Shown: positions 1-64,000 of the stretch, piece after piece
Numbering within the stretch: position 1 is the stretch's first letter
How the letters are laid out: each line of letters starts with the position of its first letter
Assembly (NCBI GenBank): GCA_964487605.1
Contig: CAZARU010000014.1
Coordinates: 2,495 to 66,494 of the forward strand
Length of the DNA: 64,000 bases
Origin: an uncultured Polyangiaceae bacterium
GTDB lineage: Bacteria > Myxococcota_A > Polyangia > Polyangiales > Polyangiaceae
Direction: 5' to 3'
Program-made: the position numbers and the translations under genes
The notes under the pieces: generated by a model
What the model was told of the DNA's origin: nothing
The model's database searches: none
What the model saw: only the letters and a program-made list of their open reading frames with translations

Positions 1-159
1 CTCGGCTGGGCCCCGACCCGCTCGAACGAAGAGATGATCGTGGAGTCTTACACGCACTACCTGGCCCACCGGGACGAAGTGCTCGCCCGTAGGGACGCGT
101 CGCATCATCGCTCGCCCGTTCGACCGGGGATCCTGCGGCTCATGGACTGGCTTCCTTGA
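1..159 (+). CDS. 3' end of an unidentified CDS entering from the left edge (52 codons plus TGA)
   Basis: Frame +1 is open from base 1 to TGA at 157-159, with G/C-rich third codon positions like neighbouring genes. The peptide LGWAPTRSNEEMIVESYTHYLAHRDEVL resembles C-termini of NAD-dependent epimerase/dehydratase proteins but is too short to assign. Confidence 0.3.
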   Translation, partial: LGWAPTRSNEEMIVESYTHYLAHRDEVLARRDASHHRSPVRPGILRLMDWLP

Positions 160-244
160 GTCGCCCGGCACATCCCCGCGCCGGCGCCCCACCGGCAGAG
201 CGCAGCAAACTGGCCCGTTCCGGACGGCCGCGTAAACTCCTGTC

Positions 245-454
245 GTGGCCGACATACGTGAAGTCCACCAGCTGATGAACGAGCGGCGCGCCGTCCTGCT
301 CCAGGACGGCCGGAGCGGCAGAATCGTGCGTGTGGACACTTCGTTCCCCCACCGGGCGACGGTCGTGTCCGTCTGGACCGGTGATCGCGCGGGCGGGCCG
401 AGCATCGCGAAGGTAGACCTGCGGGCCGTCGTCGGGCCGGCTCGCGTCGCCTGA
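245..454 (+). CDS. small hypothetical protein (69 aa, GTG start)
   Basis: ORF with G/C-biased third positions in an otherwise unassigned gap. It is convergent with the kinase gene, ending 3 nt from the kinase stop. No motif recognised. Confidence 0.3.
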   Translation: MADIREVHQLMNERRAVLLQDGRSGRIVRVDTSFPHRATVVSVWTGDRAGGPSIAKVDLRAVVGPARVA

Positions 455-457
455 AGA

Positions 458-3400
458 TCAGGAGCCCCCGGCTCCGTCCATGAGGCCAATCTCTTCGTCG
501 CAATCGTCCACCACCAGCTGATTGTTCGTGGACAGCGCGATGCGCCGCGCCTCGCCGAGTTCGCGCCGAGCCCCGGTCGGGTCCCCCGCCAGGCGCAACA
601 GCTTGCCCAGGAGATGACGCCCGGAGACGACGTCCCACGTCCAGCGGTTCTGCTCGGCGAACGCCAGCCGCTCGCCCAGGTCGCGAAGGGCGCCTTCTGC
701 ACCGTTCAGCGCGTCGAGGTAGTCGAGCAGCATGCGATTGTGGTTCACCATGCGCTCCGAGCCGCACTGTTGCGCGACGACGGTAGAGCGCTGGAGCGTG
801 GCGTACGCCCGCGGAAGCTGACCGAGCCGGAGGAGCGACTCGGCTTGATTGTGCAGATTCAGCGCGACCTCGTAGTTCAGCCGCGCAGCCCGCGCCTGCT
901 CGGCCGCCTGCTCGGCGGCGGCGGCGGACGCGCTCCAGTCGCGCCGAAAGGCGTGGATCAGCGCGCGGGCCTTCGCGCGCTGGTACGCGAGGCTCACGTC
1001 GTCGGCGGGCGCAAGGGCCGACGCCGCATCGAGCGCGGCAAGGGCCTCGTCGTGGCGACCGGAGCTCCCGAGCGCCTGCGACTGGATGAGGAGCGTCCGG
1101 TGTCGTTCATGGGGGTCGTCGCTCGGGAGGTCGGCGATGCGATCGATGACCCCCAGGGCCGCCTTGAAGTCGCCCTGCCTGAGCAGCACGTCCGCCTCGG
1201 CCGCCAGCGCCGCGCGCGACAGCTCCGGCCACGGCGCCGCGCGCTCCGCCGCGCGCGCCAGCAGTGCCCGCGCTTCGCGGGGCCGGTTGACGGAGCCCAG
1301 CGCAAGGCCGAGATCCACGGTGATGCGCACGGCCACGCGTGCGTCGACGTCGCGCCGTCGCTCGACCCACGCGGCCACCTTGTGGACGATGGCCGGTACG
1401 GACGCCCCGCTTCGAACGTAGTGCAGCGCCCGCGACAGCGCGCTGACCCACTCCGAGATCTCCTCGGCGGTCCGCGCGTCCAGATCGGCGAGCTCCAGGG
1501 CGCGAGCCAGGTCGCGGGCGGCTCGATCGAAGCGCCGCGCGTCCGTCTGGGCCAGACCACTCGTGGCGAACTGGCTGGCAGCGCGCTCGAGTTCACCCGC
1601 CTCGGCCAGGTGGTGCGCGATTCGGTCGGCCTGGCGGTCCGCGTTCGGGCCGAGGACCCGGTGGTAGGCATCGGCAGCGCGGACGTGCAGACCGAGGCGC
1701 GAGTCGTCGTCGAGATCGGCCAGAACGACCTCCGGCAGCAGAGGCGTGTGGAACCCGAGGAGCACCGGTCCTTGACGCTGCATCAAGCGGCGCGCCTCCA
1801 GGGTCTCGCACGCGGCGTTCACGAACCCGACCGAGGTCCCGAGCATCGCTGCCAGGACCGACGTGTCGACGGGCGCTCCCAGCACACAAGCGGCGACCAG
1901 CACGTCACGGTCAGCGTCGGGCAAACGACTGACTCGACCACCGAGCAGCGTGCGTAGCGGCCGTGGCACCGCGAGCGTCCCGCCGAGTCGGAGGGTCCGG
2001 ACCTTGCCGTCCTCGACGACCACCGCGCCGGAGTCCAGCGCCTCGTGGAGAAGCTCCTCGATGAACATGGGATGGCCACCCGCGCGGTCTCCGACGAACT
2101 CGAGGAGCGGCGCCGGCACGTCCGAGGCACCGATGCGCGAGGCCACGAGGCGTACGACGTCGTCGGGAGCGAGATCTCCGACACGGAGCTCCCGATAGCG
2201 CCGCAGAGACGTGAACGGCGCACCCTGACGCGGGCGCGCGGCGAAGACGAGCAGCGCACGACTCGACGACAGCGCCTCCACGACACCATGGAGCAGGTCC
2301 GCGCTCTCGGCGTCGAGCTCCTGGGCGTTGTCCCACGCGAACACGTGAAGTCGATCGGCGGCGAGCCGCGTGAACATTCGAGCGACGGCGCCGGCGAGCA
2401 GCGACGAAGACGCGGTACCGAGCGCCGCCCGCGCGAGCCCGAGTTCGCGCAGCACCGCGTCGACTTCGTCCTCGAGCAGACCGAGCGCGCGCAGTCCAGG
2501 CGCAACGGAGGCTACGCGCTCCGCGCCGTCGCCCTCGACGACGCCGCAGAGGGTGCGGAGCATCGCGGCGACGCCGCTCAAGGCAACCTCGTGCCCCCGC
2601 GGCGCGCAGTCGGCGACGTAGACGCCCACGTCGAAGCTTCCGCGGGAAATGCGGCGCTGCATCTCGTGGAGCAGGCGGGTCTTGCCGACACCTTGGTCCC
2701 CGAGGAGCCCGAGCACCTGCACCCGGCGCTGCGAAGCCTCCGCGAGCCGCTGGCCGAACTCGTGCAGCTCGTCCCGCCTGCCCACGAACCGCCCCGAAGC
2801 GTCGTGCGGCGCGCGCAGCGCTCCGATCTGCTGACCGGCGCCGCCGGCGAGCGGCTCCATCGAGAAGCGGCCCCGGAGGTTCCTGCCCGCCGCGTCGCTG
2901 ACGGCGACACGACCGCGCGCCGCCTGCGACAATCCGCGCGCCGCCGCGACGAGCTGTGCCTTCGCCCCGTCCTCGAGGGGCGTGCCCTCGGCCCCCACGT
3001 GGAGCGGTCCGACGGCAACGCCCGCACCGATGGAGCCGACCCCCGACGTGAACGCGCGCACCACGAGCAGGGCAGAGCGAACGGCACTCTCGGTATCGCG
3101 AGCGTCCACGTGGTCCAGACCGAACACGGCGACGATCTCCTTGGGTCCGTCGTCGATCACGCGGGCCCCGTAGCGACGCAGCAGGTCGCGGGCGCCCGTA
3201 CGCGTCGAGTCGGGCGCACCGTCGCCCCGGAAGCGCACGACGAGAACCGACGCTTCACGTCGATCTCGGCGCGATGGGGCGGGTGTCGGCGCGGCGGGGA
3301 CCGGCAAGCGTGGAACCGAGGAAACCTCGGTCACGATCTCCTCCACTGCCGTCGAGCCGTCCGCGTCGGCCACGTCGATGCCCACCGGTTCGATCGCCGC

Positions 3401-4357
3401 GGGGCTCTTGAACCGGTCCAAGAACTCCGCGAGGTCCGATGCCCCGAAACGCGAGCCGGACGAGTAGGCCGCAGCGAGTAGCCCCTCGTACAGCCGGCCG
3501 GCGCCGTCGAAGCGGTCGGCGGGGGACGTGGACATCGCCCTCGAGACGATCGCCAGGAGCTCTGCGTGGACGTGCGGAGCCACCGAGGCGAGCGGCGCGA
3601 CCCGGCCGTCCCGTACTCGGGCCAGTGTCGCCGCAGACGTCGGCTCTGCGAACGGGTGGACGCCTCCCAGCAGCTCGTAGAGCACGGTGCCGAGCGAGAA
3701 CTGGTCCGTCGCCGCATCGACCACGTCCCCACGCGCCTGCTCCGGGCTCATGTAGCTGGCCTTCCCCTTCAGTACGTGTTCGCCGCCAGGCCCCACGTCT
3801 TCCAGGGTGTCGCGCGCCTTGGCGATGCCGAAGTCCGTGAGCTTCACCTCCCCCTCCCAGCTCAAGAGAACGTTCTGCGGGCTCACGTCCCGGTGCACGA
3901 TCCCGAGCGGTCGAAGCTGCTCGTCGCGCCGTCGATGGGCGTGGTCGAGGCCCTTGGCCACCTCGGCCGCGACGTAGAGGGCCAGCTCCACCGGAAGCGC
4001 GACACCGGCGTCTCGGGCCAACCCCGTCAGCGTCGCGAGGTCCAAACCGGCGACGTACTCCATCGCCATGAAGTAGCTGGGGCCTTCACCGACGCGCTCG
4101 GGCTCGACGCGGCCGAGGTCGAAGACCTGGACGACGTTCGCGTGACTGAGCCTCACGGCGAGCTTCGCCTCCTGGATGAACAGGTCCACGAACGCGGCGT
4201 GCGCCGCCAGTTTCGGCAGAATGCGCTTGATGACGAGGATCTTCTCGAACCCCTCGACGCCGAAGCTCTTGGCCTTGAAGACCTCGGCCATGCCGCCGCT
4301 GCCCAGTCGTTCGAGAAGCTGATAGCGCCCGAACGGGGCTGGCAGAGCCGTGCTCAT
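458..4357 (-). CDS. Ser/Thr protein kinase fused to a degenerate cyclase-homology domain, AAA/STAND NTPase and TPR-like C-terminus (1299 aa)
   Basis: Hanks kinase motifs are present: GSGGMAEVFKA, VIKRI, HRDVSPQNVLL, DFGIAK, SYMSPEQ. A cyclase-like block follows (ASVLVVRFRG...IVAVFGLDH...ARDTESAVRSAL). Walker A is GDQGVGKT, followed by a long helical/TPR-like tail. ATG at 4357 lies 12 nt after the dnaK stop. Confidence 0.9.
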   Translation of the reverse strand: MSTALPAPFGRYQLLERLGSGGMAEVFKAKSFGVEGFEKILVIKRILPKLAAHAAFVDLFIQEAKLAVRLSHANVVQVFDLGRVEPERVGEGPSYFMAMEYVAGLDLATLTGLARDAGVALPVELALYVAAEVAKGLDHAHRRRDEQLRPLGIVHRDVSPQNVLLSWEGEVKLTDFGIAKARDTLEDVGPGGEHVLKGKASYMSPEQARGDVVDAATDQFSLGTVLYELLGGVHPFAEPTSAATLARVRDGRVAPLASVAPHVHAELLAIVSRAMSTSPADRFDGAGRLYEGLLAAAYSSGSRFGASDLAEFLDRFKSPAAIEPVGIDVADADGSTAVEEIVTEVSSVPRLPVPAAPTPAPSRRDRREASVLVVRFRGDGAPDSTRTGARDLLRRYGARVIDDGPKEIVAVFGLDHVDARDTESAVRSALLVVRAFTSGVGSIGAGVAVGPLHVGAEGTPLEDGAKAQLVAAARGLSQAARGRVAVSDAAGRNLRGRFSMEPLAGGAGQQIGALRAPHDASGRFVGRRDELHEFGQRLAEASQRRVQVLGLLGDQGVGKTRLLHEMQRRISRGSFDVGVYVADCAPRGHEVALSGVAAMLRTLCGVVEGDGAERVASVAPGLRALGLLEDEVDAVLRELGLARAALGTASSSLLAGAVARMFTRLAADRLHVFAWDNAQELDAESADLLHGVVEALSSSRALLVFAARPRQGAPFTSLRRYRELRVGDLAPDDVVRLVASRIGASDVPAPLLEFVGDRAGGHPMFIEELLHEALDSGAVVVEDGKVRTLRLGGTLAVPRPLRTLLGGRVSRLPDADRDVLVAACVLGAPVDTSVLAAMLGTSVGFVNAACETLEARRLMQRQGPVLLGFHTPLLPEVVLADLDDDSRLGLHVRAADAYHRVLGPNADRQADRIAHHLAEAGELERAASQFATSGLAQTDARRFDRAARDLARALELADLDARTAEEISEWVSALSRALHYVRSGASVPAIVHKVAAWVERRRDVDARVAVRITVDLGLALGSVNRPREARALLARAAERAAPWPELSRAALAAEADVLLRQGDFKAALGVIDRIADLPSDDPHERHRTLLIQSQALGSSGRHDEALAALDAASALAPADDVSLAYQRAKARALIHAFRRDWSASAAAAEQAAEQARAARLNYEVALNLHNQAESLLRLGQLPRAYATLQRSTVVAQQCGSERMVNHNRMLLDYLDALNGAEGALRDLGERLAFAEQNRWTWDVVSGRHLLGKLLRLAGDPTGARRELGEARRIALSTNNQLVVDDCDEEIGLMDGAGGS

Positions 4358-4369
4358 GGTCCAGGGACG

Positions 4370-6214
4370 TCAGGCGCCCGCGCCATCGTCACCGCCACCG
4401 TACATGGCCTCGGCGATCTCGAACGTGGCGTTCTCGAGCCGAGCGTAGGCCTCACGAATCGCATCCAGATCGCTGCCGCCTTCGAGCACGTGCCGGAGCG
4501 CCGTCAGGTCCGCGCGAATGGAATCGACACGCTCGGCGTCGAGGAGATCGCTGTAGCCCTCGATGGCCTGTTCGGTGGTGTAGATGAGGGTTTCCGCCTG
4601 ATTCTTGAGTTCGGCGAGCTCCTTGCGGAGCTGATCCGTCTCGGCGAACTTCTCGCCCTCGGAGACCAGGCGGTCCACCTCGTCCTGGCTCAGGCCGCTC
4701 GTGGGCGTGATGTTGACGGTCTGAGCCTTGCCCGTACCCAGGTCCTTCGCCTCCACGGAGAGGATTCCCTCGGCGTCGATGCGAAAGGTCACCTGAATCT
4801 TCGGTACTCCACGGGGCGCTGGCGGAATCCCCGTCAGCTCGAACCTGGCGAGACTGCGATTGTCGGCCGCCATCTCCCGCTCGCCTTGGAGCACGTGAAT
4901 GGGAACGAAGGGCTGGTTGTCGACGCTCGTCGTGAAGATCTCGCTCTTTTCGGTGGGGACGGTGGTGTTGCGATTGATGAGCTTCGTGAAGACCCCGCCG
5001 CCGGTCTCCACACCGATGGACAGCGGCGTCACGTCGAGGAGCAGCACCTCGTCGATCTCGCCGCCGAGGGCTCCACCCTGGATCGCCGCGCCCACGGCGA
5101 CCACCTCGTCGGGGTTCACGCCCTTGTTGGCGTCCCGACCGAAGAGTTCCTTGACCGCCTTCTGAACGGCCGGCATGCGCGTCATCCCTCCGACCAGCAC
5201 GACCTGGTCGACGTCACCCGGCTTCATGCCCGCGTCGGTGAGCGTACGGCGGCAAGCGTCCATGGTGCGCTCGACCAGATCCGTCGTCATGATCTCGAGT
5301 TCGCTGCGCTTCATCGAGCGCTCGAGGTGCAGAGGGCCGGCGTCGCCCGTGGCGATGAACGGGATGTTGATCTCGGTTTCGAGGGACGAGGACAGCTCGT
5401 GCTTCGCCTTCTCGGCGGCTTCGCGCAGCCGCTGAAGCGCCATGCGGTCCTTCCGAAGATCGATGTCGTTCGTCTTCTCGAACTCCTCGGCGAGCTTGTC
5501 GACGATCCGGACGTCGAAATCCTCGCCGCCGAGGTGCGTGTCGCCGCCCGTGGCCTTCACGTTGAAGACACCTTCGCTGATTTCGAGGATCGAAATGTCG
5601 AACGTGCCACCACCGAGGTCGTACACGGCGATGCGCTCTCCGCCCTGGCTGTCCAGGCCGTACGCGAGCGACGCCGCGGTCGGCTCGTTGATGATGCGCT
5701 TGACGTCGAGCCCGGCGATCCTCCCGGCGTCCTTGGTGGCCTGCCGTTGCGCGTCGTCGAAGTAGGCCGGAACCGTCACGATGGCTTCGGTGACGGCTTC
5801 ACCGAGGTACGCCTCGGCGATCTCCTTCATCTTGCCGAGGATGAACGACGAGAGCTCGGGCGGAGACATCTTGGATCCCCGGATTGCGACCCACGCGTCG
5901 CCGTTGTCGGACGCGACGACCGAGTACGGCACCGACCTGGAATGCTTCTGGACGTCCGGCGAATCGAACTTCTGCCCCATCAGACGCTTGGCGGCGTACA
6001 CCGTGTTCTCGGGGTTCGTGGTGGCCTGCCGCTTGGCGACCTGACCGACGAGGCGCTCACCCGACGCTACGAAGCCGAGAAACGACGGGGTGGTCCGCGC
6101 CCCGTCCGCGTTGGGGATCACCTTCACTTCGGGCGCACCCGTGGCCCCCGTCCCCTCGAGGACGGCCACGCACGAGTTCGTCGTGCCCAGGTCGATGCCG
6201 ATGATCTTGCCCAT
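4370..6214 (-). CDS. dnaK: molecular chaperone DnaK (Hsp70)
   Basis: Canonical N-terminus [18 protein letters not shown]. Also [18 protein letters not shown] and a full substrate-binding and lid region. 614 aa. Confidence 0.97.
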
Positions 6215-6321
6215 CCCGACGGGCCGCGGAGCATAGCAAGCCCGGCTGGGAGCGGGCAGCCGCGGGACGCCCGGCCTCCTCGGGCGCTCGGGCCGCGGAA
6301 ATCAGCCGCAGAGCATCGGAA

Positions 6322-6341
6322 CCCGCCGTCCGGACGGCGGG
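6322..6341 (-). promoter_or_regulatory. perfect 20-nt GC palindrome (hairpin) immediately after the grpE stop in the grpE-dnaK spacer
   Basis: cccgccgtccggacggcggg is self-complementary over all 20 nt. On the mRNA strand it is followed by UUCCGAUG. Candidate attenuator or processing hairpin rather than a strong terminator. Confidence 0.4.
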
Positions 6342-6342
6342 G

Positions 6343-6993
6343 TCAGGCGTCTCCCGCGGGCGTGACGTCGTCCGGCGGGTCCACGCCCGGTGCGGCGTCG
6401 GAGTCCGCCCCGGCATCGCCGGTTACCTCCGGGCTCGCCTCTTCGGCGGCCTTGGCGACCACGACCATGGCGGGGCGGATCAGGCGCTCGCCCATGCGAT
6501 AGCCCGCTTGCACCTCCGCCGTGATGGTTCCGGGGGCATGCTCGCTGGACGCGATCTGCTGAATCGCCTCGTGCAGCGACGGATCGAAGGGCTGGCCGTG
6601 GCTCACCAGGCGCTCGACGCCGACGCGGCCGAGCGTGTCACCGAACTGGCGCATCACCATCCGGATGCCTTCCGCGAGCGACGCGACGTCCGACGCCGTC
6701 TCGGTATGGGCCACCGCCCGCTCGAGGTTGTCGAACACCGGGAGCAGCTCCTTGAGAAGATCCTCCCTGCCGCGGCGGTCCGCGTCCACGACCTCGCGAC
6801 GCGATCGCTTGCGAAAATTGTCGAAATCCGCGGCAGTCCGAAGGAGCTGGTCCCTGAGCCGCTTGTTCTCCGCTCTGGCCTCCTCCAGGGGGTCGATCGG
6901 CGCTGCGGCCGCCGCTGCTGCGTCGGCCTCCGGGGCGTCCTCCGCGGCGGACCCCCCGCCGGGGTCGAGGTCGGGCTCGGAGTCGTCGCTCAC
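6343..6993 (-). CDS. grpE: nucleotide exchange factor GrpE
   Basis: GrpE signature [17 protein letters not shown], plus a C-terminal beta domain (HEAIQQI...[16 protein letters not shown]). The GTG start overlaps the stop of the upstream ORF (GTGA). Confidence 0.92.
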
Positions 6994-8057
6994 GGACCCA
7001 GCTTAGTACCGCCACCGCCTGGGAGGCGCAAATCCCGGGCGTGTTCGCGAACCACCGGGGGCGCCTCCTCGCACCGCGCCTGCCGGACCGCCGTGAGCAT
7101 GCCCCCGCTCGACCGAGCGTCGGGGTCGCCGACGCCGGGCGCTGGCGCGAACCAGACGTCGATGTCCTCTGGGATCGCCCAGAACGCCGGCGGCCCCGTG
7201 AGCACTCGGATCCGTCGCCCGACCGACGGCTCACGGCCGTACGCTCGGGTCTCGACCCAGAAGCACCGATCGACCGACGCAGGCGCGTACAGGTGCTCTT
7301 TCCCGCTCTCGACGACGACGCGATCCTGCGTCAGGAGGCGACCGTCGAGGGCCACGGCAGAGACGTCGTGCTGGCCCGCGGCGACCCTCAACACCGCTCC
7401 GGCGCTCGGGCTCTCGCCCGTCGTGGCCTCCACGAGCGCCACGCGCCGGCCGTCCAGCGAGACCCAGAGCCTCTCACCGGTGAGGTTGAGGACCCGCAGC
7501 GTCGGGTGAAACGCCTTGTGAATCGGGAAGGTCGCGCCCACCGCCAGAGCCGCGCCGAGCCACGCCCAAGGCGCGACGGCGGCGGGGCGGGCCGCGGGCA
7601 CTGGCGCTCCGAGCCCCGCCGCAGACGACAGGTCCCGTGCCCACTCGCGACGGGCGCACACGATCCGACCAGCGGGTAGGTCGGCCCAAACCGCTGGGCC
7701 CCACGCGGCGTGGCCGGAGGCCGGGCGTCGCGACGCGAGCGTCACGACGACGGGGGCGACCACGGACACGAACGCGACGAACCCGAGGTGGCTCGCGAGC
7801 GTGACGCCCGACCAGACGTGCGGCAGCATGGCGGCGGTCGCGCCCCCACCGAGCAGACCGGCGAGCGCCGACGCGAGCGCGAGCGTTCCGCCACGATCCG
7901 CATGCCGCCGGCACGCGAGACAGTAGGGAACGTCCAGTAATCGTTCGCGTGTTTCGAGGAGGCGTGTCACTCGCGGCGGCGCACCGCAGCACGCGCACTC
8001 GCGAGGGAGCGCGGCGTCCCGGGGGAGCGGTCCTACTGCGTGAGCCGGCCCGGTCAC
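6990..8057 (-). CDS. hypothetical membrane protein with N-terminal Cys-rich (zinc-ribbon-like) segment
   Basis: ECACCGAPP...YCLACRRH (CxCC...CxxC) is followed by about 3 hydrophobic helices and a beta-rich C-terminal region. Coding-like codon bias. Stop overlaps the grpE start. Confidence 0.6.
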
Positions 8058-8183
8058 CGGCGGCCCGCCCCGGGCATGGAGGGCGCGATGCCGCGGGAGC
8101 GGGCTGCCGTCCTGCGGGCGTCACCCGAGCCGCACCGCCAATCCGGGCAGCGTGCGGTAGACTGATGTGGGGCGAAGAAAACC

Positions 8184-9875
8184 ATGTACGTCGCGGAGCC
8201 GTCCGAAGGCCTGGTGATCGCCGGCAAGTATCGGCTCCTCGAGCGGATTGGCGCCGGCGGAATGGGCGAGGTGTACCGCGCGGAGAATACAGCGATCGGC
8301 CGCACCGTTGCAGTGAAGCTCCTCAAGAGGAGCGAAGCGACGGACCGCGACATGGCCCAGCGCCTGCTGACCGAGGCAAAGACGATCGGCGCGCTGCACC
8401 ATCCGGCGATCGTGGACGTGTACGACGCAGGAGTCGGCGAAACGGGTCCGTACGTGGTCATGGAGTACTTGACCGGGGCGAGCGCGGCGAAGGTCATCGC
8501 CCGGTTCGGTCGGTTCGGCCTCGACGCGTCCGTGGTGACGGCGCTCGCCATCGTCGACGCGCTCACCGCGACGCACGACCGGGGGATCGTGCACCGGGAT
8601 CTCAAGCCAGAGAACGTGTTCTTCGCGTTCTCGGAGCCGGAGGGCGCCCGCATCAAGCTCCTCGACTTCGGCATCGCCAAGGTGCTCGCCCCCCTCGACG
8701 GAACCCCGCAGACGGCAACCGGCGTCATCTTCGGTACGCCGGACTACATGTCGCCGGAACAGGCCAGTGGCGACGGCCCCATCACCGAGCGCACCGACCT
8801 GTTCAGCTTCGGCGTGCTGTTCTACGAGCTGCTCACGGGCCAGCGACCTTTCAGCGGTCCCACCGCGGTCGCGACGGCTTACCGAATCGCGCACGCACGC
8901 ACGCCGACGCTCTCGGAGCACGGCGGGCCCGACCACGCCGTCCTCGACGCCATCATCTCGCGCGCCCTGGCCAAACGACCGTCCGAGCGGTACGGCTCCG
9001 CGCGGGAGCTCGCGACGGAGCTGAGGACCGTCGCGATCGATCGCGAGCTGGGGGTCAAGGAGCTCGACCACCTGGTTCGCACCATGGTCGGCAGCGTTCG
9101 GCCGTCGTCTCCCGACGGGCACCTGGGCACGACGTCCGGCAAGCTGCTGCGCAGCCCGGCGTCACCGTGGTCGGCCCCGCTCGCCCCACCCGTGTCCAAC
9201 AGCCCGCTCGCCCGTGCCGCATTCCTCACGACCGAGCGTTCGGAAGGCGACCGACCCACGCCGAATCGTGGGCTCACGCCCCGTCGCGGAGCCACACCGC
9301 GCCCCGTCCCCGCCGCGACCCGGGCACACGTTCGCGGGGTCGTCCTGCGAGCCTTCGATCGTGCCGTTCGCGACGCCGTGGGTGAGGCCGCGAGGGGGGA
9401 CCTCCTCGCTTCGCTTCCTCACGAGCACTCCCGCGACTTCCTGTACGGAACCGTCCAGGGAATCGTGCAGTACGAGCTCGCCATTCTCGTCGCCTACGTC
9501 GAAGCTGCAACGCCCGTGGTCCACCGAGGAAACGCGTCCGGATGGCACGGGGCCGGCGCGAAGGCGCTGACGGGCGAGCTCGCTCCGCTCTTCAGGAACG
9601 CCCTTCGGACCGAGGCGCCTCTCGCCCTGACTCGCCGTGTCGTGGCGCTCTGCGAGCGCTTCTTCGACTTTGGTCGCTGGGAGGTGACGGCGGAGGCCGA
9701 GCGCATCGTCGCCGTGCGCGCGTGGGACTTCGAAGCAGCGCCGCTCGCCCTCCGCTTCTGGCTGGCGGGTCTGCTCGACGAGGCTGCGCAGCGCGCTACG
9801 CCCCGCGCGAACGCGCGGATGTCGAGGGGCGACACCCCTGGCGCGCCACTGCTCGCCATCGACGTCACCTGGTGA
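8184..9875 (+). CDS. Ser/Thr protein kinase with C-terminal TIGR02265/DUF2378-like domain
   Basis: Kinase motifs GAGGMGEVYRA, VAVKLL, HRDLKPENVF, DFGIAK, DYMSPEQ. The C-terminal roughly 190 aa (VRGVVLRAFDRAV...FDFGRWEV...LLAIDVTW) matches my memory of the Myxococcus paralogous family TIGR02265. Confidence 0.88.
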   Translation: MYVAEPSEGLVIAGKYRLLERIGAGGMGEVYRAENTAIGRTVAVKLLKRSEATDRDMAQRLLTEAKTIGALHHPAIVDVYDAGVGETGPYVVMEYLTGASAAKVIARFGRFGLDASVVTALAIVDALTATHDRGIVHRDLKPENVFFAFSEPEGARIKLLDFGIAKVLAPLDGTPQTATGVIFGTPDYMSPEQASGDGPITERTDLFSFGVLFYELLTGQRPFSGPTAVATAYRIAHARTPTLSEHGGPDHAVLDAIISRALAKRPSERYGSARELATELRTVAIDRELGVKELDHLVRTMVGSVRPSSPDGHLGTTSGKLLRSPASPWSAPLAPPVSNSPLARAAFLTTERSEGDRPTPNRGLTPRRGATPRPVPAATRAHVRGVVLRAFDRAVRDAVGEAARGDLLASLPHEHSRDFLYGTVQGIVQYELAILVAYVEAATPVVHRGNASGWHGAGAKALTGELAPLFRNALRTEAPLALTRRVVALCERFFDFGRWEVTAEAERIVAVRAWDFEAAPLALRFWLAGLLDEAAQRATPRANARMSRGDTPGAPLLAIDVTW

Positions 9876-10166
9876 TCAGAGCCCGGCCAGCGCCGCCTCG
9901 ATCTCACTCGCCGCCTTCGTCTGCCCACGGGCGCGCGCTTTGACGAGGCCGTCCTCCAGCCACTTTCGCGCCTCGTCCGGTCGCTCGGCCTCGATGAGCA
10001 TTTGCCCGGCCATCAGGTACATGGGTACGTAGTCCTCGTCCCGCGAGCGCAGCGTCTCGAACGCCGTCAACGCGTCCGCGACTCGACCGAGCGTGCGATA
10101 CTCCATCGCGAGCGCGTACCACGCGAACGAGTCCGCGTCGCTCGCGCGCGTGAGCTTTTCGAGCAT
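9876..10166 (-). CDS. small TPR-like protein (96 aa from the ATG; a TTG at 10226 would add 20 aa)
   Basis: Helical repeat sequence AWYALAMEYRTLGRVADALTAFETL...YVPMYLMAGQMLIEAERPDEARKWLEDGL. Its end abuts the stop of the convergent kinase gene. Confidence 0.55.
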   Translation of the reverse strand: MLEKLTRASDADSFAWYALAMEYRTLGRVADALTAFETLRSRDEDYVPMYLMAGQMLIEAERPDEARKWLEDGLVKARARGQTKAASEIEAALAGL

Positions 10167-10258
10167 CTCCAGGCGGCGTGACACCCGCGAATCCTTCCAT
10201 GCTTCTGCACGGCAAGGCGAGGGCAAAACGGCGCGACGGGGCGTGGTATGAGGACTCC

Positions 10259-12463
10259 ATGGCGGAGCTCAACGACCCGCAGCACGCCGCGGTGGAGCAC
10301 GTCGAGGGACCTCTGCTGGTGTTCGCAGGCGCCGGGAGCGGGAAGACGCGCGTCATCACGTATCGCGTGGCCAACCTGCTGGCGAACCACGGCGTTCCTC
10401 CCTACCGGATCCTCGCGGTCACCTTCACGAACAAGGCTGCCGGCGAGATGAAGAGCCGCCTCGTCGGGCTCGCAGGACCGGAAATCGTCGGGGACCTCTG
10501 GGTCGGGACATTTCACTCCGTCTGCGCGCGCATCCTGCGGCGCTACCACGACGAGGTCGGCCTGGGCCGCCACTACGTGATCTACGACGACTCCGACCAG
10601 AAGGCGGTCGTGGCCCGGGTCATGAAGGCGCTCGACCTCGACGACAAGGAGTACCCACCCAAGCTCGTCGTCTCGCGCCTGCACCGCATGAAACGCGAGG
10701 GGCTCCGCCCGGAAGAGGTCGTGGCGACCCCCGTGTTCGACGACGTACACGTCGAAATCTACTCGCGGTACCAGGCGGCGCTCCGCACGGCGAACGCCGT
10801 GGATTTCGAGGACCTCATCGTCCACGTCATGCGCATCGCGGAGGACCCGGCGAGCGCCGCAGGCGACGAGCTTCGCCGGCGCTTCCGGCACGTTCTCGTG
10901 GACGAGTTCCAGGACACGAATCGGACCCAGTACCGTCTGGTCCGGGCGCTCGCCGCACGCGAACAGAACCTCTGCGTGGTCGGCGATGACGACCAGTCGA
11001 TCTACCGATGGCGAGGCGCCGACGTGCGGAACATCCGCGGCTTCAAGAAGGACTTCCCGGGCGCGGTCGTCGTCAAGCTCGAGCAGAACTATCGCTCCAC
11101 CGGCAACATCGTCGCCGCCGCGCTCGGCGTCATCGAGCCCGCCCACGAGCGCGAACCGAAGCGGCTCTGGACCAGCGCGCCTGCGGGGGACCCGGTCACG
11201 ATTCGGGCCGTGCGTGACGAGCGCGCCGAAGCGGCCTTCGTGGTGGAAACAATCCGCGGTGAGCGGCGGCGTGACGTGGCGCTGTCCGACGTCGCCGTGT
11301 TCTACCGCATCCATGCCCAGTCACGCGTGCTCGAGGAGGCGCTGCGGGCCGAGAACGTTCCCTACCAGATCGTCGGCGGAACGCGCTTCTTCGACCGCGC
11401 CGAAGTCAAGGATTGCCTCTCGTATCTGAAGCTGATCGACAACCCCAAGAGCGATCAGGACCTGCTCCGTGTCATCAACAGTCCGCCGCGCGGCATCGGC
11501 CAGAAGACCGTGGCCCGGCTGATCGACGTCGCCGCCATGCACGGAACGGCCATCTACGAGTCGCTCGCCGCGGCCGGAAGCTCGGGCGGCCTCGCCGCAG
11601 GCACGGTCAAGAAGGTCGACGCTTTTCGCCAGATGATCGAGTCGCTGCGGGACGAGGCGATGCGTCTCGGCCCTTCCGAGCTCGCCAGCCGCACACTCGA
11701 TGTGACCCACTACCGCTCGACGCTGCGCGAGCAGGACACGGCGGAGAGCGACGCCCGCCTCGAAAACCTGGCCGAGCTCGTCGGGTCGGTCGCGGAGTAC
11801 GAGGACGACGCGCGCGAAGCCGGCGAGACTCCGTCCCTCGGCGGGTACCTCGAGCGCGTTTCCCTGGTGGCGGACGTGGACGCGCTGAAGGACGTCCCCG
11901 CCGTTTCCCTCATGACCGTGCACAGCGCGAAGGGGCTCGAGTTCACCACCGTCATCCTCACCGGAATGGAGGAGGAGGTGTTCCCCTACCGCGGGCTCGA
12001 CGCGAGCGAGATCGAGGAGCTCGACGAGGAGCGCCGCCTCGCCTACGTCGCCCTGACCCGGGCACGAGAACGACTCCTCATCACGCACGCTTCGAGCCGG
12101 ATGTTGTTCGGACAGACGCGGTATCAGGTGCCGAGCCGTTTCCTTCAGGACCTCCCACCGGAGAACGTCGTCCGCGAGGGCAGCGGATTCGCACCTGGGC
12201 CGTTTCACGCCGCGCGCGGCACACCGGATCGTTCCCCCGCCCCTCGCTACCTTCCGGGAGAGCGCTACGTGGAGCGCGACACCGAGGGCGAGTCGTCGGG
12301 GGAGGAGGGTGTCGTAGTACGTCCGGGTGACGAGGTCCTCCATCGAAGGTTCGGACGCGGGGTCGTGGAGCGGGTCGACGTCGCGACGGGGCCGACCGTC
12401 ACCGCGCGGTTCCCGGGCTTCGGCGTCCGGAAGATCCTGGCGCAGTACCTCGAACCCGGCTGA
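10259..12463 (+). CDS. uvrD: ATP-dependent DNA helicase, UvrD/PcrA family
   Basis: AGAGSGKT (motif I), TFHS, LVDEFQDTN (motif II), VGDDDQSIYRWRGA, QNYRS, and VHSAKGLEF...AYVALTRA (motifs V/VI). The internal ATG at 10259 (MAELNDPQH) is preferred over the track start at 10178. Confidence 0.93.
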   Translation: MAELNDPQHAAVEHVEGPLLVFAGAGSGKTRVITYRVANLLANHGVPPYRILAVTFTNKAAGEMKSRLVGLAGPEIVGDLWVGTFHSVCARILRRYHDEVGLGRHYVIYDDSDQKAVVARVMKALDLDDKEYPPKLVVSRLHRMKREGLRPEEVVATPVFDDVHVEIYSRYQAALRTANAVDFEDLIVHVMRIAEDPASAAGDELRRRFRHVLVDEFQDTNRTQYRLVRALAAREQNLCVVGDDDQSIYRWRGADVRNIRGFKKDFPGAVVVKLEQNYRSTGNIVAAALGVIEPAHEREPKRLWTSAPAGDPVTIRAVRDERAEAAFVVETIRGERRRDVALSDVAVFYRIHAQSRVLEEALRAENVPYQIVGGTRFFDRAEVKDCLSYLKLIDNPKSDQDLLRVINSPPRGIGQKTVARLIDVAAMHGTAIYESLAAAGSSGGLAAGTVKKVDAFRQMIESLRDEAMRLGPSELASRTLDVTHYRSTLREQDTAESDARLENLAELVGSVAEYEDDAREAGETPSLGGYLERVSLVADVDALKDVPAVSLMTVHSAKGLEFTTVILTGMEEEVFPYRGLDASEIEELDEERRLAYVALTRARERLLITHASSRMLFGQTRYQVPSRFLQDLPPENVVREGSGFAPGPFHAARGTPDRSPAPRYLPGERYVERDTEGESSGEEGVVVRPGDEVLHRRFGRGVVERVDVATGPTVTARFPGFGVRKILAQYLEPG

Positions 12464-12469
12464 CCTCGG

Positions 12470-13747
12470 TCACCCGACGGCGGGGGGCGGAATCGACCAC
12501 TGGTCGGACGCGCCTTCGTCTCCCATGTCGGGCGGTGCGTCGTCCTCCGCCGAACCCAGGAACGCCATGAGCTCGGCTCGTCGGGCGTGGGCGTCCGAGC
12601 GTCCGAGGTCGATGAGCTTTCGAGCGAAGGCCCCGTCGAAGAGGACGTAGCTCGCCAGATCCGCCTCGCTGGCGCTGCCAACGTCGAGGAACTTGAGCAG
12701 GCGCTTGGTCAAGATCGGCCCCGCTTTGAGCTTCCCTCGCCGGAGGTGATCCGCTGCCAGACGCCCCACGCTCTCCGTCGGTCGAATCACCATCGTGTCG
12801 ATGGGGTGGAACTCGTGGCCGCCGCGCCGCGCCGCGGCCTGGTTCAGCGTCGGCACGAAATCGGGTCCGTACGCCACCGCGCCACTCTTCATGACGTTGT
12901 TCAGGAGGTTCACCATGCCGAGATCGGTGTCGAGGTGATCGAGCATGAGGGCGTTCATGACCTTGCCCAGCAGGAACGTCATGCTGGGCGCCTGGAGCGT
13001 CTCGTCCGCGTGCTGCACGCCCCGAACTAGTCGGGACGTGCCCACCACCAGGACGTGCGTGGCACCCAGGCGCACTGCCGGCGCAATCGGAGTGTTCTGG
13101 CGCACGCCGCCGTCCACGTAGAGCTGGCTGCCGATGCGGACGGGCGGAAACAGGAGTGGAATCGCGGCCGAGGCCAGGGCGTGCTGGGGTCCGATTCGGT
13201 CCGACCGGATCAGCGTGCGTGGCGGCGCGCGCGTCGGGAGCGACGTTCCCGGAGCCGTCTGCATGAAGATGACCGTTCGCCCCGTCGAGACCTCGGTCGT
13301 CGAGACACTCAGGGCGCGCAGCAGTCCTTTGCGCAGCGTCCGGCTGATGGCGCGCCAGGGGATCTCGCGCTGAACGAGCGACGCCATCGGCGAGACGTCG
13401 AAGAGTCCCACGCCCTCACCGCCACCGAGGAGCAAGCGCGGCAGGCTGACCGCGTGGCGAAGGCCGAAGCCCAGGACGTCGTCGAGCTTCATTCCGCTCC
13501 ACACGTCCACGAGCCGTCGAACGCCGAGCGTGGAGTCGGCCAGGTGCGCCGCCAGGTACGCGCTGTTGATGGCGCCGACACTCGTGCCGCACAGGATGTC
13601 CACGCGAGGCGCCGAGCCCCGGAGGCGCTTGAGCTCGTCGAACAAGAACCAGAGGACGCCCGTCTCGTACGCACCGCGGGCGCCACCACCGGAGAGAATC
13701 AGCGCGAGCCGGCGCCGCTCGGGGACTTCGCTGTCGTTGCTCGGCAT
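12470..13747 (-). CDS. patatin-like phospholipase
   Basis: SGGGARGAYETG (oxyanion GGxRG), GTSVGA (GxSxG nucleophile) and YVDGGV (catalytic Asp). ATG at 13747; a GTG alternative lies at 13768. The gene sits 51 nt (or 30 nt) downstream of the giant kinase gene on the same strand. Confidence 0.88.
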   Translation of the reverse strand: MPSNDSEVPERRRLALILSGGGARGAYETGVLWFLFDELKRLRGSAPRVDILCGTSVGAINSAYLAAHLADSTLGVRRLVDVWSGMKLDDVLGFGLRHAVSLPRLLLGGGEGVGLFDVSPMASLVQREIPWRAISRTLRKGLLRALSVSTTEVSTGRTVIFMQTAPGTSLPTRAPPRTLIRSDRIGPQHALASAAIPLLFPPVRIGSQLYVDGGVRQNTPIAPAVRLGATHVLVVGTSRLVRGVQHADETLQAPSMTFLLGKVMNALMLDHLDTDLGMVNLLNNVMKSGAVAYGPDFVPTLNQAAARRGGHEFHPIDTMVIRPTESVGRLAADHLRRGKLKAGPILTKRLLKFLDVGSASEADLASYVLFDGAFARKLIDLGRSDAHARRAELMAFLGSAEDDAPPDMGDEGASDQWSIPPPAVG

Positions 13748-13798
13748 GGTGCGGACAGGAACTCGCACGCTCCGCGCGGAGAGTGCCAGCCGCGGACG

Positions 13799-16700
13799 CT
13801 ACCCCATACCGTCACCGGAACGCACGTTTTCGGCGTCCGGGGCGGGGTCACCGAAGATCGCGCGAGCTGCCGTTTCCGGCGTGCCGCCCATCAGTCCGAG
13901 CACGGGCTTGCGCTGGACGAACACCTTGCGCATCGCGGGATCGCGGATCCAGCCGCCCACCTTGCGGACGTAGCCCGTGGCGCGCTCCCGAAAATCCACG
14001 GCTTGTGGCGAACCCGTGGCGGCGAGCGCGTCGTAGCAAAGTGAACGCGTCTCGAGACCGTACTCGGAGCCCTGGACGGTCTCGATGGTGCCCATGGCCG
14101 TGGTGGCGAGCAGGATGCCCGTGTGCTGCTCGCCGATGGCGACCCGCGCGGCCGCCTCCGCCGCCATCGCGTAGAAGTGGAACGCTACGTACGCCTGCGC
14201 TTCGGCGGCCTGCCGCGCATCGAACGCGTGCATGACAGCGGCACCGGGATCCCCCGTGCGCACCGCCAGAAGCGCGCGCAGGATCTTCTCGTGCACGGAG
14301 TCGTACGCGCTACCCGTCACCGCGGTCAGCGCTCCCGCGTCCCGGATCAGCGTGTCCGCCGCGTCCAGATCGTCCGTCTCCAGGTACACCTCGGCGGTGC
14401 ACAAGAGCGTATCCGCGCGCGCATCCTGATCCTCGTATCGCTCGTGGGCGTCACGCGCCCGCTTGAGGTACGCCAGCGCCCGCGGAACGTCGCCCAGGCG
14501 CGCGTACGACTGCCCGATGTTGCTCAACGTCTTGGCGATCTGGAACCGTCCACCAATCGCCAGGTCGATCCTGATCGCATCGAGGGCGAGCGCGATCCCG
14601 TCCTCGAACCGACCGAGGACGAACATCGCGAACGCCAGCGAGTTCTTGGCGCGCGCCTCCAGGCGGCGGGCCCCGGCCCGCCGGCAAATCGCGATGGCCT
14701 CCGCGTGAGCTTCCACGGCCTCGTGGACGCGCCCCACGCGGCGCAAGAGCGTGCCCCGCGTGCGGAGGACGTCGGCGCGCCATCGGGCGCTGACCTTGTC
14801 GGCCGCAGCGGTCGCGATGGCGCGATCGCAGGACGACAGGGCCCCCTGCATGTCACCGAGGTCGCGCAACGTCTCGGCCATGAGGAGCTGGGCCTCGACC
14901 TCGTGCGGGCTCGAGCCCGCGGCGCGCGCGACACCCTCGGCGCGCTGAGCGGCGGTCAGGGCGCGCGACAGTCTGCCGGCCTCGAGGTCCATCCGCGCGG
15001 TGCGCAGCAGGGCGACGGCGACCCACCGAGGGCTCTGGGCATCCCTCGCCAGTCGGCGGAGGGCCGCCAGGTGGCGACGCCTGTCGCGCCAGCGCCCCTG
15101 CACGCGCGCGATCGCCTCGAGCGCCTCGTGGGCGTCGAGCAGCGCCGGGTTGCCGGCGCTGAAGTGCTTGATGGCGCGACGGTAGTAGCGCGTCGCGAGC
15201 TGCATCTGGTAGCTCGCGCGGGCCGCTTGTGCCGCCTCCAGGTAGAAGTCCGCCGCACGCGCCTTGGCGCCACCGCGCGACAAGTGCCGTGCGACGATGG
15301 CCGCGGGTAGACCCTTCGCGAGGGACGTCTGCGCGAGGTGCTCGCCCAGGCGCCCGTGCATGCGCGCGCGGCTCTTGAACTCGATGGAGAGGTACGCGAC
15401 GTCGCGGATGAGTGGATGGCGCACGTCCACGGAGTCCTCGTGGGCATCGCAGAGACCTCGGGCGCACAGGCGCGCGATGGCGTCCCCGGGTTCGCTGGAG
15501 GTGAGCTGTGCGAGGGCGGCCTCCCGCAGTGGCCCCCCATTCACGGCGAGCCACATCACGATGGCGCTCTCCTCCGGCGGAAGCTCCCCCAGGCGATCCC
15601 CGATGAGTTGCTCGAGTGTGGACGGCAGCTGCGCGAGGCCATCCTCGGCCTTGCCGAGGCGGGCGAGCTCCTGGGTACCGTCCTCGCGCTCTCGGATCTC
15701 CAGTGACCCCCGCTCGAGCAGGGCGTCGACCATCTCGAGGAGGAAGAACGGGTTGCCCGCGGCGCGCGGAACCAGGTCACCGCAGACCTGCCGAACACCG
15801 TCCGATACGCCCAGCCGCGTCTGCAGGAGCCGAATCTGATTCTCGGCCGAGAGGCCTTGCAGCTCGATGCGAACCATCCCCTCCACCACGGACAGGACGC
15901 GATCCGACGGGCGCGTCACGAGCAGCGCGAGGATGGGCATCGGGTCGCCACGCCGGACGAGCTGACTGACGAGCTCGAGGCTCGGCTTGTCCGCCCACTG
16001 ACCGCCTTCGATGATCACCACCAGGGGCTGCTGGAGCGCCGCGCGGGCGAAGAAGCGGCGGAGCCCCGCTGCGACGAGCCGACGATTCATCGACACGTCC
16101 GCCTCGTCCTGAGCGGTCGCCACCGCGCCCGTCACGAGCCGAGAGAGGCGATCGACCATGTCCGCGCCGTGACGCCCCGTTGCGAAGTCACCAATCTGTG
16201 ACGAAATGGCCTCGCGGGCCTCGTGGAGGCCGGCGTCCACCTTGAGCCCGGTCAGTTCGCGAATCCACTGCGCGACGTTGCCGAAGGGCAAGGCCGTGTG
16301 CGCAGGAGAGCATTCTACGCGCAGGACCCGAGCATCGGGGGGGAGCTCGGCCAGGAACGCATTGACCAGGGCGGTCTTCCCGATGCCCATCTCGCCGATC
16401 ACGGCGCGGCTGGTCACTTGCCCCAGCGTGCCGTCGCTGCGCTTCACCGCACGATGGTACGCCGCCTGAAGTTCGGCGAGTTCGGTGTCACGGCCGACCA
16501 GGTCCGTGGAAGCCAGCGCGAGCGCCCGCGTGCGCTCTTCCCGCGTCAAGGGGCGCTCGAGAGCGTAGATCCGCATGTGACGCGGAAGGTCGCGGGACTC
16601 CGCGTCTTCGATCTCGATCGTCGGCGCATCGCCCCAGATGAAGTCGCGTCTCACCAGACGGTAGAACCCACCGGCGACCCACGTTGCACCGGACGGAGCG

Positions 16701-18253
16701 CGCGCACCCAGCAGGGACGCGAGGTGGTGCGCCGGCTCGGCCAGCTCGTGGGCGACGAGATGACCCGCCTTGTCCCGTTCCCCGGTCGCGATCCCGCGGA
16801 CGATGCCGATGCTCGCCTGGAGCTCGACGGGCATGTCGTCGGAGGCGCCGTGGATCGCCTCGTGGATGTCCACGGCGAGCCACGCCGCGTCCAGCGCGGC
16901 TCGCGCCGGGTTCGCCATCAGGCCGACGACGGCTCGCCCCGTGCCGAGGCGCTTGGCGGCCTCGCTCCGGCCTACGGGCTCCACCGCTTCCCACGACAGC
17001 CGCGCACCGTGCTTGTACGCGATCTCCTCGAGCGTCGCGCGAAGCTGCTCACCGAACCGGATGGCGTTCGACGCTCCGATGGCGTCCTCGAGGTCGTCCA
17101 CGCCGAGCAGACGCACCGTGACGACGGCCACGTGGCGGACTTCGCGTCCGCCGGCCCCGCGGATTTCGCGCACGGGGCGGCCAGGACCCGTCGCCTCGCG
17201 TTCGCTCCGGGGCGACCCCAGGTCCGCCGAGCTCGGCGGCGCACCCTCTGCCGACGCGTCGTGACCCTCACCCTCCGCGGGGTCCGCGGACGCGTCCACC
17301 CCGGGAGACGTGTGCTCCCGGCTCACGAGCTGCCCGACCACACCCTCGACCACGTGCGAATCCACGAGGACCTGCTTCTGAAACAGGCTCCTGGTGATGG
17401 CGCTCGCCATGTCGCGGGCCGTCTGGAAGCGATCCTCACGATTCTTCGCGAGGGCCCGCATGACGATCTGCTCGAGCTCCTGAGGGACCTCGCGGACGAA
17501 CATGCTGGGCGGTTCCACCGCACCGGCACGTACGGCCTCGAGCAGATCCTGCCCCTCGGCGGCGCCGTGGAGCGGCCGCCCCGTGAGGAGTTCGTGGAGC
17601 ATCACGCCGAGCGAGTAGATGTCCGTCCGCCGGTCCACGCGCTCCGCTCGGGCTTGCTCGGGCGACATGTAGCCACTCTTGCCCTTGAGGACGCCTGGCT
17701 CCTCTCGGAAGAGACTCGCGGTCGCGATCCCGAAGTCGGCGATCTTCACCGCGCCCTCGAAGCTCACGAGGACGTTCTGGGGCGACACGTCACGATGGAC
17801 GATGTCCAGCGGCGCCCCGCCCTCGTCCCTGCGCTCGTGCGCGTAGTGCAAGCCCTTGGCGACTTCGGCGATCACGTGGGCGGCCACGAAAGGCGGCAGC
17901 CTCAGGCCCTTCTGCTTCGCCGCCCGCATCACCTTTCGCAGATCCGGGCCCTCCACGTACTCCATGCTCAGCAGGTGACCCTCCTCCCCGTAGTTCTGGA
18001 AGTCGTACACCTGCACGATGTTCGGATGGTTCAGGCGCGTCGCGAGCTGCGCCTCCTCGGCGAACATCGTCCGGAAACGGCGCGAGGACCCGTGAGCGGG
18101 AAGAATCCGCTTCACGACCAGGAGCTTGTACGTCCCCTCCGCTCCTCGCTTCTTGGCCAGGAACACCTCCGCCATGCCGCCCGCGCCCAGACGTCGAATC
18201 ACTTCGAAGTCGGCGAGCCGCTCGGGTGCGGGACGAACGGGGGAGTCGCTCAT
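13799..18253 (-). CDS. Ser/Thr protein kinase fused to cyclase-like domain, AAA/STAND NTPase and TPR repeats (about 1484 aa)
   Basis: Kinase motifs GAGGMAEVFLAKK, HRDVSPQNVLV, DFGIA, GYMSPEQ. A cyclase-like block follows (HVAVVTVRLLG...). Walker A is GEMGIGKT, with a long TPR-like tail. ATG at 18253 (MSDSPVRP) is preferred over the upstream track start. Confidence 0.9.
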   Translation of the reverse strand: MSDSPVRPAPERLADFEVIRRLGAGGMAEVFLAKKRGAEGTYKLLVVKRILPAHGSSRRFRTMFAEEAQLATRLNHPNIVQVYDFQNYGEEGHLLSMEYVEGPDLRKVMRAAKQKGLRLPPFVAAHVIAEVAKGLHYAHERRDEGGAPLDIVHRDVSPQNVLVSFEGAVKIADFGIATASLFREEPGVLKGKSGYMSPEQARAERVDRRTDIYSLGVMLHELLTGRPLHGAAEGQDLLEAVRAGAVEPPSMFVREVPQELEQIVMRALAKNREDRFQTARDMASAITRSLFQKQVLVDSHVVEGVVGQLVSREHTSPGVDASADPAEGEGHDASAEGAPPSSADLGSPRSEREATGPGRPVREIRGAGGREVRHVAVVTVRLLGVDDLEDAIGASNAIRFGEQLRATLEEIAYKHGARLSWEAVEPVGRSEAAKRLGTGRAVVGLMANPARAALDAAWLAVDIHEAIHGASDDMPVELQASIGIVRGIATGERDKAGHLVAHELAEPAHHLASLLGARAPSGATWVAGGFYRLVRRDFIWGDAPTIEIEDAESRDLPRHMRIYALERPLTREERTRALALASTDLVGRDTELAELQAAYHRAVKRSDGTLGQVTSRAVIGEMGIGKTALVNAFLAELPPDARVLRVECSPAHTALPFGNVAQWIRELTGLKVDAGLHEAREAISSQIGDFATGRHGADMVDRLSRLVTGAVATAQDEADVSMNRRLVAAGLRRFFARAALQQPLVVIIEGGQWADKPSLELVSQLVRRGDPMPILALLVTRPSDRVLSVVEGMVRIELQGLSAENQIRLLQTRLGVSDGVRQVCGDLVPRAAGNPFFLLEMVDALLERGSLEIREREDGTQELARLGKAEDGLAQLPSTLEQLIGDRLGELPPEESAIVMWLAVNGGPLREAALAQLTSSEPGDAIARLCARGLCDAHEDSVDVRHPLIRDVAYLSIEFKSRARMHGRLGEHLAQTSLAKGLPAAIVARHLSRGGAKARAADFYLEAAQAARASYQMQLATRYYRRAIKHFSAGNPALLDAHEALEAIARVQGRWRDRRRHLAALRRLARDAQSPRWVAVALLRTARMDLEAGRLSRALTAAQRAEGVARAAGSSPHEVEAQLLMAETLRDLGDMQGALSSCDRAIATAAADKVSARWRADVLRTRGTLLRRVGRVHEAVEAHAEAIAICRRAGARRLEARAKNSLAFAMFVLGRFEDGIALALDAIRIDLAIGGRFQIAKTLSNIGQSYARLGDVPRALAYLKRARDAHERYEDQDARADTLLCTAEVYLETDDLDAADTLIRDAGALTAVTGSAYDSVHEKILRALLAVRTGDPGAAVMHAFDARQAAEAQAYVAFHFYAMAAEAAARVAIGEQHTGILLATTAMGTIETVQGSEYGLETRSLCYDALAATGSPQAVDFRERATGYVRKVGGWIRDPAMRKVFVQRKPVLGLMGGTPETAARAIFGDPAPDAENVRSGDGMG

Positions 18254-18516
18254 GGCGGGAGGGGGAGGCTCGGAGCGTAGGGAGTGTCCACCGGTCTCGG
18301 AAATCCCGGTAGCTCGTCCTGCGCGGGGCGTGGGCGTGAGGCAGCGTGGGCGCACAAAGTGCCCGAAAGCCGCCTGAATCATCGGATCCGGCGGGACCGG
18401 GCGCCGTGGCGGGGGCGCCACCCGCGCGACGAGATCTCGACGAACCTCCGGTCGTCTCCGGCGTGGACGCGCCCCTCGCCATGGTAACGTCCGCGCGCTG
18501 CGAGGAGGCTTTGGCC

Positions 18517-19632
18517 ATGCGACAGGCGATGGGTGCGGCGGCCGCTCTGCTGATTGCGACGAGCGCCGCCGCCAAGGAGCCCGAGAAGGGCGAAGAACAG
18601 AAGGCCGGCGCGGGGATGATGGAGGAGACCGGAACCGATCCCGCGGGCACGGAGGGCCTCGAGACCGGCGCCTACTCTCCGAAGGGGAAGACGGGAAAGC
18701 TCAAGAAGGACGACGACGACGACCGCGACGCGGACGCCGCCGCCGCGAAGCGTCGCCTCGAGGGCTTGACGCTGTTCGGCCAGGTCACCATCGGGTTCGC
18801 CGAAGAACCCCCCATCACCGCGGCCGGGTTGGCCGAGCGAGATGCGACGTCCTACACGGTCATGATCGGTGGGACGTATTTCTTCTCCAAGACGTTCGGC
18901 GCGGGCTTGCGGGCACCGTGGACCACCGCGTCGCTGGGCCAGCCCGCGTACTCCCAGGCGTCGCAGACCGACAGCCTCGGAACCCAGGCGTTCGGCTCGC
19001 CGGAGCTCTCCGCGACGTATCGAGTGGAGATGGGGAAGCGGTCCGATCTCCCCCTGACCCTCGCCCTCGGCGTCCCGATCGCCCAAGGGGCGACCGATCC
19101 CGGGAGCGTCGAAACGCCCAAGGTGGAACAAGCCCGAGTCAACCGCACGGCCGATGGCGCCCACGGATGGCGTCACGGCGAGCTCTTCACTCCCGGCTAC
19201 ATGCCCATCACGCTCTCCGGCGCGCTGCGGCACTTCGGTTCCAGGTTCGAAGCGCAGGCGTTCCTGAAGGCCAACCTCATGCCCAAGGTCCGTGGCGAGA
19301 TCGGCTCGCCGGACGTGATTCCGGGCGGACGAATCGAACAGAAGGGCATGATGATGCGGACCATCGTGGGTGGCGGTGCCCAGTACGAGGTGTTGAAGGA
19401 CAAGGCGAGCGCCGGCCTCGACGCGTGGCTCACGTACGACTTCGCGCGAACCGTCGAGTTCACTTCGTCGGGTGGCGGGTCGGACCTCTCCCGCGCGCAG
19501 TTCGTGCTCGAGCCGCGGCTGGGTGCGAAGTTCGGCAAGATCCGTCCCTATCTGGCGTTCCTCGTTCCCGTCGGCGGAGACCTGCCGATGAACGCGCTGC
19601 GCGTCGGCGCCGAAGGCGACCTCGACTTCTAG
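18517..19632 (+). CDS. putative outer-membrane beta-barrel protein
   Basis: Signal peptide MRQAMGAAAALLIATSAAA, then a charged K/D/E-rich linker. The remainder shows an alternating beta-strand pattern and ends in a C-terminal Phe (GAEGDLDF), typical of OMPs. No family recognised. Confidence 0.55.
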   Translation: MRQAMGAAAALLIATSAAAKEPEKGEEQKAGAGMMEETGTDPAGTEGLETGAYSPKGKTGKLKKDDDDDRDADAAAAKRRLEGLTLFGQVTIGFAEEPPITAAGLAERDATSYTVMIGGTYFFSKTFGAGLRAPWTTASLGQPAYSQASQTDSLGTQAFGSPELSATYRVEMGKRSDLPLTLALGVPIAQGATDPGSVETPKVEQARVNRTADGAHGWRHGELFTPGYMPITLSGALRHFGSRFEAQAFLKANLMPKVRGEIGSPDVIPGGRIEQKGMMMRTIVGGGAQYEVLKDKASAGLDAWLTYDFARTVEFTSSGGGSDLSRAQFVLEPRLGAKFGKIRPYLAFLVPVGGDLPMNALRVGAEGDLDF

Positions 19633-19692
19633 CGGCCCCCCCCCGAGGACGTGGCGTGGGACAACGTGCGCGGCGCGTGTAGACTGCCGTGC

Positions 19693-21915
19693 ATGAATTG
19701 CGGGCTGGTCACGGCGCTCAGGGCCACGCTGGTGGCCGGCTCGCTCATGGTCGGGGGATGTGGCGCGGGAGCCGGCGCCAGACCGGCACACCCGACCAGT
19801 GCGCAGACGGGCCCCGTGAGTCCGATCGAAGTGACGGACGCGGAGTTCGGTCAGAGTGTCCATCAGCTGTTGCTCGATGGAGCGCCGAGCCAGACGAGGA
19901 TGAACCTCCTCGCCGGCGTCGTCCGGAAACAGCTCGGCCGTGCCCATGCGCGCTTCGCAGCCGGTCATCCGGAAGCCGGCATGGCGGCACTGGAAGGCGC
20001 CTTCTATCTGACGCGTGCCGGTGAACTCCGGCAGGAGATGCTTCGCGATCAGTCGCAGGCCCTCCGTGCTGCCGCGGACGAAGTCGCGCGCGTGGGAAAC
20101 GAAGGGCTCGCGGCGGCGTTCTATTCGATGCTGGAATCGACGCTGCCCCAGGGGCGCGAGCGCACCGACGCGTCGGCGCACCTCTCGGCCCTCGACGGCT
20201 GGGCGCGAGCGACACGCGACCCCCGAACGATGCAGGGCGCCGGTGCCGAGCAACGCGCGTCGGTCATGCGCGCGCTCTTCCAGACCGACGCCGACACGCT
20301 GGCGTCGGCGCGCACTGCGACGGTTCGGTGGATCGACCGCGCGCTGGAGCGCGACACCGAAATGGAGCCCCCGCGTACGCCGTTCGACCGCGACGAGCTC
20401 ATCGAGACCTATCGGGCGCGGCGCGCCGGAGGGGCGACGCTCGTCGCGCTGTACCTCCGCCACGGCGACGCGAGCGGAGCCGTGACGGCCCTCGACGCAC
20501 CGAACGTCTCCCGCGTGGTCCCCCCGCCCTTGAAGGAGCGGATCGAGGCGCTCGCAGACGACCCGAACCCGGAGATCTGGTGGCAGCTCTACCAGCTCTT
20601 CGGACGCGCGGACGACCCGGAGCTCCCCGAGACGGCCCTGGACCCCGCCCTCACGCGCGCGGCTGCGTGGGGATCGGCCGTCGAGCTCTACCGCCTGGAG
20701 CCGAACCATCTCCGCGGCGCGCTCGCCGTCGCAGACCTGCTGGTTCGCTACCAGATGCCGGAGGCGACCCCCTTGGCGCTCATCGGCGCGCTCGGGGCGG
20801 GCGCGGGCGCGCGCGATCTGAGCCTGGTCCTCTCCCTGGTGCTCCGCGCCATCACCGAGCAGGAGGAAATCGGCGAGCTGGCGACGGCGAGGCGCACCTT
20901 CGAAATCGCCGAGCCGCTGCTGGCGCTCGCGGAGGAACGGGACATGGTGGGGCGCACGCGGCCGACCGCGTCCCGCCTGCGGTTCGTCATGGGCGCACTC
21001 GAGATGCGCGGCGGCGAGATAGAACGTGCCAGGCCGCACCTGATGGCGGCCATCGCGACGGAGCCCTCCGCGGAGGCCTACGTACGCCTCGCTGCGATCG
21101 AGCGACAGCGCGGCGCACCGGGCGAAGCGCTGGTCGCGCTCGAGCGGAGCGCCGCCCTGGGCAAGGCCTCCGGTGATCCGCTGGCCGAGGCCGACGCCGC
21201 GAGCGCGGCGTTCGAGCTGCACCGGCTGCGCGGCGCCGCTGCCGACGCGGCGAAGTCCCTGGAGGCAGCGCTACGCCTCGCCCTGGACGCGAGGACGCTG
21301 GCGAAGACTCCCGCGGATCGCGCGCGCGCGGAACGCGCCGTGGCTCGATCACTGGAGCTTCACGGCGATCTGGCTGGAGCGCGCGCAGCCACGGCGCGCG
21401 CCTACGACGCGGCCGCCTCCGACGTGCGGCAGATCGCGGCAACCGTCCTCGACGAAGCCAGGCGGTCGCTCACGCGCCAGGATCTCGCCGGAGCGCGGGC
21501 AGCGCTGCGTCGCGCCACCGACGAACGACTCGAAGCGGAGGACACCGTATACGTCGCGATCTGGCTGATGCTCCTGGAGCGGCGCCTCGCCGACGTGTCC
21601 GATGGCAGCGCCGCCGAGGCCCTGGGTGCCATGGCGCCGGCGGGGTGGGCGGGCCGCCTGAGAGCGTGGGCCCTCGGCAAGCTGTCGGACTCGGCGCTGC
21701 TGGGGGCCGCGCGCACCCGGGTCGAGAAGGCGGAGGCCGCGTTCTACGCCGCGATGTCGCGCTGGAGCGTCCGAGACGACACCGAGGCGCGCCGGCAGCT
21801 CGGGGCCGTCGCTTCGAGCCCGGCCACCGACCTCATCGAGGTCGTCGTCGCGCGTGACCTCGTTGCGGATCCGAAGGTCGCTCCGACGCTGCCGAGCGAC
21901 ATCGTGGTCCCTTGA
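19693..21915 (+). CDS. large helical/TPR-like lipoprotein, function unknown
   Basis: The N-terminus carries a lipobox-like LMVGGC. The rest is Ala/Leu/Arg-rich helical repeat sequence. ATG at 19693 is preferred. Confidence 0.6.
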   Translation: MNCGLVTALRATLVAGSLMVGGCGAGAGARPAHPTSAQTGPVSPIEVTDAEFGQSVHQLLLDGAPSQTRMNLLAGVVRKQLGRAHARFAAGHPEAGMAALEGAFYLTRAGELRQEMLRDQSQALRAAADEVARVGNEGLAAAFYSMLESTLPQGRERTDASAHLSALDGWARATRDPRTMQGAGAEQRASVMRALFQTDADTLASARTATVRWIDRALERDTEMEPPRTPFDRDELIETYRARRAGGATLVALYLRHGDASGAVTALDAPNVSRVVPPPLKERIEALADDPNPEIWWQLYQLFGRADDPELPETALDPALTRAAAWGSAVELYRLEPNHLRGALAVADLLVRYQMPEATPLALIGALGAGAGARDLSLVLSLVLRAITEQEEIGELATARRTFEIAEPLLALAEERDMVGRTRPTASRLRFVMGALEMRGGEIERARPHLMAAIATEPSAEAYVRLAAIERQRGAPGEALVALERSAALGKASGDPLAEADAASAAFELHRLRGAAADAAKSLEAALRLALDARTLAKTPADRARAERAVARSLELHGDLAGARAATARAYDAAASDVRQIAATVLDEARRSLTRQDLAGARAALRRATDERLEAEDTVYVAIWLMLLERRLADVSDGSAAEALGAMAPAGWAGRLRAWALGKLSDSALLGAARTRVEKAEAAFYAAMSRWSVRDDTEARRQLGAVASSPATDLIEVVVARDLVADPKVAPTLPSDIVVP

Positions 21916-21937
21916 AGCCGCGGGATTGGCGCCCGCG

Positions 21938-22348
21938 TCAGTCGTGGGGCTTTCGACCGAGGAGCTTCGACGCCAGCTCCTGGCCGAACTCGCGCGAGAG
22001 CAACCGCTCGACCGTCTTTTCGCGACCGATGCGCTCGACTTCCGTGTCGTAGAGGAACTCGATCCCCATGCCGGCGGGGTTCGCCTTGCTGGCCTCTTCC
22101 GTTGCGGTGATCCACATGACCTTGCCGCGCAGGCGGAGTGGTTCGGCGACACTCGGCACCGTCAGCGCGAACACGAACTCGGTGCCGATGGCGAGCGGGC
22201 GCTCGGTCGCGATGAAAGTTCCGCCGCGGGAGATGTTCTTCGTGTAGTCGGCGAAGAACGTGTTGAGCCGCTTGTACTCGACGCGGAGTTCGATGGGCGC
22301 ACGATCGTGACGACGCCGGTTCGAAGGCGGGGGCTCGTCGTCGCTCAT
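21938..22348 (-). CDS. PilZ domain protein (c-di-GMP receptor type)
   Basis: RRHDR (RxxxR) and NISRGG (D/NxSxxG) motifs at the correct spacing. Resembles the myxobacterial TIGR02266-type PilZ domain. ATG at 22348. Confidence 0.8.
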   Translation of the reverse strand: MSDDEPPPSNRRRHDRAPIELRVEYKRLNTFFADYTKNISRGGTFIATERPLAIGTEFVFALTVPSVAEPLRLRGKVMWITATEEASKANPAGMGIEFLYDTEVERIGREKTVERLLSREFGQELASKLLGRKPHD

Positions 22349-22473
22349 CGCAAGAGCGTAATCGGGGCCAGGGGGCCCGGCCAAGCCGACGGCCGGACCC
22401 TTCAGGGTGAGCCGCCCGGAACGAGCCTTCCAACCGGGGCTCGACCCCCGCGGAACGCCCGCTCACCCGTGGT

Positions 22474-23568
22474 ATGGGAAGCGAGGTGCGCGATCCCTAC
22501 CAGACCCTCGAGGTCACCAGGAACGCGAGCGAGTCGGAGATCCGATCGTCCTTTCGGCGCCTGGCCGCCAAGTACCACCCGGACAAGAACCCGGACGACG
22601 AAGTCGCACAGGCACACTTCAAGGAGGTCAACGCCGCCTTCCAGATCCTGAGTGACCCCCACAAGCGCGCCGTGCTCGATCGTCAGGGCCCCCGCGCCTT
22701 CGACCCCGGCGCACCACCCGTAGGCGTGGATCTCGGCGGCATCGACGGTCTCTTCGGAGACCTGCTGAACGCCATCGGCATCAAGACGGGGGATCGCGGC
22801 GATCTGAAGCAGAAGGTCGTCTTGTCCTTCGAGGAAGCCGCCCTCGGCTGCGAGAAGCAGATCACCTACGCTCGCGCGGACGTGTGCCGCACCTGCAACG
22901 GTCGCGGCGCTCCCAGGGGCACCCTCGTGAGCTGGTGCACGGCGTGCCAGGGGCGAGGGCGGATCCGTTTCCAGCAGGGGGTCCTTCCCTTCGCCATCGA
23001 CCGCGGCTGCTCCACGTGTCGCGGTACGGGGCAGATACCGAAGGTACCCTGCGACGCGTGCGGCGGAGCTGGCATCACCAAGGCCGAGCGGACAATCGAG
23101 ATCAGCCTCCCCCCGGGCATCGAGTCGGGTGCAACGCGTACCATCGACGGCGCAGGGAACCGGCTCCGCCCGGAGAAGCCGGCGGGGGCCCTCGAGCTGG
23201 TGGTCGAGGTGAAGGAGCACCCGTTCTTCACCCGGCGTGGCCAGGATCTTCACTGCTCCGCCCCGGTCACGTTCGCGCAGGCCGCCCTCGGCGGCGAGAT
23301 CGACGTACCGTCGCTCCAGGGGAAGCTGCGCGTACGCGTCCCGCCGTCGACACAGCCCGGAAGTGTCCTTCGCCTCCGCGGCAAGGGCCTGCCGCACCGC
23401 CGCCGGGCTTCCCACGGCGACATGCTGGTCGAGCTCATCGTCGAGGTTCCGACGGCGATCTCGGACCGCGCACGCAAGCTCATCGAGGAGCTGGCCAACG
23501 AACTCGGCGAGGAGGTCCAGCCGCAGCAGCGCACCTTCATGGAGAAGCTGCGGAGCCTGTTCGGCTGA
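22474..23568 (+). CDS. dnaJ: molecular chaperone DnaJ
   Basis: J domain (DPYQTLEV...YHPDKN), four CxxCxGxG zinc-finger repeats (CRTCNGRG, CTACQGRG, CSTCRGTG, CDACGGAG), and a C-terminal substrate-binding domain. Confidence 0.93.
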   Translation: MGSEVRDPYQTLEVTRNASESEIRSSFRRLAAKYHPDKNPDDEVAQAHFKEVNAAFQILSDPHKRAVLDRQGPRAFDPGAPPVGVDLGGIDGLFGDLLNAIGIKTGDRGDLKQKVVLSFEEAALGCEKQITYARADVCRTCNGRGAPRGTLVSWCTACQGRGRIRFQQGVLPFAIDRGCSTCRGTGQIPKVPCDACGGAGITKAERTIEISLPPGIESGATRTIDGAGNRLRPEKPAGALELVVEVKEHPFFTRRGQDLHCSAPVTFAQAALGGEIDVPSLQGKLRVRVPPSTQPGSVLRLRGKGLPHRRRASHGDMLVELIVEVPTAISDRARKLIEELANELGEEVQPQQRTFMEKLRSLFG

Positions 23569-23674
23569 AAGCGCACCGCGGTCATGCCGCCCGCCCGCGT
23601 CGCCACCGGGACTCCGGGTGAGCTACGCTCCGTCGGGCCGGCGCGGGTCACCGCCCGCGGGCTCGCGAGGGACC

Positions 23675-24502
23675 ATGACGGATCGAAAAATCGGAATGCT
23701 CGGGGCCGGCAACATGGCCGGAGCCCTCATCAGAGGCATGCTGGCATCGAGGACCGTGGGCGCAGACCGGATCGGCGCGACCGATGTCCGTCCGGAGCGA
23801 CTGGAGACGCTGGTGAAGGAGCACGGCGTTCGGTCGTTCGGCCACGACAACGACGCGCTCGTGAAATGGGCCGACGTCGTCTTTCTCGCGGTGAAGCCAC
23901 AGGTGGTGGACCGCGTCCTGCAGCAGAGCAAGGACGCCTTCGATCCGGCGACGCTGGTCGTTTCCATCGCCGCAGGGGTCCCCATCAGATTCCTGGAGGC
24001 GCGCCTGCCGGCGGGTGTGCGCGTCATCAGGACGATGCCCAACACCGCAGCCATCGTGCTCGCGGGGGCGACGGCGATCTCCAGGGGATCTCACGCGAGC
24101 GACGAGGACGTACAGATCGCCCGGTCGCTCTTCGACGGCGTGGGCCGCACCGTGGTCCTCGACGAATCGCTGCTCGACGCGGTCACGGGCCTCTCGGGGA
24201 GCGGTCCGGCGTACGTCATGGTCATCATCGAGGCGCTCGCGGACGGCGGCGTGAAGGTCGGCCTCCACCGCGACACGGCGCTGCTCCTGGCCGCGCAGAC
24301 GGTCTACGGATCGGCCAAGCTACTGCTGGAGACCGGCGAGCACCCAGGTCGGTTGAAGGACATGGTGACCAGCCCCGGCGGCACGGCCATCGCCGGCCTG
24401 CACACGCTGGAATCGGGCGGGCTGCGCAGGACGCTCATCGACGCCGTGGACTGCGCGACCCGCCGCGCGGAAGAGCTGGGCCGGACGATGACGGACGCCT
24501 AG
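23675..24502 (+). CDS. proC: pyrroline-5-carboxylate reductase
   Basis: The MTDRKIGMLGAGNMAGALIRG Rossmann motif, then MPNTAA, GSGPAY, SPGGTT-like SPGGTAIAG. The track ORF starting at 23237 over-extends into dnaJ. Confidence 0.9.
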   Translation: MTDRKIGMLGAGNMAGALIRGMLASRTVGADRIGATDVRPERLETLVKEHGVRSFGHDNDALVKWADVVFLAVKPQVVDRVLQQSKDAFDPATLVVSIAAGVPIRFLEARLPAGVRVIRTMPNTAAIVLAGATAISRGSHASDEDVQIARSLFDGVGRTVVLDESLLDAVTGLSGSGPAYVMVIIEALADGGVKVGLHRDTALLLAAQTVYGSAKLLLETGEHPGRLKDMVTSPGGTAIAGLHTLESGGLRRTLIDAVDCATRRAEELGRTMTDA

Positions 24503-24510
24503 TCCGACCG

Positions 24511-27414
24511 TCACTCCGTCCACTCGACGTCGGCGGCGCCCATCGTTCGGTAGCGCGAGTCGATCTCGTCCATCAGCTCGAGCCACCAGCTCTCCATCTT
24601 CGGTCCGCTGGTCCTGACGCTGTCCGTGAAGAACGTCCCACGGACACACTCGGACTCGCCATCGGTGCCGGAGCCTGGCCGGCAACGACCGTCGACGAAC
24701 ACGAGGAGCGCCTTGGGCAAGCGCGTGGCCGACGAATCCGCCGAGCTGTTCATCCAGTTGTTGAGGAACAAGAGCGACGCCTTCAGGTCCTCGGGCGTCT
24801 GGCCGTACCCGTGGAGCATGTAGATCACCGGATAGCGCTTCTCGCGGGCGCCGATGTGACCGTACCCCGGCGGAAAGCTGACCGAAACGGGTCCGCTGCG
24901 TCCTCGCGAATCCTCGAAGGTGAAGTCGCACGCCCCGTTGATGACGCAGTTCTCCAGATCCGGATTCGGGTCGGTGCTCGAGGCGTCGTCGAGCGTCTTC
25001 GGCGCATCCGGCCACCGCGAGCCAATGTAGTAGAGCGCCGCCTGCAGGCGGCCGACGATCTGATCGGCCGGCCCGACGTGCTGTCCGTTGCCCTTCTGCA
25101 CCTCCTTGTCCGTCGGGTCGATGGCGCCGTAGCGATAGAACACGCCACCGGGTACGTCGTCCCACGCGACGTTCCCCGCGATGAATGACGTCGGCGACGC
25201 GGGATCCTGCCCGGGAAGCTGGTGCGTCCCGTTGTAGTAGTGCACGTTGCGACCCCGCGCGCCCCAGGCCCCGATGAGTGCCTGCGCGTCCACGGAGAAG
25301 TTGAAGAGGTCGCGAGTGCCGCCGTCCGTCCACAGGTCGACTCGCGAGAGGGCAGCGTCGTCGAGCGGCGTCGGCGCGGTGCCCCAGGCTTGCTGCTCGA
25401 TGACGGTGCGCGTGTCCCGCTCGAGGAACGTCTGCAGCCCGAGCGCCTGGTCGAACTTACCGTTGCCCTCGCCCACGTCGAACGGACTCGACGCAGTGCC
25501 GTCCACACCGTCGAGCCCGAAGTCGTCGAACGGCTCGCCAGCGTCGTAGCGGAGGTTGTTCTCCGTACCGGACGGGTTGTACTGAGGGTGCCAGTCGTCG
25601 CCCGCGGGGTCCTCGTTCGTGCCGGCCCGGTAGCCCGGCTCCGCCGTGCTCGCGACGCCGTCGGTGCCGTGATCACGATACGGCTCGTGACCGGAACGGA
25701 TGATCGGCTCGTTCTCGTCGCGGACTCCGTCGCGGTCATAGTCCACGGCGAGGCCCACCTCGAGCGGAACGCGCTCGAAGCCTTCCTTCCAGGTGTTCGC
25801 GTAGGGCGAGAGGGTGTCGTCCTGCGGCGTGCCGTCGCAGACGCTGATCACCGGGAACGACCCATCGGGGTTGAACTCGTCGTCGTAGTAGCCCGTCAGC
25901 ACGAGGCGGTTGGCGGGGTCACACCGCTCCGCCGGGCACTCGTCGAAGGTCTGCTTCTGCCGGGTCTCGTCGGGGTGGCCCGCAATCGGATCGACCCACG
26001 CCAGGCACTCCTTCGTCGTGCGGTTCCCGACCACCGACGGGTGATCGACGGGGACCCCCAGGGGAAGATGCTCGTTTCCAGGCGTCGCCGGGTAGTTCGG
26101 ATTACCGAACATGAGCGCCAGATCGCGGAAGATCTGTACGTACTCCGCGCGGTCGAAGGAGCCTCCGTTGCCTTCCTTCGGAAACTCGTACCACCACTGA
26201 TTGAACGACGAGGGGTGCTCGTACGGGAGGGTCGGCGTGCGCAGCGGCGCGGTGGAGGCGGGCGGCGTGCCCCCCGAGACGGGAAGGAAGCCACCGACGT
26301 GGTTGCGCTGGATGTGCCCGATCATCCACGTCCAGTCCACGGGGCCGCCGAGCGCTGCGACGACGTCGAAGCGCTCGTGGTGCCTCATGCCCACCATGGC
26401 GGCGCCCCCGCCGCCCATCGACACGCCGATGACCGCGCGATGGCGCAGCTTGCGCGTCCGCGTCGCCGTACCAGCGTCCTCTCGCACCACGGCCTGGTAG
26501 GTGCCGAGCCACGGCGCGAGAAACTCGAGGCGCCACCCTCCAGCGTCCTCCACGATGCGCGGGTTGGTGACGCCCACCGTCCGCGGCGCGCTCGCGCGGG
26601 GCCCGGTGTAGCTCACGGCAACGTGGCGCAGGCGAGCCGCGTCGGGCAGCGCCGCAGGGTTGATGGGCACGGAGAACGGGATGTCTCGCTGATGCATCAG
26701 GGGCGCAGGACCGAACGCGATGGCAGGACCGAGGGCCGCGAAGCCCTCGGGAAGCTGGTCGGGCGCGCAGTCGATGGTCGCGTCGAAGGGATCGGCATGC
26801 CAGAGAAAGCTCCCCGCGTTCGGCTTGGTCGCTCCTGCCTGAAGGGCGACGGACGCCCCGGCGAGCCCGCCCGTTCCGCTCAGCGTCATCCCGTCGCCGA
26901 CCCGACCCGATGCGCTGCCGGAGCACGCCGGAACGGCCGCGGCCGAGACGCGCACCGAGATGTCCGCCGTCGCGTCGGTACCATCCCCGCGCGGGAAGGT
27001 CGCCGTGATCACCGCCGTTCCCTCGGCCACACCCGTCACGTCGACGTCCACGGTCGGTGTCAGCAGGTCCACACGCTGGGCCGCGGGTGCTCCTGCGACG
27101 GACTCGTCGGACGTCGTGAACGTGACGTGACCGATCTTGCAGACGTCCGGGTCGAGCGTCACCTTCACGCGCCGCGTCCTGCCGACGGCGACGACCACGG
27201 CCGCAGGACTCGATCGCAGGCGGATGACGGTCGGGTCGGGATCGAAGCAGGCCTCGCCGGCTGCGGGCACCGGATTGGGCTTGCCCGCATCGTGCTCGGG
27301 CGCGTCGGACTTCGGCTTGCTCTTCTCGTCCGAAGAGCAGCTCCACGCGGCGCCCAAACCCATCGCGGCGAGAACCGCAGCTCGCGAGACCCGACCCACG
27401 ACGTGGAAGCGCAT
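24511..27414 (-). CDS. large secreted protein with Ig-like domain, esterase-family (alpha/beta hydrolase) motifs and Asp-rich Ca-binding-like repeats
   Basis: N-terminal signal peptide and a Big_2-like segment (VTFTTSDESVA...GTAVITATF). GVSMGGGG nucleophile-elbow motif near aa 330. DxDxDG-type stretches (DYDRDGVRDENEP, DDFGLDGVDG). YPVIYMLHGYG and IDSRYRT motifs sit at the extreme C-terminus. Confidence 0.75.
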   Translation of the reverse strand: MRFHVVGRVSRAAVLAAMGLGAAWSCSSDEKSKPKSDAPEHDAGKPNPVPAAGEACFDPDPTVIRLRSSPAAVVVAVGRTRRVKVTLDPDVCKIGHVTFTTSDESVAGAPAAQRVDLLTPTVDVDVTGVAEGTAVITATFPRGDGTDATADISVRVSAAAVPACSGSASGRVGDGMTLSGTGGLAGASVALQAGATKPNAGSFLWHADPFDATIDCAPDQLPEGFAALGPAIAFGPAPLMHQRDIPFSVPINPAALPDAARLRHVAVSYTGPRASAPRTVGVTNPRIVEDAGGWRLEFLAPWLGTYQAVVREDAGTATRTRKLRHRAVIGVSMGGGGAAMVGMRHHERFDVVAALGGPVDWTWMIGHIQRNHVGGFLPVSGGTPPASTAPLRTPTLPYEHPSSFNQWWYEFPKEGNGGSFDRAEYVQIFRDLALMFGNPNYPATPGNEHLPLGVPVDHPSVVGNRTTKECLAWVDPIAGHPDETRQKQTFDECPAERCDPANRLVLTGYYDDEFNPDGSFPVISVCDGTPQDDTLSPYANTWKEGFERVPLEVGLAVDYDRDGVRDENEPIIRSGHEPYRDHGTDGVASTAEPGYRAGTNEDPAGDDWHPQYNPSGTENNLRYDAGEPFDDFGLDGVDGTASSPFDVGEGNGKFDQALGLQTFLERDTRTVIEQQAWGTAPTPLDDAALSRVDLWTDGGTRDLFNFSVDAQALIGAWGARGRNVHYYNGTHQLPGQDPASPTSFIAGNVAWDDVPGGVFYRYGAIDPTDKEVQKGNGQHVGPADQIVGRLQAALYYIGSRWPDAPKTLDDASSTDPNPDLENCVINGACDFTFEDSRGRSGPVSVSFPPGYGHIGAREKRYPVIYMLHGYGQTPEDLKASLLFLNNWMNSSADSSATRLPKALLVFVDGRCRPGSGTDGESECVRGTFFTDSVRTSGPKMESWWLELMDEIDSRYRTMGAADVEWTE

Positions 27415-27551
27415 GTGAAGACTCCTCGAGCCCGACGAGATGTCGGGGAAAACCCTAGCGTGGGATGAGGCTAGCTCGGAGAGCCCATGGTGTCAGCGCA
27501 ACGGCCTGCAACGCGCGCCCTCGCACTCGGCTCACACGCCGGATCCAGCCA

Positions 27552-27599
27552 TTTTTTCGGTGATTCGTGCGGACTCTCCGCCAACGCGCACCGAAAAAA
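27552..27599. promoter_or_regulatory. 48-nt nested inverted repeat in an unusually AT-rich intergenic region
   Basis: The ttttttcggtg (27552-27562) and caccgaaaaaa (27589-27599) arms are perfectly complementary. The spacer holds an inner hairpin gcgga-ctc-tccgc (27569-27581) plus flanking cgt/acg pairs. Confidence 0.4.
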
Positions 27600-27775
27600 G
27601 AAGTGTCCGCGTAGAGGGGCCGGGGGGGACAGCCTCACTCCACGCGGACGCGCGGTGAACTAGCAGTCGGCGATCCAAAAAGCAAATGTGCATCGCACGC
27701 AGTGGTCGAAGCAGCGTCGCGAAGACACGATCCGTCATCCGCCGCGGATCGTGCCACGGCGCAGGCACGACACCA

Positions 27776-30700
27776 TCAGTGAACGCAGCGTAGTTTGGTT
27801 CGCGCCCCCTCCGAGGCCACGATCAGCGGCGACGACGCCTTCGGCGCGCTCGGCAAGGGCGCGGCGGTCATCGCGGCTCGTACGTCGCCATCCACGCGGG
27901 CCGCCAGCGCATCGACGCAGAGTCCGCGGCGACTGGCGATGAGACGCACTTGCACGTCGTGCAGCCCCGTCCCGTGGCGCTCTGGAACGACGTCGAGGTA
28001 GGGCTCGATCGGAGCACGGCCGACGAGGACCCAGCCTTCCTCGTCGCTCGTGCACGGCGCGGGCGTCGGGCCGAGCGTTCCCGGTGCGAGCACGAGAGGC
28101 GCGTGGGCGGCACCCGAGCGGGCATCGAGCGGAAAGACGTACCAGGACGTCGCGGCGCCGTGCAGCTGCGCGTCCACGACCCATAGCCCGACCGCGTCTC
28201 CACGAGCGCTGCGCACGAGCCGGACCGAGCTGGAGCCCACCGGCTGGCGTGTGTACTCGTGAAAGAGGCGCGCCTCCGCGTTCTCGACGACGAAGACGCG
28301 AAACGTCCGCGGACCTGCCGATGCGCCGATGAACCATCCCCGATCCGTCTTCGCGACACCGGCGATCCCCTGGCTCTCCCAGGCGCCAGGGAGCGTCACG
28401 GGTACGATGGCGCGGTCCTCCTCGAGCAGGTGCAGCTCCGGAGGGACCCCGCGGGTGAGCATCGCGAGTACGCCCGCGCGGTCGGACGCGTCGAAGTCGG
28501 CTGCCCAGGACACCGGGAACGTGCTCGAGGGGTGCTGACCGAAGCGCTGGCCCGCGGCCACGGCGTCGGCCCACGGCGAGCGAGACGGTAGCGTCGACCA
28601 CACGGCGCCCCGGGCCACGAACCGATCGACGCCACGCACGAGGAAGCGACCGGTGCGTGACCATTCCGCGCCCCGTGGTCCCCACGCGTAGCCTCGCACG
28701 CGCGCCACGTGTCCGTCCGTCCCGGCGTCGAAGCGGGCGTCGTCCTCGGCGAGCGCGGGGGGCGCCAGACCGGCGAAGGGCAGCCAGCTCGCCGTCGCAG
28801 GCGAGACGCCGCGCACGGGCGGCCGCGCGAACGGCGAGGGCCGTCTGACGGTGGCGGGAGCCGCGCTCCGCGTCGGCCCCTCGTGAGGCGCCGTCTCGCC
28901 GGTGCTCGAGCACCGAAACTGCCAGCGCCCTCCACGCGGCAAGCCTGATGCCGCGGGCTTCGGATCGGGGGCCGAAGCGAGCGGCTGCTGGGTCTTGCCG
29001 TCGGACCATCCCACGCGCAGCCACGTCCCGGCGAGGCAGCCCACGGGCGAGCATCCACGCTCTTCGCGGGCCCGGGCGCCACCCTTCGCCGGCAGACCCC
29101 CGCCCCTCTCCGCGAGGCCCGGCGGGACCTCGACCTCGGCCCAGTCGAAGCCACCGTTCGTGGTCTCCAGGGCGAGACCGGGGCGGCCGATCGCGAGCGC
29201 GAAAGGGCCCGATACGAGCGTGCGGTCGATGTCGTCCTGCATCGCGCCGACGCGCACCACCCCGTCGAGACCAACCGCGACGCCCACGAACGGTCCTGCC
29301 GCCGCGACCCAGCCCTTGAGCTCACGCCCCTCCTGAACGAATCCATCCAGCCAGAGACCCTTCCTCAGCAGCGCGCGGGCGGGCTCTTCGAGGGTCTTCG
29401 GGAGCGAGAGCGGAACGCTCTTCGTCGCTCCGTCGCGAGCCACGATAGTCAGTCGTCCGCGGACGCCACCGCGAGGCGGGACGATCACGACGGCGCGGCC
29501 GTCGTCGAGGGCCACCACGCGTTCGGCGCCGAGATCGCCGCGCAAGGCGACCTCCCTGAGCTCCCCCGAAGGACTCCGGATGCAGTACGTACGAGCGAGG
29601 TTCGCGTCGGCCGCTGCCTGACACGGACCGCGGACGACCAGCGCTCCGTTGTCCGACGCGGCGACGTAACGCGGACCGTCGAACGACAGCACGGGGCGCA
29701 GGGAGTCGTTCGCGTGAAGCTCGTAGACGACGGTCGCCCCTTGCGCCTTCCCGCACACGAAACCGATGCCCGACCCGACCCGCGCCGCATGGCACTCGCC
29801 GCCCGGGTAGGCGCCCTCGATCCGCGAAACGACCTTCCCGTCCGAGACGCGCACGCGGGACAGCGCGCCTCCTTCGGCAACGACGGCGGTGGAGGCATCG
29901 ACGGGAAAGCCGTGCAGCACCGCGCTGGCGAGCGGAAGGCGTCCGGCGAGGAGTCCCGCGACGGCCCCGGGCACGACGCGGTCGCCGGGAGCCTCGGCGA
30001 AACCGGCGGGCGCGAGCCTGGGCCGCGCCGGCGCGAACAGCAGGTCGGCGGAGCCGCTCCTCGCGCGTCCGCTGAGGCGGCCGCTCGCGTCCAGCTCCAG
30101 GACGCCGACGTCCGTGTGGAGCGTCAACGAGTCACCCTCGAGGGCGACGTGGGGAGGGACCGTGCGAACGCCTGCGGGATGCCAGCTCGCCCCTGCATCG
30201 AAGGTGATCAGAACACCGCGGTAGTCGGCCTCGACGGCGGCGAGCCACTCGTCGGCGAACGCCATGGCGCCGAAGGCGGGCGACGCGGGGAGCGCACCGA
30301 CGTCGAGCACGGCGCCGGTACGGGCATCCAGGGCGAGGAGATCCCCTGACGATTCGCCGACGGCGTAGAGGCGGTCGAACCCCGCGACGACGGCCCGAAC
30401 GTCGCTTCCGAGGCGCGCGAGCGGTGCGAGCTTTCCGGTCCAGTGCTCGCTGCGCCAGATGCGCGTCGTGGAGCCGCCACTGGTGTGGAACACCCACCCG
30501 CCACCCAGTCTGGCGGGCAGCTCCAGAGGCACGATGGCGCGGCCGGCCGGGAACAGCTCTTCGGCGTACTCCACGACTCCGTCGCGGCGAACGATCAGCC
30601 TGACGTCGTCCACCACGAGCAGGCGCGACCCGTCGGGCTGCGTGCTCGAGAAGCCGACCCCCTCGTCTCGCGGAAGCGCGAGGAGGCGCGCCGGAGAGAT

Positions 30701-30832
30701 GCGTCGCGGAGGCTTCACGACCTTCGCGGAGGGAGCGGAAGAGGGCGCAGTGGACCAGGACACCTGCGTGGGCGCGCACGCCACCGCGAGGAGCGCTGCG
30801 CCGGCGCACGACCGCTGGAACGGAGCTCGCAT
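27776..30832 (-). CDS. large (1018 aa) putative lipoprotein, unknown function, possible beta-propeller
   Basis: Signal/lipobox-like LLAVAC. Two Asp-box-like motifs (FDAGASW, TNGGFDW). Coding-like codon bias throughout. No catalytic motif recognised. Confidence 0.65.
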   Translation of the reverse strand: MRAPFQRSCAGAALLAVACAPTQVSWSTAPSSAPSAKVVKPPRRISPARLLALPRDEGVGFSSTQPDGSRLLVVDDVRLIVRRDGVVEYAEELFPAGRAIVPLELPARLGGGWVFHTSGGSTTRIWRSEHWTGKLAPLARLGSDVRAVVAGFDRLYAVGESSGDLLALDARTGAVLDVGALPASPAFGAMAFADEWLAAVEADYRGVLITFDAGASWHPAGVRTVPPHVALEGDSLTLHTDVGVLELDASGRLSGRARSGSADLLFAPARPRLAPAGFAEAPGDRVVPGAVAGLLAGRLPLASAVLHGFPVDASTAVVAEGGALSRVRVSDGKVVSRIEGAYPGGECHAARVGSGIGFVCGKAQGATVVYELHANDSLRPVLSFDGPRYVAASDNGALVVRGPCQAAADANLARTYCIRSPSGELREVALRGDLGAERVVALDDGRAVVIVPPRGGVRGRLTIVARDGATKSVPLSLPKTLEEPARALLRKGLWLDGFVQEGRELKGWVAAAGPFVGVAVGLDGVVRVGAMQDDIDRTLVSGPFALAIGRPGLALETTNGGFDWAEVEVPPGLAERGGGLPAKGGARAREERGCSPVGCLAGTWLRVGWSDGKTQQPLASAPDPKPAASGLPRGGRWQFRCSSTGETAPHEGPTRSAAPATVRRPSPFARPPVRGVSPATASWLPFAGLAPPALAEDDARFDAGTDGHVARVRGYAWGPRGAEWSRTGRFLVRGVDRFVARGAVWSTLPSRSPWADAVAAGQRFGQHPSSTFPVSWAADFDASDRAGVLAMLTRGVPPELHLLEEDRAIVPVTLPGAWESQGIAGVAKTDRGWFIGASAGPRTFRVFVVENAEARLFHEYTRQPVGSSSVRLVRSARGDAVGLWVVDAQLHGAATSWYVFPLDARSGAAHAPLVLAPGTLGPTPAPCTSDEEGWVLVGRAPIEPYLDVVPERHGTGLHDVQVRLIASRRGLCVDALAARVDGDVRAAMTAAPLPSAPKASSPLIVASEGARTKLRCVH

Positions 30833-30987
30833 CGACGCCCGCGAATCTAGTACCGCGCACCCGAAGTTCCCAGCCGGGTCCGAGCCGCGTCACCGCTCCG
30901 GGCGCCGGAGTGGCACCGCGCCGGCGGAACTCGTTCGGGTTGCGCGCAGAGTGGCCTCGGGCATAGCTTGCGCCGAGGAGCCACCCC

Positions 30988-31986
30988 ATGAGTCGCGTCG
31001 TCGCAGTCGTCGGAGCCACGGGAGCCGTCGGTCGGGAAATGATACGGACCCTCGAGCGCCGGAAGTTCCCGCTGTCGAGGCTCGTGGCGCTGGCCAGCGA
31101 GCGCTCGGCGGGTACGGAGCTCGACTTCGCCGGCGGGCGGGTCCGGGTGGAGAAGCTCGGCCCCGACTCCTTCGTGGGGGTGGACATTGCGCTCTTCAGC
31201 TGCGGCGCGGGCCCGTCCAGGGAGCTCGCCCCGTCCGCGGCGAAGGCGGGCGCCGTGGTCATCGACAATTCGAGCGCGTGGCGAATGGACCCGGACTGCC
31301 CGCTGGTCGTTCCCGAGGTGAACCCCGAGGCCGCCAGGGTTCGACCCAAGGGCATCATCGCCAACCCCAACTGCAGCACGATCCAGATGGTCGTGGCGCT
31401 CAAGCCCCTCCACGACGCGGCGCGGCTGCGACACGTCGTCGTGTCGACGTATCAGGCGACCAGCGGCAAGGGGCAGAAGGGCGCGGACGAACTCCGCGCG
31501 CAGATCGCCGCCGTTGGCGCGGGACGTCCCGCGGTGGTCTCGGCGTTTCCGGCGCAGATCGCCATGAACGTCCTGTCCGACTGGAAACCCGCGGACGACG
31601 GCGCGCACTCCGAGGAAGAGCTGAAGATGATCAACGAGACGCGGAAGATCCTCGGGGACGACACCATCGGCGTCACGCCCACCTGCGTTCGAGTCCCCGT
31701 GATCACCGGTCACTCCGAGGCCATTCACGCTCAGTTCCACCGTCCGCTCTCCGCGAGGGAGGCCCGCGAGCTGCTCTCGAAGGCTCCGGGCGTCGTCCTG
31801 GGACCTGCCGCGTACGGCCCCGGGGCGGAGCCAAAGCCCCTCGACGCCGCGGACACGGACCCGGTCTACGTCGGACGGATTCGCGACGACCTGGCGATCC
31901 CGGGCGCGATCAACCTCTGGGTCGTCTCGGACAACCTGCGCAAGGGCGCCGCCCTAAACGCCGTTCAGATCGCAGAGCTTCTCTGA
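30988..31986 (+). CDS. asd: aspartate-semialdehyde dehydrogenase
   Basis: VVGATGAVG Rossmann motif and active-site NPNCST. SD-like GAGGAG lies 8 nt upstream of the ATG. Confidence 0.95.
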   Translation: MSRVVAVVGATGAVGREMIRTLERRKFPLSRLVALASERSAGTELDFAGGRVRVEKLGPDSFVGVDIALFSCGAGPSRELAPSAAKAGAVVIDNSSAWRMDPDCPLVVPEVNPEAARVRPKGIIANPNCSTIQMVVALKPLHDAARLRHVVVSTYQATSGKGQKGADELRAQIAAVGAGRPAVVSAFPAQIAMNVLSDWKPADDGAHSEEELKMINETRKILGDDTIGVTPTCVRVPVITGHSEAIHAQFHRPLSAREARELLSKAPGVVLGPAAYGPGAEPKPLDAADTDPVYVGRIRDDLAIPGAINLWVVSDNLRKGAALNAVQIAELL

Positions 31987-31989
31987 CAC

Positions 31990-32988
31990 ATGGAGACGAC
32001 CGCCACGCGCCGGCCCGTCGCTCCCGAGGCGGAAGAGATCCTGGGGCTCTACTTCCCCGTTCTCGATCACGGGTTCGTCGCGCTCGTCGACTACATGGGC
32101 ACGGACGAGTGCATCGAGCGCGCCGCGCGCGTGAGCTACGGCTACGGTACACGCAAGAAGAACCTGACGCGCGGACTCCTGCGCTACCTGCGCCGGCACC
32201 TGCACACGACGCCGAGCGAGATGGTCGAACTGAAGTTCCACTGCTGCATGCCCATGTTCGTGGCACGGCAGTGGATCCGTCATCGCACCGCGAACGTGAA
32301 CGAGTACAGCGGTCGCTACTCACTCATGCCGATGCTGTTCTACACGCCTCCCCGTGAGCAGCTGCAGACACAGAGCCAGCAGAACAACCAGGGGCGAAGC
32401 GGCGCGAGCGTCACCGACGAGCAGTACGCCGAGGCCGTGGAGCGCTGGAACGCCGTTCGCGAGGCCAGCGCCTCGGCCTACGAGTGGATGACGGCAGAGG
32501 CCATCGCGCGGGAACTCGCGCGCATCGACCTGCCGCTCTCGACCTACACGCAGTGGTACTGGAAGGTGGACCTGCACAACCTGCTGCACTTCCTCTCGCT
32601 CCGCGTCGATCCGCACGCGCAGTGGGAGATAAGGGAGTTCGGGCGCGTGATGGCCGGCATGCTCAAGCGCGTGGCGCCTCTGAGCTACGAAGCGTGGATC
32701 GACTACGACGTGTGCGGTGCTCGAATGAGCCACGCAGAGCTGCAGGCGGTACGACGGCTGGTCACCACGTCGGACGGCGGCCTGCAGGCACGCCCGGCGT
32801 CGCTGTCGGCGTCGGAGCTGGACGCGCTGGGCCTGAGCGCGCGCGAGCAGCGCGAGCTGGCCGAGAAGCTCGCACCTCGGGACCGCCCGGAGTTCGACCT
32901 GCCGGCGAGCCTGGGCAGGCCCGGAGCTTGGTTCGCGGAGCGCTTCGCCGCCGCGGTGCCGAAGGCCGACCGACGACCCGAGGACTGA
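31990..32988 (+). CDS. thyX: FAD-dependent thymidylate synthase ThyX
   Basis: ThyX signature RHRTANVNEYSGRYS (RHRxxSxxxxSxRY). Starts 3 nt after the asd stop. About 90 aa of extra C-terminal sequence. Confidence 0.92.
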   Translation: METTATRRPVAPEAEEILGLYFPVLDHGFVALVDYMGTDECIERAARVSYGYGTRKKNLTRGLLRYLRRHLHTTPSEMVELKFHCCMPMFVARQWIRHRTANVNEYSGRYSLMPMLFYTPPREQLQTQSQQNNQGRSGASVTDEQYAEAVERWNAVREASASAYEWMTAEAIARELARIDLPLSTYTQWYWKVDLHNLLHFLSLRVDPHAQWEIREFGRVMAGMLKRVAPLSYEAWIDYDVCGARMSHAELQAVRRLVTTSDGGLQARPASLSASELDALGLSAREQRELAEKLAPRDRPEFDLPASLGRPGAWFAERFAAAVPKADRRPED

Positions 32989-33039
32989 ATCCGGCGGTCA
33001 CCCTGGCGGCCCTGGCGCCGTGGCTCTAGGTTTCGAGGC

Positions 33040-33999
33040 ATGACGCTGGCCTCGGCGACCGACCCGGCGCTCTCCGCGCTCGACCTCGACGCGGAAATCC
33101 GCCGGCTGAAGCGCGAGCGAAACGCCGTGCTCCTGGCCCACTACTATCAGGAGAGCGACATCCAGGATGTCGCGGACTTCATCGGAGACTCGCTGCAGCT
33201 GGCGCAGGAGGCCAAGCGGACGAACGCCGACGTCATCCTCTTCGCCGGAGTTCACTTCATGGCCGAGACGGCGAAGATCCTGAACCCCGAGCGCGTCGTG
33301 CTGGTCCCCGACATGGCAGCGGGCTGCTCCCTCGCCGACGGTTGCCGGGTCGAGAGCTTTCGTGCCTGGAAGGCGCGGTTCGCGAGCAACGCGGTGGCCA
33401 TCTCGTACATCAACTGCTCCGCGGCCGTGAAGGCCGAGAGCGACATCATCTGCACCTCGGCGAACGCGAAGCGGATCGTGGAGTCCGTACCCGCGAGTCG
33501 CCAGGTGCTGTTCGCCCCGGACAAGAACCTGGGCCGCTGGCTCATCAAGGAGACGGGCCGCGACCTCGCGCTCTACCCTGCCACGTGCATCGTCCACGAG
33601 ACCTTCAGTCAGCGAAAGCTCGTCGCGCTCAAGACCGCGCACCCCGAGGCGAAGATCATCGCGCATCCCGAGTGCGACTCCGCTCTCCTCGCCCTGGCGG
33701 ATTTCGTCGGGTCCACGTCGAAGCTCCTCGACTACGTCGGCACCGATTCTGCGCGGAGCTACATCGTCGCGACGGAGTCCGGCATCCTGCACCAGATGAG
33801 GAAGCGGGCGCCGGACAAGGAGCTGATCGCCGCCCCGCCGGAAGGCAACTGCGCGTGCAACGAGTGCCCGTTCATGCGCCTCAACACGCCGGAGAAGGTC
33901 TACCTGGCGCTCCGCGATCTCGCGCCGCGCCTGGAGATGGACGAAGACCTCCGCCTGCGCGCGAAGAAGCCCATCGACCGGATGCTCGAGCTGAGCTGA
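33040..33999 (+). CDS. nadA: quinolinate synthase NadA
   Basis: LLAHYYQ, VHFMAETAKIL, CSLA, and Cys ligands including CACNECPFM. Typical length of 319 aa. Confidence 0.94.
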   Translation: MTLASATDPALSALDLDAEIRRLKRERNAVLLAHYYQESDIQDVADFIGDSLQLAQEAKRTNADVILFAGVHFMAETAKILNPERVVLVPDMAAGCSLADGCRVESFRAWKARFASNAVAISYINCSAAVKAESDIICTSANAKRIVESVPASRQVLFAPDKNLGRWLIKETGRDLALYPATCIVHETFSQRKLVALKTAHPEAKIIAHPECDSALLALADFVGSTSKLLDYVGTDSARSYIVATESGILHQMRKRAPDKELIAAPPEGNCACNECPFMRLNTPEKVYLALRDLAPRLEMDEDLRLRAKKPIDRMLELS

Positions 34000-34037
34000 A
34001 AACCCGGCGGCGGCCCGCGCGGCCGACCTCCGGTGGC

Positions 34038-35987
34038 TCAGTCCCGCTTCTTCCCGGGAAGGCGTCCGAAGGTCTGCAGCGCGAGATCCTTCAGGTCACC
34101 GCACGCCTCGGCGCCGAGACTCTCCTTCTCCAGCGGATCCTTCGCCAGGTCGTAGCACTTCCAGCTCGCGTCCCAGGACCGGGCTTCGAGCTTCATCGTG
34201 CCTCGCATGTAGCCCCAGTTCTCGAAGGCGCAGCTCCACACCCCCGCGCAGTTGGTCAGGGGCATGGCGCGCGGGTTCGCCTTCGCGCGGAGCAGGCTCT
34301 CTCCGAGCATCCGGTCTCGGTACGGATCGAGGGCGCGATCCACCCAGACGCCCATCAGATCCATGACGGTGGCCGAGAGGTCCGCGTGGAACACGTACCT
34401 GTCGCCCTGCCGACGGAGATTCATCGCCTCTTCGTCGGTGAGCGTTCCGGGCGGCGCGTCGATCCAGCCGGGAACGTGGATCTCCTCGTCGAGCACGCTG
34501 AACGTGTGACCCATCTGCCCGTGCTCGCGGAACGCCTCGGCGTGATCGCTCGTGTAGACGACGACCGTGCGCCGCCCCGCATCGGAGGATCGCAGATGGG
34601 AGAGCATGGCGGCGACGTGCAGGTCCTGCTGGTGGACCGAGTTCTGATACTGGTTGAAGAAGTGGGCGTTGTCCTCGGGCGCCTTGCTCGTCGTGGCAGG
34701 CTGAAAGGGCTGTGGCAGGTCGTCCCGCACCCAGTACGGGTAGTGGACGTTGGACAGCTGAACGACGGCGAGGAACGGTTCGCGCAGCTCGCCGATCTCG
34801 CGATTGACGTGAGCGGCGAGGAGATCCTCGGGGGCTCCCATGTCGAGGTCGCACGTCGGGTCCAGATCGGTCGCGCTGACGAACTTCGAAACGCCCAGGT
34901 TCTTCACCCAGAGGCGCGCGTTGCCGAACATCATGTTCTGACTCGTCCAGAACGCCGTGTCCCATCCTGCCGCCCGGGCGTAATCGAACACCAGCGGCCA
35001 CGTGTGCAGGACGTCCCGCGACTCGTGAGGCCCCACGCCGGCCCACAGCACCGCCAGCGAGATGGCGGTGGACGACGCCTGGGAGCGAAGCTGCCGGAGT
35101 GGGAACCGGTTCGGGGCGAGGCGGTTCGTGTACTCCGTACGGCGACACGTGGCCTCGTAGTCGATGCACGCGGCGTCTGCGCGGACGCTCTCCAGGATCA
35201 CGAGGACGACGTTGCGCGGGCGTGGCGGCCGCGACCCGATGGCGGCGACCGGGAGCGACTCACGGACTCGTGGTCGAAGCTGGTTCGATTGATCCGTGAA
35301 GCCGAGCTGCGTGCGCGCCAACCCGCCGACGGCGTGCAGGTACAGCATGTCGGGCAGGGACGCCTGGAGGTGGCGATGCTGGGTCGGAATGAAGAACGAA
35401 GCCAGCAGCCCGAGCGGCGCTAGAATCGACGCCACGAGCGCGCGCAAGGGTCTCGGTCGCAGGACGCGTCTGCCGGCGACGACCAGAAGCAGCGCGAAGG
35501 CTCCGGGGACCGCCTTCGCCTTCAGGTAGTTTCCCGCGTCGGCGAAGAGCTGGTTCACCACGCTGTCCATGAAGTTCGAGGCGAACAGCGACACGTCGAC
35601 GTTGAGGTAGGCGTTGTACTGCTCGTAGAAGTACGCCTGCCCTCCGAACGCGAAGGACGCCGCGACGACGAACAGCCCGCCCGAGATCCAGCGGCCCACG
35701 CCGCGACGGCGCGAGGCCGCGTAGAGGAGCAACCCCCAGACGAACGCGCTCTCGAGGACCGAGCCCGCGTACGTCCACCGGTAGTAGGGCTCGAGCGCCA
35801 ACAGCCTGTCCGAACGCCGGGCGAAGTCGGTCCCCACGGCGGCAAGAACGGGAACCAGCAGCACCAGCCAGCCCAGGCGGCGTCGCCAGAGGACGACAGC
35901 GCGCAGCCGCCGAAGCGGTCCGCCGCCGGAAGTCCCCGACGGTTCGGAGGGTCGCGCCGCGACGAGCGCGTCGTTGGTCACGTGCAA
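34038..35987 (-). CDS. membrane-anchored sulfatase/alkaline-phosphatase-superfamily protein (phosphoethanolamine-transferase or LTA-synthase-like)
   Basis: About 5 N-terminal TM helices, then NVVLVILESVRAD and VVVYTSDHAEAF...HGQMGH motifs typical of the sulfatase fold. The start codon is non-ATG and uncertain. Confidence 0.78.
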   Translation of the reverse strand: MHVTNDALVAARPSEPSGTSGGGPLRRLRAVVLWRRRLGWLVLLVPVLAAVGTDFARRSDRLLALEPYYRWTYAGSVLESAFVWGLLLYAASRRRGVGRWISGGLFVVAASFAFGGQAYFYEQYNAYLNVDVSLFASNFMDSVVNQLFADAGNYLKAKAVPGAFALLLVVAGRRVLRPRPLRALVASILAPLGLLASFFIPTQHRHLQASLPDMLYLHAVGGLARTQLGFTDQSNQLRPRVRESLPVAAIGSRPPRPRNVVLVILESVRADAACIDYEATCRRTEYTNRLAPNRFPLRQLRSQASSTAISLAVLWAGVGPHESRDVLHTWPLVFDYARAAGWDTAFWTSQNMMFGNARLWVKNLGVSKFVSATDLDPTCDLDMGAPEDLLAAHVNREIGELREPFLAVVQLSNVHYPYWVRDDLPQPFQPATTSKAPEDNAHFFNQYQNSVHQQDLHVAAMLSHLRSSDAGRRTVVVYTSDHAEAFREHGQMGHTFSVLDEEIHVPGWIDAPPGTLTDEEAMNLRRQGDRYVFHADLSATVMDLMGVWVDRALDPYRDRMLGESLLRAKANPRAMPLTNCAGVWSCAFENWGYMRGTMKLEARSWDASWKCYDLAKDPLEKESLGAEACGDLKDLALQTFGRLPGKKRD

Positions 35988-36026
35988 GGCCGCGAAACCT
36001 TATCCGCGCCCGAGCGACGGTCAAAC

Positions 36027-36824
36027 TCAGACCTCGGTCATGGCACTGGTGAGGAGGTAGTTGGCGACGAGAATGGCGACGGCGCTCTGTACCACGGCGC
36101 GCGTGGTCGCCAGCCCCACGCCTCGCGCTCCCCCGGACGCGTGAAAGCCCTGCGCGCAGGAGATGGCGGCGATGAGGAACCCGAAGACCGCCGACTTCAC
36201 GAGCCCCATGCGAAAGTCCGCGACGCCGGCGTACTGGTCGATGCGCGCCAGGAACACGCCCGGATCGACCCCCAGGCCCTGAACCGCCACGACCCAGGCG
36301 CCAGCCATTCCCACGCACGTGTAGAGGATGCCGAGCAGCGGTACCATGACCACCGAAGCCACCAGGCGCGGCGAGAGGAGGTACTGCACCGGGCTGACCG
36401 CCATGGTCGTCAGCGCGTCGATCTGCTCGGTGACCCGCATGTTGCCGAGCTCTGCCGCCATGGCGCTACCTGCGCGCGCGGTGACCATGAGCGACGCGAA
36501 CACCGGGCTGATCTCCCTTGCCAGCGAGATCGCCACGATCGCGCCCACGCTGCCCTCGGCGCTGAACTGACGGAGGCTGTGCACCGTCTGGAGCGCCAGC
36601 ACCATCCCGCTGAAGACCCCGGTGAGCGACACGATGAAGATCGACTGTACGCCGATGAACTCCATCATCGAGAACAGCTGCCCGAGGCGATACGGGGGAC
36701 GGATGGCCCATACGAGCGTTCGCCACGTGAGCACGAGCACCACTCCCACCGCGTCGAAGAAGTCGAAGACCGGTGCGGTCACACCCGCGAGGAGCCCCGC
36801 CACACCGCGTCGTTCCGCTTCCAC
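36027..36824 (-). CDS. mlaE: MlaE-family ABC transporter permease
   Basis: LAREISPVFASLMVTARAGSAMAAELGNMRVTEQIDAL is the conserved MlaE/YrbE core. 265 aa with a GTG start. Confidence 0.85.
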   Translation of the reverse strand: MEAERRGVAGLLAGVTAPVFDFFDAVGVVLVLTWRTLVWAIRPPYRLGQLFSMMEFIGVQSIFIVSLTGVFSGMVLALQTVHSLRQFSAEGSVGAIVAISLAREISPVFASLMVTARAGSAMAAELGNMRVTEQIDALTTMAVSPVQYLLSPRLVASVVMVPLLGILYTCVGMAGAWVVAVQGLGVDPGVFLARIDQYAGVADFRMGLVKSAVFGFLIAAISCAQGFHASGGARGVGLATTRAVVQSAVAILVANYLLTSAMTEV

Positions 36825-36871
36825 GGACCGGTTCTAGAGGTCCGCCGGAGCGTGGGCAAGGGGAAGCCGCG

Positions 36872-37354
36872 TCAATCGCCGACGCCCGGCTCGGCCGCGC
36901 AAGCTCGCTCGAACCACCGTTGCGACCTCGCTCCCGTCGCCGACACACGGGCACGGCGAGGAGCCACCGCGAGCTGCACGACGAGGCCATCGCCACCGAG
37001 CACGCGCAGATGGTCGAGCCCCCACTCCACGACGACGACCCGCCCCTCGCGGCGCAGGGCGTCCACGCCGAGGGCGGCGACCTCGTCCTCGTTCCGGATC
37101 CGGTAGACGTCGGCGTGGGCGATGGGCGGCACGAGCGGGTACTCGTTCACGAGCGTGAACGTCGGGCTCGTGACTCGTTCGACCGCGGGGAGGCCTCTTG
37201 CCCGCAGAAAGCCCCGCGCGAGGAACGTCTTTCCCGCGCCGAGAGGTCCTTCGAGCACGAGCAGATCACCCGCCACGGCGTGGGAGGCGAGTCGGCGAGC
37301 CAGGCGGAGCGTCGCGCGCCGACTGGGAAGATCGATCTCGACCACGGCCGTCAT
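36872..37354 (-). CDS. tsaE: tRNA t6A37 biosynthesis protein TsaE (YjeE ATPase)
   Basis: GPLGAGKTFLARG Walker A, SPTFTLVNEY and HADVYR motifs. Its ATG overlaps the stop of the upstream gene (ATGA). The 678-aa track ORF over-extends. Confidence 0.85.
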   Translation of the reverse strand: MTAVVEIDLPSRRATLRLARRLASHAVAGDLLVLEGPLGAGKTFLARGFLRARGLPAVERVTSPTFTLVNEYPLVPPIAHADVYRIRNEDEVAALGVDALRREGRVVVVEWGLDHLRVLGGDGLVVQLAVAPRRARVSATGARSQRWFERACAAEPGVGD

Positions 37355-39261
37355 CGATCCACCGTTCGGAGCGTCCGCGAGAGTGTGCGCGCGCCAGAGA
37401 ACCCCTTGGCCTCCGTGGACCAGAGGTCGGCGGTCACCGCCGAGAGCTGCCGCGCGGCTCGGCGATGCAGCTCCGCGACCTCCTTCGCGTCGCTCACGCG
37501 CGTGAGCGGGAAATCGGCGAGCGCTGCGGCGGCGAGCCGGGCCACGTCGTGTCCGAGGGTCTCGGACCAGGTGGGGGCACCGTAGCGTTCCGCCCAGCGC
37601 GTCAGCTCGTCGGGCGCCGGCGCGCGACGACGGAACGGGAAGGCCCCCGCTCCGACGGCGACCAGCGGCAGCGAGACGCGCGGCGAAGCCACGAGCGAAG
37701 CTGCATCCAGGCCGAGCGCGAACATGGCGGAGTATCCGGACGCTTGAGCCTCCCGCAGCACGTCGGAGGCGCACTCCGCGTCTGCCGTCACCAGGACGGC
37801 GTCCACGCGCCGTCGCTTCCACTCGACGAAAGGGAATCTCGAGCGAGCCGCCGCCGCCGGTCCTGCGAGGCACGCCGCGTCCGCGGCACCGAGGACTGGA
37901 ACGTCGTCGAAGCCCCGCTGCGCGAGCGCCTGCCGCAGCGTGTCGTCCGCGGCCGCGCGAGACTCTCCCACCGCGAAAGCGAACTCGCGGTCGGGCTCGA
38001 GACCGGAGGGATCGCCGACGATGACGACGGGGATGGCGACCGCCTCGGCGTGGGCTGCGGCACGAGCACGCGTGGCGTCGTCCATGCCGGCGACGAGGAT
38101 GCTCGCACCCTCCCCTGCGAGCTCGGCGAGCCCGCGCTCGAGACCGCTCGAGTCGTCGCGGATCACCAGCTTGACGGCGTCGGCGCGCGCCGCGCTGGCC
38201 GGAAGACCCAGCGCGCGCGACATCCCCGCGGCCACCTCCGCCGACCGCCGCCGTGCAGCGTCGGTGGACAGCGTGAGCAGCAGCCCCACGGTGCGCCCCG
38301 CGATGCTGGGCTGCACGCCTCCCCCGGTGGAGAGCCGCGCGAGACGACGCCCCAGGTCGCTCGAGTGGATTCGCGGGGGGCCGGATTCCAGGAGTCGGCT
38401 CGCGAGGCTCGGATCGCCCCGGTCGAGCGCGTCGGTGGCGAGCATCCGCCAGCTCGCCTTCCGCATCCACTCGCGCGCGCGACCGATCGACGACTCGTCG
38501 CGCGCCGTTCGCTTCGACGCGGCGTCGAGGCTGACGAGCGAGCGCTCGAGGGCGTCGCGCGGCACTCGGAGGAGCTGGGCCTCCACGGCCGCGGTGACGA
38601 GCTCGCGGTCGTGCTCGTCGGCGTGCGCCAGCCACGCGATCATGTGAGTGACGGCCTCGTCCCATCTGGATGCGGCCAGCGCCGCCAGGACGATCTGCTC
38701 GCCGAAGAGCCGGCGGTCCTCGGCATCGACCACCTTGCCGACGAGCGGTCTGAGTCGCGCCAGCGCAGCTTCGGCCCTTCCCTGTCGGACGAGCACGGCG
38801 GCTTCGACGATGACCGCGGCGTCCCGCGCGACTCCGTTCGGGCCGCTCGCCGTCTGCCTCGCGAGTTCCCGGGCGCCGGCGACGTCTCCCTGCTGTGCTC
38901 GCAGCCACGCCAGGAGCACGCGGGCACCGCGCGCGCGTCGGTCACCGGCGTGCTGCGCGACGAACGCGCGCAGATCCGCCTCGAGGGGCCCTCGCCGTTC
39001 GGGCGGGAGCGCGAGCCATCTGCGCTCGAGCGAGCGAAACTGCCGCTGCGCAGCCGCGGACTGGGCGAGCGCCGGTTCGGGGCGGACAGAGCGCTTGTCG
39101 GCGCCACCGCAGCCGAGGGCCGCGATGCCCGCGAGCAGGACGAAGACGGAGAGCGCGCGGCTTGACGGAGCGACCCCGTTCCCGTATCCCCGCGCGCGGG
39201 TTGGTTCGCTCGTCGTCGCGGGCTTCGGCCCGAGGTGACGCTTGTTCCGAGAGCAGTCCAT
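37351..39261 (-). CDS. LpoA-like lipoprotein: N-terminal TPR-like helical domain plus type-1 periplasmic-binding-protein fold
   Basis: Lipobox-like IAALGC. A helical N-terminal half. The C-terminal half has the pattern VGLLLTLS...ILVAGMDD...IPVVIVGD typical of LivK/LpoA-like folds. The function call is tentative. The ATG at 39261 would overlap the sdhC start by 20 nt. Confidence 0.6.
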   Translation of the reverse strand: MDCSRNKRHLGPKPATTSEPTRARGYGNGVAPSSRALSVFVLLAGIAALGCGGADKRSVRPEPALAQSAAAQRQFRSLERRWLALPPERRGPLEADLRAFVAQHAGDRRARGARVLLAWLRAQQGDVAGARELARQTASGPNGVARDAAVIVEAAVLVRQGRAEAALARLRPLVGKVVDAEDRRLFGEQIVLAALAASRWDEAVTHMIAWLAHADEHDRELVTAAVEAQLLRVPRDALERSLVSLDAASKRTARDESSIGRAREWMRKASWRMLATDALDRGDPSLASRLLESGPPRIHSSDLGRRLARLSTGGGVQPSIAGRTVGLLLTLSTDAARRRSAEVAAGMSRALGLPASAARADAVKLVIRDDSSGLERGLAELAGEGASILVAGMDDATRARAAAHAEAVAIPVVIVGDPSGLEPDREFAFAVGESRAAADDTLRQALAQRGFDDVPVLGAADAACLAGPAAAARSRFPFVEWKRRRVDAVLVTADAECASDVLREAQASGYSAMFALGLDAASLVASPRVSLPLVAVGAGAFPFRRRAPAPDELTRWAERYGAPTWSETLGHDVARLAAAALADFPLTRVSDAKEVAELHRRAARQLSAVTADLWSTEAKGFSGARTLSRTLRTVDR

Positions 39262-40018
39262 CGCGCGGTCGTCGGCACCCACGGCGTTCATCGCCCGCCG
39301 ATTGTTCTCCATCGCGGGCGTGGTCCCCATCGGTGCGTTCCTGGTGATCCACCTCCTGACGTACGCGCGGGCCCTGGGGGGTCGGGCTTCACTCGAGGAG
39401 GCGTTGGACCGCCGCATGAACACACCCTACCTCGTGTTGGGCGAGGTGGGCCTCCTGTACCTCCCGCTGCTGTACCACGCCGCCTACGGGATCAAGATCG
39501 CCCTCGAAGGACGCCCGAACGTCGGTGCGTACGGCCACTCTCGCAACTGGGCCTACGTGCTCCAGAGAGTCACCGGGGTCATCGCCCTGATCTACATCGC
39601 GGTGCACTTCTGGCAGTTCCGGCTGCAGATGCTGCTCGGCCGCATGGTCCTCGACGACCTGTATCCGAAGCTCTGTGCCTCGCTGTCGTCCACGTCCACG
39701 GCCGGCATACCGCTGGTCGCGATCGGGACGCTGCTGGGCATCGCAGCGTGCGTGTTTCACCTGGCGAACGGTCTCTGGGGGTTCTGCGTGACGTGGGGCA
39801 TCACGGTTTCTCGCAGCGCGCAGCGCATCGCTGGCGGGGTCTGTGGAGCGCTCGGCGTGCTCCTGTTCCTCGTCGCGGCGCACACGGTCATCTACTTCGC
39901 GACCGGAGCCGCCCTGTTCGACGTGGGCGGCCGCCGCGCGGGGACCTCGATGAGCTGCAAGGACCAGTCGGCAACGTCGGGGGTTTCCGAAGGCCGGACC
40001 GAGTGGGCGCGCAGGTGA
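39242..40018 (+). CDS. sdhC: succinate dehydrogenase/fumarate reductase cytochrome b subunit, b558 (five-helix, di-haem) type
   Basis: FIARRLFSIAGVVPIGAFLVIHLL resembles the B. subtilis SdhC N-terminus. Four conserved His sit in TM helices (VIHLL, LYHAAYG, AVHFW, VFHLANG). TTG start. Confidence 0.78.
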   Translation: MFREQSIARSSAPTAFIARRLFSIAGVVPIGAFLVIHLLTYARALGGRASLEEALDRRMNTPYLVLGEVGLLYLPLLYHAAYGIKIALEGRPNVGAYGHSRNWAYVLQRVTGVIALIYIAVHFWQFRLQMLLGRMVLDDLYPKLCASLSSTSTAGIPLVAIGTLLGIAACVFHLANGLWGFCVTWGITVSRSAQRIAGGVCGALGVLLFLVAAHTVIYFATGAALFDVGGRRAGTSMSCKDQSATSGVSEGRTEWARR

Positions 40019-41847
40019 AGGCGGCGCGCGCCAGAGCGCGACGAGTCATCGTCGTGGGAAGCGGTGCCGCGGGTGCAGCGGCGGCGATCCGACTCTGCGA
40101 ACTCGGCGTGCCCGTCACGCTGGTCTGCCTCGAGGGAGTGGGCGTGTCCGAGTCGGCCCTGGAGACCGGAGGGATCGACGCGGGCTCGGATGACGACGAG
40201 GTGGCGCATCACGTGGAGGACACCCTGAACGCCGCAGGCGGCCTCGCTCACCGAGCGCCGGTCGTCGAGCTGGCACGTTCGGCTCCGCGCGTGCTCGGGA
40301 TGCTCGAGCGCATCGGAGTACCGTTCGAGCGCACGCGCGGAGGCGGCATCGCGCGGCACCGGGGCGAAGGCGCGTCCGAGGCACGAACGGCGTACGCCGG
40401 CGCTGCCACGGGGAGCCTGGTCGTGCGCGCCCTCGGAGCGCAGCTCGCACGCTGGAGCGCCGCAGACGTGACCACCCCGCAGGGCGGCATCGCCGCGGGA
40501 GAGCGGATGCTACGCCTGGCGAGTCACCGCGACTTCGTGTCCCTCGTCCTGGACGACGCCGGTGCGGCCGTCGGCGTCGTCGTGCAGGACACGCGCACCA
40601 TGGCGTTCGAGGCGCTCACGGCAGACGCCGTGTGCCTGGCCACCGGCGGATTCGGCGCACTCTTCGCCGAATCCACGGGGTCGGCAGAGGCGACCGGTGC
40701 ACCCATCGCCGCGGTTGCTCGACAGGGAGCCGCACTCGCGAACCCGGAGCTCGTGCAGCTGCACCCCACGACGTTCCTGACCGCGGCGAAGCGACGCGTC
40801 GTGTCCGAGCGAGCCCGCAGCGCGGGCGCGCGGGTGTGGACGGCAAAGGGCGCGGACGACGCACGGCGCGCGCGGGAGATCGCGGAGCGCGAGCGTGACT
40901 ACCTGTTCGAGCGGACCTCGCCGAGCCTGGCCAACCTGCTCGCGAGCCGAGACGCCATCGGGCCGCTCGTCGCCTCGCTCGAGCGGAACCACGCCGCCTA
41001 CGTGGACCTGCGCCACCTGCCCCAGGCCGAGGCCGCGCGGGTGCTGGGTCCTTCCGGCGAGGCGTACGCGCGCGCGATTGGTGACGACCCCCGGGGCCTG
41101 GTTCGCGTCGTCCCGGCAGTTCACCGGTGTCTGGGAGGCCTGTGGGTCGACTTCGAGGTCGCTCCCGACGGCCGTCTCGCCAGTGGGAGCGTGCGCAACC
41201 AGGCGACGACGGTGCCGGGGCTCTACGCCGCCGGGGACTGCGAGTATTCGATGCACGGCGGCTGCGGGCTCGCAGGCAACGCCCTGTCCGGAGCGATCGT
41301 CGCGGGGACGCGGGCCGCGGAGTCCATCGCCATCCGCCAGACCGCGCTGGTGCGCAGCGCCTTCGACCTGCCGAGTTCGGTGTTCGAGAAGGCACAGGCG
41401 GCCGCCGAGGCGGACGCGGAGGCGCTCGCCAAGGCCCACGGGGCCGGAGACGGCGAGAACGCGAGGCAACTGCACGACGAACTGGCGGAGGTCATGTTCC
41501 GGCACGCCGCGCTCCCCACGGCGGGACGCGAGGTGGACGACGCCGTGGGCGCCCTCGAAGCGTTGCGCGAGCGTGCGGCCAAGGCGCGAAACCCGGACAC
41601 CAGCCCGACGAGCAACGACGAGATCCGGTTCCTTCGGCACTTGACCGCAATGCTCGACCTCGCAGGCGCCGTCCTCACCGGGCGGCGCGAACGCGCCCGT
41701 GAGGCGGAACCTCGGACCATGTTGATGGTTCACGAGGCCGGCGCCTTCGTCGCAACGGATCGCGTCACGTACCGTTCGGGCACGGCGACACTGTCCATCA
41801 CGCGCGCCGTGACCACCGCACGAGCCGAATCGGAAGCGAGCCACTGA
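40015..41847 (+). CDS. SdhA/FrdA-family flavoprotein subunit, catalytically divergent
   Basis: The VIVVGSGAAGAAAA FAD fold, RTAYAGAATG, LATGGFG, QLHPT, GLYAAGDCEYSMHGG. The covalent-FAD His (SESALETGGI) and the NR of HGxNRL (HGGCGLAGNAL) are both missing. The GTG start overlaps the sdhC stop (GTGA). Confidence 0.8.
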   Translation: MKAARARARRVIVVGSGAAGAAAAIRLCELGVPVTLVCLEGVGVSESALETGGIDAGSDDDEVAHHVEDTLNAAGGLAHRAPVVELARSAPRVLGMLERIGVPFERTRGGGIARHRGEGASEARTAYAGAATGSLVVRALGAQLARWSAADVTTPQGGIAAGERMLRLASHRDFVSLVLDDAGAAVGVVVQDTRTMAFEALTADAVCLATGGFGALFAESTGSAEATGAPIAAVARQGAALANPELVQLHPTTFLTAAKRRVVSERARSAGARVWTAKGADDARRAREIAERERDYLFERTSPSLANLLASRDAIGPLVASLERNHAAYVDLRHLPQAEAARVLGPSGEAYARAIGDDPRGLVRVVPAVHRCLGGLWVDFEVAPDGRLASGSVRNQATTVPGLYAAGDCEYSMHGGCGLAGNALSGAIVAGTRAAESIAIRQTALVRSAFDLPSSVFEKAQAAAEADAEALAKAHGAGDGENARQLHDELAEVMFRHAALPTAGREVDDAVGALEALRERAAKARNPDTSPTSNDEIRFLRHLTAMLDLAGAVLTGRRERAREAEPRTMLMVHEAGAFVATDRVTYRSGTATLSITRAVTTARAESEASH

Positions 41848-41854
41848 GGACGGG

Positions 41855-42679
41855 ATGCCGAACGAAGCCACCGAGACGCCCGAAGCTGCCGCAGCCCCCC
41901 CCGCCGAGGCCAGGGCGGCGGCACGGCGTGTCGTGGATGAGCCGAAGGTGAGGCTCCGAGTTCGTCGGCAGGACCGGTCCGATCGGCCGGAGACGCGGCG
42001 CACGGAGGAGTTCGAAGTCGACGGGCGAGCCGGAATGACGGTGCTGGACGCCCTGGCGGCGCTGCGTCGGAGCCCGACGACCGCGGACGGCCGCGCCGTG
42101 GCCCCGGTGGCGTTCGAGGGAAGCTGTCGCGAGGGCACGTGCGGTGGCTGCACGATGCTCATCGGCGGAGTGGCGCGGCTCGCGTGCACGACGCTGGTTC
42201 GGGACGCGAGCCGCAACGGCAAGCCCATCGTGGTCGCGCCGCTGAGCAGGTTTCCCGTCGTGCGCGACCTCATCGTGGATCGCGCGCGATTCGAAGAGTC
42301 CGTGGCGCGGGTCGGCGGCTTCATCGTCGCTGACGACCGCGGCGCGTCTCCCGCGCCGACCGCCCGGGTCAACGCACTTCGGTTCGCACTGGCTGCGTGC
42401 AACGGATGCGGCGCTTGCCTCGAGGCGTGCCCGCAGTGGGGCGAACACTCGGACTTCGTGGGACCCGCGGCTCTGGCTGCCGCGCGCTCTGCCAATCTCC
42501 ACCCGGTGGGCGCCCTCGATCGGGACGCGCGTCTCGACGCGGTCATGCAGCCCGGCGGCGTGTCCGACTGCGGAAAGGCGCAGAGCTGCGTGGAGGTGTG
42601 CCCGTCCGGCGTTCCGCTCACCGAGGCGATGGGCGACCTGGCGCGCGACGTGACGCTCCGCTGGCTCTTCGGGCGCTGA
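41855..42679 (+). CDS. sdhB: succinate dehydrogenase/fumarate reductase iron-sulfur subunit
   Basis: Three cluster motifs: CREGTCGGC...C (2Fe-2S), CNGCGACLEACP (4Fe-4S) and CGKAQSCVEVCP (3Fe-4S). SD GAGGA lies upstream of the ATG. Confidence 0.88.
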   Translation: MPNEATETPEAAAAPPAEARAAARRVVDEPKVRLRVRRQDRSDRPETRRTEEFEVDGRAGMTVLDALAALRRSPTTADGRAVAPVAFEGSCREGTCGGCTMLIGGVARLACTTLVRDASRNGKPIVVAPLSRFPVVRDLIVDRARFEESVARVGGFIVADDRGASPAPTARVNALRFALAACNGCGACLEACPQWGEHSDFVGPAALAAARSANLHPVGALDRDARLDAVMQPGGVSDCGKAQSCVEVCPSGVPLTEAMGDLARDVTLRWLFGR

Positions 42680-42721
42680 GCGCGTCGCCCGGCCGGAGCT
42701 CTTGCGCTAGGCTCCCGCGTC

Positions 42722-43240
42722 GTGCGGGTGCTCGCGGCCGTCCTCGCTTGGTCGAGCTGGGAGCTTTGCGCCTGCGTGGTCCCCGAGGGGCTGCGCCCCG
42801 TCGCGGTCGCGTCCCCCGGCCCCTCGACCACGTCCGCCGACGGCAGCGCGCCCGAAAGCCTCGAGGCCCACTCAAGCCCTGCCCCACGTGGCTCGACCTA
42901 CTCGTCGGGCGATGGCGAGCCGAGCGGTGGGCGGGCGACGGGCGGCGGGCGGCGGCGACCCTGCATGTTCGATCCATCGAACGCGACGTATCGCGAGTGC
43001 GCCCACCCCAGCATGGGACGCTGTCATCACTACACCACCACCTGCGAGCCCGACTGCATGTGGAACCCCAAGGAGAGCAGGCACCAGCGCTGCGCCCACC
43101 CCAGCATGGGACGCTGTCATCACTACACCACCACCTGCGAGCCCGACTGCATGTGGAACCCCAAGGAGAGCAAGCACCAGCGTTGCGCCCACCCCAGCAT
43201 GGGCGCGTGCCACCACTTCACGACGACGTGCGAGCCGTGA
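42722..43240 (+). CDS. exported Cys/His/Met-rich tandem-repeat protein (172 aa), family unknown
   Basis: GTG start 42 nt after sdhB. Signal-like MRVLAAVLAWSSWELCAC, a P/S/G linker, then three 31-aa units ending CAHPSMG[RA]CHH[YF]TTTCEP. Substitutions between the repeat copies are mostly synonymous in this frame. Confidence 0.6.
   Translation: MRVLAAVLAWSSWELCACVVPEGLRPVAVASPGPSTTSADGSAPESLEAHSSPAPRGSTYSSGDGEPSGGRATGGGRRRPCMFDPSNATYRECAHPSMGRCHHYTTTCEPDCMWNPKESRHQRCAHPSMGRCHHYTTTCEPDCMWNPKESKHQRCAHPSMGACHHFTTTCEP
42998..43237 (+). repeat. 93-bp tandem repeat, 2.6 copies (42998-43090, 43091-43183, 43184-43237)
   Basis: Copies 1 and 2 differ at 2 of 93 nt. Copy 3 is truncated by the stop codon and diverged mainly at third codon positions. 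Confidence 0.95.
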
Positions 43241-43256
43241 GCGTCCGGTGCAGCGT

Positions 43257-45077
43257 GTGAGCGTGCCGCCGACGGCACGCTGGCCGGGCGTCGCCGCGAT
43301 CCTGTTCGTCGGCTGCGCCCCGGCGCGCGGACCCGCGGACGCGGCGGAGCTGGCCGCATTGCGCTCCGATCCGAGGGCCCTCGTCGAGGAGGTGGCGCGC
43401 ATCCGCGGACTCGAGGACAGCCGCAAGACGCGCGTCGTGTTCGACGACGAACCGGAATTCGCTCGGGCCCTCGATGCGAAAGTGAAGGGTGACGCGATCG
43501 GTCCAACGTCGTCCGACACGGCCGCCTTCTTCGCGACGTTCGATCCGCCGTCGGCGCGTGCCAGGCGTGGCTCGTCGATTCACGAGGTGCTGGACGAGCA
43601 AGTCGTCGCCTTCTACGACGAGGGCACGCACAGCGTTCACGTGCGTGAAGCCGCGCTGAAGAAGAAGAGCGCCGACGAGCTCAGGTCCGTGCTGGCCCAC
43701 GAGATCCAGCATTCGCTGCAGACGCAGCACCTCGCGTTCCCCGACCTGGCGAAGGTGCTGGACAAGGACACGCGACTCGCGCTGAACGCCGTCCTCGAGG
43801 GGGACGCCATGCTCACCATGCTCGCTCACGCGGCGTTCCGACATCGCGTTCCCGTCAACCGCGCGCTCGCCAGGGCGTCACAGACCGTCGCCGAACGTTC
43901 GTTTCGCGACTACGCGAGCGCGAGCGGTACGTCGAGCGTCCTGGACCGAGCCCCATCGCTGGTCCGTGCTCGCCTCGTCTTTCCGTACCTGCAAGGCCTG
44001 ACGTTCGTGGGTGCGATTCACCGCGCCGGCGGCTTCGACCTGGTCAACCGAGTCTACGCGGCGCCGCCGAGCACCACCGAGCACATCCTGCACCCGGAGA
44101 AGTACCTCGCCGGCGAGCCTGCGGTGCCGGTCGAACCGCCGGACGCTCCGGAAGGCATGGAGGTCGTCGCAAGCGGTCGGGTCGGTGAGCTGCAGACGAG
44201 GGTCATCCTCTCACGCTGTCTGCCGCACGCGGCGGCGGCGTCGGCCGCGGCCGGCTGGGGGGGCGATGCGTTCACGATCGCCAGGGGCGCTCGAACGGGG
44301 CCGGCGCTGGTCTGGGCGACCACCTGGGACGACGAGCGCGAAGCGGGGGAGTTCGAGGCGGCCGCGAGCGAGCTCGTACGCTGCACGCGCGCCGCGGGCG
44401 CCGTCGGGCTGCCTCGAGGCGATTCGGTCGTGCGCCGCGGACTCCACGTCGCGGTCGTCCGCGGCACCTCCGAGGGCGGCGAGGCCCTCGCCGTTCAGGC
44501 CCTCGCTCGCGTGGGCGAACGCCCCGTCGCCGTCCCTCCGCTCGGTGGCGTCTCCATCCCGCCCATGCGTCGCGCGCGATCGTTTCGCGCCCCCTACGTG
44601 GCGCAGGGAACCTGGGTCAACGAAGAGCTCGGGCTGGTGGCCTCGATGCCGCCCGGGTTCGGCGCCGAGATGCCGAACGCGCGGACGGTCCTGTTCACGC
44701 GCCGAGAGCCCACGGCGATGATCGCCGGCATCGCCCTGAGCGACCAGGTCGCCAGCGGAGCGACCATCGACGAGCTTCACGCGGAGCTGGCAGCGTCCCT
44801 CGAGCAGGTGCTGCGCGGGCGCGAGCTCGAGTATGCGGGAGGCCGCGACGTCTACCTGCCCCACCTGGGACGCGCGGCGGAGCGCGCGTGGTACGTCGCA
44901 GGGACCGAGGCGGGGCTGCGCGCGCTGGTCGTACCCGTGTGTGACGGGACGGGGAGCTTCGTGCTGTGGGCCATCTGGGTCGACCGCGACGGGAGCTGGC
45001 TCCTCAGCCAGTGGCTCTCGACCGTGCGACCCACGGCCTGGGCCGAGCCGCCGATCTGCGCCGAGCTCAACCCTTGA
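43257..45077 (+). CDS. putative zinc metallopeptidase lipoprotein (HExxH ... EGDA)
   Basis: GTG start 14 nt after the repeat-protein stop. Lipobox-like ILFVGC. LAHEIQHSLQ (HExxH), followed about 30 aa later by AVLEGDAMLTM (candidate third ligand Glu). A C-terminal region of about 350 aa carries no recognised motif. Confidence 0.7.
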   Translation: MSVPPTARWPGVAAILFVGCAPARGPADAAELAALRSDPRALVEEVARIRGLEDSRKTRVVFDDEPEFARALDAKVKGDAIGPTSSDTAAFFATFDPPSARARRGSSIHEVLDEQVVAFYDEGTHSVHVREAALKKKSADELRSVLAHEIQHSLQTQHLAFPDLAKVLDKDTRLALNAVLEGDAMLTMLAHAAFRHRVPVNRALARASQTVAERSFRDYASASGTSSVLDRAPSLVRARLVFPYLQGLTFVGAIHRAGGFDLVNRVYAAPPSTTEHILHPEKYLAGEPAVPVEPPDAPEGMEVVASGRVGELQTRVILSRCLPHAAAASAAAGWGGDAFTIARGARTGPALVWATTWDDEREAGEFEAAASELVRCTRAAGAVGLPRGDSVVRRGLHVAVVRGTSEGGEALAVQALARVGERPVAVPPLGGVSIPPMRRARSFRAPYVAQGTWVNEELGLVASMPPGFGAEMPNARTVLFTRREPTAMIAGIALSDQVASGATIDELHAELAASLEQVLRGRELEYAGGRDVYLPHLGRAAERAWYVAGTEAGLRALVVPVCDGTGSFVLWAIWVDRDGSWLLSQWLSTVRPTAWAEPPICAELNP

Positions 45078-47412
45078 CGTTGCCCGAGCCGAGCTCGGTC
45101 AAGGCGCGGTCGAGCGCTGCGACGAGCAACCGCGCATCGATGGCGTCGAACGGGAGAGGGGGCTTGATCTTCAGCACGTTGCGTCGAGGACCGTCACGAC
45201 TCAGGAGCACGCCCGCGCGTCGGCAGTGCTCCACGACGGAGGCGGCGAGATCCGTCGCCGGAGTCTTCGCTCGGCGATCCGCAACGAGCTCCACGCCGAC
45301 GTAGAGACCGAGCCCCCTGACGTCACCGATGGTCGGGTGCCGGTCCGCCAGGGCCGCCAGGAGCTCGAGCAGCCCGGCGCCGGTGCGTGCCGCATGCTCG
45401 GGCAGCCCCTCGGCCGACAGTGCGTCGAGCACCGCGAGCGCGACGGCGCACGACACGGGATTGCCACCGAAGGTGTTGAAGTACTCCATGCCGTCGGCGA
45501 ACGCGTCGGCAATGGCTCTCGTCGTCACGACGGCGCCCACGGGGTGCCCGTTGCCCATGGGTTTTCCGAGGGTGACGATGTCGGGCAAAGCGCCCTGCTC
45601 CGCGAAAGCCCAGAAGCTCGGACCCACACGGCCGAAGCCGCACTGGACCTCGTCGGCGACCGCGACGCCGCCGGCTTCACGAACCAGCTCGAAGGCGCGA
45701 GCCAGGTAGCCCGGCGGAGGGACGACCTGACCGGCGCAGCCCGGTAGCGACTCCGCGAAGAGCGCCGCGATTCCGGCCCCGCCGGCAGCCGCTCGTTCGA
45801 GCGCGGCTCGAACGTGATGCTCGGCGAAGGCCGGACCGCCCACGCCTGCGGCGTCGCGATACGGGTCCGGACACGCCGTGACGTGCACCCAAGGTGCCCG
45901 CCCGGAGCCGCCCGGACCGTCGAACTTGTACGGCGACAGCTCCACCAGCGACGTCGTGTTGCCGTGATAGGCGTGATCGAGCACCAGGACGTCGCGCCGA
46001 CCCGTCGCCTTGCGCGCGAGACGCAGCGCCAGCTCGTTCGCCTCGCTCCCGCTGCACACGAAGAAGCAGACCTGCAGGTGATCGGGAAGCTTGGCCAGGA
46101 GCCTTTCGGCGAGGCGCAGCACGTTGTCGTGCAGGTACCGGGTGTTCGTGTTCAGGGTCGCCATCTGCTTCGCACCGGCGGCGACGGTGCCGGGGTGGCA
46201 GTGCCCGACGTGGCAGACGTTGTTGACGCCATCGAGGCTCGCCCAGCCATGCTCGTCGAAGAGGTACTGCGCAGCGCCTCGCACGACGTGCAGCGGCTCC
46301 TCGTAGGACAACCCCAGGTTCGACCCGAGCACCCGACGTCGAGCGGCCGCGAGCTCGGCGGCGGACCTTCGCCGCGTCTGCGAACGTGTCACCCCGCAGT
46401 GCGTGCCCACGCGTTCGACGATCTCCGCGGGCGAGATCGCCGCGAGCGTCGAGAGGAGCTCCCAGGCCGGCGCCTCGCTCACGAAGGCGTACTCCGCGGC
46501 GTGGTCCTGGCGCGCGGCCAGCGCCGCCGAGACCACGGTCACGGCGGCGCGCATTCGAACCGCATCACCGAACACCTCGATCTCGACGGACGCGAGCGGC
46601 GAGACCGAGTGATAGCCGGCCGCGACCTCGGCCAGGGCGTCCACCGGATCGTCGGGCCGATGAAAGGCCGCGTAGGTCGCGGCGATGGCCGGGTCGAACA
46701 CGCGACACGTCTGAACCATGTCGCCGAAGTCGATGAGGCCGGTGGGAACGCCGTCGGAGACGAGGACGTTGTGGTCGTTCGCATCGCCGTGGACGAGTCC
46801 CTGCGGTAGGTCACGGATGCGCGTTGCCACGCTCGCGCGGAACTGCAGCAGCGCCCTCTCGACGAGCGCTCGCCGGGCGGGATCGCCGATGGCGTCGAGC
46901 GCGCCCGCAGTCCACTCCGCTCGGCGAAGGTCCCACTGCAACGTCCGGTGGCGCCGCGGGTGCTCGAGCCCATCCAGCCCTGACCCGACTTCGGCGAGCC
47001 CTGCCCCGAGTCGGCGCAGCGCCCTGCCGGAGAGACGGCCCTGGACGGCCATGAGCGTGCCCGGGAGGAACGTCACGACGCGTGCAGCACGCTCGCCAAG
47101 CGAGCAGGTGACGCGCGCGTGGAGTCGCCCATCGGACGTCGCGACGACCGCGGGGGTCGCGAGCGAGGCGGCACGCGTGGCCAGCCGCGCCAGCGCTGCG
47201 CACTCGAGGTCGACGTCGTGGGGGTCGGCGTCCGGGTGGACGAGCTTGAGGACGTAGGATCGCTCTCCGCAGTCGATGGCGAAGTTCTGGTCGGCGTACC
47301 CGTCGAGCCTGGCGGCCCGCCCGTCGAGGCCGAAGTGCTCACGTGCGAGGCGAGCAGCCTCCTCGGCACCGACGACACCCCCGGTCGCGGCGATGGCGGG
47401 TCCCGTCTGCAC
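45067..47412 (-). CDS. fusion of APH-type (aminoglycoside/hydroxylysine-kinase-like) phosphotransferase and class-III PLP aminotransferase-fold enzyme of the AGXT2L phospho-lyase type
   Basis: N-terminal half: HGDANDHNVLV and IDFGD. C-terminal half: NNVCHVGHCHP, NTNTRYLHDN, SGSEANELALRLAR, LDHAYHGN, DEVQCGFGRVG and TLGKPMGNGHP (PLP Lys). GTG at 47412 lies 2 nt after the upstream stop. The track ORF over-extends to 47778. Confidence 0.85.
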   Translation of the reverse strand: MQTGPAIAATGGVVGAEEAARLAREHFGLDGRAARLDGYADQNFAIDCGERSYVLKLVHPDADPHDVDLECAALARLATRAASLATPAVVATSDGRLHARVTCSLGERAARVVTFLPGTLMAVQGRLSGRALRRLGAGLAEVGSGLDGLEHPRRHRTLQWDLRRAEWTAGALDAIGDPARRALVERALLQFRASVATRIRDLPQGLVHGDANDHNVLVSDGVPTGLIDFGDMVQTCRVFDPAIAATYAAFHRPDDPVDALAEVAAGYHSVSPLASVEIEVFGDAVRMRAAVTVVSAALAARQDHAAEYAFVSEAPAWELLSTLAAISPAEIVERVGTHCGVTRSQTRRRSAAELAAARRRVLGSNLGLSYEEPLHVVRGAAQYLFDEHGWASLDGVNNVCHVGHCHPGTVAAGAKQMATLNTNTRYLHDNVLRLAERLLAKLPDHLQVCFFVCSGSEANELALRLARKATGRRDVLVLDHAYHGNTTSLVELSPYKFDGPGGSGRAPWVHVTACPDPYRDAAGVGGPAFAEHHVRAALERAAAGGAGIAALFAESLPGCAGQVVPPPGYLARAFELVREAGGVAVADEVQCGFGRVGPSFWAFAEQGALPDIVTLGKPMGNGHPVGAVVTTRAIADAFADGMEYFNTFGGNPVSCAVALAVLDALSAEGLPEHAARTGAGLLELLAALADRHPTIGDVRGLGLYVGVELVADRRAKTPATDLAASVVEHCRRAGVLLSRDGPRRNVLKIKPPLPFDAIDARLLVAALDRALTELGSGNVKG

Positions 47413-47414
47413 GC

Positions 47415-48125
47415 TCAGGCCCCGCCGACGAGCGCGGCGGCCTGCGCGAAGTCGCCATCCTCGACGGCTCCCTGCTGGACGCACCGGACCTTCCCGGCCG
47501 GGTCCAGCAGCACGTGAACGGGAAGCTCCGGATCGGGCGCCACGCCGAGTCGAGGGAGCCAGTCCTCGCGTTCCTTGCCCTCTCTCAGCCAGTAGGACGC
47601 GCGCGCGCCCACCGGCGCCGCCAGCAGCGATTCGCGAAGCTGACGCGCGTCGTCGTCGATGGACACGAACGTCAACCTGAACGGCTTGCCCTGGGTCGTC
47701 AGCTCGCGCTGCCACGCGATCAGCCGCGGCATCTCTTCCTTGCAGGGCTTGCACCAGGCGGCCCAGAAGTTGATCCACGTCCAGCGGCCACCACCCACCT
47801 CGACCGCCTCCGGCAGCGGCGCGGCGTCCGGTGCGTTCACGCGGCCGATGACGGTGTCCGGCACGGACTTGTCGGAGCCGGGGCGCCCCCGCTCGCAGAG
47901 CTTGGGGCGGCGCTCCGCTCCGCGCGCGACCGACGCGCCGGGAACGGCGGAAGCCCGCGACGGAGGCGTTGGGGCCGCGCCGGGACTCGCGGCGACGGCC
48001 TGGCTGCGCGCGCGCGTCGTCGTGGCGGACGGCTCTGCCTTCTCGCAGCCGAGCATTGCGGCGGCGGAGGTCGCGAGGACGGCGACCATCAGCGCGGAAA
48101 GGCAGGGCCGAGGCTCAGAGGTCAT
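47415..48125 (-). CDS. TlpA/ResA-like thioredoxin-fold lipoprotein
   Basis: Lipobox-like AAMLGC. Trx motif FWAAWCKPC. Its ATG overlaps the stop of the upstream gene (ATGA). Confidence 0.8.
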   Translation of the reverse strand: MTSEPRPCLSALMVAVLATSAAAMLGCEKAEPSATTTRARSQAVAASPGAAPTPPSRASAVPGASVARGAERRPKLCERGRPGSDKSVPDTVIGRVNAPDAAPLPEAVEVGGGRWTWINFWAAWCKPCKEEMPRLIAWQRELTTQGKPFRLTFVSIDDDARQLRESLLAAPVGARASYWLREGKEREDWLPRLGVAPDPELPVHVLLDPAGKVRCVQQGAVEDGDFAQAAALVGGA

Positions 48126-48820
48126 AGGCGACAATCCACCCAGGACACGAAGGCGGTCTGGTTGATGGACGCGTCGGTGCACTTCGCGGTGGGCTTCGAG
48201 TTGGGCCACTCGCAGAACTCCTTCGGGAGCTGAGCGAACTCCTCCCCGAGCCACAAGAGCCCCACTCTCCGTTCCAGGTCCTGCTCTCCGGTGGACTCCT
48301 TCAGGTGGAACATCACGGAGTTCGCACGCCGGTGGGAGAGCGCGCGGTTCTTCGACGAATCTCCCGATTGCGATGCGCGCCCCACGACGAAGAAGTACCG
48401 GGCACCCTTGCGGGCGAGCCAGGTTTCGTCGAGGAGCTTCCTGGCGGCGGTGTCGATCTCGTCCCTGCCCGTGTCGAACTTCAGGATGGCACCACGACTC
48501 CTGAGGGGCGAGAACAAGGCGTTGAAGTCCTCGTCGTCGATGGAAGCGAAGTTCTTGACGTCCGAAGGCTTGCAGCCACGCCGCGCGTTGCCCTCTCCGA
48601 GCAGACCGCAGGAATGCAGGACGCGCTCCAGCACCTCCTTGAACTTCGGCGTGCAGTAGGCCGCTTCCGCGTGGTCGGCCACCGCCACCTTCGGCTTCGC
48701 GGCGTCGGGCTCCTCGAGGCGACGCCCCGCCTCCTTCACGCTGGCCCGCACCCCGAACGACGCGGAGGTGATGAGCGCCAGCAGAGTGAAGAGGCCCGCG
48801 GCGGCCGGCGCGCGGATCAC
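48122..48820 (-). CDS. OmpA C-terminal-like domain protein with N-terminal anchor
   Basis: A hydrophobic N-terminus (AAAGLFTLLALITSASF) and an OmpA_C-like block (FDTGRDEI...FFVVGRASQSGDSSKNRALSHRRANSV). GTG at 48820 lies 10 nt after the upstream stop. Confidence 0.7.
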   Translation of the reverse strand: MIRAPAAAGLFTLLALITSASFGVRASVKEAGRRLEEPDAAKPKVAVADHAEAAYCTPKFKEVLERVLHSCGLLGEGNARRGCKPSDVKNFASIDDEDFNALFSPLRSRGAILKFDTGRDEIDTAARKLLDETWLARKGARYFFVVGRASQSGDSSKNRALSHRRANSVMFHLKESTGEQDLERRVGLLWLGEEFAQLPKEFCEWPNSKPTAKCTDASINQTAFVSWVDCRL

Positions 48821-48830
48821 GGCGTCTCCG

Positions 48831-50096
48831 TCATCGCAGGACCTCCGGCGCGAGCTGGCCGAGGGTGTAAACGAGACCCAGGTCGGTATCCTCTTCGCAC
48901 ACGCGCGTGGTACCCACGAACATCTGTGGCGTGGAGACCGGGATCGAATTGTCCGTCGCAAAGTGCAGGTGACGGTTGAGTCGTTGCTTGGTTTCCTTCG
49001 ACGATGCGCACTTCACGAGCTCGTCGCCCCAGCGGCGCCGCACCACCTCCTCGAGGGTGGCGACGTCTTGCTTGCCGGCTCGCGCGAGGACGTCTTGCTC
49101 CGCGTAGGCCCACTCCAGCACTTCGAGCGCACGCTCCTTCCCGCACAGCACCGCACGGGAAAGAGCGCAAGCGCCGGGGTGAAAGGCGCGGTCGAGCATC
49201 CAGTTGCACTCGCCGTCGAGAGGAAACATCACGAGCGTGACGTCGAGCTTCGGGTAAATGCCCTCCGCCACGAGACGCTCGTGGAACGCCTTGCAGGTCG
49301 GGCAGAGAGGATCCTCGAACAGCGTCACGGCCTGCACGGCGCGCGACCCGCCGAAACGAAGGAGCGCACCGTGCTCGTCCGTCGGCTTTCCCAGGGAGCC
49401 ACAGGTCCGAAGGTGCGCCCGATGGTCCGGGAGGGACTGGGTGTAGGCGATCGCAGGCAAGAGCGTCGTGACGCCGAGCACGACGAGCCACACCAGCGGG
49501 AAGACGACGCCGAGGACCGGACGGCCCGTCGGGGCTCGGGCCGGGGCGTCCCAGGGCTCGCCCGGCAGCGTGCCCGACGGACCCGACGCCTCGACCGACC
49601 GCCGGATCGTCAGCAGCCCTGCGAGCCCGCCGAGAGCCAGAACGAACGACGCGACGTAGATGCCGACGCACGTCTTGCAGAACGTTCCGAGCTTCGTCAG
49701 GGAGATCACGAACATGACGCCCGACGCGACGAGCGGTGAGAACGAAACCACCGCGAAGAAGCCGACGGCCTTCCGGGGCGCCCCCCGCCCGGCCAGCAGC
49801 AGGTAGATCGCGAACGCCGCGAAGAACGCGAACGCACCGAGCGCGAACAGCGAGATGGGCACCCCCCCCCAGTACTGCTCCTTCAAGAGTGCCGAGTACG
49901 GGCTGTACATCGCCGCGCGACACGCCTCCGCATCGTCGGTGGCCGCAGCGCCGGGCACGAAGCTGCAGTGCAGGTCGTGCAGCTTCCGATCGAGATGCGA
50001 CGCGTAGTCCGCGGTCGACGTCCACGCGAAGACCAGGCCGAGCACCGCGCCAACCAGCGCGACGCTCGAGGGGATGCGAGAGTTCGAGCCGAACAT
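48831..50096 (-). CDS. VKOR-family quinone reductase fused to DsbA/thioredoxin-like domain (disulfide-bond formation)
   Basis: Four to five TM helices, a loop Cys pair (LHCSF...EACR) and a membrane CxxC (FCKTCVGIY). The C-terminal Trx-like domain carries LCPTC. Confidence 0.85.
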   Translation of the reverse strand: MFGSNSRIPSSVALVGAVLGLVFAWTSTADYASHLDRKLHDLHCSFVPGAAATDDAEACRAAMYSPYSALLKEQYWGGVPISLFALGAFAFFAAFAIYLLLAGRGAPRKAVGFFAVVSFSPLVASGVMFVISLTKLGTFCKTCVGIYVASFVLALGGLAGLLTIRRSVEASGPSGTLPGEPWDAPARAPTGRPVLGVVFPLVWLVVLGVTTLLPAIAYTQSLPDHRAHLRTCGSLGKPTDEHGALLRFGGSRAVQAVTLFEDPLCPTCKAFHERLVAEGIYPKLDVTLVMFPLDGECNWMLDRAFHPGACALSRAVLCGKERALEVLEWAYAEQDVLARAGKQDVATLEEVVRRRWGDELVKCASSKETKQRLNRHLHFATDNSIPVSTPQMFVGTTRVCEEDTDLGLVYTLGQLAPEVLR

Positions 50097-50181
50097 GGGT
50101 TGCGTCTCTCAGGCGCGGACAGAGTGCCCCATGCCGCTCGCACGTCAAGTCTCCCCTTCGTGGTAGTCTCGCAGCTCACGC

Positions 50182-52101
50182 ATGGCGGACGACGAGCGGC
50201 CCCTGTCGAAGAACGTGCGCACGAGCCTCGTGGACTCGGGCTGGGAAGGCGGATCCGATGACGCGCTTCCCACGTTCATCGACGAGCCCACCGCGGGCGC
50301 GGCGACGTACGCTTTCATTTCCTCGGACGACGAGGCCACGCGGGTCGCGCCGGCGGACTCGGGTGACGAAGCGACGGCGCATGGTGGCGACGAGCGCACG
50401 AAGCTGGCCACACCGGGCGCGCGCGCACCGCTACCCCCTTCGGTTCCCGACGACGAGGCCACGTTCGCGAGCGTGCCCGACGATCTGCCGCCGCCACCGC
50501 CCAAGCGCGAATCCCACGAACCCGTGAAGGTCAGGCCGCAGCCGGTCACATTCAGAGACGCAGAAGACAGCCTGTTTCGGCCGCACCACCTCCCGCCGCC
50601 GGATCGGCGGCACGAGAAGGAAAGCTGGCGTCCGGCCCCGGTCGGGGTGGAGCGCGCGCACCCGCCCCCTCCATCGTTCCCCGCGGCGCCCGCCGTCGCG
50701 CCGCCGCCACCACGACGGCCGCCACCTCCGAGCGTTCGGCCGCCGCCACCGAGCCGGCGGCCCCCACCGCCGAGTCAGAGGCCGCCAGCGCCCGAGCGAC
50801 CGGCACCGGCGAACCAGCGCGCCCTGCCACCACCGACCGGTGCGGGGTCGCTCGCCGCACTCGCTCGCGAGCACGCAACGGACTCGTCACCCGTCGTATC
50901 TCCCCGCGCGACGAACGAGCCGACCGCTGGCCTCGACTCCGCGGCGCTAGCACTCGGCGGCGGCGCGATGCCTCCGCCTCCGCCGCTTGCACCGTCCAAC
51001 GCGGGCGTCGCTCCACCACCGCCGCCGACGGGCGAGTTGCCCACACCGGCGCTCGCGCCGGCCCCGCGCACCGCACCCTCGACATCTGCCGTGCGGACCG
51101 AAGCGGTCGAGGTCGAACCCGACGGTCCGGAGTCCCGCTCGCCCGACTCGACCGATCCGCCGGCGCGCCCGCGCCCGTCATTCGCGCCCGAACCCCCCCC
51201 GAGCGGAGTGGCCGCGTTCCGCCAGCCGGTCTCCATCGGCGGCTTCAGGATGCCCGTATGGCTGCTCCTCGCCGGAGGAGCTGCCGCGTTCGTCTTCGTG
51301 GCGATCGCGGGCACCCTGGTCCTGTCGCTGACAGGCAGCTCGTCGCCCTCGGCGACATCGAAGGAGTCCGAAGCCGCGAGGAGCGCCGTACCGCTTCCCG
51401 CCGCGAGCGCGGCACCGCCGACGTCACCCACGGACTCCCCGCGGGGGAGCGAGCCGGAGCCACCGGCGGGAACCGTGGAGGCCGCGGCGCAGGGCGACGC
51501 GCAGGCCCTCGCAGCCATCGAAGCGAAGCCCGCCACGAAGCGAACGTTGCAGGAGGTGCTCGCCCTGGGCCAAGGCCGGACCACGGCGAAGCGTTCCGAA
51601 CTCGCGAAGCTCGGCGACGCGTTGAAGAAGGAGCCGGCGCTGCTCGAGCAAGGCGAAGCTGCCCGTCGGCTCCGGGTCGCGGCCGACGACCGCGACGTCG
51701 CCGCGGCGGCCCTCGAGATCATGGCGACGGTCGAGCACGCTTCGGGCCCGGACCTGCTCTACGACGTGTGGATCAGGACGCGCGGAAAAACGGCGACCAC
51801 CGAGGTCGCCGAAGCGCTGGTCTTCGTCCCTTCGGTCCGCAAGCGTGCCTCGCCAGCCCTGGCCACCGCCTTGGACCTGCGGGCTGCCGAGAGCTGCGAG
51901 GAGACTCTGGCCGCGGTGAAGAAGGCCGTGCAGCACGGTGACGGCCGCTCCCTGCTGCTGCTGGGCAGGCTCGCCGGGAAGACGGGTTGCGGGGACAGAA
52001 AGACCGAGGACTGCTACCCGTGCCTGCGAGAGGGTGACGCCAAGAACGAACTGCGCGACGCCGTCAAGGCGGTGCGTGGCCGCCCGGCGCCGCGCTTCTG
52101 A
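50182..52101 (+). CDS. proline-rich single-pass membrane protein with helical C-terminal domain, unknown function
   Basis: An acidic N-terminus and long Pro-rich region, one TM helix (VWLLLAGGAAAFVFVAIAGTLVLSL), and an Ala/Leu-rich helical ectodomain ending in a CxxC-like CGDRKTEDCYPC. Confidence 0.65.
   Translation: MADDERPLSKNVRTSLVDSGWEGGSDDALPTFIDEPTAGAATYAFISSDDEATRVAPADSGDEATAHGGDERTKLATPGARAPLPPSVPDDEATFASVPDDLPPPPPKRESHEPVKVRPQPVTFRDAEDSLFRPHHLPPPDRRHEKESWRPAPVGVERAHPPPPSFPAAPAVAPPPPRRPPPPSVRPPPPSRRPPPPSQRPPAPERPAPANQRALPPPTGAGSLAALAREHATDSSPVVSPRATNEPTAGLDSAALALGGGAMPPPPPLAPSNAGVAPPPPPTGELPTPALAPAPRTAPSTSAVRTEAVEVEPDGPESRSPDSTDPPARPRPSFAPEPPPSGVAAFRQPVSIGGFRMPVWLLLAGGAAAFVFVAIAGTLVLSLTGSSSPSATSKESEAARSAVPLPAASAAPPTSPTDSPRGSEPEPPAGTVEAAAQGDAQALAAIEAKPATKRTLQEVLALGQGRTTAKRSELAKLGDALKKEPALLEQGEAARRLRVAADDRDVAAAALEIMATVEHASGPDLLYDVWIRTRGKTATTEVAEALVFVPSVRKRASPALATALDLRAAESCEETLAAVKKAVQHGDGRSLLLLGRLAGKTGCGDRKTEDCYPCLREGDAKNELRDAVKAVRGRPAPRF
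50701..50802 (+). repeat. short in-frame polyproline repeats (PPPP-[SR]-x-R, about 4 copies)
   Basis: Translated sequence is PPPPRRPPPPSVRPPPPSRRPPPPSQRPPAP. Confidence 0.6.
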
Positions 52102-52119
52102 GGCTTCCCATCCGAGGTG

Positions 52120-52848
52120 TCATCGGCGCTTCGGGGTGAACGCCATGGGGGCGAACCTCTTGAGCAGCTCCACGACCTGATCGATGCGCTCATCGTCGCG
52201 GCGCACGATCTTCTCGAACGCAAGCCCACCGAACAAGGCGAGGATGGCGGTCCAGGCGAGATCGAACACCTCCGAAGCCTCCGGCTGTTCCTTGAAGAAC
52301 TCGTTGAAGGTGCGATCGACCGACTCGTCGAAGCGACGGTTGAGTTCGATGATCACGTCGCGAAGTTCCGGATCCGTGCGCGCGGCGACGACGAGCTCCA
52401 TGTAGGCGTAGTAGGTCGGGCCGGACATGATCTTCCAGAGCAAGTCGAGGGCCTCCACCGCGACGTTCGCGTCGGGCGGCAACGACGAGAGCACCGATCG
52501 GAACTCGCTGACACGGCGCTCGAACAGATGCTCCATGGCCGCGACGACGAGCTGCGGCTTGTTGCCGAAGTGATGGAGCTGGGCGCCACGCGAAAGGCCA
52601 GCCCGGTCGGCGACGACCGTCGTGGTGGTGTTCGCGTAGCCGAGTTCGGCCAGGCACTCGACGGTGACGTCCAGAAGGAGATTGCGCGTCTCGAGCCGTC
52701 GCTCCTCCTGGGTCCGCCGACGACGCCGGTTCCCCTTGGGTTGCCCGAGGCCATCTGCCACGGTCGTCAGCCTGCCCGCACGCCGTCCTTGTAGTTCGGA
52801 GCGCGCGCACCGCCAACAGAAATGCCCGACGGCCGACCCGCGCGGCAC
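52120..52848 (-). CDS. TetR/AcrR family transcriptional regulator
   Basis: The HTH region LLDVTVECLAELGYANTTTTVVADRAGLSRGAQLHHFGNK. The start is uncertain, with an alternative GTG at 52761. Confidence 0.85.
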   Translation of the reverse strand: MPRGSAVGHFCWRCARSELQGRRAGRLTTVADGLGQPKGNRRRRRTQEERRLETRNLLLDVTVECLAELGYANTTTTVVADRAGLSRGAQLHHFGNKPQLVVAAMEHLFERRVSEFRSVLSSLPPDANVAVEALDLLWKIMSGPTYYAYMELVVAARTDPELRDVIIELNRRFDESVDRTFNEFFKEQPEASEVFDLAWTAILALFGGLAFEKIVRRDDERIDQVVELLKRFAPMAFTPKRR

Positions 52849-53002
52849 GTTTCATGTCATTCTCGACTTCGATGCCGCAGCGCCGTTCGGCTCACCGACT
52901 CCGAGTACCGCGCGCCCGCTCGGGCGAGAGCCGAGCGACGCCCGGCGTCCGCGCGACCGGGCCGTCGCGACGCGGAGCCTCGAGGGAAGACGGACTGCCC
53001 CG

Positions 53003-56000
53003 ATGGCGCTGACGGATCTCCTCGGGCGGATTGCGACGCTCTTCACCCACCGCGACCGCCGCGTCTGGGGGACCCAGGGACGAGTCCACGTCGAGATGCG
53101 TCGGATCGAGCACGACGAGGTGCGCGAGTTCCGCGCCCGGCTGCACGAAGTCGTCCGAGAGCACCCCAGAATTCAGTGGGTGGAGGTGCTGCCGACGGTT
53201 CGGCGAATCATCGTCGCGTTCGAGACCGGCGCGTACACCGTAGAGGAAGTCGTCGCCCTCGTCGAAGAGGCGGAGCGTGCCGCACGCCTTCAGGCCGCGC
53301 CGTTCGGCGACGATCGGCGCGAGCACCCCGCCGACGGTGAGCCGGCGCTGCGCGCTTTGGTCGAGCTGACGGGGGACGCCTGGGGCCTCGTGGTCGGAGC
53401 CGGCCTGAAGCTCACGCCGCTTCCTGGCGTGCCGTTCGCCGGGAACGTCGCGGCGCTGCTGTCGTTGCTCAAGGGCTCGGACCGACTTCGCCAGGGCCTC
53501 GACGAGCGCTACGGCCCCCACACGGTGGACCTGTTCCTGAACCTCGCCGTCGCGGGTGCCCAGGGTGCGGCGCAGCGGCCTCTCAGTTCCTTGGTGGACG
53601 TCTCGCTGCGTGTCGCGGCGCTGCGCGAGGCCCTGGCCAGACGTGCGGTGTGGCACGAGCGTGAACCGGAGCTGGCCGGCGCACGCCCCGCAGCGGAGTC
53701 CGGCGACCACCGTGTCGAGCCGCGTCCCACACCGCTCCCGGCGGGTCCCATCGAGGAGTACGCGGACCGCGCGTGGGTGGTATCGCTCGCCGGTTTCGGT
53801 CTGAGTTTTCTCACCACCCGGAGCTTCCAGCGCGCCACCGCGGCGCTCTACGGAGCCATCCCGAAGCCCGCGCGGTTGGGGCGAGAAGTGTTCTCGAGCG
53901 GCCTGTGTCGCGCGCTCGGAGCCCGAGGCATCGTGACGCTGGACGCCGCCGCGCTCCGGCGGCTCGATCGCGTGGACTGCCTGGTCCTGCAGGGCGATCT
54001 CGTGCCACGTCAGCGCTTCCTGGTGGCCGACGTCATCGTCGCCAAGGGCGCGAACGGAGACGTGGCCCGGGCGCGAGCGAGCGAGCTGCTCGACCCCGAA
54101 GCTCCGCTCGACATTCGCCACGCGGGCGGGTGGACGCTCGGCCCGGTTCGGCGCCTGGAGGCGATCCTCGATCCGAGCCTGGCGAACCGCGTGGCCGAGC
54201 TCGGCAACCGCGGCGCCATCGTGCTCGGGTTGGCGCACGAAGGCAGCATGCAGGCCCTGGTGGACGTGGAAGTGACGCCTCAAACGGGCGTCGCCGAGAT
54301 CGTGAAGGCCGCGCACGACGCACAGATGCACGTCGTGGTGGCGACCAACGACGAGACCGCGCTGGAGGGCATCGAGGCCGACGACATCGTGCCTGGAGGT
54401 GCCGCCGTGGTTCGGGGCATTCGGCGACTGCAGCGCGAGGGGCGCGTGGTCGCCTTCGTCGGGACCGGCGGGTCGCCCGGACTTCCCGTCGCGGACGTCG
54501 GCTTCGGCCTGTGCCGCGTCGGAGACCCGACTCCGTGGGGCGCGCACTTCCTCTTGCGCCACGACCTGTCCGACGTGCACTTTCTCCTCGAGGCGTGCGC
54601 CGCTGCGCGCAAGATCGCCAAGCAGAGCGTGAACATCGCCCTCGCCGCCGCTACCGCCGGGGCGCTCGTGTCGGCGGGCGGCCTGTTGCCGATGAGCTCG
54701 ACCCGCGTCCTCTTCGTCGTCAACGGCGCAGCGCTCATTTCCATGGCGAACGGGGCGCGCGGGTCGTATCAGATCGCGACCCGCTCGCTCCCCGCACCGC
54801 GAGACCCCACACCATGGCATGCGCTCGAGGCCGACGGCGTCCTCGCGCGGCTCGGCGTCACCCGGGACGGTCTGCCTGGACACGACGTCGCGCTGCGCCG
54901 GCAACGCAGAGCCGCGCGCCCTTCGGCCCTCGGTGAGCTTTCGAGCGCGATCACGGACGAACTGTTCAACCCGCTCGCGCCGTTGCTAGCGGCCGGCGCC
55001 GGGCTGTCCGCCGCCATAGGATCCATGGCCGACGCCGTGATGGTGGGCGGTGTGGTCGGACTGAACGCGATCGTCGGTGGCGTCCAACGTTTCTCCAACG
55101 AGCGCGCGGTACGAGCCCTGGCGCAGGAGTCTCGCCGTCCTGCGCGGGTGGTTCGCGGCGGAGCCTCGCGAACGGTGGACGCGGAGGACCTGGTACGGGG
55201 AGACCTGGTCGAGCTCGACGCCGGCGACGTGGTGCCTGCCGACTGTCGCATCATCGAAGCAACGTCGCTGGAAGTGGACGCCTCCAGCCTCACCGGGGAA
55301 TCGCTGCCGGTGAAGAAGGGCGTCGCCGCGTCGTTCGAAGGCAACATCGCCGACAGAAGCTCGATGCTCTACGAGGGGACGTCGCTCGCCGCCGGTCGCG
55401 CACGGGCCGTGGTCGTCGCCGTCGGCACGGCCACCGAGGCGCGCCGAACGTCGAACGTCGCCCGAACGGAGCGCCAAGGCGGCGTCGAGCAACGGCTGAG
55501 GACTCTGATGACGCTCACCGCTCCCGTCGCCCTCGGCGCGGGCGTCGGCGTCGTGGCGGCGGGGCTCGTGCGCGGACGCAAGCTGTCCGAGGTCGTGGGA
55601 AGCGGCGTCAGCCTGGCGGTCGCGGCGGTCCCCGAGGGGCTGCCGCCTCTGGCGACCGCGGCGCAGCTCTCCGCTGCCAAGCGCCTGGCGGTCCGTGGCG
55701 CGCTCGTGAAGCACGCGCGCTCCGTAGAGGCCCTGGGACGCGTCGACATCGTCTGTCTCGACAAGACGGGCACCCTCACGAAGGGAAGGATCGCGCTCAC
55801 GGTCGTCTCGGATGGGCAACACGAGGCGGGCGTGGGCGACCTCGGGCCGACGCACCTGCGCGTGCTAGCCGCCGGCTTGCGGGCGGGCGCGCATACGCGC
55901 GTGGCCCGTCGTGCAGAGCCGATGGACGCGGCGCTGCACCGGCGCGCGCGCAAGCTCGGCCTCGGGCCCGACCACGGCGCGCATCAGTGGCGACGAACGA

Positions 56001-57421
56001 GCGAGATCGCCTTCGAGGCAGGCCGCGGCTACCACGCCGTGCTGGGCGGCGTCGGCGACGGGGCTCTCCTTTCCATCAAGGGGGCCCCGGAGGTCGTGCT
56101 CGCGTCGTGCAGCGCCTGGTGGCCCGGCGGCGCCCGAGCGCCCCTCGACGCCGATCGGCGGGAAGCGCTTCGCGCGGAAGCCGACCGACTCGCGCGAAAA
56201 GGGCTGCGAGTGGTCGCCGTGGCAGAACGGCAGGACACGGGCGTCGCGTCCATCGACCCGTCGCGGCTGCGCGGCATGGAGTTCCTCGGGTTCCTGGCGT
56301 TCCGCGATCCGGTGCGGAAGACCGCGCGGGCGGCGCTCGACGGCCTGCGGCGCGCGGGGGTTTCCGCGGTGATGATCACGGGAGACCATCCCAGCACGGC
56401 ACAGGCCATCGCCGAGGAGCTGGACCTCCTGCGGGGCCGCAAGGTGATGACGGGCGCGGATCTCGCCCTCTCGACGGAAGAGGAGCTCGACGCCTCGATC
56501 TTGGGCGTCGGCGTCTTCGCGCGCGTGACGCCCACCCAGAAGGTGCGCGTGGTGCGCGCGCTGCAGAGAGCTGGACGCGTCGTCGCGATGGCGGGGGACG
56601 GCGCGAACGATGCCCCGGCGATCCGCCTGGCCGACGTGGGCATCGCGATCGGCGAGCGCAGCACGGCAGCCGCACGCGGCGCGGCCGACGTCGTCCTCAC
56701 CGACGAGCGAATCGAGACCCTCGTCGACGCGCTCGTGGAGGGACGCGCCATGTGGGCCTCCGTGCGCGAGGCGCTCGCGATCCTCATCGGCGGCAACCTG
56801 GGAGAGATCGGCTACACCCTCGCCGCCGGTCTCGTGGACGGGCGGCCTCCACTCAACGCGCGCCAGCTGCTCCTCGTCAACCTGCTGACGGACGTGGCTC
56901 CGGCCATGGCGATAGCGCTCCGTCCGCCGTCGGTCGAGACGCTCGACCAGCTCGCCCGAGAGGGGCCGGATGCCTCGCTGGCCGCGCCACTGAACCGCGC
57001 GATCCTGTGGCGCGCCACCATGACCGGCGCGGGCGCCGGCGGCGCATGGATCGTCGGCAAGCTCACGGGTGGCGACGCACGGGCCCGCACGATCGGCCTC
57101 GCCGCGCTCGTGGGCACCCAGCTCGGACAAACCCTCGTGTCGGGCGGCGCGAGCCGCCCGGTGATCGTGACCAGCCTGGGTTCGATGGCCCTCCTGTTCA
57201 GCGTGATCTCGACGCCTGGCGTGAGCCACTTCTTCGGCTGCCGCCCCATGGGGCCGCTGGCGTGGTCGACCGCGCTCGGGGCGGCGGGCCTCGCGACGTA
57301 CGCGTCGGTGCGCTTGCCCGGAACGGCGGAACGGTGGACCGAGGCCCTCCGGACGAGGCTCGCGGCAGCCGGCTACACAGGCGTCGTCGAGCCCGCCGAG
57401 CGCCTCACCGGCCCGGGCTGA
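53003..57421 (+). CDS. giant cation-transporting P-type ATPase (about 1472 aa) with about 600-aa N-terminal extension
   Basis: The C-terminal module has TGES (SLTGESLP), CLDKTGTLT, MITGDHP and MAGDGANDAPAIRLADVGIA. The N-terminal extension has an HMA-like segment without CxxC and degenerate P-domain motifs. ATG at 53003. Confidence 0.9.
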   Translation: MALTDLLGRIATLFTHRDRRVWGTQGRVHVEMRRIEHDEVREFRARLHEVVREHPRIQWVEVLPTVRRIIVAFETGAYTVEEVVALVEEAERAARLQAAPFGDDRREHPADGEPALRALVELTGDAWGLVVGAGLKLTPLPGVPFAGNVAALLSLLKGSDRLRQGLDERYGPHTVDLFLNLAVAGAQGAAQRPLSSLVDVSLRVAALREALARRAVWHEREPELAGARPAAESGDHRVEPRPTPLPAGPIEEYADRAWVVSLAGFGLSFLTTRSFQRATAALYGAIPKPARLGREVFSSGLCRALGARGIVTLDAAALRRLDRVDCLVLQGDLVPRQRFLVADVIVAKGANGDVARARASELLDPEAPLDIRHAGGWTLGPVRRLEAILDPSLANRVAELGNRGAIVLGLAHEGSMQALVDVEVTPQTGVAEIVKAAHDAQMHVVVATNDETALEGIEADDIVPGGAAVVRGIRRLQREGRVVAFVGTGGSPGLPVADVGFGLCRVGDPTPWGAHFLLRHDLSDVHFLLEACAAARKIAKQSVNIALAAATAGALVSAGGLLPMSSTRVLFVVNGAALISMANGARGSYQIATRSLPAPRDPTPWHALEADGVLARLGVTRDGLPGHDVALRRQRRAARPSALGELSSAITDELFNPLAPLLAAGAGLSAAIGSMADAVMVGGVVGLNAIVGGVQRFSNERAVRALAQESRRPARVVRGGASRTVDAEDLVRGDLVELDAGDVVPADCRIIEATSLEVDASSLTGESLPVKKGVAASFEGNIADRSSMLYEGTSLAAGRARAVVVAVGTATEARRTSNVARTERQGGVEQRLRTLMTLTAPVALGAGVGVVAAGLVRGRKLSEVVGSGVSLAVAAVPEGLPPLATAAQLSAAKRLAVRGALVKHARSVEALGRVDIVCLDKTGTLTKGRIALTVVSDGQHEAGVGDLGPTHLRVLAAGLRAGAHTRVARRAEPMDAALHRRARKLGLGPDHGAHQWRRTSEIAFEAGRGYHAVLGGVGDGALLSIKGAPEVVLASCSAWWPGGARAPLDADRREALRAEADRLARKGLRVVAVAERQDTGVASIDPSRLRGMEFLGFLAFRDPVRKTARAALDGLRRAGVSAVMITGDHPSTAQAIAEELDLLRGRKVMTGADLALSTEEELDASILGVGVFARVTPTQKVRVVRALQRAGRVVAMAGDGANDAPAIRLADVGIAIGERSTAAARGAADVVLTDERIETLVDALVEGRAMWASVREALAILIGGNLGEIGYTLAAGLVDGRPPLNARQLLLVNLLTDVAPAMAIALRPPSVETLDQLAREGPDASLAAPLNRAILWRATMTGAGAGGAWIVGKLTGGDARARTIGLAALVGTQLGQTLVSGGASRPVIVTSLGSMALLFSVISTPGVSHFFGCRPMGPLAWSTALGAAGLATYASVRLPGTAERWTEALRTRLAAAGYTGVVEPAERLTGPG

Positions 57422-57456
57422 TTGCCCGCGCCCCGACACCGAGGCAAGACCGCGTC

Positions 57457-58347
57457 ATGATTTCGGAGACCTTCGACGAGAAGCGATGGCGACCCGTGGA
57501 GGGTTTCGCCTTCAGAGACATCACGTACCATCGGGCCATCGATCAGGGGACGGTACGGGTGGCGTTCAATCGCCCCGAGGTACGCAACGCCTTTCGGCCG
57601 AGCACGGTGGACGAGCTGTTCGCGGCCCTCGAGCACGCGCGCACCACGTCGGACGTGGGTTGCGTGCTGCTGACCGGCAACGGACCGTCACCCAAGGACG
57701 GAGGGTGGGCATTCTGCTCGGGAGGTGACCAGCGCATCCGAGGCAAGGACGGCTACAAGTACGAAGGTGCGGAGGGCCTGGACGCCGGGCGGCTCGGCAG
57801 GCTCCACATCCTGGAGGTGCAGCGGCTCATCCGCTTCATGCCGAAGATCGTGGTGGCGGTGGTTCCAGGCTGGGCGGTGGGTGGCGGACACAGTCTGCAC
57901 GTCGTGTGCGACCTCACCATCGCGAGCAAGGAGCACGCCGTGTTCAAGCAGACGGATCCGGACGTCGCCAGCTTCGACAGTGGCTACGGATCCGCCCTGC
58001 TGGCGCGTCAGGTCGGGCAGAAGAAGGCGCGAGAGATCTTCTTCGTCGGGCTCGACTACGACGCCGAGGCGGGTGCGCGCATGGGAATGGTCAACGCCGT
58101 CGTGCCGCACCGCGACCTGGAGGCCTTCGCCCTCGATTGGGCGGCGCGGATCAACGCGAAGAGTCCCACGGCCATGCGAATGCTCAAGTTCGGCTTCAAC
58201 CTGGTGGACGACGGCTTCGTGGGGCAGCAGCTGTTCGCCGGCGAGGCGACGCGGCTAGCCTACGGCACGGACGAGGCCGCCGAGGGGCGCGACGCGTTCC
58301 TACAGAAGCGACCTCAGGACTACTCGAGGTTTCCCTGGCACTACTGA
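57457..58347 (+). CDS. menB: 1,4-dihydroxy-2-naphthoyl-CoA synthase
   Basis: Crotonase-fold MenB sequence ITYHRAIDQGTVRVAFNRPEVRNAF...AFCSGGDQRIRG...GWAVGGGHSLHVVCDL, ending in FPWHY. The track ORF starting at 55987 over-extends. Confidence 0.93.
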   Translation: MISETFDEKRWRPVEGFAFRDITYHRAIDQGTVRVAFNRPEVRNAFRPSTVDELFAALEHARTTSDVGCVLLTGNGPSPKDGGWAFCSGGDQRIRGKDGYKYEGAEGLDAGRLGRLHILEVQRLIRFMPKIVVAVVPGWAVGGGHSLHVVCDLTIASKEHAVFKQTDPDVASFDSGYGSALLARQVGQKKAREIFFVGLDYDAEAGARMGMVNAVVPHRDLEAFALDWAARINAKSPTAMRMLKFGFNLVDDGFVGQQLFAGEATRLAYGTDEAAEGRDAFLQKRPQDYSRFPWHY

Positions 58348-58373
58348 GGCGGCCCGCTGCGTTTCCCGACCCC

Positions 58374-58391
58374 GCGGCGACGCATCGCCGC
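58374..58391. terminator. small GC hairpin between convergent menB and a hypothetical gene
   Basis: gcggcga-cgca-tcgccgc forms a 7-bp stem with a 4-nt loop. There is no U-tract, so this is weak. Confidence 0.2.
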
Positions 58392-58404
58392 CGCGCGCGA
58401 GCGA

Positions 58405-59232
58405 TCACTCCCAGCCCTCGTCGAGGTCGGACGCCGCTTCCACACTCGGCTCGGTGCGCCGAGGGCTGGCGCCACGAACGGAGCTCGCCGGGCCGGCCGG
58501 CGCGGGCGCTCGCTCCGGCCTGGCGACGCGCGCCGAGCTACCGGGGGGCGCGTCACCGTCACCCGCTCCCTCGAGGTCGGACATGTCGAGGGAGAGCGAG
58601 TCTCCGCGCCGCGTCACCGGAACCTCTTCCGGGCGCGGCGGGGGCTCGGTGATGGTGTCGTCCGAGCGGTAGGCGTCTGCCGGGATCTTCACCGCCGGCA
58701 GCCGGGTGGTGGGCTTCTGGTGCACCGGCTCGCCGCGCAGCGAGCGTGGCGCGAGCAGATCGTCGCTGATGGCGCGGGGCCGCTCGGGGGCGGCACTCTT
58801 GCGCAATCGCGCGCGGAGCCACAGCACCGAGCCCGGCTCACGGCTCGACACTTCGAGCGGCGCGATCGACGCGCCGCGGTGATCGACGAACATCGCGAAC
58901 TCTTCGAACGGCGCCGCGAACCTCAGCGGCGCGTGCAGGCGCGAGAGGGTCACTCCGTCGTCGGTGATGACCTCGATGAGCGTGCCGACGTCGTCGCGTC
59001 TCAGTCGCAGCTCGATCTCACCCTCCACCCACTCGCACTCGGCCATCCGCGCGAAGACGAAGAGCACCCGGAAAGCGCCCTGCCGGGGGCGGGAAACCTC
59101 CGCCATGCGCTCGACGAGCCGGAACGCGCGCTCGCGCGGGGACTCGGCGGACAGACTCGTGGCCGGCGAGAGCGCGGCGGCGATGGTGTCCTCGTCCACC
59201 TCCTGACACGTCGAGAAGTCCGGCGGGTTCAT
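58405..59232 (-). CDS. hypothetical protein (275 aa)
   Basis: Clean ATG ORF with coding-like bias. A structured N-terminal half is followed by a Pro/Arg/Ser-rich disordered tail. No motif recognised. Confidence 0.55.
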   Translation of the reverse strand: MNPPDFSTCQEVDEDTIAAALSPATSLSAESPRERAFRLVERMAEVSRPRQGAFRVLFVFARMAECEWVEGEIELRLRRDDVGTLIEVITDDGVTLSRLHAPLRFAAPFEEFAMFVDHRGASIAPLEVSSREPGSVLWLRARLRKSAAPERPRAISDDLLAPRSLRGEPVHQKPTTRLPAVKIPADAYRSDDTITEPPPRPEEVPVTRRGDSLSLDMSDLEGAGDGDAPPGSSARVARPERAPAPAGPASSVRGASPRRTEPSVEAASDLDEGWE

Positions 59233-59355
59233 TCGGACCGAGCCATCTTCGCCTCCATTCGCGAAGCGTCAAAGCTGGCGGGCCCGGCGGCTCCCCCACT
59301 TATCGATCTGCCCTGAATTTGGCCGGAACTGCACCTGCGTGAGCAAGAGGGGCGC

Positions 59356-60054
59356 ATGAAGTCGAGCCTCATCGCCCTATTCGTCGTCGCTTTCGGCGGC
59401 GCGGCCTGTGCATCGAACCCCTCGGTCGCCACGTCGGCGCCGGCCGAGAAGCCGAAGGCGACCACGCCACCCACGAAGACCAGCGCCGCTGCGCCGGTTG
59501 CACCGGCCGAGGCGGCGCAAGCGACGGCAGCTCCCGTCGTCGGCGACTACACGGTGCACCGCTTCAGCGGAGCCTACCGCAAGAAGCCGATGTGGCTGAA
59601 GGAGCAGCTGGTGGAGCGCGAGGGCGAGGTCTCGACCCTCGAGATCACGGTGGACGAGGAGGGCGCAACTCGTGTTCTGCGCGTGGTCAAGGTGGGCGCC
59701 GATACGTTCAGTGTCGTGCGGGTCGACGGCGGCCGATCCGAAGAGCTCGATGCCCGGGACTACGACACGCTGATGGAGACCACGAGCTTCGCAGCCGACA
59801 CGAACGAGGGCCTCGTGGACACCGAGCCGGTGACGCTGATCGTCGGCGGCCGGGAAATTTCGGGCACGAAGACGCGCTTCAAGGTCACCGTGAACGGCAA
59901 GGACGGCATCCTCGCCGTCGTCACGAGCGACGGCATGCCAGGGAGGGACCTGTCGGGTGAACTCACCCTGGGCGACGGAACCGTGGTGTACCGCGCCTCG
60001 CTGATCGAGAGCGGCAACGAGGCGCCGTCCTCGAGCTTCGCCTCGCGCTTCTGA
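59356..60054 (+). CDS. putative lipoprotein, unknown function
   Basis: An SD-like AAGAGGGG precedes the ATG. Signal sequence MKSSLIALFVVAFGGAAC, an Ala/Pro/Thr linker and a beta-rich domain. Confidence 0.65.
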   Translation: MKSSLIALFVVAFGGAACASNPSVATSAPAEKPKATTPPTKTSAAAPVAPAEAAQATAAPVVGDYTVHRFSGAYRKKPMWLKEQLVEREGEVSTLEITVDEEGATRVLRVVKVGADTFSVVRVDGGRSEELDARDYDTLMETTSFAADTNEGLVDTEPVTLIVGGREISGTKTRFKVTVNGKDGILAVVTSDGMPGRDLSGELTLGDGTVVYRASLIESGNEAPSSSFASRF

Positions 60055-60074
60055 GCGGCGCTTCGCGGCACACC

Positions 60075-60107
60075 GGCGCGCTCCGCGACTCCACCGCGGA
60101 GCGCGTC
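60075..60107 (+). terminator. stem-loop 20 nt after the lipoprotein gene stop (candidate intrinsic terminator, weak U-tract)
   Basis: Arms ggcgcgctccgcg / cgcggagcgcgtc give 11 to 13 bp around a 7-nt loop. The structure is followed by gcgcatttcgg. Confidence 0.45.
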
Positions 60108-60291
60108 GCGCATTTCGGCGTCCCCGAGGTGCCTCGTCGCGATCGCTCGTCCGGTTCGGCCGGGATCCACCCCGCGACGATCGAGACGGCGGCATCCGGG
60201 GCCCGAGCAGATCGGCGCGCGGGCGAGGGCCCGCGCCCAGGGTGCTACACTGCGACGGCTCGCACCCGGAACGCTCACTGGAGGAACCTGG

Positions 60292-63021
60292 ATGACCTTT
60301 GCCCCCACCTCGTGGCGCCCAGCAGTTTCGGCGGTCGCCCTCGCAGCGGCGACGCTCGCCGCCCCCCTCGCGTGCGGCAGCGATGCCGAGACCTCGGGTG
60401 GCGGCCGGGGCGGATCGTCGGGAAGCGCGGGAACGACGGATGCTGGCCCGGACGGCGCCGGCGCGGCCGGGTTCGGCGGCATCGGGGGTACCTCGGGTGT
60501 GGGCGGCACGGGCGGCGCGGACGCGGGCGACGCCGCCGCGTGCGTCCACACCGGACCGCCCGTCGCCGATCCGTCGCTTTTTCCGGTGTGTCCGCTGTGC
60601 GACAACGCGCGGTGCGTCCCGTCGAACCTGGTGCCCGCGGAGACGCTCGACCGCCTGGCGGACTGCGCGGACGGGACGAGCAAGTGCGTCCCGGACGACT
60701 TCGTCGTCACCGGCGGCAACTTCCTCCTCGAGACGTGCCGATCGTTGAACGACGCCGAAGGGCGGTGCGTGTCCTTGTGCGTTCCGCAGGTCCAGGCACA
60801 GGCGGGCTTTCTTCCGACCGCGACGTGCCAGTCCGACGAGCGCTGCGCTCCGTGCTTCGATCCTACGACCGGCGAGAGCACCGGTGCGTGCAACCTCGCC
60901 TGTGATCCGGGACCGACGGAGCCGCCCAAGACGTTCACCAAGTGCTGCGGGGGAATCGGGTCGTGTGTGCCCACCTCCGCGGTACCCACGGACCTGCAGT
61001 CGAAGCTGGGTGCGGATTCTTGCGTCGGCACCGACGAGCTCTGCGCGCCGGACGACTTCGTCGACCCCACGTTCAAGCCGGCCACCTGCCGCTCCGTGTC
61101 GAACGCCGAAGGGCGCTGCATTCCCGCCTGCGTGCCCCAGGTCGCGTCCCAGGCCAGCTTTCTCCCCAAAGACTCCTGCCCCGACGAGCACCTCTGCGCG
61201 CCGTGCTTCGATCCCACGACGGGCGAAGACACGGGGAGCTGCACGCTGAACGGCGACATGCCCACCGAACCGCCGGTGACGTTCACCAAGTGCTGCAAGG
61301 AGCTCGGCTCCTGCGTTCCCCAGAGCATCGTCCCCACGGCGCAACGGTCGTTCCTGGGCCCGGATACCTGCGCAGGCTCCGGCGAGCTGTGCGCTCCGAA
61401 CGCGCTCATCGACAGCTCGTTCACCCCACCGCTCTGCACCAGCGTCAACGGCGCCGAGGGACGCTGTCTCCCCGACTGTCTGCCGGCCGTCGCGGCCCAG
61501 GCGAGCCAGCTCCCGAAGGACACGTGCGACGACGACCACCTGTGTGCACCGTGCTACGACCCCGTGAGCGCCCAGAGCACGGGCGCGTGCACGCTCAACG
61601 GCGACATGCCGATGAACCCGCCCACGACGTTCGACAAGTGCTGCGGCGGTATCGGCTCGTGCGTGCCGACCACCCTCGTTCCCACGGCTCAGCAGGCGCT
61701 GCTCGGCACCGACACGTGCGCGGGAACGGGCGTCCTGTGCGCCCCCGACACGCTCACGAGCTCGAGCGCGCAGCCGCCGAGGTGTACGTCCCTCGCGGGC
61801 GCAGAGGGTCGCTGCCTGGCCGACTGCATTCCCGCCGTCGCCGCCCAGGCCAGCTTGCTCCCGCGGGACGTCTGCGCCGCGCAGCACCTCTGCGCGCCGT
61901 GCTTCGACCCGACCTCGGGGACGGCCACCGGAGCGTGCTCCATCAACGGCGACATGCCGACCGAGCCCCCGGTCACCTTCGACCCCTGCTGCGGTGGCAT
62001 CGGCTCGTGCGTCCCGCGGACGATCGTGCCGCCCGCGCAGCAATCGCTCCTCGGCACCGACACGTGCACCGGGGCGAGTGATCTCTGCGCACCCAACGAG
62101 CTCACGAGTTCTTCGTTCCAGCCGCCTTCTTGCTCGAGCGTCGGCGGCTTCGAGGGACGCTGCTTGCCGGCGTGCCTGCCTCCCGTGGCGGCTCAAGCGG
62201 CTCGTCTACCGCGCGACACGTGTGCGGCGACCCACCTGTGTACGCCGTGTTACGACCCCATCTCCGCGGCGGACACCGGAGCGTGCAAGCTCAACGGCGA
62301 CACGCCCGCAGGCCCCCCGCAGACGTTCGAGAACTGCTGCGGTGGCCTCGGCTCGTGCGTGCCCCCCGCGCTCGTCCCGCCTGCGCAGCAGTCGCTGCTC
62401 GGCCGGGACACGTGCAGCGGCACGACGGACCTCTGCGCGCCGGATCAGCTCGCCGATTCGTCCTTCACTCCGCCGTCGTGCTCGTCACTCGGCGGCGTGG
62501 AGGGGCGGTGCCTCCCGTCGTGCCTCCCGAGCGTGGCGGCGAGGGCCAGCCAGCTTCCCCGCGGGACGTGCGCGACGGGTCACCTCTGCGCACCCTGCTT
62601 CGACCCGATCACGGGCACGAGCACTGGCGCCTGCGGCCTGAACGGCGACGCGCCGGTCAACCCGCCCGTGGTCTTCCAGAAGTGCTGCCCCTTCGGCGGC
62701 AGCGACCGCGGTACCTGCATCCCGACGACGGCGCTCACGTCCGGCCAGGTGAGCAGCCTCCCGGTGAACAGCTGCCCGAACGACACCTGGCGGTGCGTGC
62801 CGAACCTCAAGGTGAGCGACCCGAGCGCGAAGTTTCCGACGTGCTCGATCCCGAACATCCTCCCCTTCCTTCCGCCGGACCCGGGGGCCTGCGTCCCCGA
62901 CTGCATCATCACCGATCCGTTGCAGCTGCTCGTGCTGCAGCGGCGCTCCTGCGCAGCCGGCGAGCTCTGCGCCCCCTGCACGAACCCGCTCGGCGGCGGC
63001 AGCACGGGCGCGTGCGACTGA
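60292..63021 (+). CDS. Cys-rich repeat lipoprotein (909 aa; seven to eight 116-aa repeats, 12 Cys each)
   Basis: SD GGAGGAA lies upstream. A signal peptide with Cys28 and a Gly-rich linker are followed by repeats of CCGGIGSCVP...LCAPD...GAEGRC[LI]P.C[LV]P.VA.QA..LP.D.C...HLCAPC[FY]DP..G..TGAC.LNGD.P..PP.TF. Confidence 0.85.
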   Translation: MTFAPTSWRPAVSAVALAAATLAAPLACGSDAETSGGGRGGSSGSAGTTDAGPDGAGAAGFGGIGGTSGVGGTGGADAGDAAACVHTGPPVADPSLFPVCPLCDNARCVPSNLVPAETLDRLADCADGTSKCVPDDFVVTGGNFLLETCRSLNDAEGRCVSLCVPQVQAQAGFLPTATCQSDERCAPCFDPTTGESTGACNLACDPGPTEPPKTFTKCCGGIGSCVPTSAVPTDLQSKLGADSCVGTDELCAPDDFVDPTFKPATCRSVSNAEGRCIPACVPQVASQASFLPKDSCPDEHLCAPCFDPTTGEDTGSCTLNGDMPTEPPVTFTKCCKELGSCVPQSIVPTAQRSFLGPDTCAGSGELCAPNALIDSSFTPPLCTSVNGAEGRCLPDCLPAVAAQASQLPKDTCDDDHLCAPCYDPVSAQSTGACTLNGDMPMNPPTTFDKCCGGIGSCVPTTLVPTAQQALLGTDTCAGTGVLCAPDTLTSSSAQPPRCTSLAGAEGRCLADCIPAVAAQASLLPRDVCAAQHLCAPCFDPTSGTATGACSINGDMPTEPPVTFDPCCGGIGSCVPRTIVPPAQQSLLGTDTCTGASDLCAPNELTSSSFQPPSCSSVGGFEGRCLPACLPPVAAQAARLPRDTCAATHLCTPCYDPISAADTGACKLNGDTPAGPPQTFENCCGGLGSCVPPALVPPAQQSLLGRDTCSGTTDLCAPDQLADSSFTPPSCSSLGGVEGRCLPSCLPSVAARASQLPRGTCATGHLCAPCFDPITGTSTGACGLNGDAPVNPPVVFQKCCPFGGSDRGTCIPTTALTSGQVSSLPVNSCPNDTWRCVPNLKVSDPSAKFPTCSIPNILPFLPPDPGACVPDCIITDPLQLLVLQRRSCAAGELCAPCTNPLGGGSTGACD
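60943..62682 (+). repeat. five well-conserved 348-bp (116-codon) tandem repeats, starting at 60943, 61291, 61639, 61987 and 62335
   Basis: Each unit begins with TGCTGC at an exact 348-nt spacing. More divergent units flank them at about 60541-60942 and 62683-63018. The DNA is only moderately similar between units, but the Cys spacing is strictly kept. Confidence 0.9.
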
Positions 63022-63049
63022 TGCGGCCGCCGAAGCGACTCCGACGCCG

Positions 63050-64000
63050 TCAGAGGGTCTTCAGGTACTCGATGACGGCGCGTCGTTCGTCGCTCGTCAG
63101 GTGGTCCCCGAAGGTGTGCCCTCGGTTGGACTGGCTGAAGTACGTCGTGTCGTAGATGTACTTCTGCTCCTCGGCAGGTGCCGACGCCTGCGGCCCCGTC
63201 TCGAGCCAGGGCCAACCCATGGCGTCCTCGTCGAAGTTCTTGCTGTCGTAGTCGACGCGCTTCCAGTACGTGGGACGCGCCTTGCTGTTCAGCACGAGCT
63301 CGACCGTCGGCACGGAGGCGTTGTGCAGGTAGGGGGCCGTCGCCCAGATCCCGTCGAGAGGGGGCGCGACATAGCCGGCGAAAGGATCGTTCGGCTCCAT
63401 GCGGGTGATCTCCCCGTAGAAGGAGCCGTTGTACCAGTCTACGAGCTCCGGCGCGTGGACCGTACCCGCCTCGGCGACGGCGGGGTCGGTCCCGATGACG
63501 TCGAGAGGCAGCAGCAGGTTCGGATAGGTGTCGTCCTCCTCCGTCGCCCCGTAGGTGCCGTGACAGCCGGCGCAGCTCTTCGCGAACACCTTGGAGCCGC
63601 GCTCGGCGAGCGCCGCGTCCACCGCGCGAGAGTACTCGGGCGGACGAACGGTCAGGATGAACGCCTGAATGTCCCTGAACATGTCGTCCACCTCGCGCGC
63701 GCGCTCGACGGTATCGACGCACACGCTCGTCGCGAGCGCCATGGTCCCGCGATGATCACCCCGTGCCATGCCGTTGTAGAAGAGGGCGTTCTTCTTGTTC
63801 GCGCGCCACCAGGGCGGTGGATCGCTCGTCACGCGCGGGTCCTCGATGGGATTGCCATCGTGGTCGCGGACGACGACGGAAGTGACCGGCTCGTCGCTCC
63901 ACGCCAGGGTGTCGCGGTCGTGGTGCGACATGAGGATGACGGCGAGCATCTCCGCGGGGTTCATGCCGACGGTTCGCATCGCGGTCACCTTGCCGATGAC
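63050..64000 (-). CDS. c-type cytochrome / di-haem cytochrome c peroxidase-like protein, 5'-truncated by the window edge
   Basis: Haem-binding CAGCH (CxxCH). PPLDGIWATAPYLHNASVPT resembles the conserved CCP/MauG-family segment. The frame stays open to base 64000, so the N-terminus probably lies outside the window. Confidence 0.7.
   Translation of the reverse strand, partial: VIGKVTAMRTVGMNPAEMLAVILMSHHDRDTLAWSDEPVTSVVVRDHDGNPIEDPRVTSDPPPWWRANKKNALFYNGMARGDHRGTMALATSVCVDTVERAREVDDMFRDIQAFILTVRPPEYSRAVDAALAERGSKVFAKSCAGCHGTYGATEEDDTYPNLLLPLDVIGTDPAVAEAGTVHAPELVDWYNGSFYGEITRMEPNDPFAGYVAPPLDGIWATAPYLHNASVPTVELVLNSKARPTYWKRVDYDSKNFDEDAMGWPWLETGPQASAPAEEQKYIYDTTYFSQSNRGHTFGDHLTSDERRAVIEYLKTL

Follow-up and report, generated by a model that had tools for sequence, protein, structure and literature searches.

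Repeat proteins that are exported and rich in disulfides are well known. Small disulfide-rich modules that are arranged in tandem and exported are a typical feature of protease inhibitors, and a Cys-rich tandem repeat, myxo_disulf_rpt (TIGR02232), is known from secreted proteins of Myxococcota. Beta-trefoils and beta-prism II lectins are pseudo-symmetric, with three tandem units forming one domain. The periplasmic proteins CopC, PcoE and CusF are His/Met-rich copper binders that do not use Cys as ligands in the oxidising compartment. Bufferins (BufA1/DUF2282 and BufA2 'Buf_6/12Cys') are MNIO-modified periplasmic copper-binding RiPP mini-proteins (PMC11626156, PMC12452194), and their precursor genes are found in an operon with MNIO (DUF692) and DUF2063 genes (PMC12452194).

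We describe a mini-protein encoded in a 64,000-nucleotide stretch of Polyangiaceae DNA, hereafter the window, whose family is without a name, a Pfam or NCBIfam model, or a relative in the PDB or BFVD. A literature search returned nothing relevant on any Myxococcota Cys-rich repeat lipoprotein of this type. In the reading that we consider reasonably probable, the product of a stand-alone gene is a small extracytoplasmic protein from an unannotated family; its signal and tether would present a disulfide-bonded head of three units as a binding module, the third unit having been born by crossover.

A selected, stand-alone gene of an unnamed family

The mini-protein gene (42722-43240, + strand, as are all features given below) is complete and encodes 172 amino acids plus a stop codon from a GTG start, in agreement with the ORF list and with the proposal of the earlier note. 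Its stop-to-stop frame begins at 42680, and the stop codon of the upstream neighbour sdhB (41855-42679; Pfam matches to Fer2_3 and Fer4), which is in frame with the mini-ORF, confirmed the 42-nt gap claimed between the two genes. Translation of this frame under purifying selection had also been proposed and was borne out by a GC3 of 0.88, by a dN/dS of 0.06 between units 2 and 3 (8 synonymous and 4 non-synonymous differences) and by intact orthologue frames with dN/dS values of 0.14-0.9, mostly 0.14-0.5. Besides a protein identical to that of the window (P0001) in the NCBI-derived collection, relatives were found by word search (6), at nine GTDB loci and at four metagenome loci. The orthologues varied in unit number (2 or 3), and homologue units were free of frameshifts wherever the assembly allows, the exceptions being a run of N (L010) and a single-unit remnant (L013). 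Neither a Shine-Dalgarno sequence nor a promoter was recognisable upstream of the gene, and Rfam and promoter/terminator scans around it gave no matches. By these comparisons the ORF is evidently a real gene on which purifying selection acts.

Downstream lies the gene for a putative HExxH metallopeptidase lipoprotein with a DUF8575 domain (43248-45077; HEIQH at 43698-43712, lipobox FVGC at 43305-43316). Closest homologues of the latter protein were from Polyangiaceae. In-frame GTG codons occur at 43248, 43257 and 43263. The first of these is the start of the 609-aa database protein and leaves a gap of 7 nt after the mini-protein stop rather than the 14 nt previously given. Neighbouring genes were compared by all-against-all BLASTP of flanking ORFs, by Pfam tables (L001-L004, L014 and L015), by a pooled Pfam scan of 62 flanking ORFs (eight GTDB loci) and with extra loci (L016 and L019). 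The 16 mini-protein homologue loci had no shared neighbour, no HExxH (DUF8575) gene and no sdh gene, while the three DUF8575 homologue loci (L020-L022) encoded no mini-protein unit. The suggestion that the HExxH neighbour acts as a processing enzyme was therefore not upheld, its partnership with the mini-protein being rejected from both directions and linkage being absent in the other genomes. A redoxin gene near one homologue (L001) was not orthologous to the thioredoxin-like gene of the window and was discarded as a conserved partner. The same applied to a CusA/CzcA pump gene located 1.8 kb from another homologue (L016), which was a single case among about 16 loci. Across the loci compared, the mini-protein gene evidently stands alone, and its placement by sdhB and the DUF8575 gene appears peculiar to this genome.

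A profile of the unit matched 106 clusters (50% identity) at E<=1e-3 among 1.84e9 protein representatives, 41 of them at E<=1e-10, and the carriers were Kofleriaceae, Polyangia and Bradymonadales MAGs as well as a few Bacteroidota. The wider family also has a carrier in culture, Tunicatimonas sp. TK19036 / Roseihalotalea indica (WKN34402.1). The typical member is 120-220 aa in length with a signal or lipobox and exactly three units, and nearly all full-length members showed three stretches matched by the profile. Three units were counted in 86 apparently complete proteins, two in eight and more than three in none, with one unit in five, a count that is unreliable as P0031 is a truncated form of a three-unit gene (L016) and the sequence of P0007 runs into an Illumina adapter at its end. 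A Cys spacing of 11/7/6 was seen in 188 units and one of 11/8/6 in 41 others. The window protein carries the hallmark of the family, namely three tandem units, each with four Cys at 11/7(8)/6 spacing and with Gly as the second residue ahead of C3. When the window protein and 20 diverse family members were scanned against Pfam and NCBIfam, only sub-threshold noise was returned, which agrees with the previous statement that the unit belongs to no named family. The profile matches place the mini-protein in a so far unnamed family, mainly of Myxococcota, that is fairly widespread in uncultured members of this group (at least 106 clusters at 50% identity).

Putative export signal, tether and three-unit head

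The putative N-terminal export signal MRVLAAVLAWSSWELCAC (42722-42775) is short and is without a canonical lipobox, the sequence LCAC being a possible non-canonical one. The N-terminus is hydrophobic (best 9-residue window at residues 1-9, Kyte-Doolittle mean 2.3) and a helix was predicted by AlphaFold2 at residues 4-9. No full-length homologue seen was without a hydrophobic N-terminal segment, lipobox or signal peptide. Signal peptides or lipoboxes were clear in most, and the signal peptide of the window copy is the weakest in the family. The resemblance to a Sec or lipoprotein signal noted earlier is supported by this hydrophobicity and by the signals of the homologues, but the signal is short and its LCAC non-canonical; for this particular copy, we infer export. 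The signal is followed by a tether of about 61 residues (42776-42958), the Pro/Ser/Gly/Ala-rich composition of which (G11, S11, P8 and A7 among 61 residues) and predicted disorder (AlphaFold2 pLDDT 55-67) agree with the linker described before. Family linkers are low-complexity, non-conserved and roughly 40-70 aa long. The short signal, possibly lipid-anchoring, would carry the mini-protein across the inner membrane, and the disordered tether of about 60 residues would then hold the compact 93-residue head.

The head consists of three 31-residue units, which are unit 1 PCMFDPSNATYRECAHPSMGRCHHYTTTCEP (42959-43051; 46.3 bits against the unit HMM, AlphaFold2 pLDDT ~98), unit 2 DCMWNPKESRHQRCAHPSMGRCHHYTTTCEP (43052-43144; 40.6 bits) and unit 3 DCMWNPKESKHQRCAHPSMGACHHFTTTCEP (43145-43237; 38.9 bits). 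The three units had been recognised correctly, each with two Met and four Cys spaced C-x11-C-x7-C-x6-C, but His numbers 3, 4 and 4 per unit, not four to five; the head contains 12 Cys, 11 His and 6 Met in total. A CxxCH (c-type cytochrome/haem) motif is absent from the 172-aa sequence, as had been stated.

A 93-bp period was reported by TRF at 42998-43236 (2.6 copies, 93% matches, score 406), and TRF and direct comparison revealed a recent 93-bp tandem duplication at 42998-43183, in which positions 42998-43090 and 43091-43183 differ at 2 nt (43080 and 43090). The earlier figure of 2 differences in 93 nt between copies 1 and 2 holds only in this register, whereas units 1 and 2 in their own register differ at 22 nt, all within the first 39 nt. 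Unit 2 is chimeric, its first 39 nt being unit-3-like (2 differences) and its last 54 nt identical to those of unit 1, with 11 differences from unit 3. The codon changes listed earlier between copies 2 and 3 were all present, but the replacements from unit 2 to unit 3 are three (R>K, R>A and Y>F) and not two, R>K having been missed. Two-unit genes were found on long contigs (L004/L011 and L012). The near-identical DNA copies evidently record a recent unequal crossover, which would have occurred between the second halves of two units, converting a two-unit gene into a three-unit gene. Repeat evolution is visible here in progress in the homogenised units, the change from two to three units and the apparent maximum of three.

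The 93-aa domain was predicted by AlphaFold2 to be all-beta (pLDDT 97.4, pTM 0.86), and in the full-length model residues 79-172 had a pLDDT of ~98, against 55-67 in residues 1-78. No sequence in the PDB was matched at E<=10 in a profile search, and Foldseek gave nothing significant (best E 1.9 in the PDB and 0.31 in BFVD, TM <0.25). No significant sequence or structure likeness to known disulfide-rich folds (EGF, furin-like, Kazal, hevein, granulin and others) was found in the PDB or BFVD. The head fold is thus predicted with confidence and has no match among PDB and BFVD structures. This combination of near-maximal AlphaFold2 confidence and absent relatives makes it a promising candidate for a new small fold, and the size of the domain, at 93 residues, makes structural and metal-binding work easy.

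In the middle unit of four family members from one clade (P0037, P0052, P0092 and P0093), C1 and C4 were absent together and C2 and C3 were kept. Loss as a pair is as expected for disulfides and suggests a pattern of C1-C4 and C2-C3. The 12 Cys are most likely structural, forming two disulfides per unit, and the periplasmic oxidative-folding system would form these bonds. A VKOR gene and the thioredoxin-like gene are located in the window, 4-7 kb from the mini-protein gene.

Conserved surface and competing explanations

Only the 12 Cys and three Gly were invariant across the family (alignments A3 and A5), and aromatics at unit positions 4, 11 and 25 were conserved. Across the wide family the three units fall into divergent types, R1, R2 and R3, and neither His nor Met is conserved in units 2 and 3. 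Conservation of the Cys and His positions, a point raised in the earlier note, holds family-wide for Cys but for His, as for Met, only within the 'CAHxSMGxCHHYTTTC' subfamily to which the window protein belongs. Each subfamily unit has a near-invariant surface comprising M3, aromatic 4, D5-P6, H16, S18, M19, H23, H24, Y25 and T26-28. The second His of CHH (position 24) was invariant in every subfamily unit, and in unit 1 (residue 103) its conservation over the entire family was 90% or higher. Subfamily replacements in some members were of H16 by N or A, of H23 by Y, N, A or L and of M19 by V, I, A or Q. The TTT motif is subfamily-specific, G being present at unit position 26 in the wide family.

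The head would be a non-enzymatic binding module in which the same surface is shown by each unit. This may provide three equivalent sites for a small conserved ligand, for which a transition-metal ion (Cu/Zn) bound via His/Met is the most plausible candidate and our best guess; above all other points, it is the ligand that we infer. As the second and third units of the wide family do not conserve His and Met, a metal site could not be a trait of more than the subfamily, and the residues may have no role other than a structural one. Within the subfamily, His and Met may form such a site on a disulfide scaffold. Hints of this are the 11 His and 6 Met of the head, the conservation of the second His of CHH and the CusA/CzcA pump gene near one homologue, a single case; the replacements of H16, H23 and M19 in some members speak against it. 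The fuller proposal is tentative and on balance unlikely, namely that the head is a new disulfide-locked, envelope-tethered three-unit fold and the subfamily a new class of extracytoplasmic His/Met binder of Cu/Zn, acting as an enzyme-free, stand-alone counterpart of the bufferins. Should copper or zinc be bound at the His/Met surface, periplasmic metal buffering would gain a mechanism that is independent of any enzyme.

The head might instead bind glycan, peptidoglycan or ice in the manner of a lectin or other surface-binding module, with an aromatic and Thr/Ser/His surface forming three equivalent sites. This would agree with the flexible tether of the head, the Y25-T26-T27-T28 strand conserved in every unit and the unit number that stops at three. 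We consider this quite unlikely given that the TTT motif is confined to the subfamily, the wide family having G at position 26, and that no fold match to lectins or antifreeze proteins was found in the PDB or BFVD.

Decidedly unlikely is a role as a tandem-domain inhibitor, comparable to multi-headed Kazal or Bowman-Birk inhibitors and directed at the DUF8575 metallopeptidase or at other proteases of the envelope or of prey. The modules are small and probably exported and disulfide-rich, as in protease inhibitors, and 7 nt separate the gene from that of the putative metallopeptidase lipoprotein, which follows it in the same orientation, but pairing with DUF8575 was conserved in neither direction and no sequence or fold likeness to any inhibitor family was detected.

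The earlier note had suggested, as one of two plausible roles, a periplasmic metallothionein-like buffer in which Cys thiolates together with His would directly bind Cu/Zn clusters. The 12 Cys, 11 His and 6 Met within a 93-residue head, the probable export of the protein and the CusA/CzcA pump near one homologue speak for this reading. Against it, the rigid Cys spacing is common to the wide family while the other residues, His and Met among them, vary freely, C1 and C4 are lost as a pair, and a well-packed beta fold was predicted by AlphaFold2. The units are without CxC, CC or CxxC motifs, they have conserved aromatic residues, which would be unlike typical metallothioneins, and a Pfam metallothionein match was absent. 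The compartment is moreover oxidising, with VKOR encoded in the genome. The neighbourhood comparison at the 16 mini-protein and three DUF8575 loci likewise leaves direct thiolate binding unsupported, and we regard it as very unlikely.

The second role suggested was that of a multi-core RiPP precursor, the units being cores modified or excised by the adjacent HExxH protein or by enzymes elsewhere (e.g. MNIO). The units are repeated, strongly conserved and Cys-rich, the HExxH gene begins 7 nt downstream, Sec signals are also present on bufferin precursors (PMC11626156) and bufferin-type precursor genes are known to stand alone (PMC12452194). The absence of radical-SAM, YcaO, MNIO and lanthipeptide (Lan) enzyme genes nearby, already reported, was confirmed over some 12 kb of the window to each side of the gene. 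MNIO (DUF692) and DUF2063 genes were absent at 30988-52098 and from the Pfam tables of L001-L004, L014 and L015, and none was recurrent in the eight GTDB loci, L016 and L019. No modifying enzyme recurred near the 16 homologue loci, where the DUF8575 adjacency was also absent, and the mini-protein was missing at the three DUF8575 loci, which leaves the RiPP reading without support. A DUF2282 match was absent, and bufferin profiles gave no match in Pfam (E<=0.01) or NCBIfam (E<=1), libraries that are without Buf2 and CxxxxC HMMs. The N-terminus resembles a Sec/lipoprotein signal rather than a leader, the three units were predicted as one compact domain (pTM 0.86), and their divergence into R1, R2 and R3 types in the wide family fits a fold and not interchangeable cores. 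A peptide-antibiotic or RiPP precursor is thus not supported and is highly improbable, and a tempting annotation is removed. Finally, the possibility that there is no gene, only a reading frame that arose by chance over tandemly repeated DNA between genes in a GC-rich region, draws on the unrecognisable Shine-Dalgarno sequence or promoter and on the many spurious ORFs of GC-high DNA, but is effectively refuted by conservation at the protein level in many divergent genomes, where synonymous sites are saturated and dN/dS is <1, by the GC3 of 0.88 and by the very confident predicted fold.

Comparison with known systems

Like myxo_disulf_rpt, the mini-protein has a Cys-rich tandem repeat and probably belongs to the secreted proteins of Myxococcota, but the former occurs as many repeats in large proteins with a different Cys number and spacing, and the mini-protein had no NCBIfam or Pfam match at E<=1. 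The furin-like Cys-rich domains of EGFR/ErbB and the EGF modules of LDLR/megalin were the top, non-significant Foldseek matches. They are similarly built of tandem small beta-hairpin modules, each with one or two disulfides, but they are no real structural match to the head (E >=1.9, TM <0.22, rmsd ~15 A), their Cys spacing is different and the mini-protein stops at three units. With the beta-trefoil and beta-prism II domains the head shares exactly three units, homogenisation or duplication by unequal crossover and the occurrence of two-unit variants. Its units are of 31 residues with two probable disulfides each, in contrast to units of about 40 residues, and Foldseek gave no match of the head to trefoil or prism.

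CopC, PcoE and CusF are His/Met-rich, as is the mini-protein, and extracytoplasmic, as it probably is, and they would be its functional analogues if the metal guess is right. They share no sequence-family match with it, and unlike the mini-protein they are not disulfide-rich and are without the 31-residue repeat. The bufferins differ from the mini-protein in that it has no DUF2282 or NCBIfam match and no MNIO or DUF2063 gene nearby in any locus, and its Cys come in multiples of four with different spacing. These Cys are probably disulfide-bonded, whereas those of bufferins are converted to thiooxazoles. Both are small, Cys-containing proteins, Sec-exported in the case of bufferins and probably also in that of the mini-protein, that are predicted to fold rather than to be unstructured, and both may have a role in periplasmic metal handling.

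The gene and its repeat DNA

The mini-protein gene was present as the earlier note had described it, a GTG-initiated ORF of 172 codons (42722-43240, forward strand) starting 42 nt 3' of the stop codon of an sdhB-like gene. That stop, a TGA at 42677-42679, shares the frame of the mini-protein ORF, with fourteen sense codons and no other stop between them (42677-42721); read-through would fuse SdhB to the mini-protein, and the shared frame is probably coincidental. The three units (42959-43051, 43052-43144 and 43145-43237, all forward) are each 31 residues long and contain the four Cys and two Met first reported, while His residues number three, four and four rather than four to five.

Tandem Repeats Finder returned a 93-bp period with 2.6 copies (42998-43236, 93% matches, score 406). 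In this register the copies at 42998-43090 and 43091-43183 differ at 43080 and 43090 only, and the earlier statement that the first two copies differ at 2 of 93 nt holds there and not in the unit register, where 22 nt differ. Between units 1 and 2 the last 54 nt match exactly and 22 of the first 39 differ, and units 2 and 3 differ at two of the first 39 nt and eleven of the last 54. This is the mosaic expected had the second halves of two older units crossed over unequally, an event through which a two-unit gene would have become a three-unit gene with a chimeric middle unit, and the gene would then be a clear-cut case of a repeat gained by this route.

The claim that the frame is translated and under purifying selection was borne out. 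Third-position GC was 0.88 in the frame compared to 0.70 across the window, units 2 and 3 differ by eight synonymous and four non-synonymous changes (dN/dS 0.06), and pairwise dN/dS across the three units was mostly 0.14-0.5 with synonymous sites almost saturated. Frames were also intact through the repeats of relatives, except in L010, where a stretch of N interrupts the sequence, and in L013, which encodes one unit and no signal peptide. The lone unit of L013 (4660-4817) has an in-frame stop upstream, is preceded by two copies of the short direct repeat GAGAAGTCCC, and is probably a remnant or decayed copy or else a mis-assembled or collapsed one.

Relatives and residue conservation

A word-indexed search found an identical protein and six relatives of 96-187 aa, all six built from two or three units behind a hydrophobic N-terminal segment. 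Scanning GTDB species representatives for the pattern gave nine loci (in Myxococcales, Polyangia, Myxococcota and Bradymonadales MAGs), and a metagenome scan gave four more; orthologues of the kind that the earlier note had suggested searching for in Myxococcota were recovered, with intact frames and two or three units. Two of the nine loci, L005 and L013, sit in Rickettsiales-labelled bins of 68% GC, which look mislabelled. Both contigs carry a Myxococcota-type mini-protein gene and HpnN-like RND transporters. The five window proteins found by exact look-up, namely the mini-protein, SdhB, NadA, Asd and ThyX, were each the sole, unnamed member of their 90%-identity cluster, which suggests a sparsely sampled source lineage. 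From the homologues of the DUF8575 protein encoded next door, this lineage is probably related to Polyangiaceae.

A 31-position profile built from 19 units was searched against 1.84 billion representative proteins and matched 106 with E<=1e-3, of which 41 reached E<=1e-10, mostly proteins of 120-220 aa with exactly three matched stretches. The common layout began with a signal peptide or a lipobox (L-x-[GA]-C in many), continued with a low-complexity, non-conserved linker of ~40-70 aa and ended in three units. Cysteine spacing followed C-x11-C-x7-C-x6-C in 188 units, another 41 having 11/8/6. Apparently complete proteins had three units in 86 cases, two in eight, one in five and more than three in none. 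The seemingly one-unit protein P0031 is a truncated form of a gene in L016 that has three units. P0007 terminates in GRASCRERV, an Illumina adapter translated where its contig stops, and three units are present in the full gene (L019). Two-unit genes ending in a stop codon of their own were confirmed on long contigs (L004/L011 and L012). One divergent cluster belongs to Bacteroidota, including the cultured Tunicatimonas sp. TK19036 / Roseihalotalea indica. The sole name attached in any source was 'hypothetical protein' (Kofleriaceae and Polyangia MAGs), and Pfam and NCBIfam scans of the window protein and 20 diverse members gave no match, in agreement with the view that the unit belonged to no recognised family.

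Only twelve Cys and three Gly were invariant across 41 and 57 aligned members, and the Pro after each fourth Cys (C4) and His at position 24 of unit 1 were at least 90% conserved. Divergence in the wide family has made the units distinct in type, with unit 1 typically C-[MVA]-[YF]-H-x-G...C-L...G-x-C-F-H-[FY]-G and units 2 and 3 C-M-[FY]-D...G-x-C-x-x-[FYW]-G. A thirteenth Cys lies 4-5 residues ahead of C1 of unit 1 in 54 of 81 wide-family proteins. His 5 and His 24 of unit 1 are strongly conserved there (e.g. P0018, P0019 and P0030). Together these residues might make up one metal or cofactor site with no counterpart in the window subfamily. All units of that subfamily are alike (C-M-[FYW]-D-P-x5-[YH]-[KR]-x-C-A-H-x-S-M-G-x-C-H-H-Y-T-T-T-C-E-P), with H24, T26, G20 and the four Cys invariant and H16, H23 and M19 substituted in some members.

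Genomic context

The gene lies between sdhCAB (39242-42679) and a 609-aa lipoprotein gene of DUF8575/PF26686 (43248-45077, forward; lipobox FVGC at 43305-43316, HEIQH at 43698-43712), a start that does not fit the 14-nt gap first reported. DUF8575 is an uncharacterised putative metallopeptidase family with no sequence relative in the PDB, and this 609-aa member gave weak DUF6782 and partial Hvo_1808-family matches in local scans. Genes within ~12 kb on each side included asd, thyX, nadA, a sulfatase, mlaE, a 903-aa fusion of an APH-type phosphotransferase and a class-III aminotransferase (45067-47778, reverse), and a thioredoxin-like (TlpA/ResA-type) gene adjoining a 421-aa VKOR-family gene (47415-50096, reverse), the latter pair probably being the organism's envelope disulfide-forming system. 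No MNIO, radical-SAM, YcaO or lanthipeptide enzyme was encoded in this interval, as the first reading had held.

Sixteen other family loci shared no neighbour with the window, nor with one another beyond closely related genome pairs. Polyangiaceae, among them Sorangium sp. So ce1128, have more than 300 DUF8575 homologues. At three loci of these homologues (60%, 57% and 45% identity) the upstream genes were different ones and no unit was encoded. The pairing is therefore specific to this genome, and the proposal that the HExxH protein processes the mini-protein as its precursor is unsupported. At L016 a three-unit homologue is followed, 1.8 kb downstream, by a convergently oriented gene for a CusA/CzcA-family heavy-metal RND pump (7922-11251, reverse; TIGR00914, 962 bits), the sole metal-related neighbour among the ~16 loci.

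Predicted structure, function and known systems

AlphaFold2 modelled the 93-residue repeat region from a 41-row alignment with a mean pLDDT of 97.4 and a pTM of 0.86, as an all-beta domain with strands at positions 2-5, 10-14 and 25-28 and a small hairpin at 17-22 of each unit. In the full-length model pLDDT was ~98 at residues 79-172 and 55-67 at residues 1-78 save for a short helix at 4-9, a contrast from which the predicted architecture is a compact head joined to the signal through a disordered tether. The high pTM and the cap at three units hint, indirectly, at a closed three-unit body. Foldseek found nothing significant in the PDB (best E 1.9, the EGFR Cys-rich domain, TM 0.17) or BFVD (best E 0.31), and the profile matched no PDB sequence at E<=10. 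An exported Cys-rich repeat protein is of a familiar kind; this family and its predicted fold are unannotated, with no detectable relative in Pfam, NCBIfam, the PDB or BFVD.

The reading with most support is that the gene stands alone and encodes a putative binding module, extracytoplasmic, disulfide-stabilised and probably membrane-tethered. The exported head would display a near-invariant His/Met/Tyr/Thr-rich surface, repeated three times, as a candidate ligand site. A putative His/Met transition-metal site is the role most compatible with the subfamily surface, and is put forward tentatively. Binding of a glycan or other surface ligand is an unlikely alternative for the putative function, and protease inhibition a rather doubtful one. 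The metallothionein-like role proposed earlier is, in its thiolate sense, improbable: the middle unit of four representative proteins from one clade has lost both C1 and C4 and kept C2 and C3, a joint loss that points to C1-C4 and C2-C3 disulfides and speaks against a four-thiolate metal site. The multi-core RiPP precursor of the same note is very improbable given the predicted export by Sec or as a lipoprotein, a framework of twelve invariant Cys common to otherwise freely differing sequences, and the confident prediction of a single compact domain, with modifying enzymes absent from the neighbourhood. The 93-residue domain is tractable for structure determination and metal-binding work.

Bufferins are Sec-exported, Cys-containing, folded copper-binding mini-proteins (PMC11626156, PMC12452194). 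They are marked by a DUF2282/Buf2 signature and an operon with MNIO and DUF2063 genes. For the mini-protein, Pfam and NCBIfam scans gave no such signature, and the neighbourhood of its gene held no such operon. As Sec-exported, Cys-containing folded mini-proteins, a likeness in which the export and fold of the mini-protein are predicted, bufferins are by analogy its closest conceptual counterpart.
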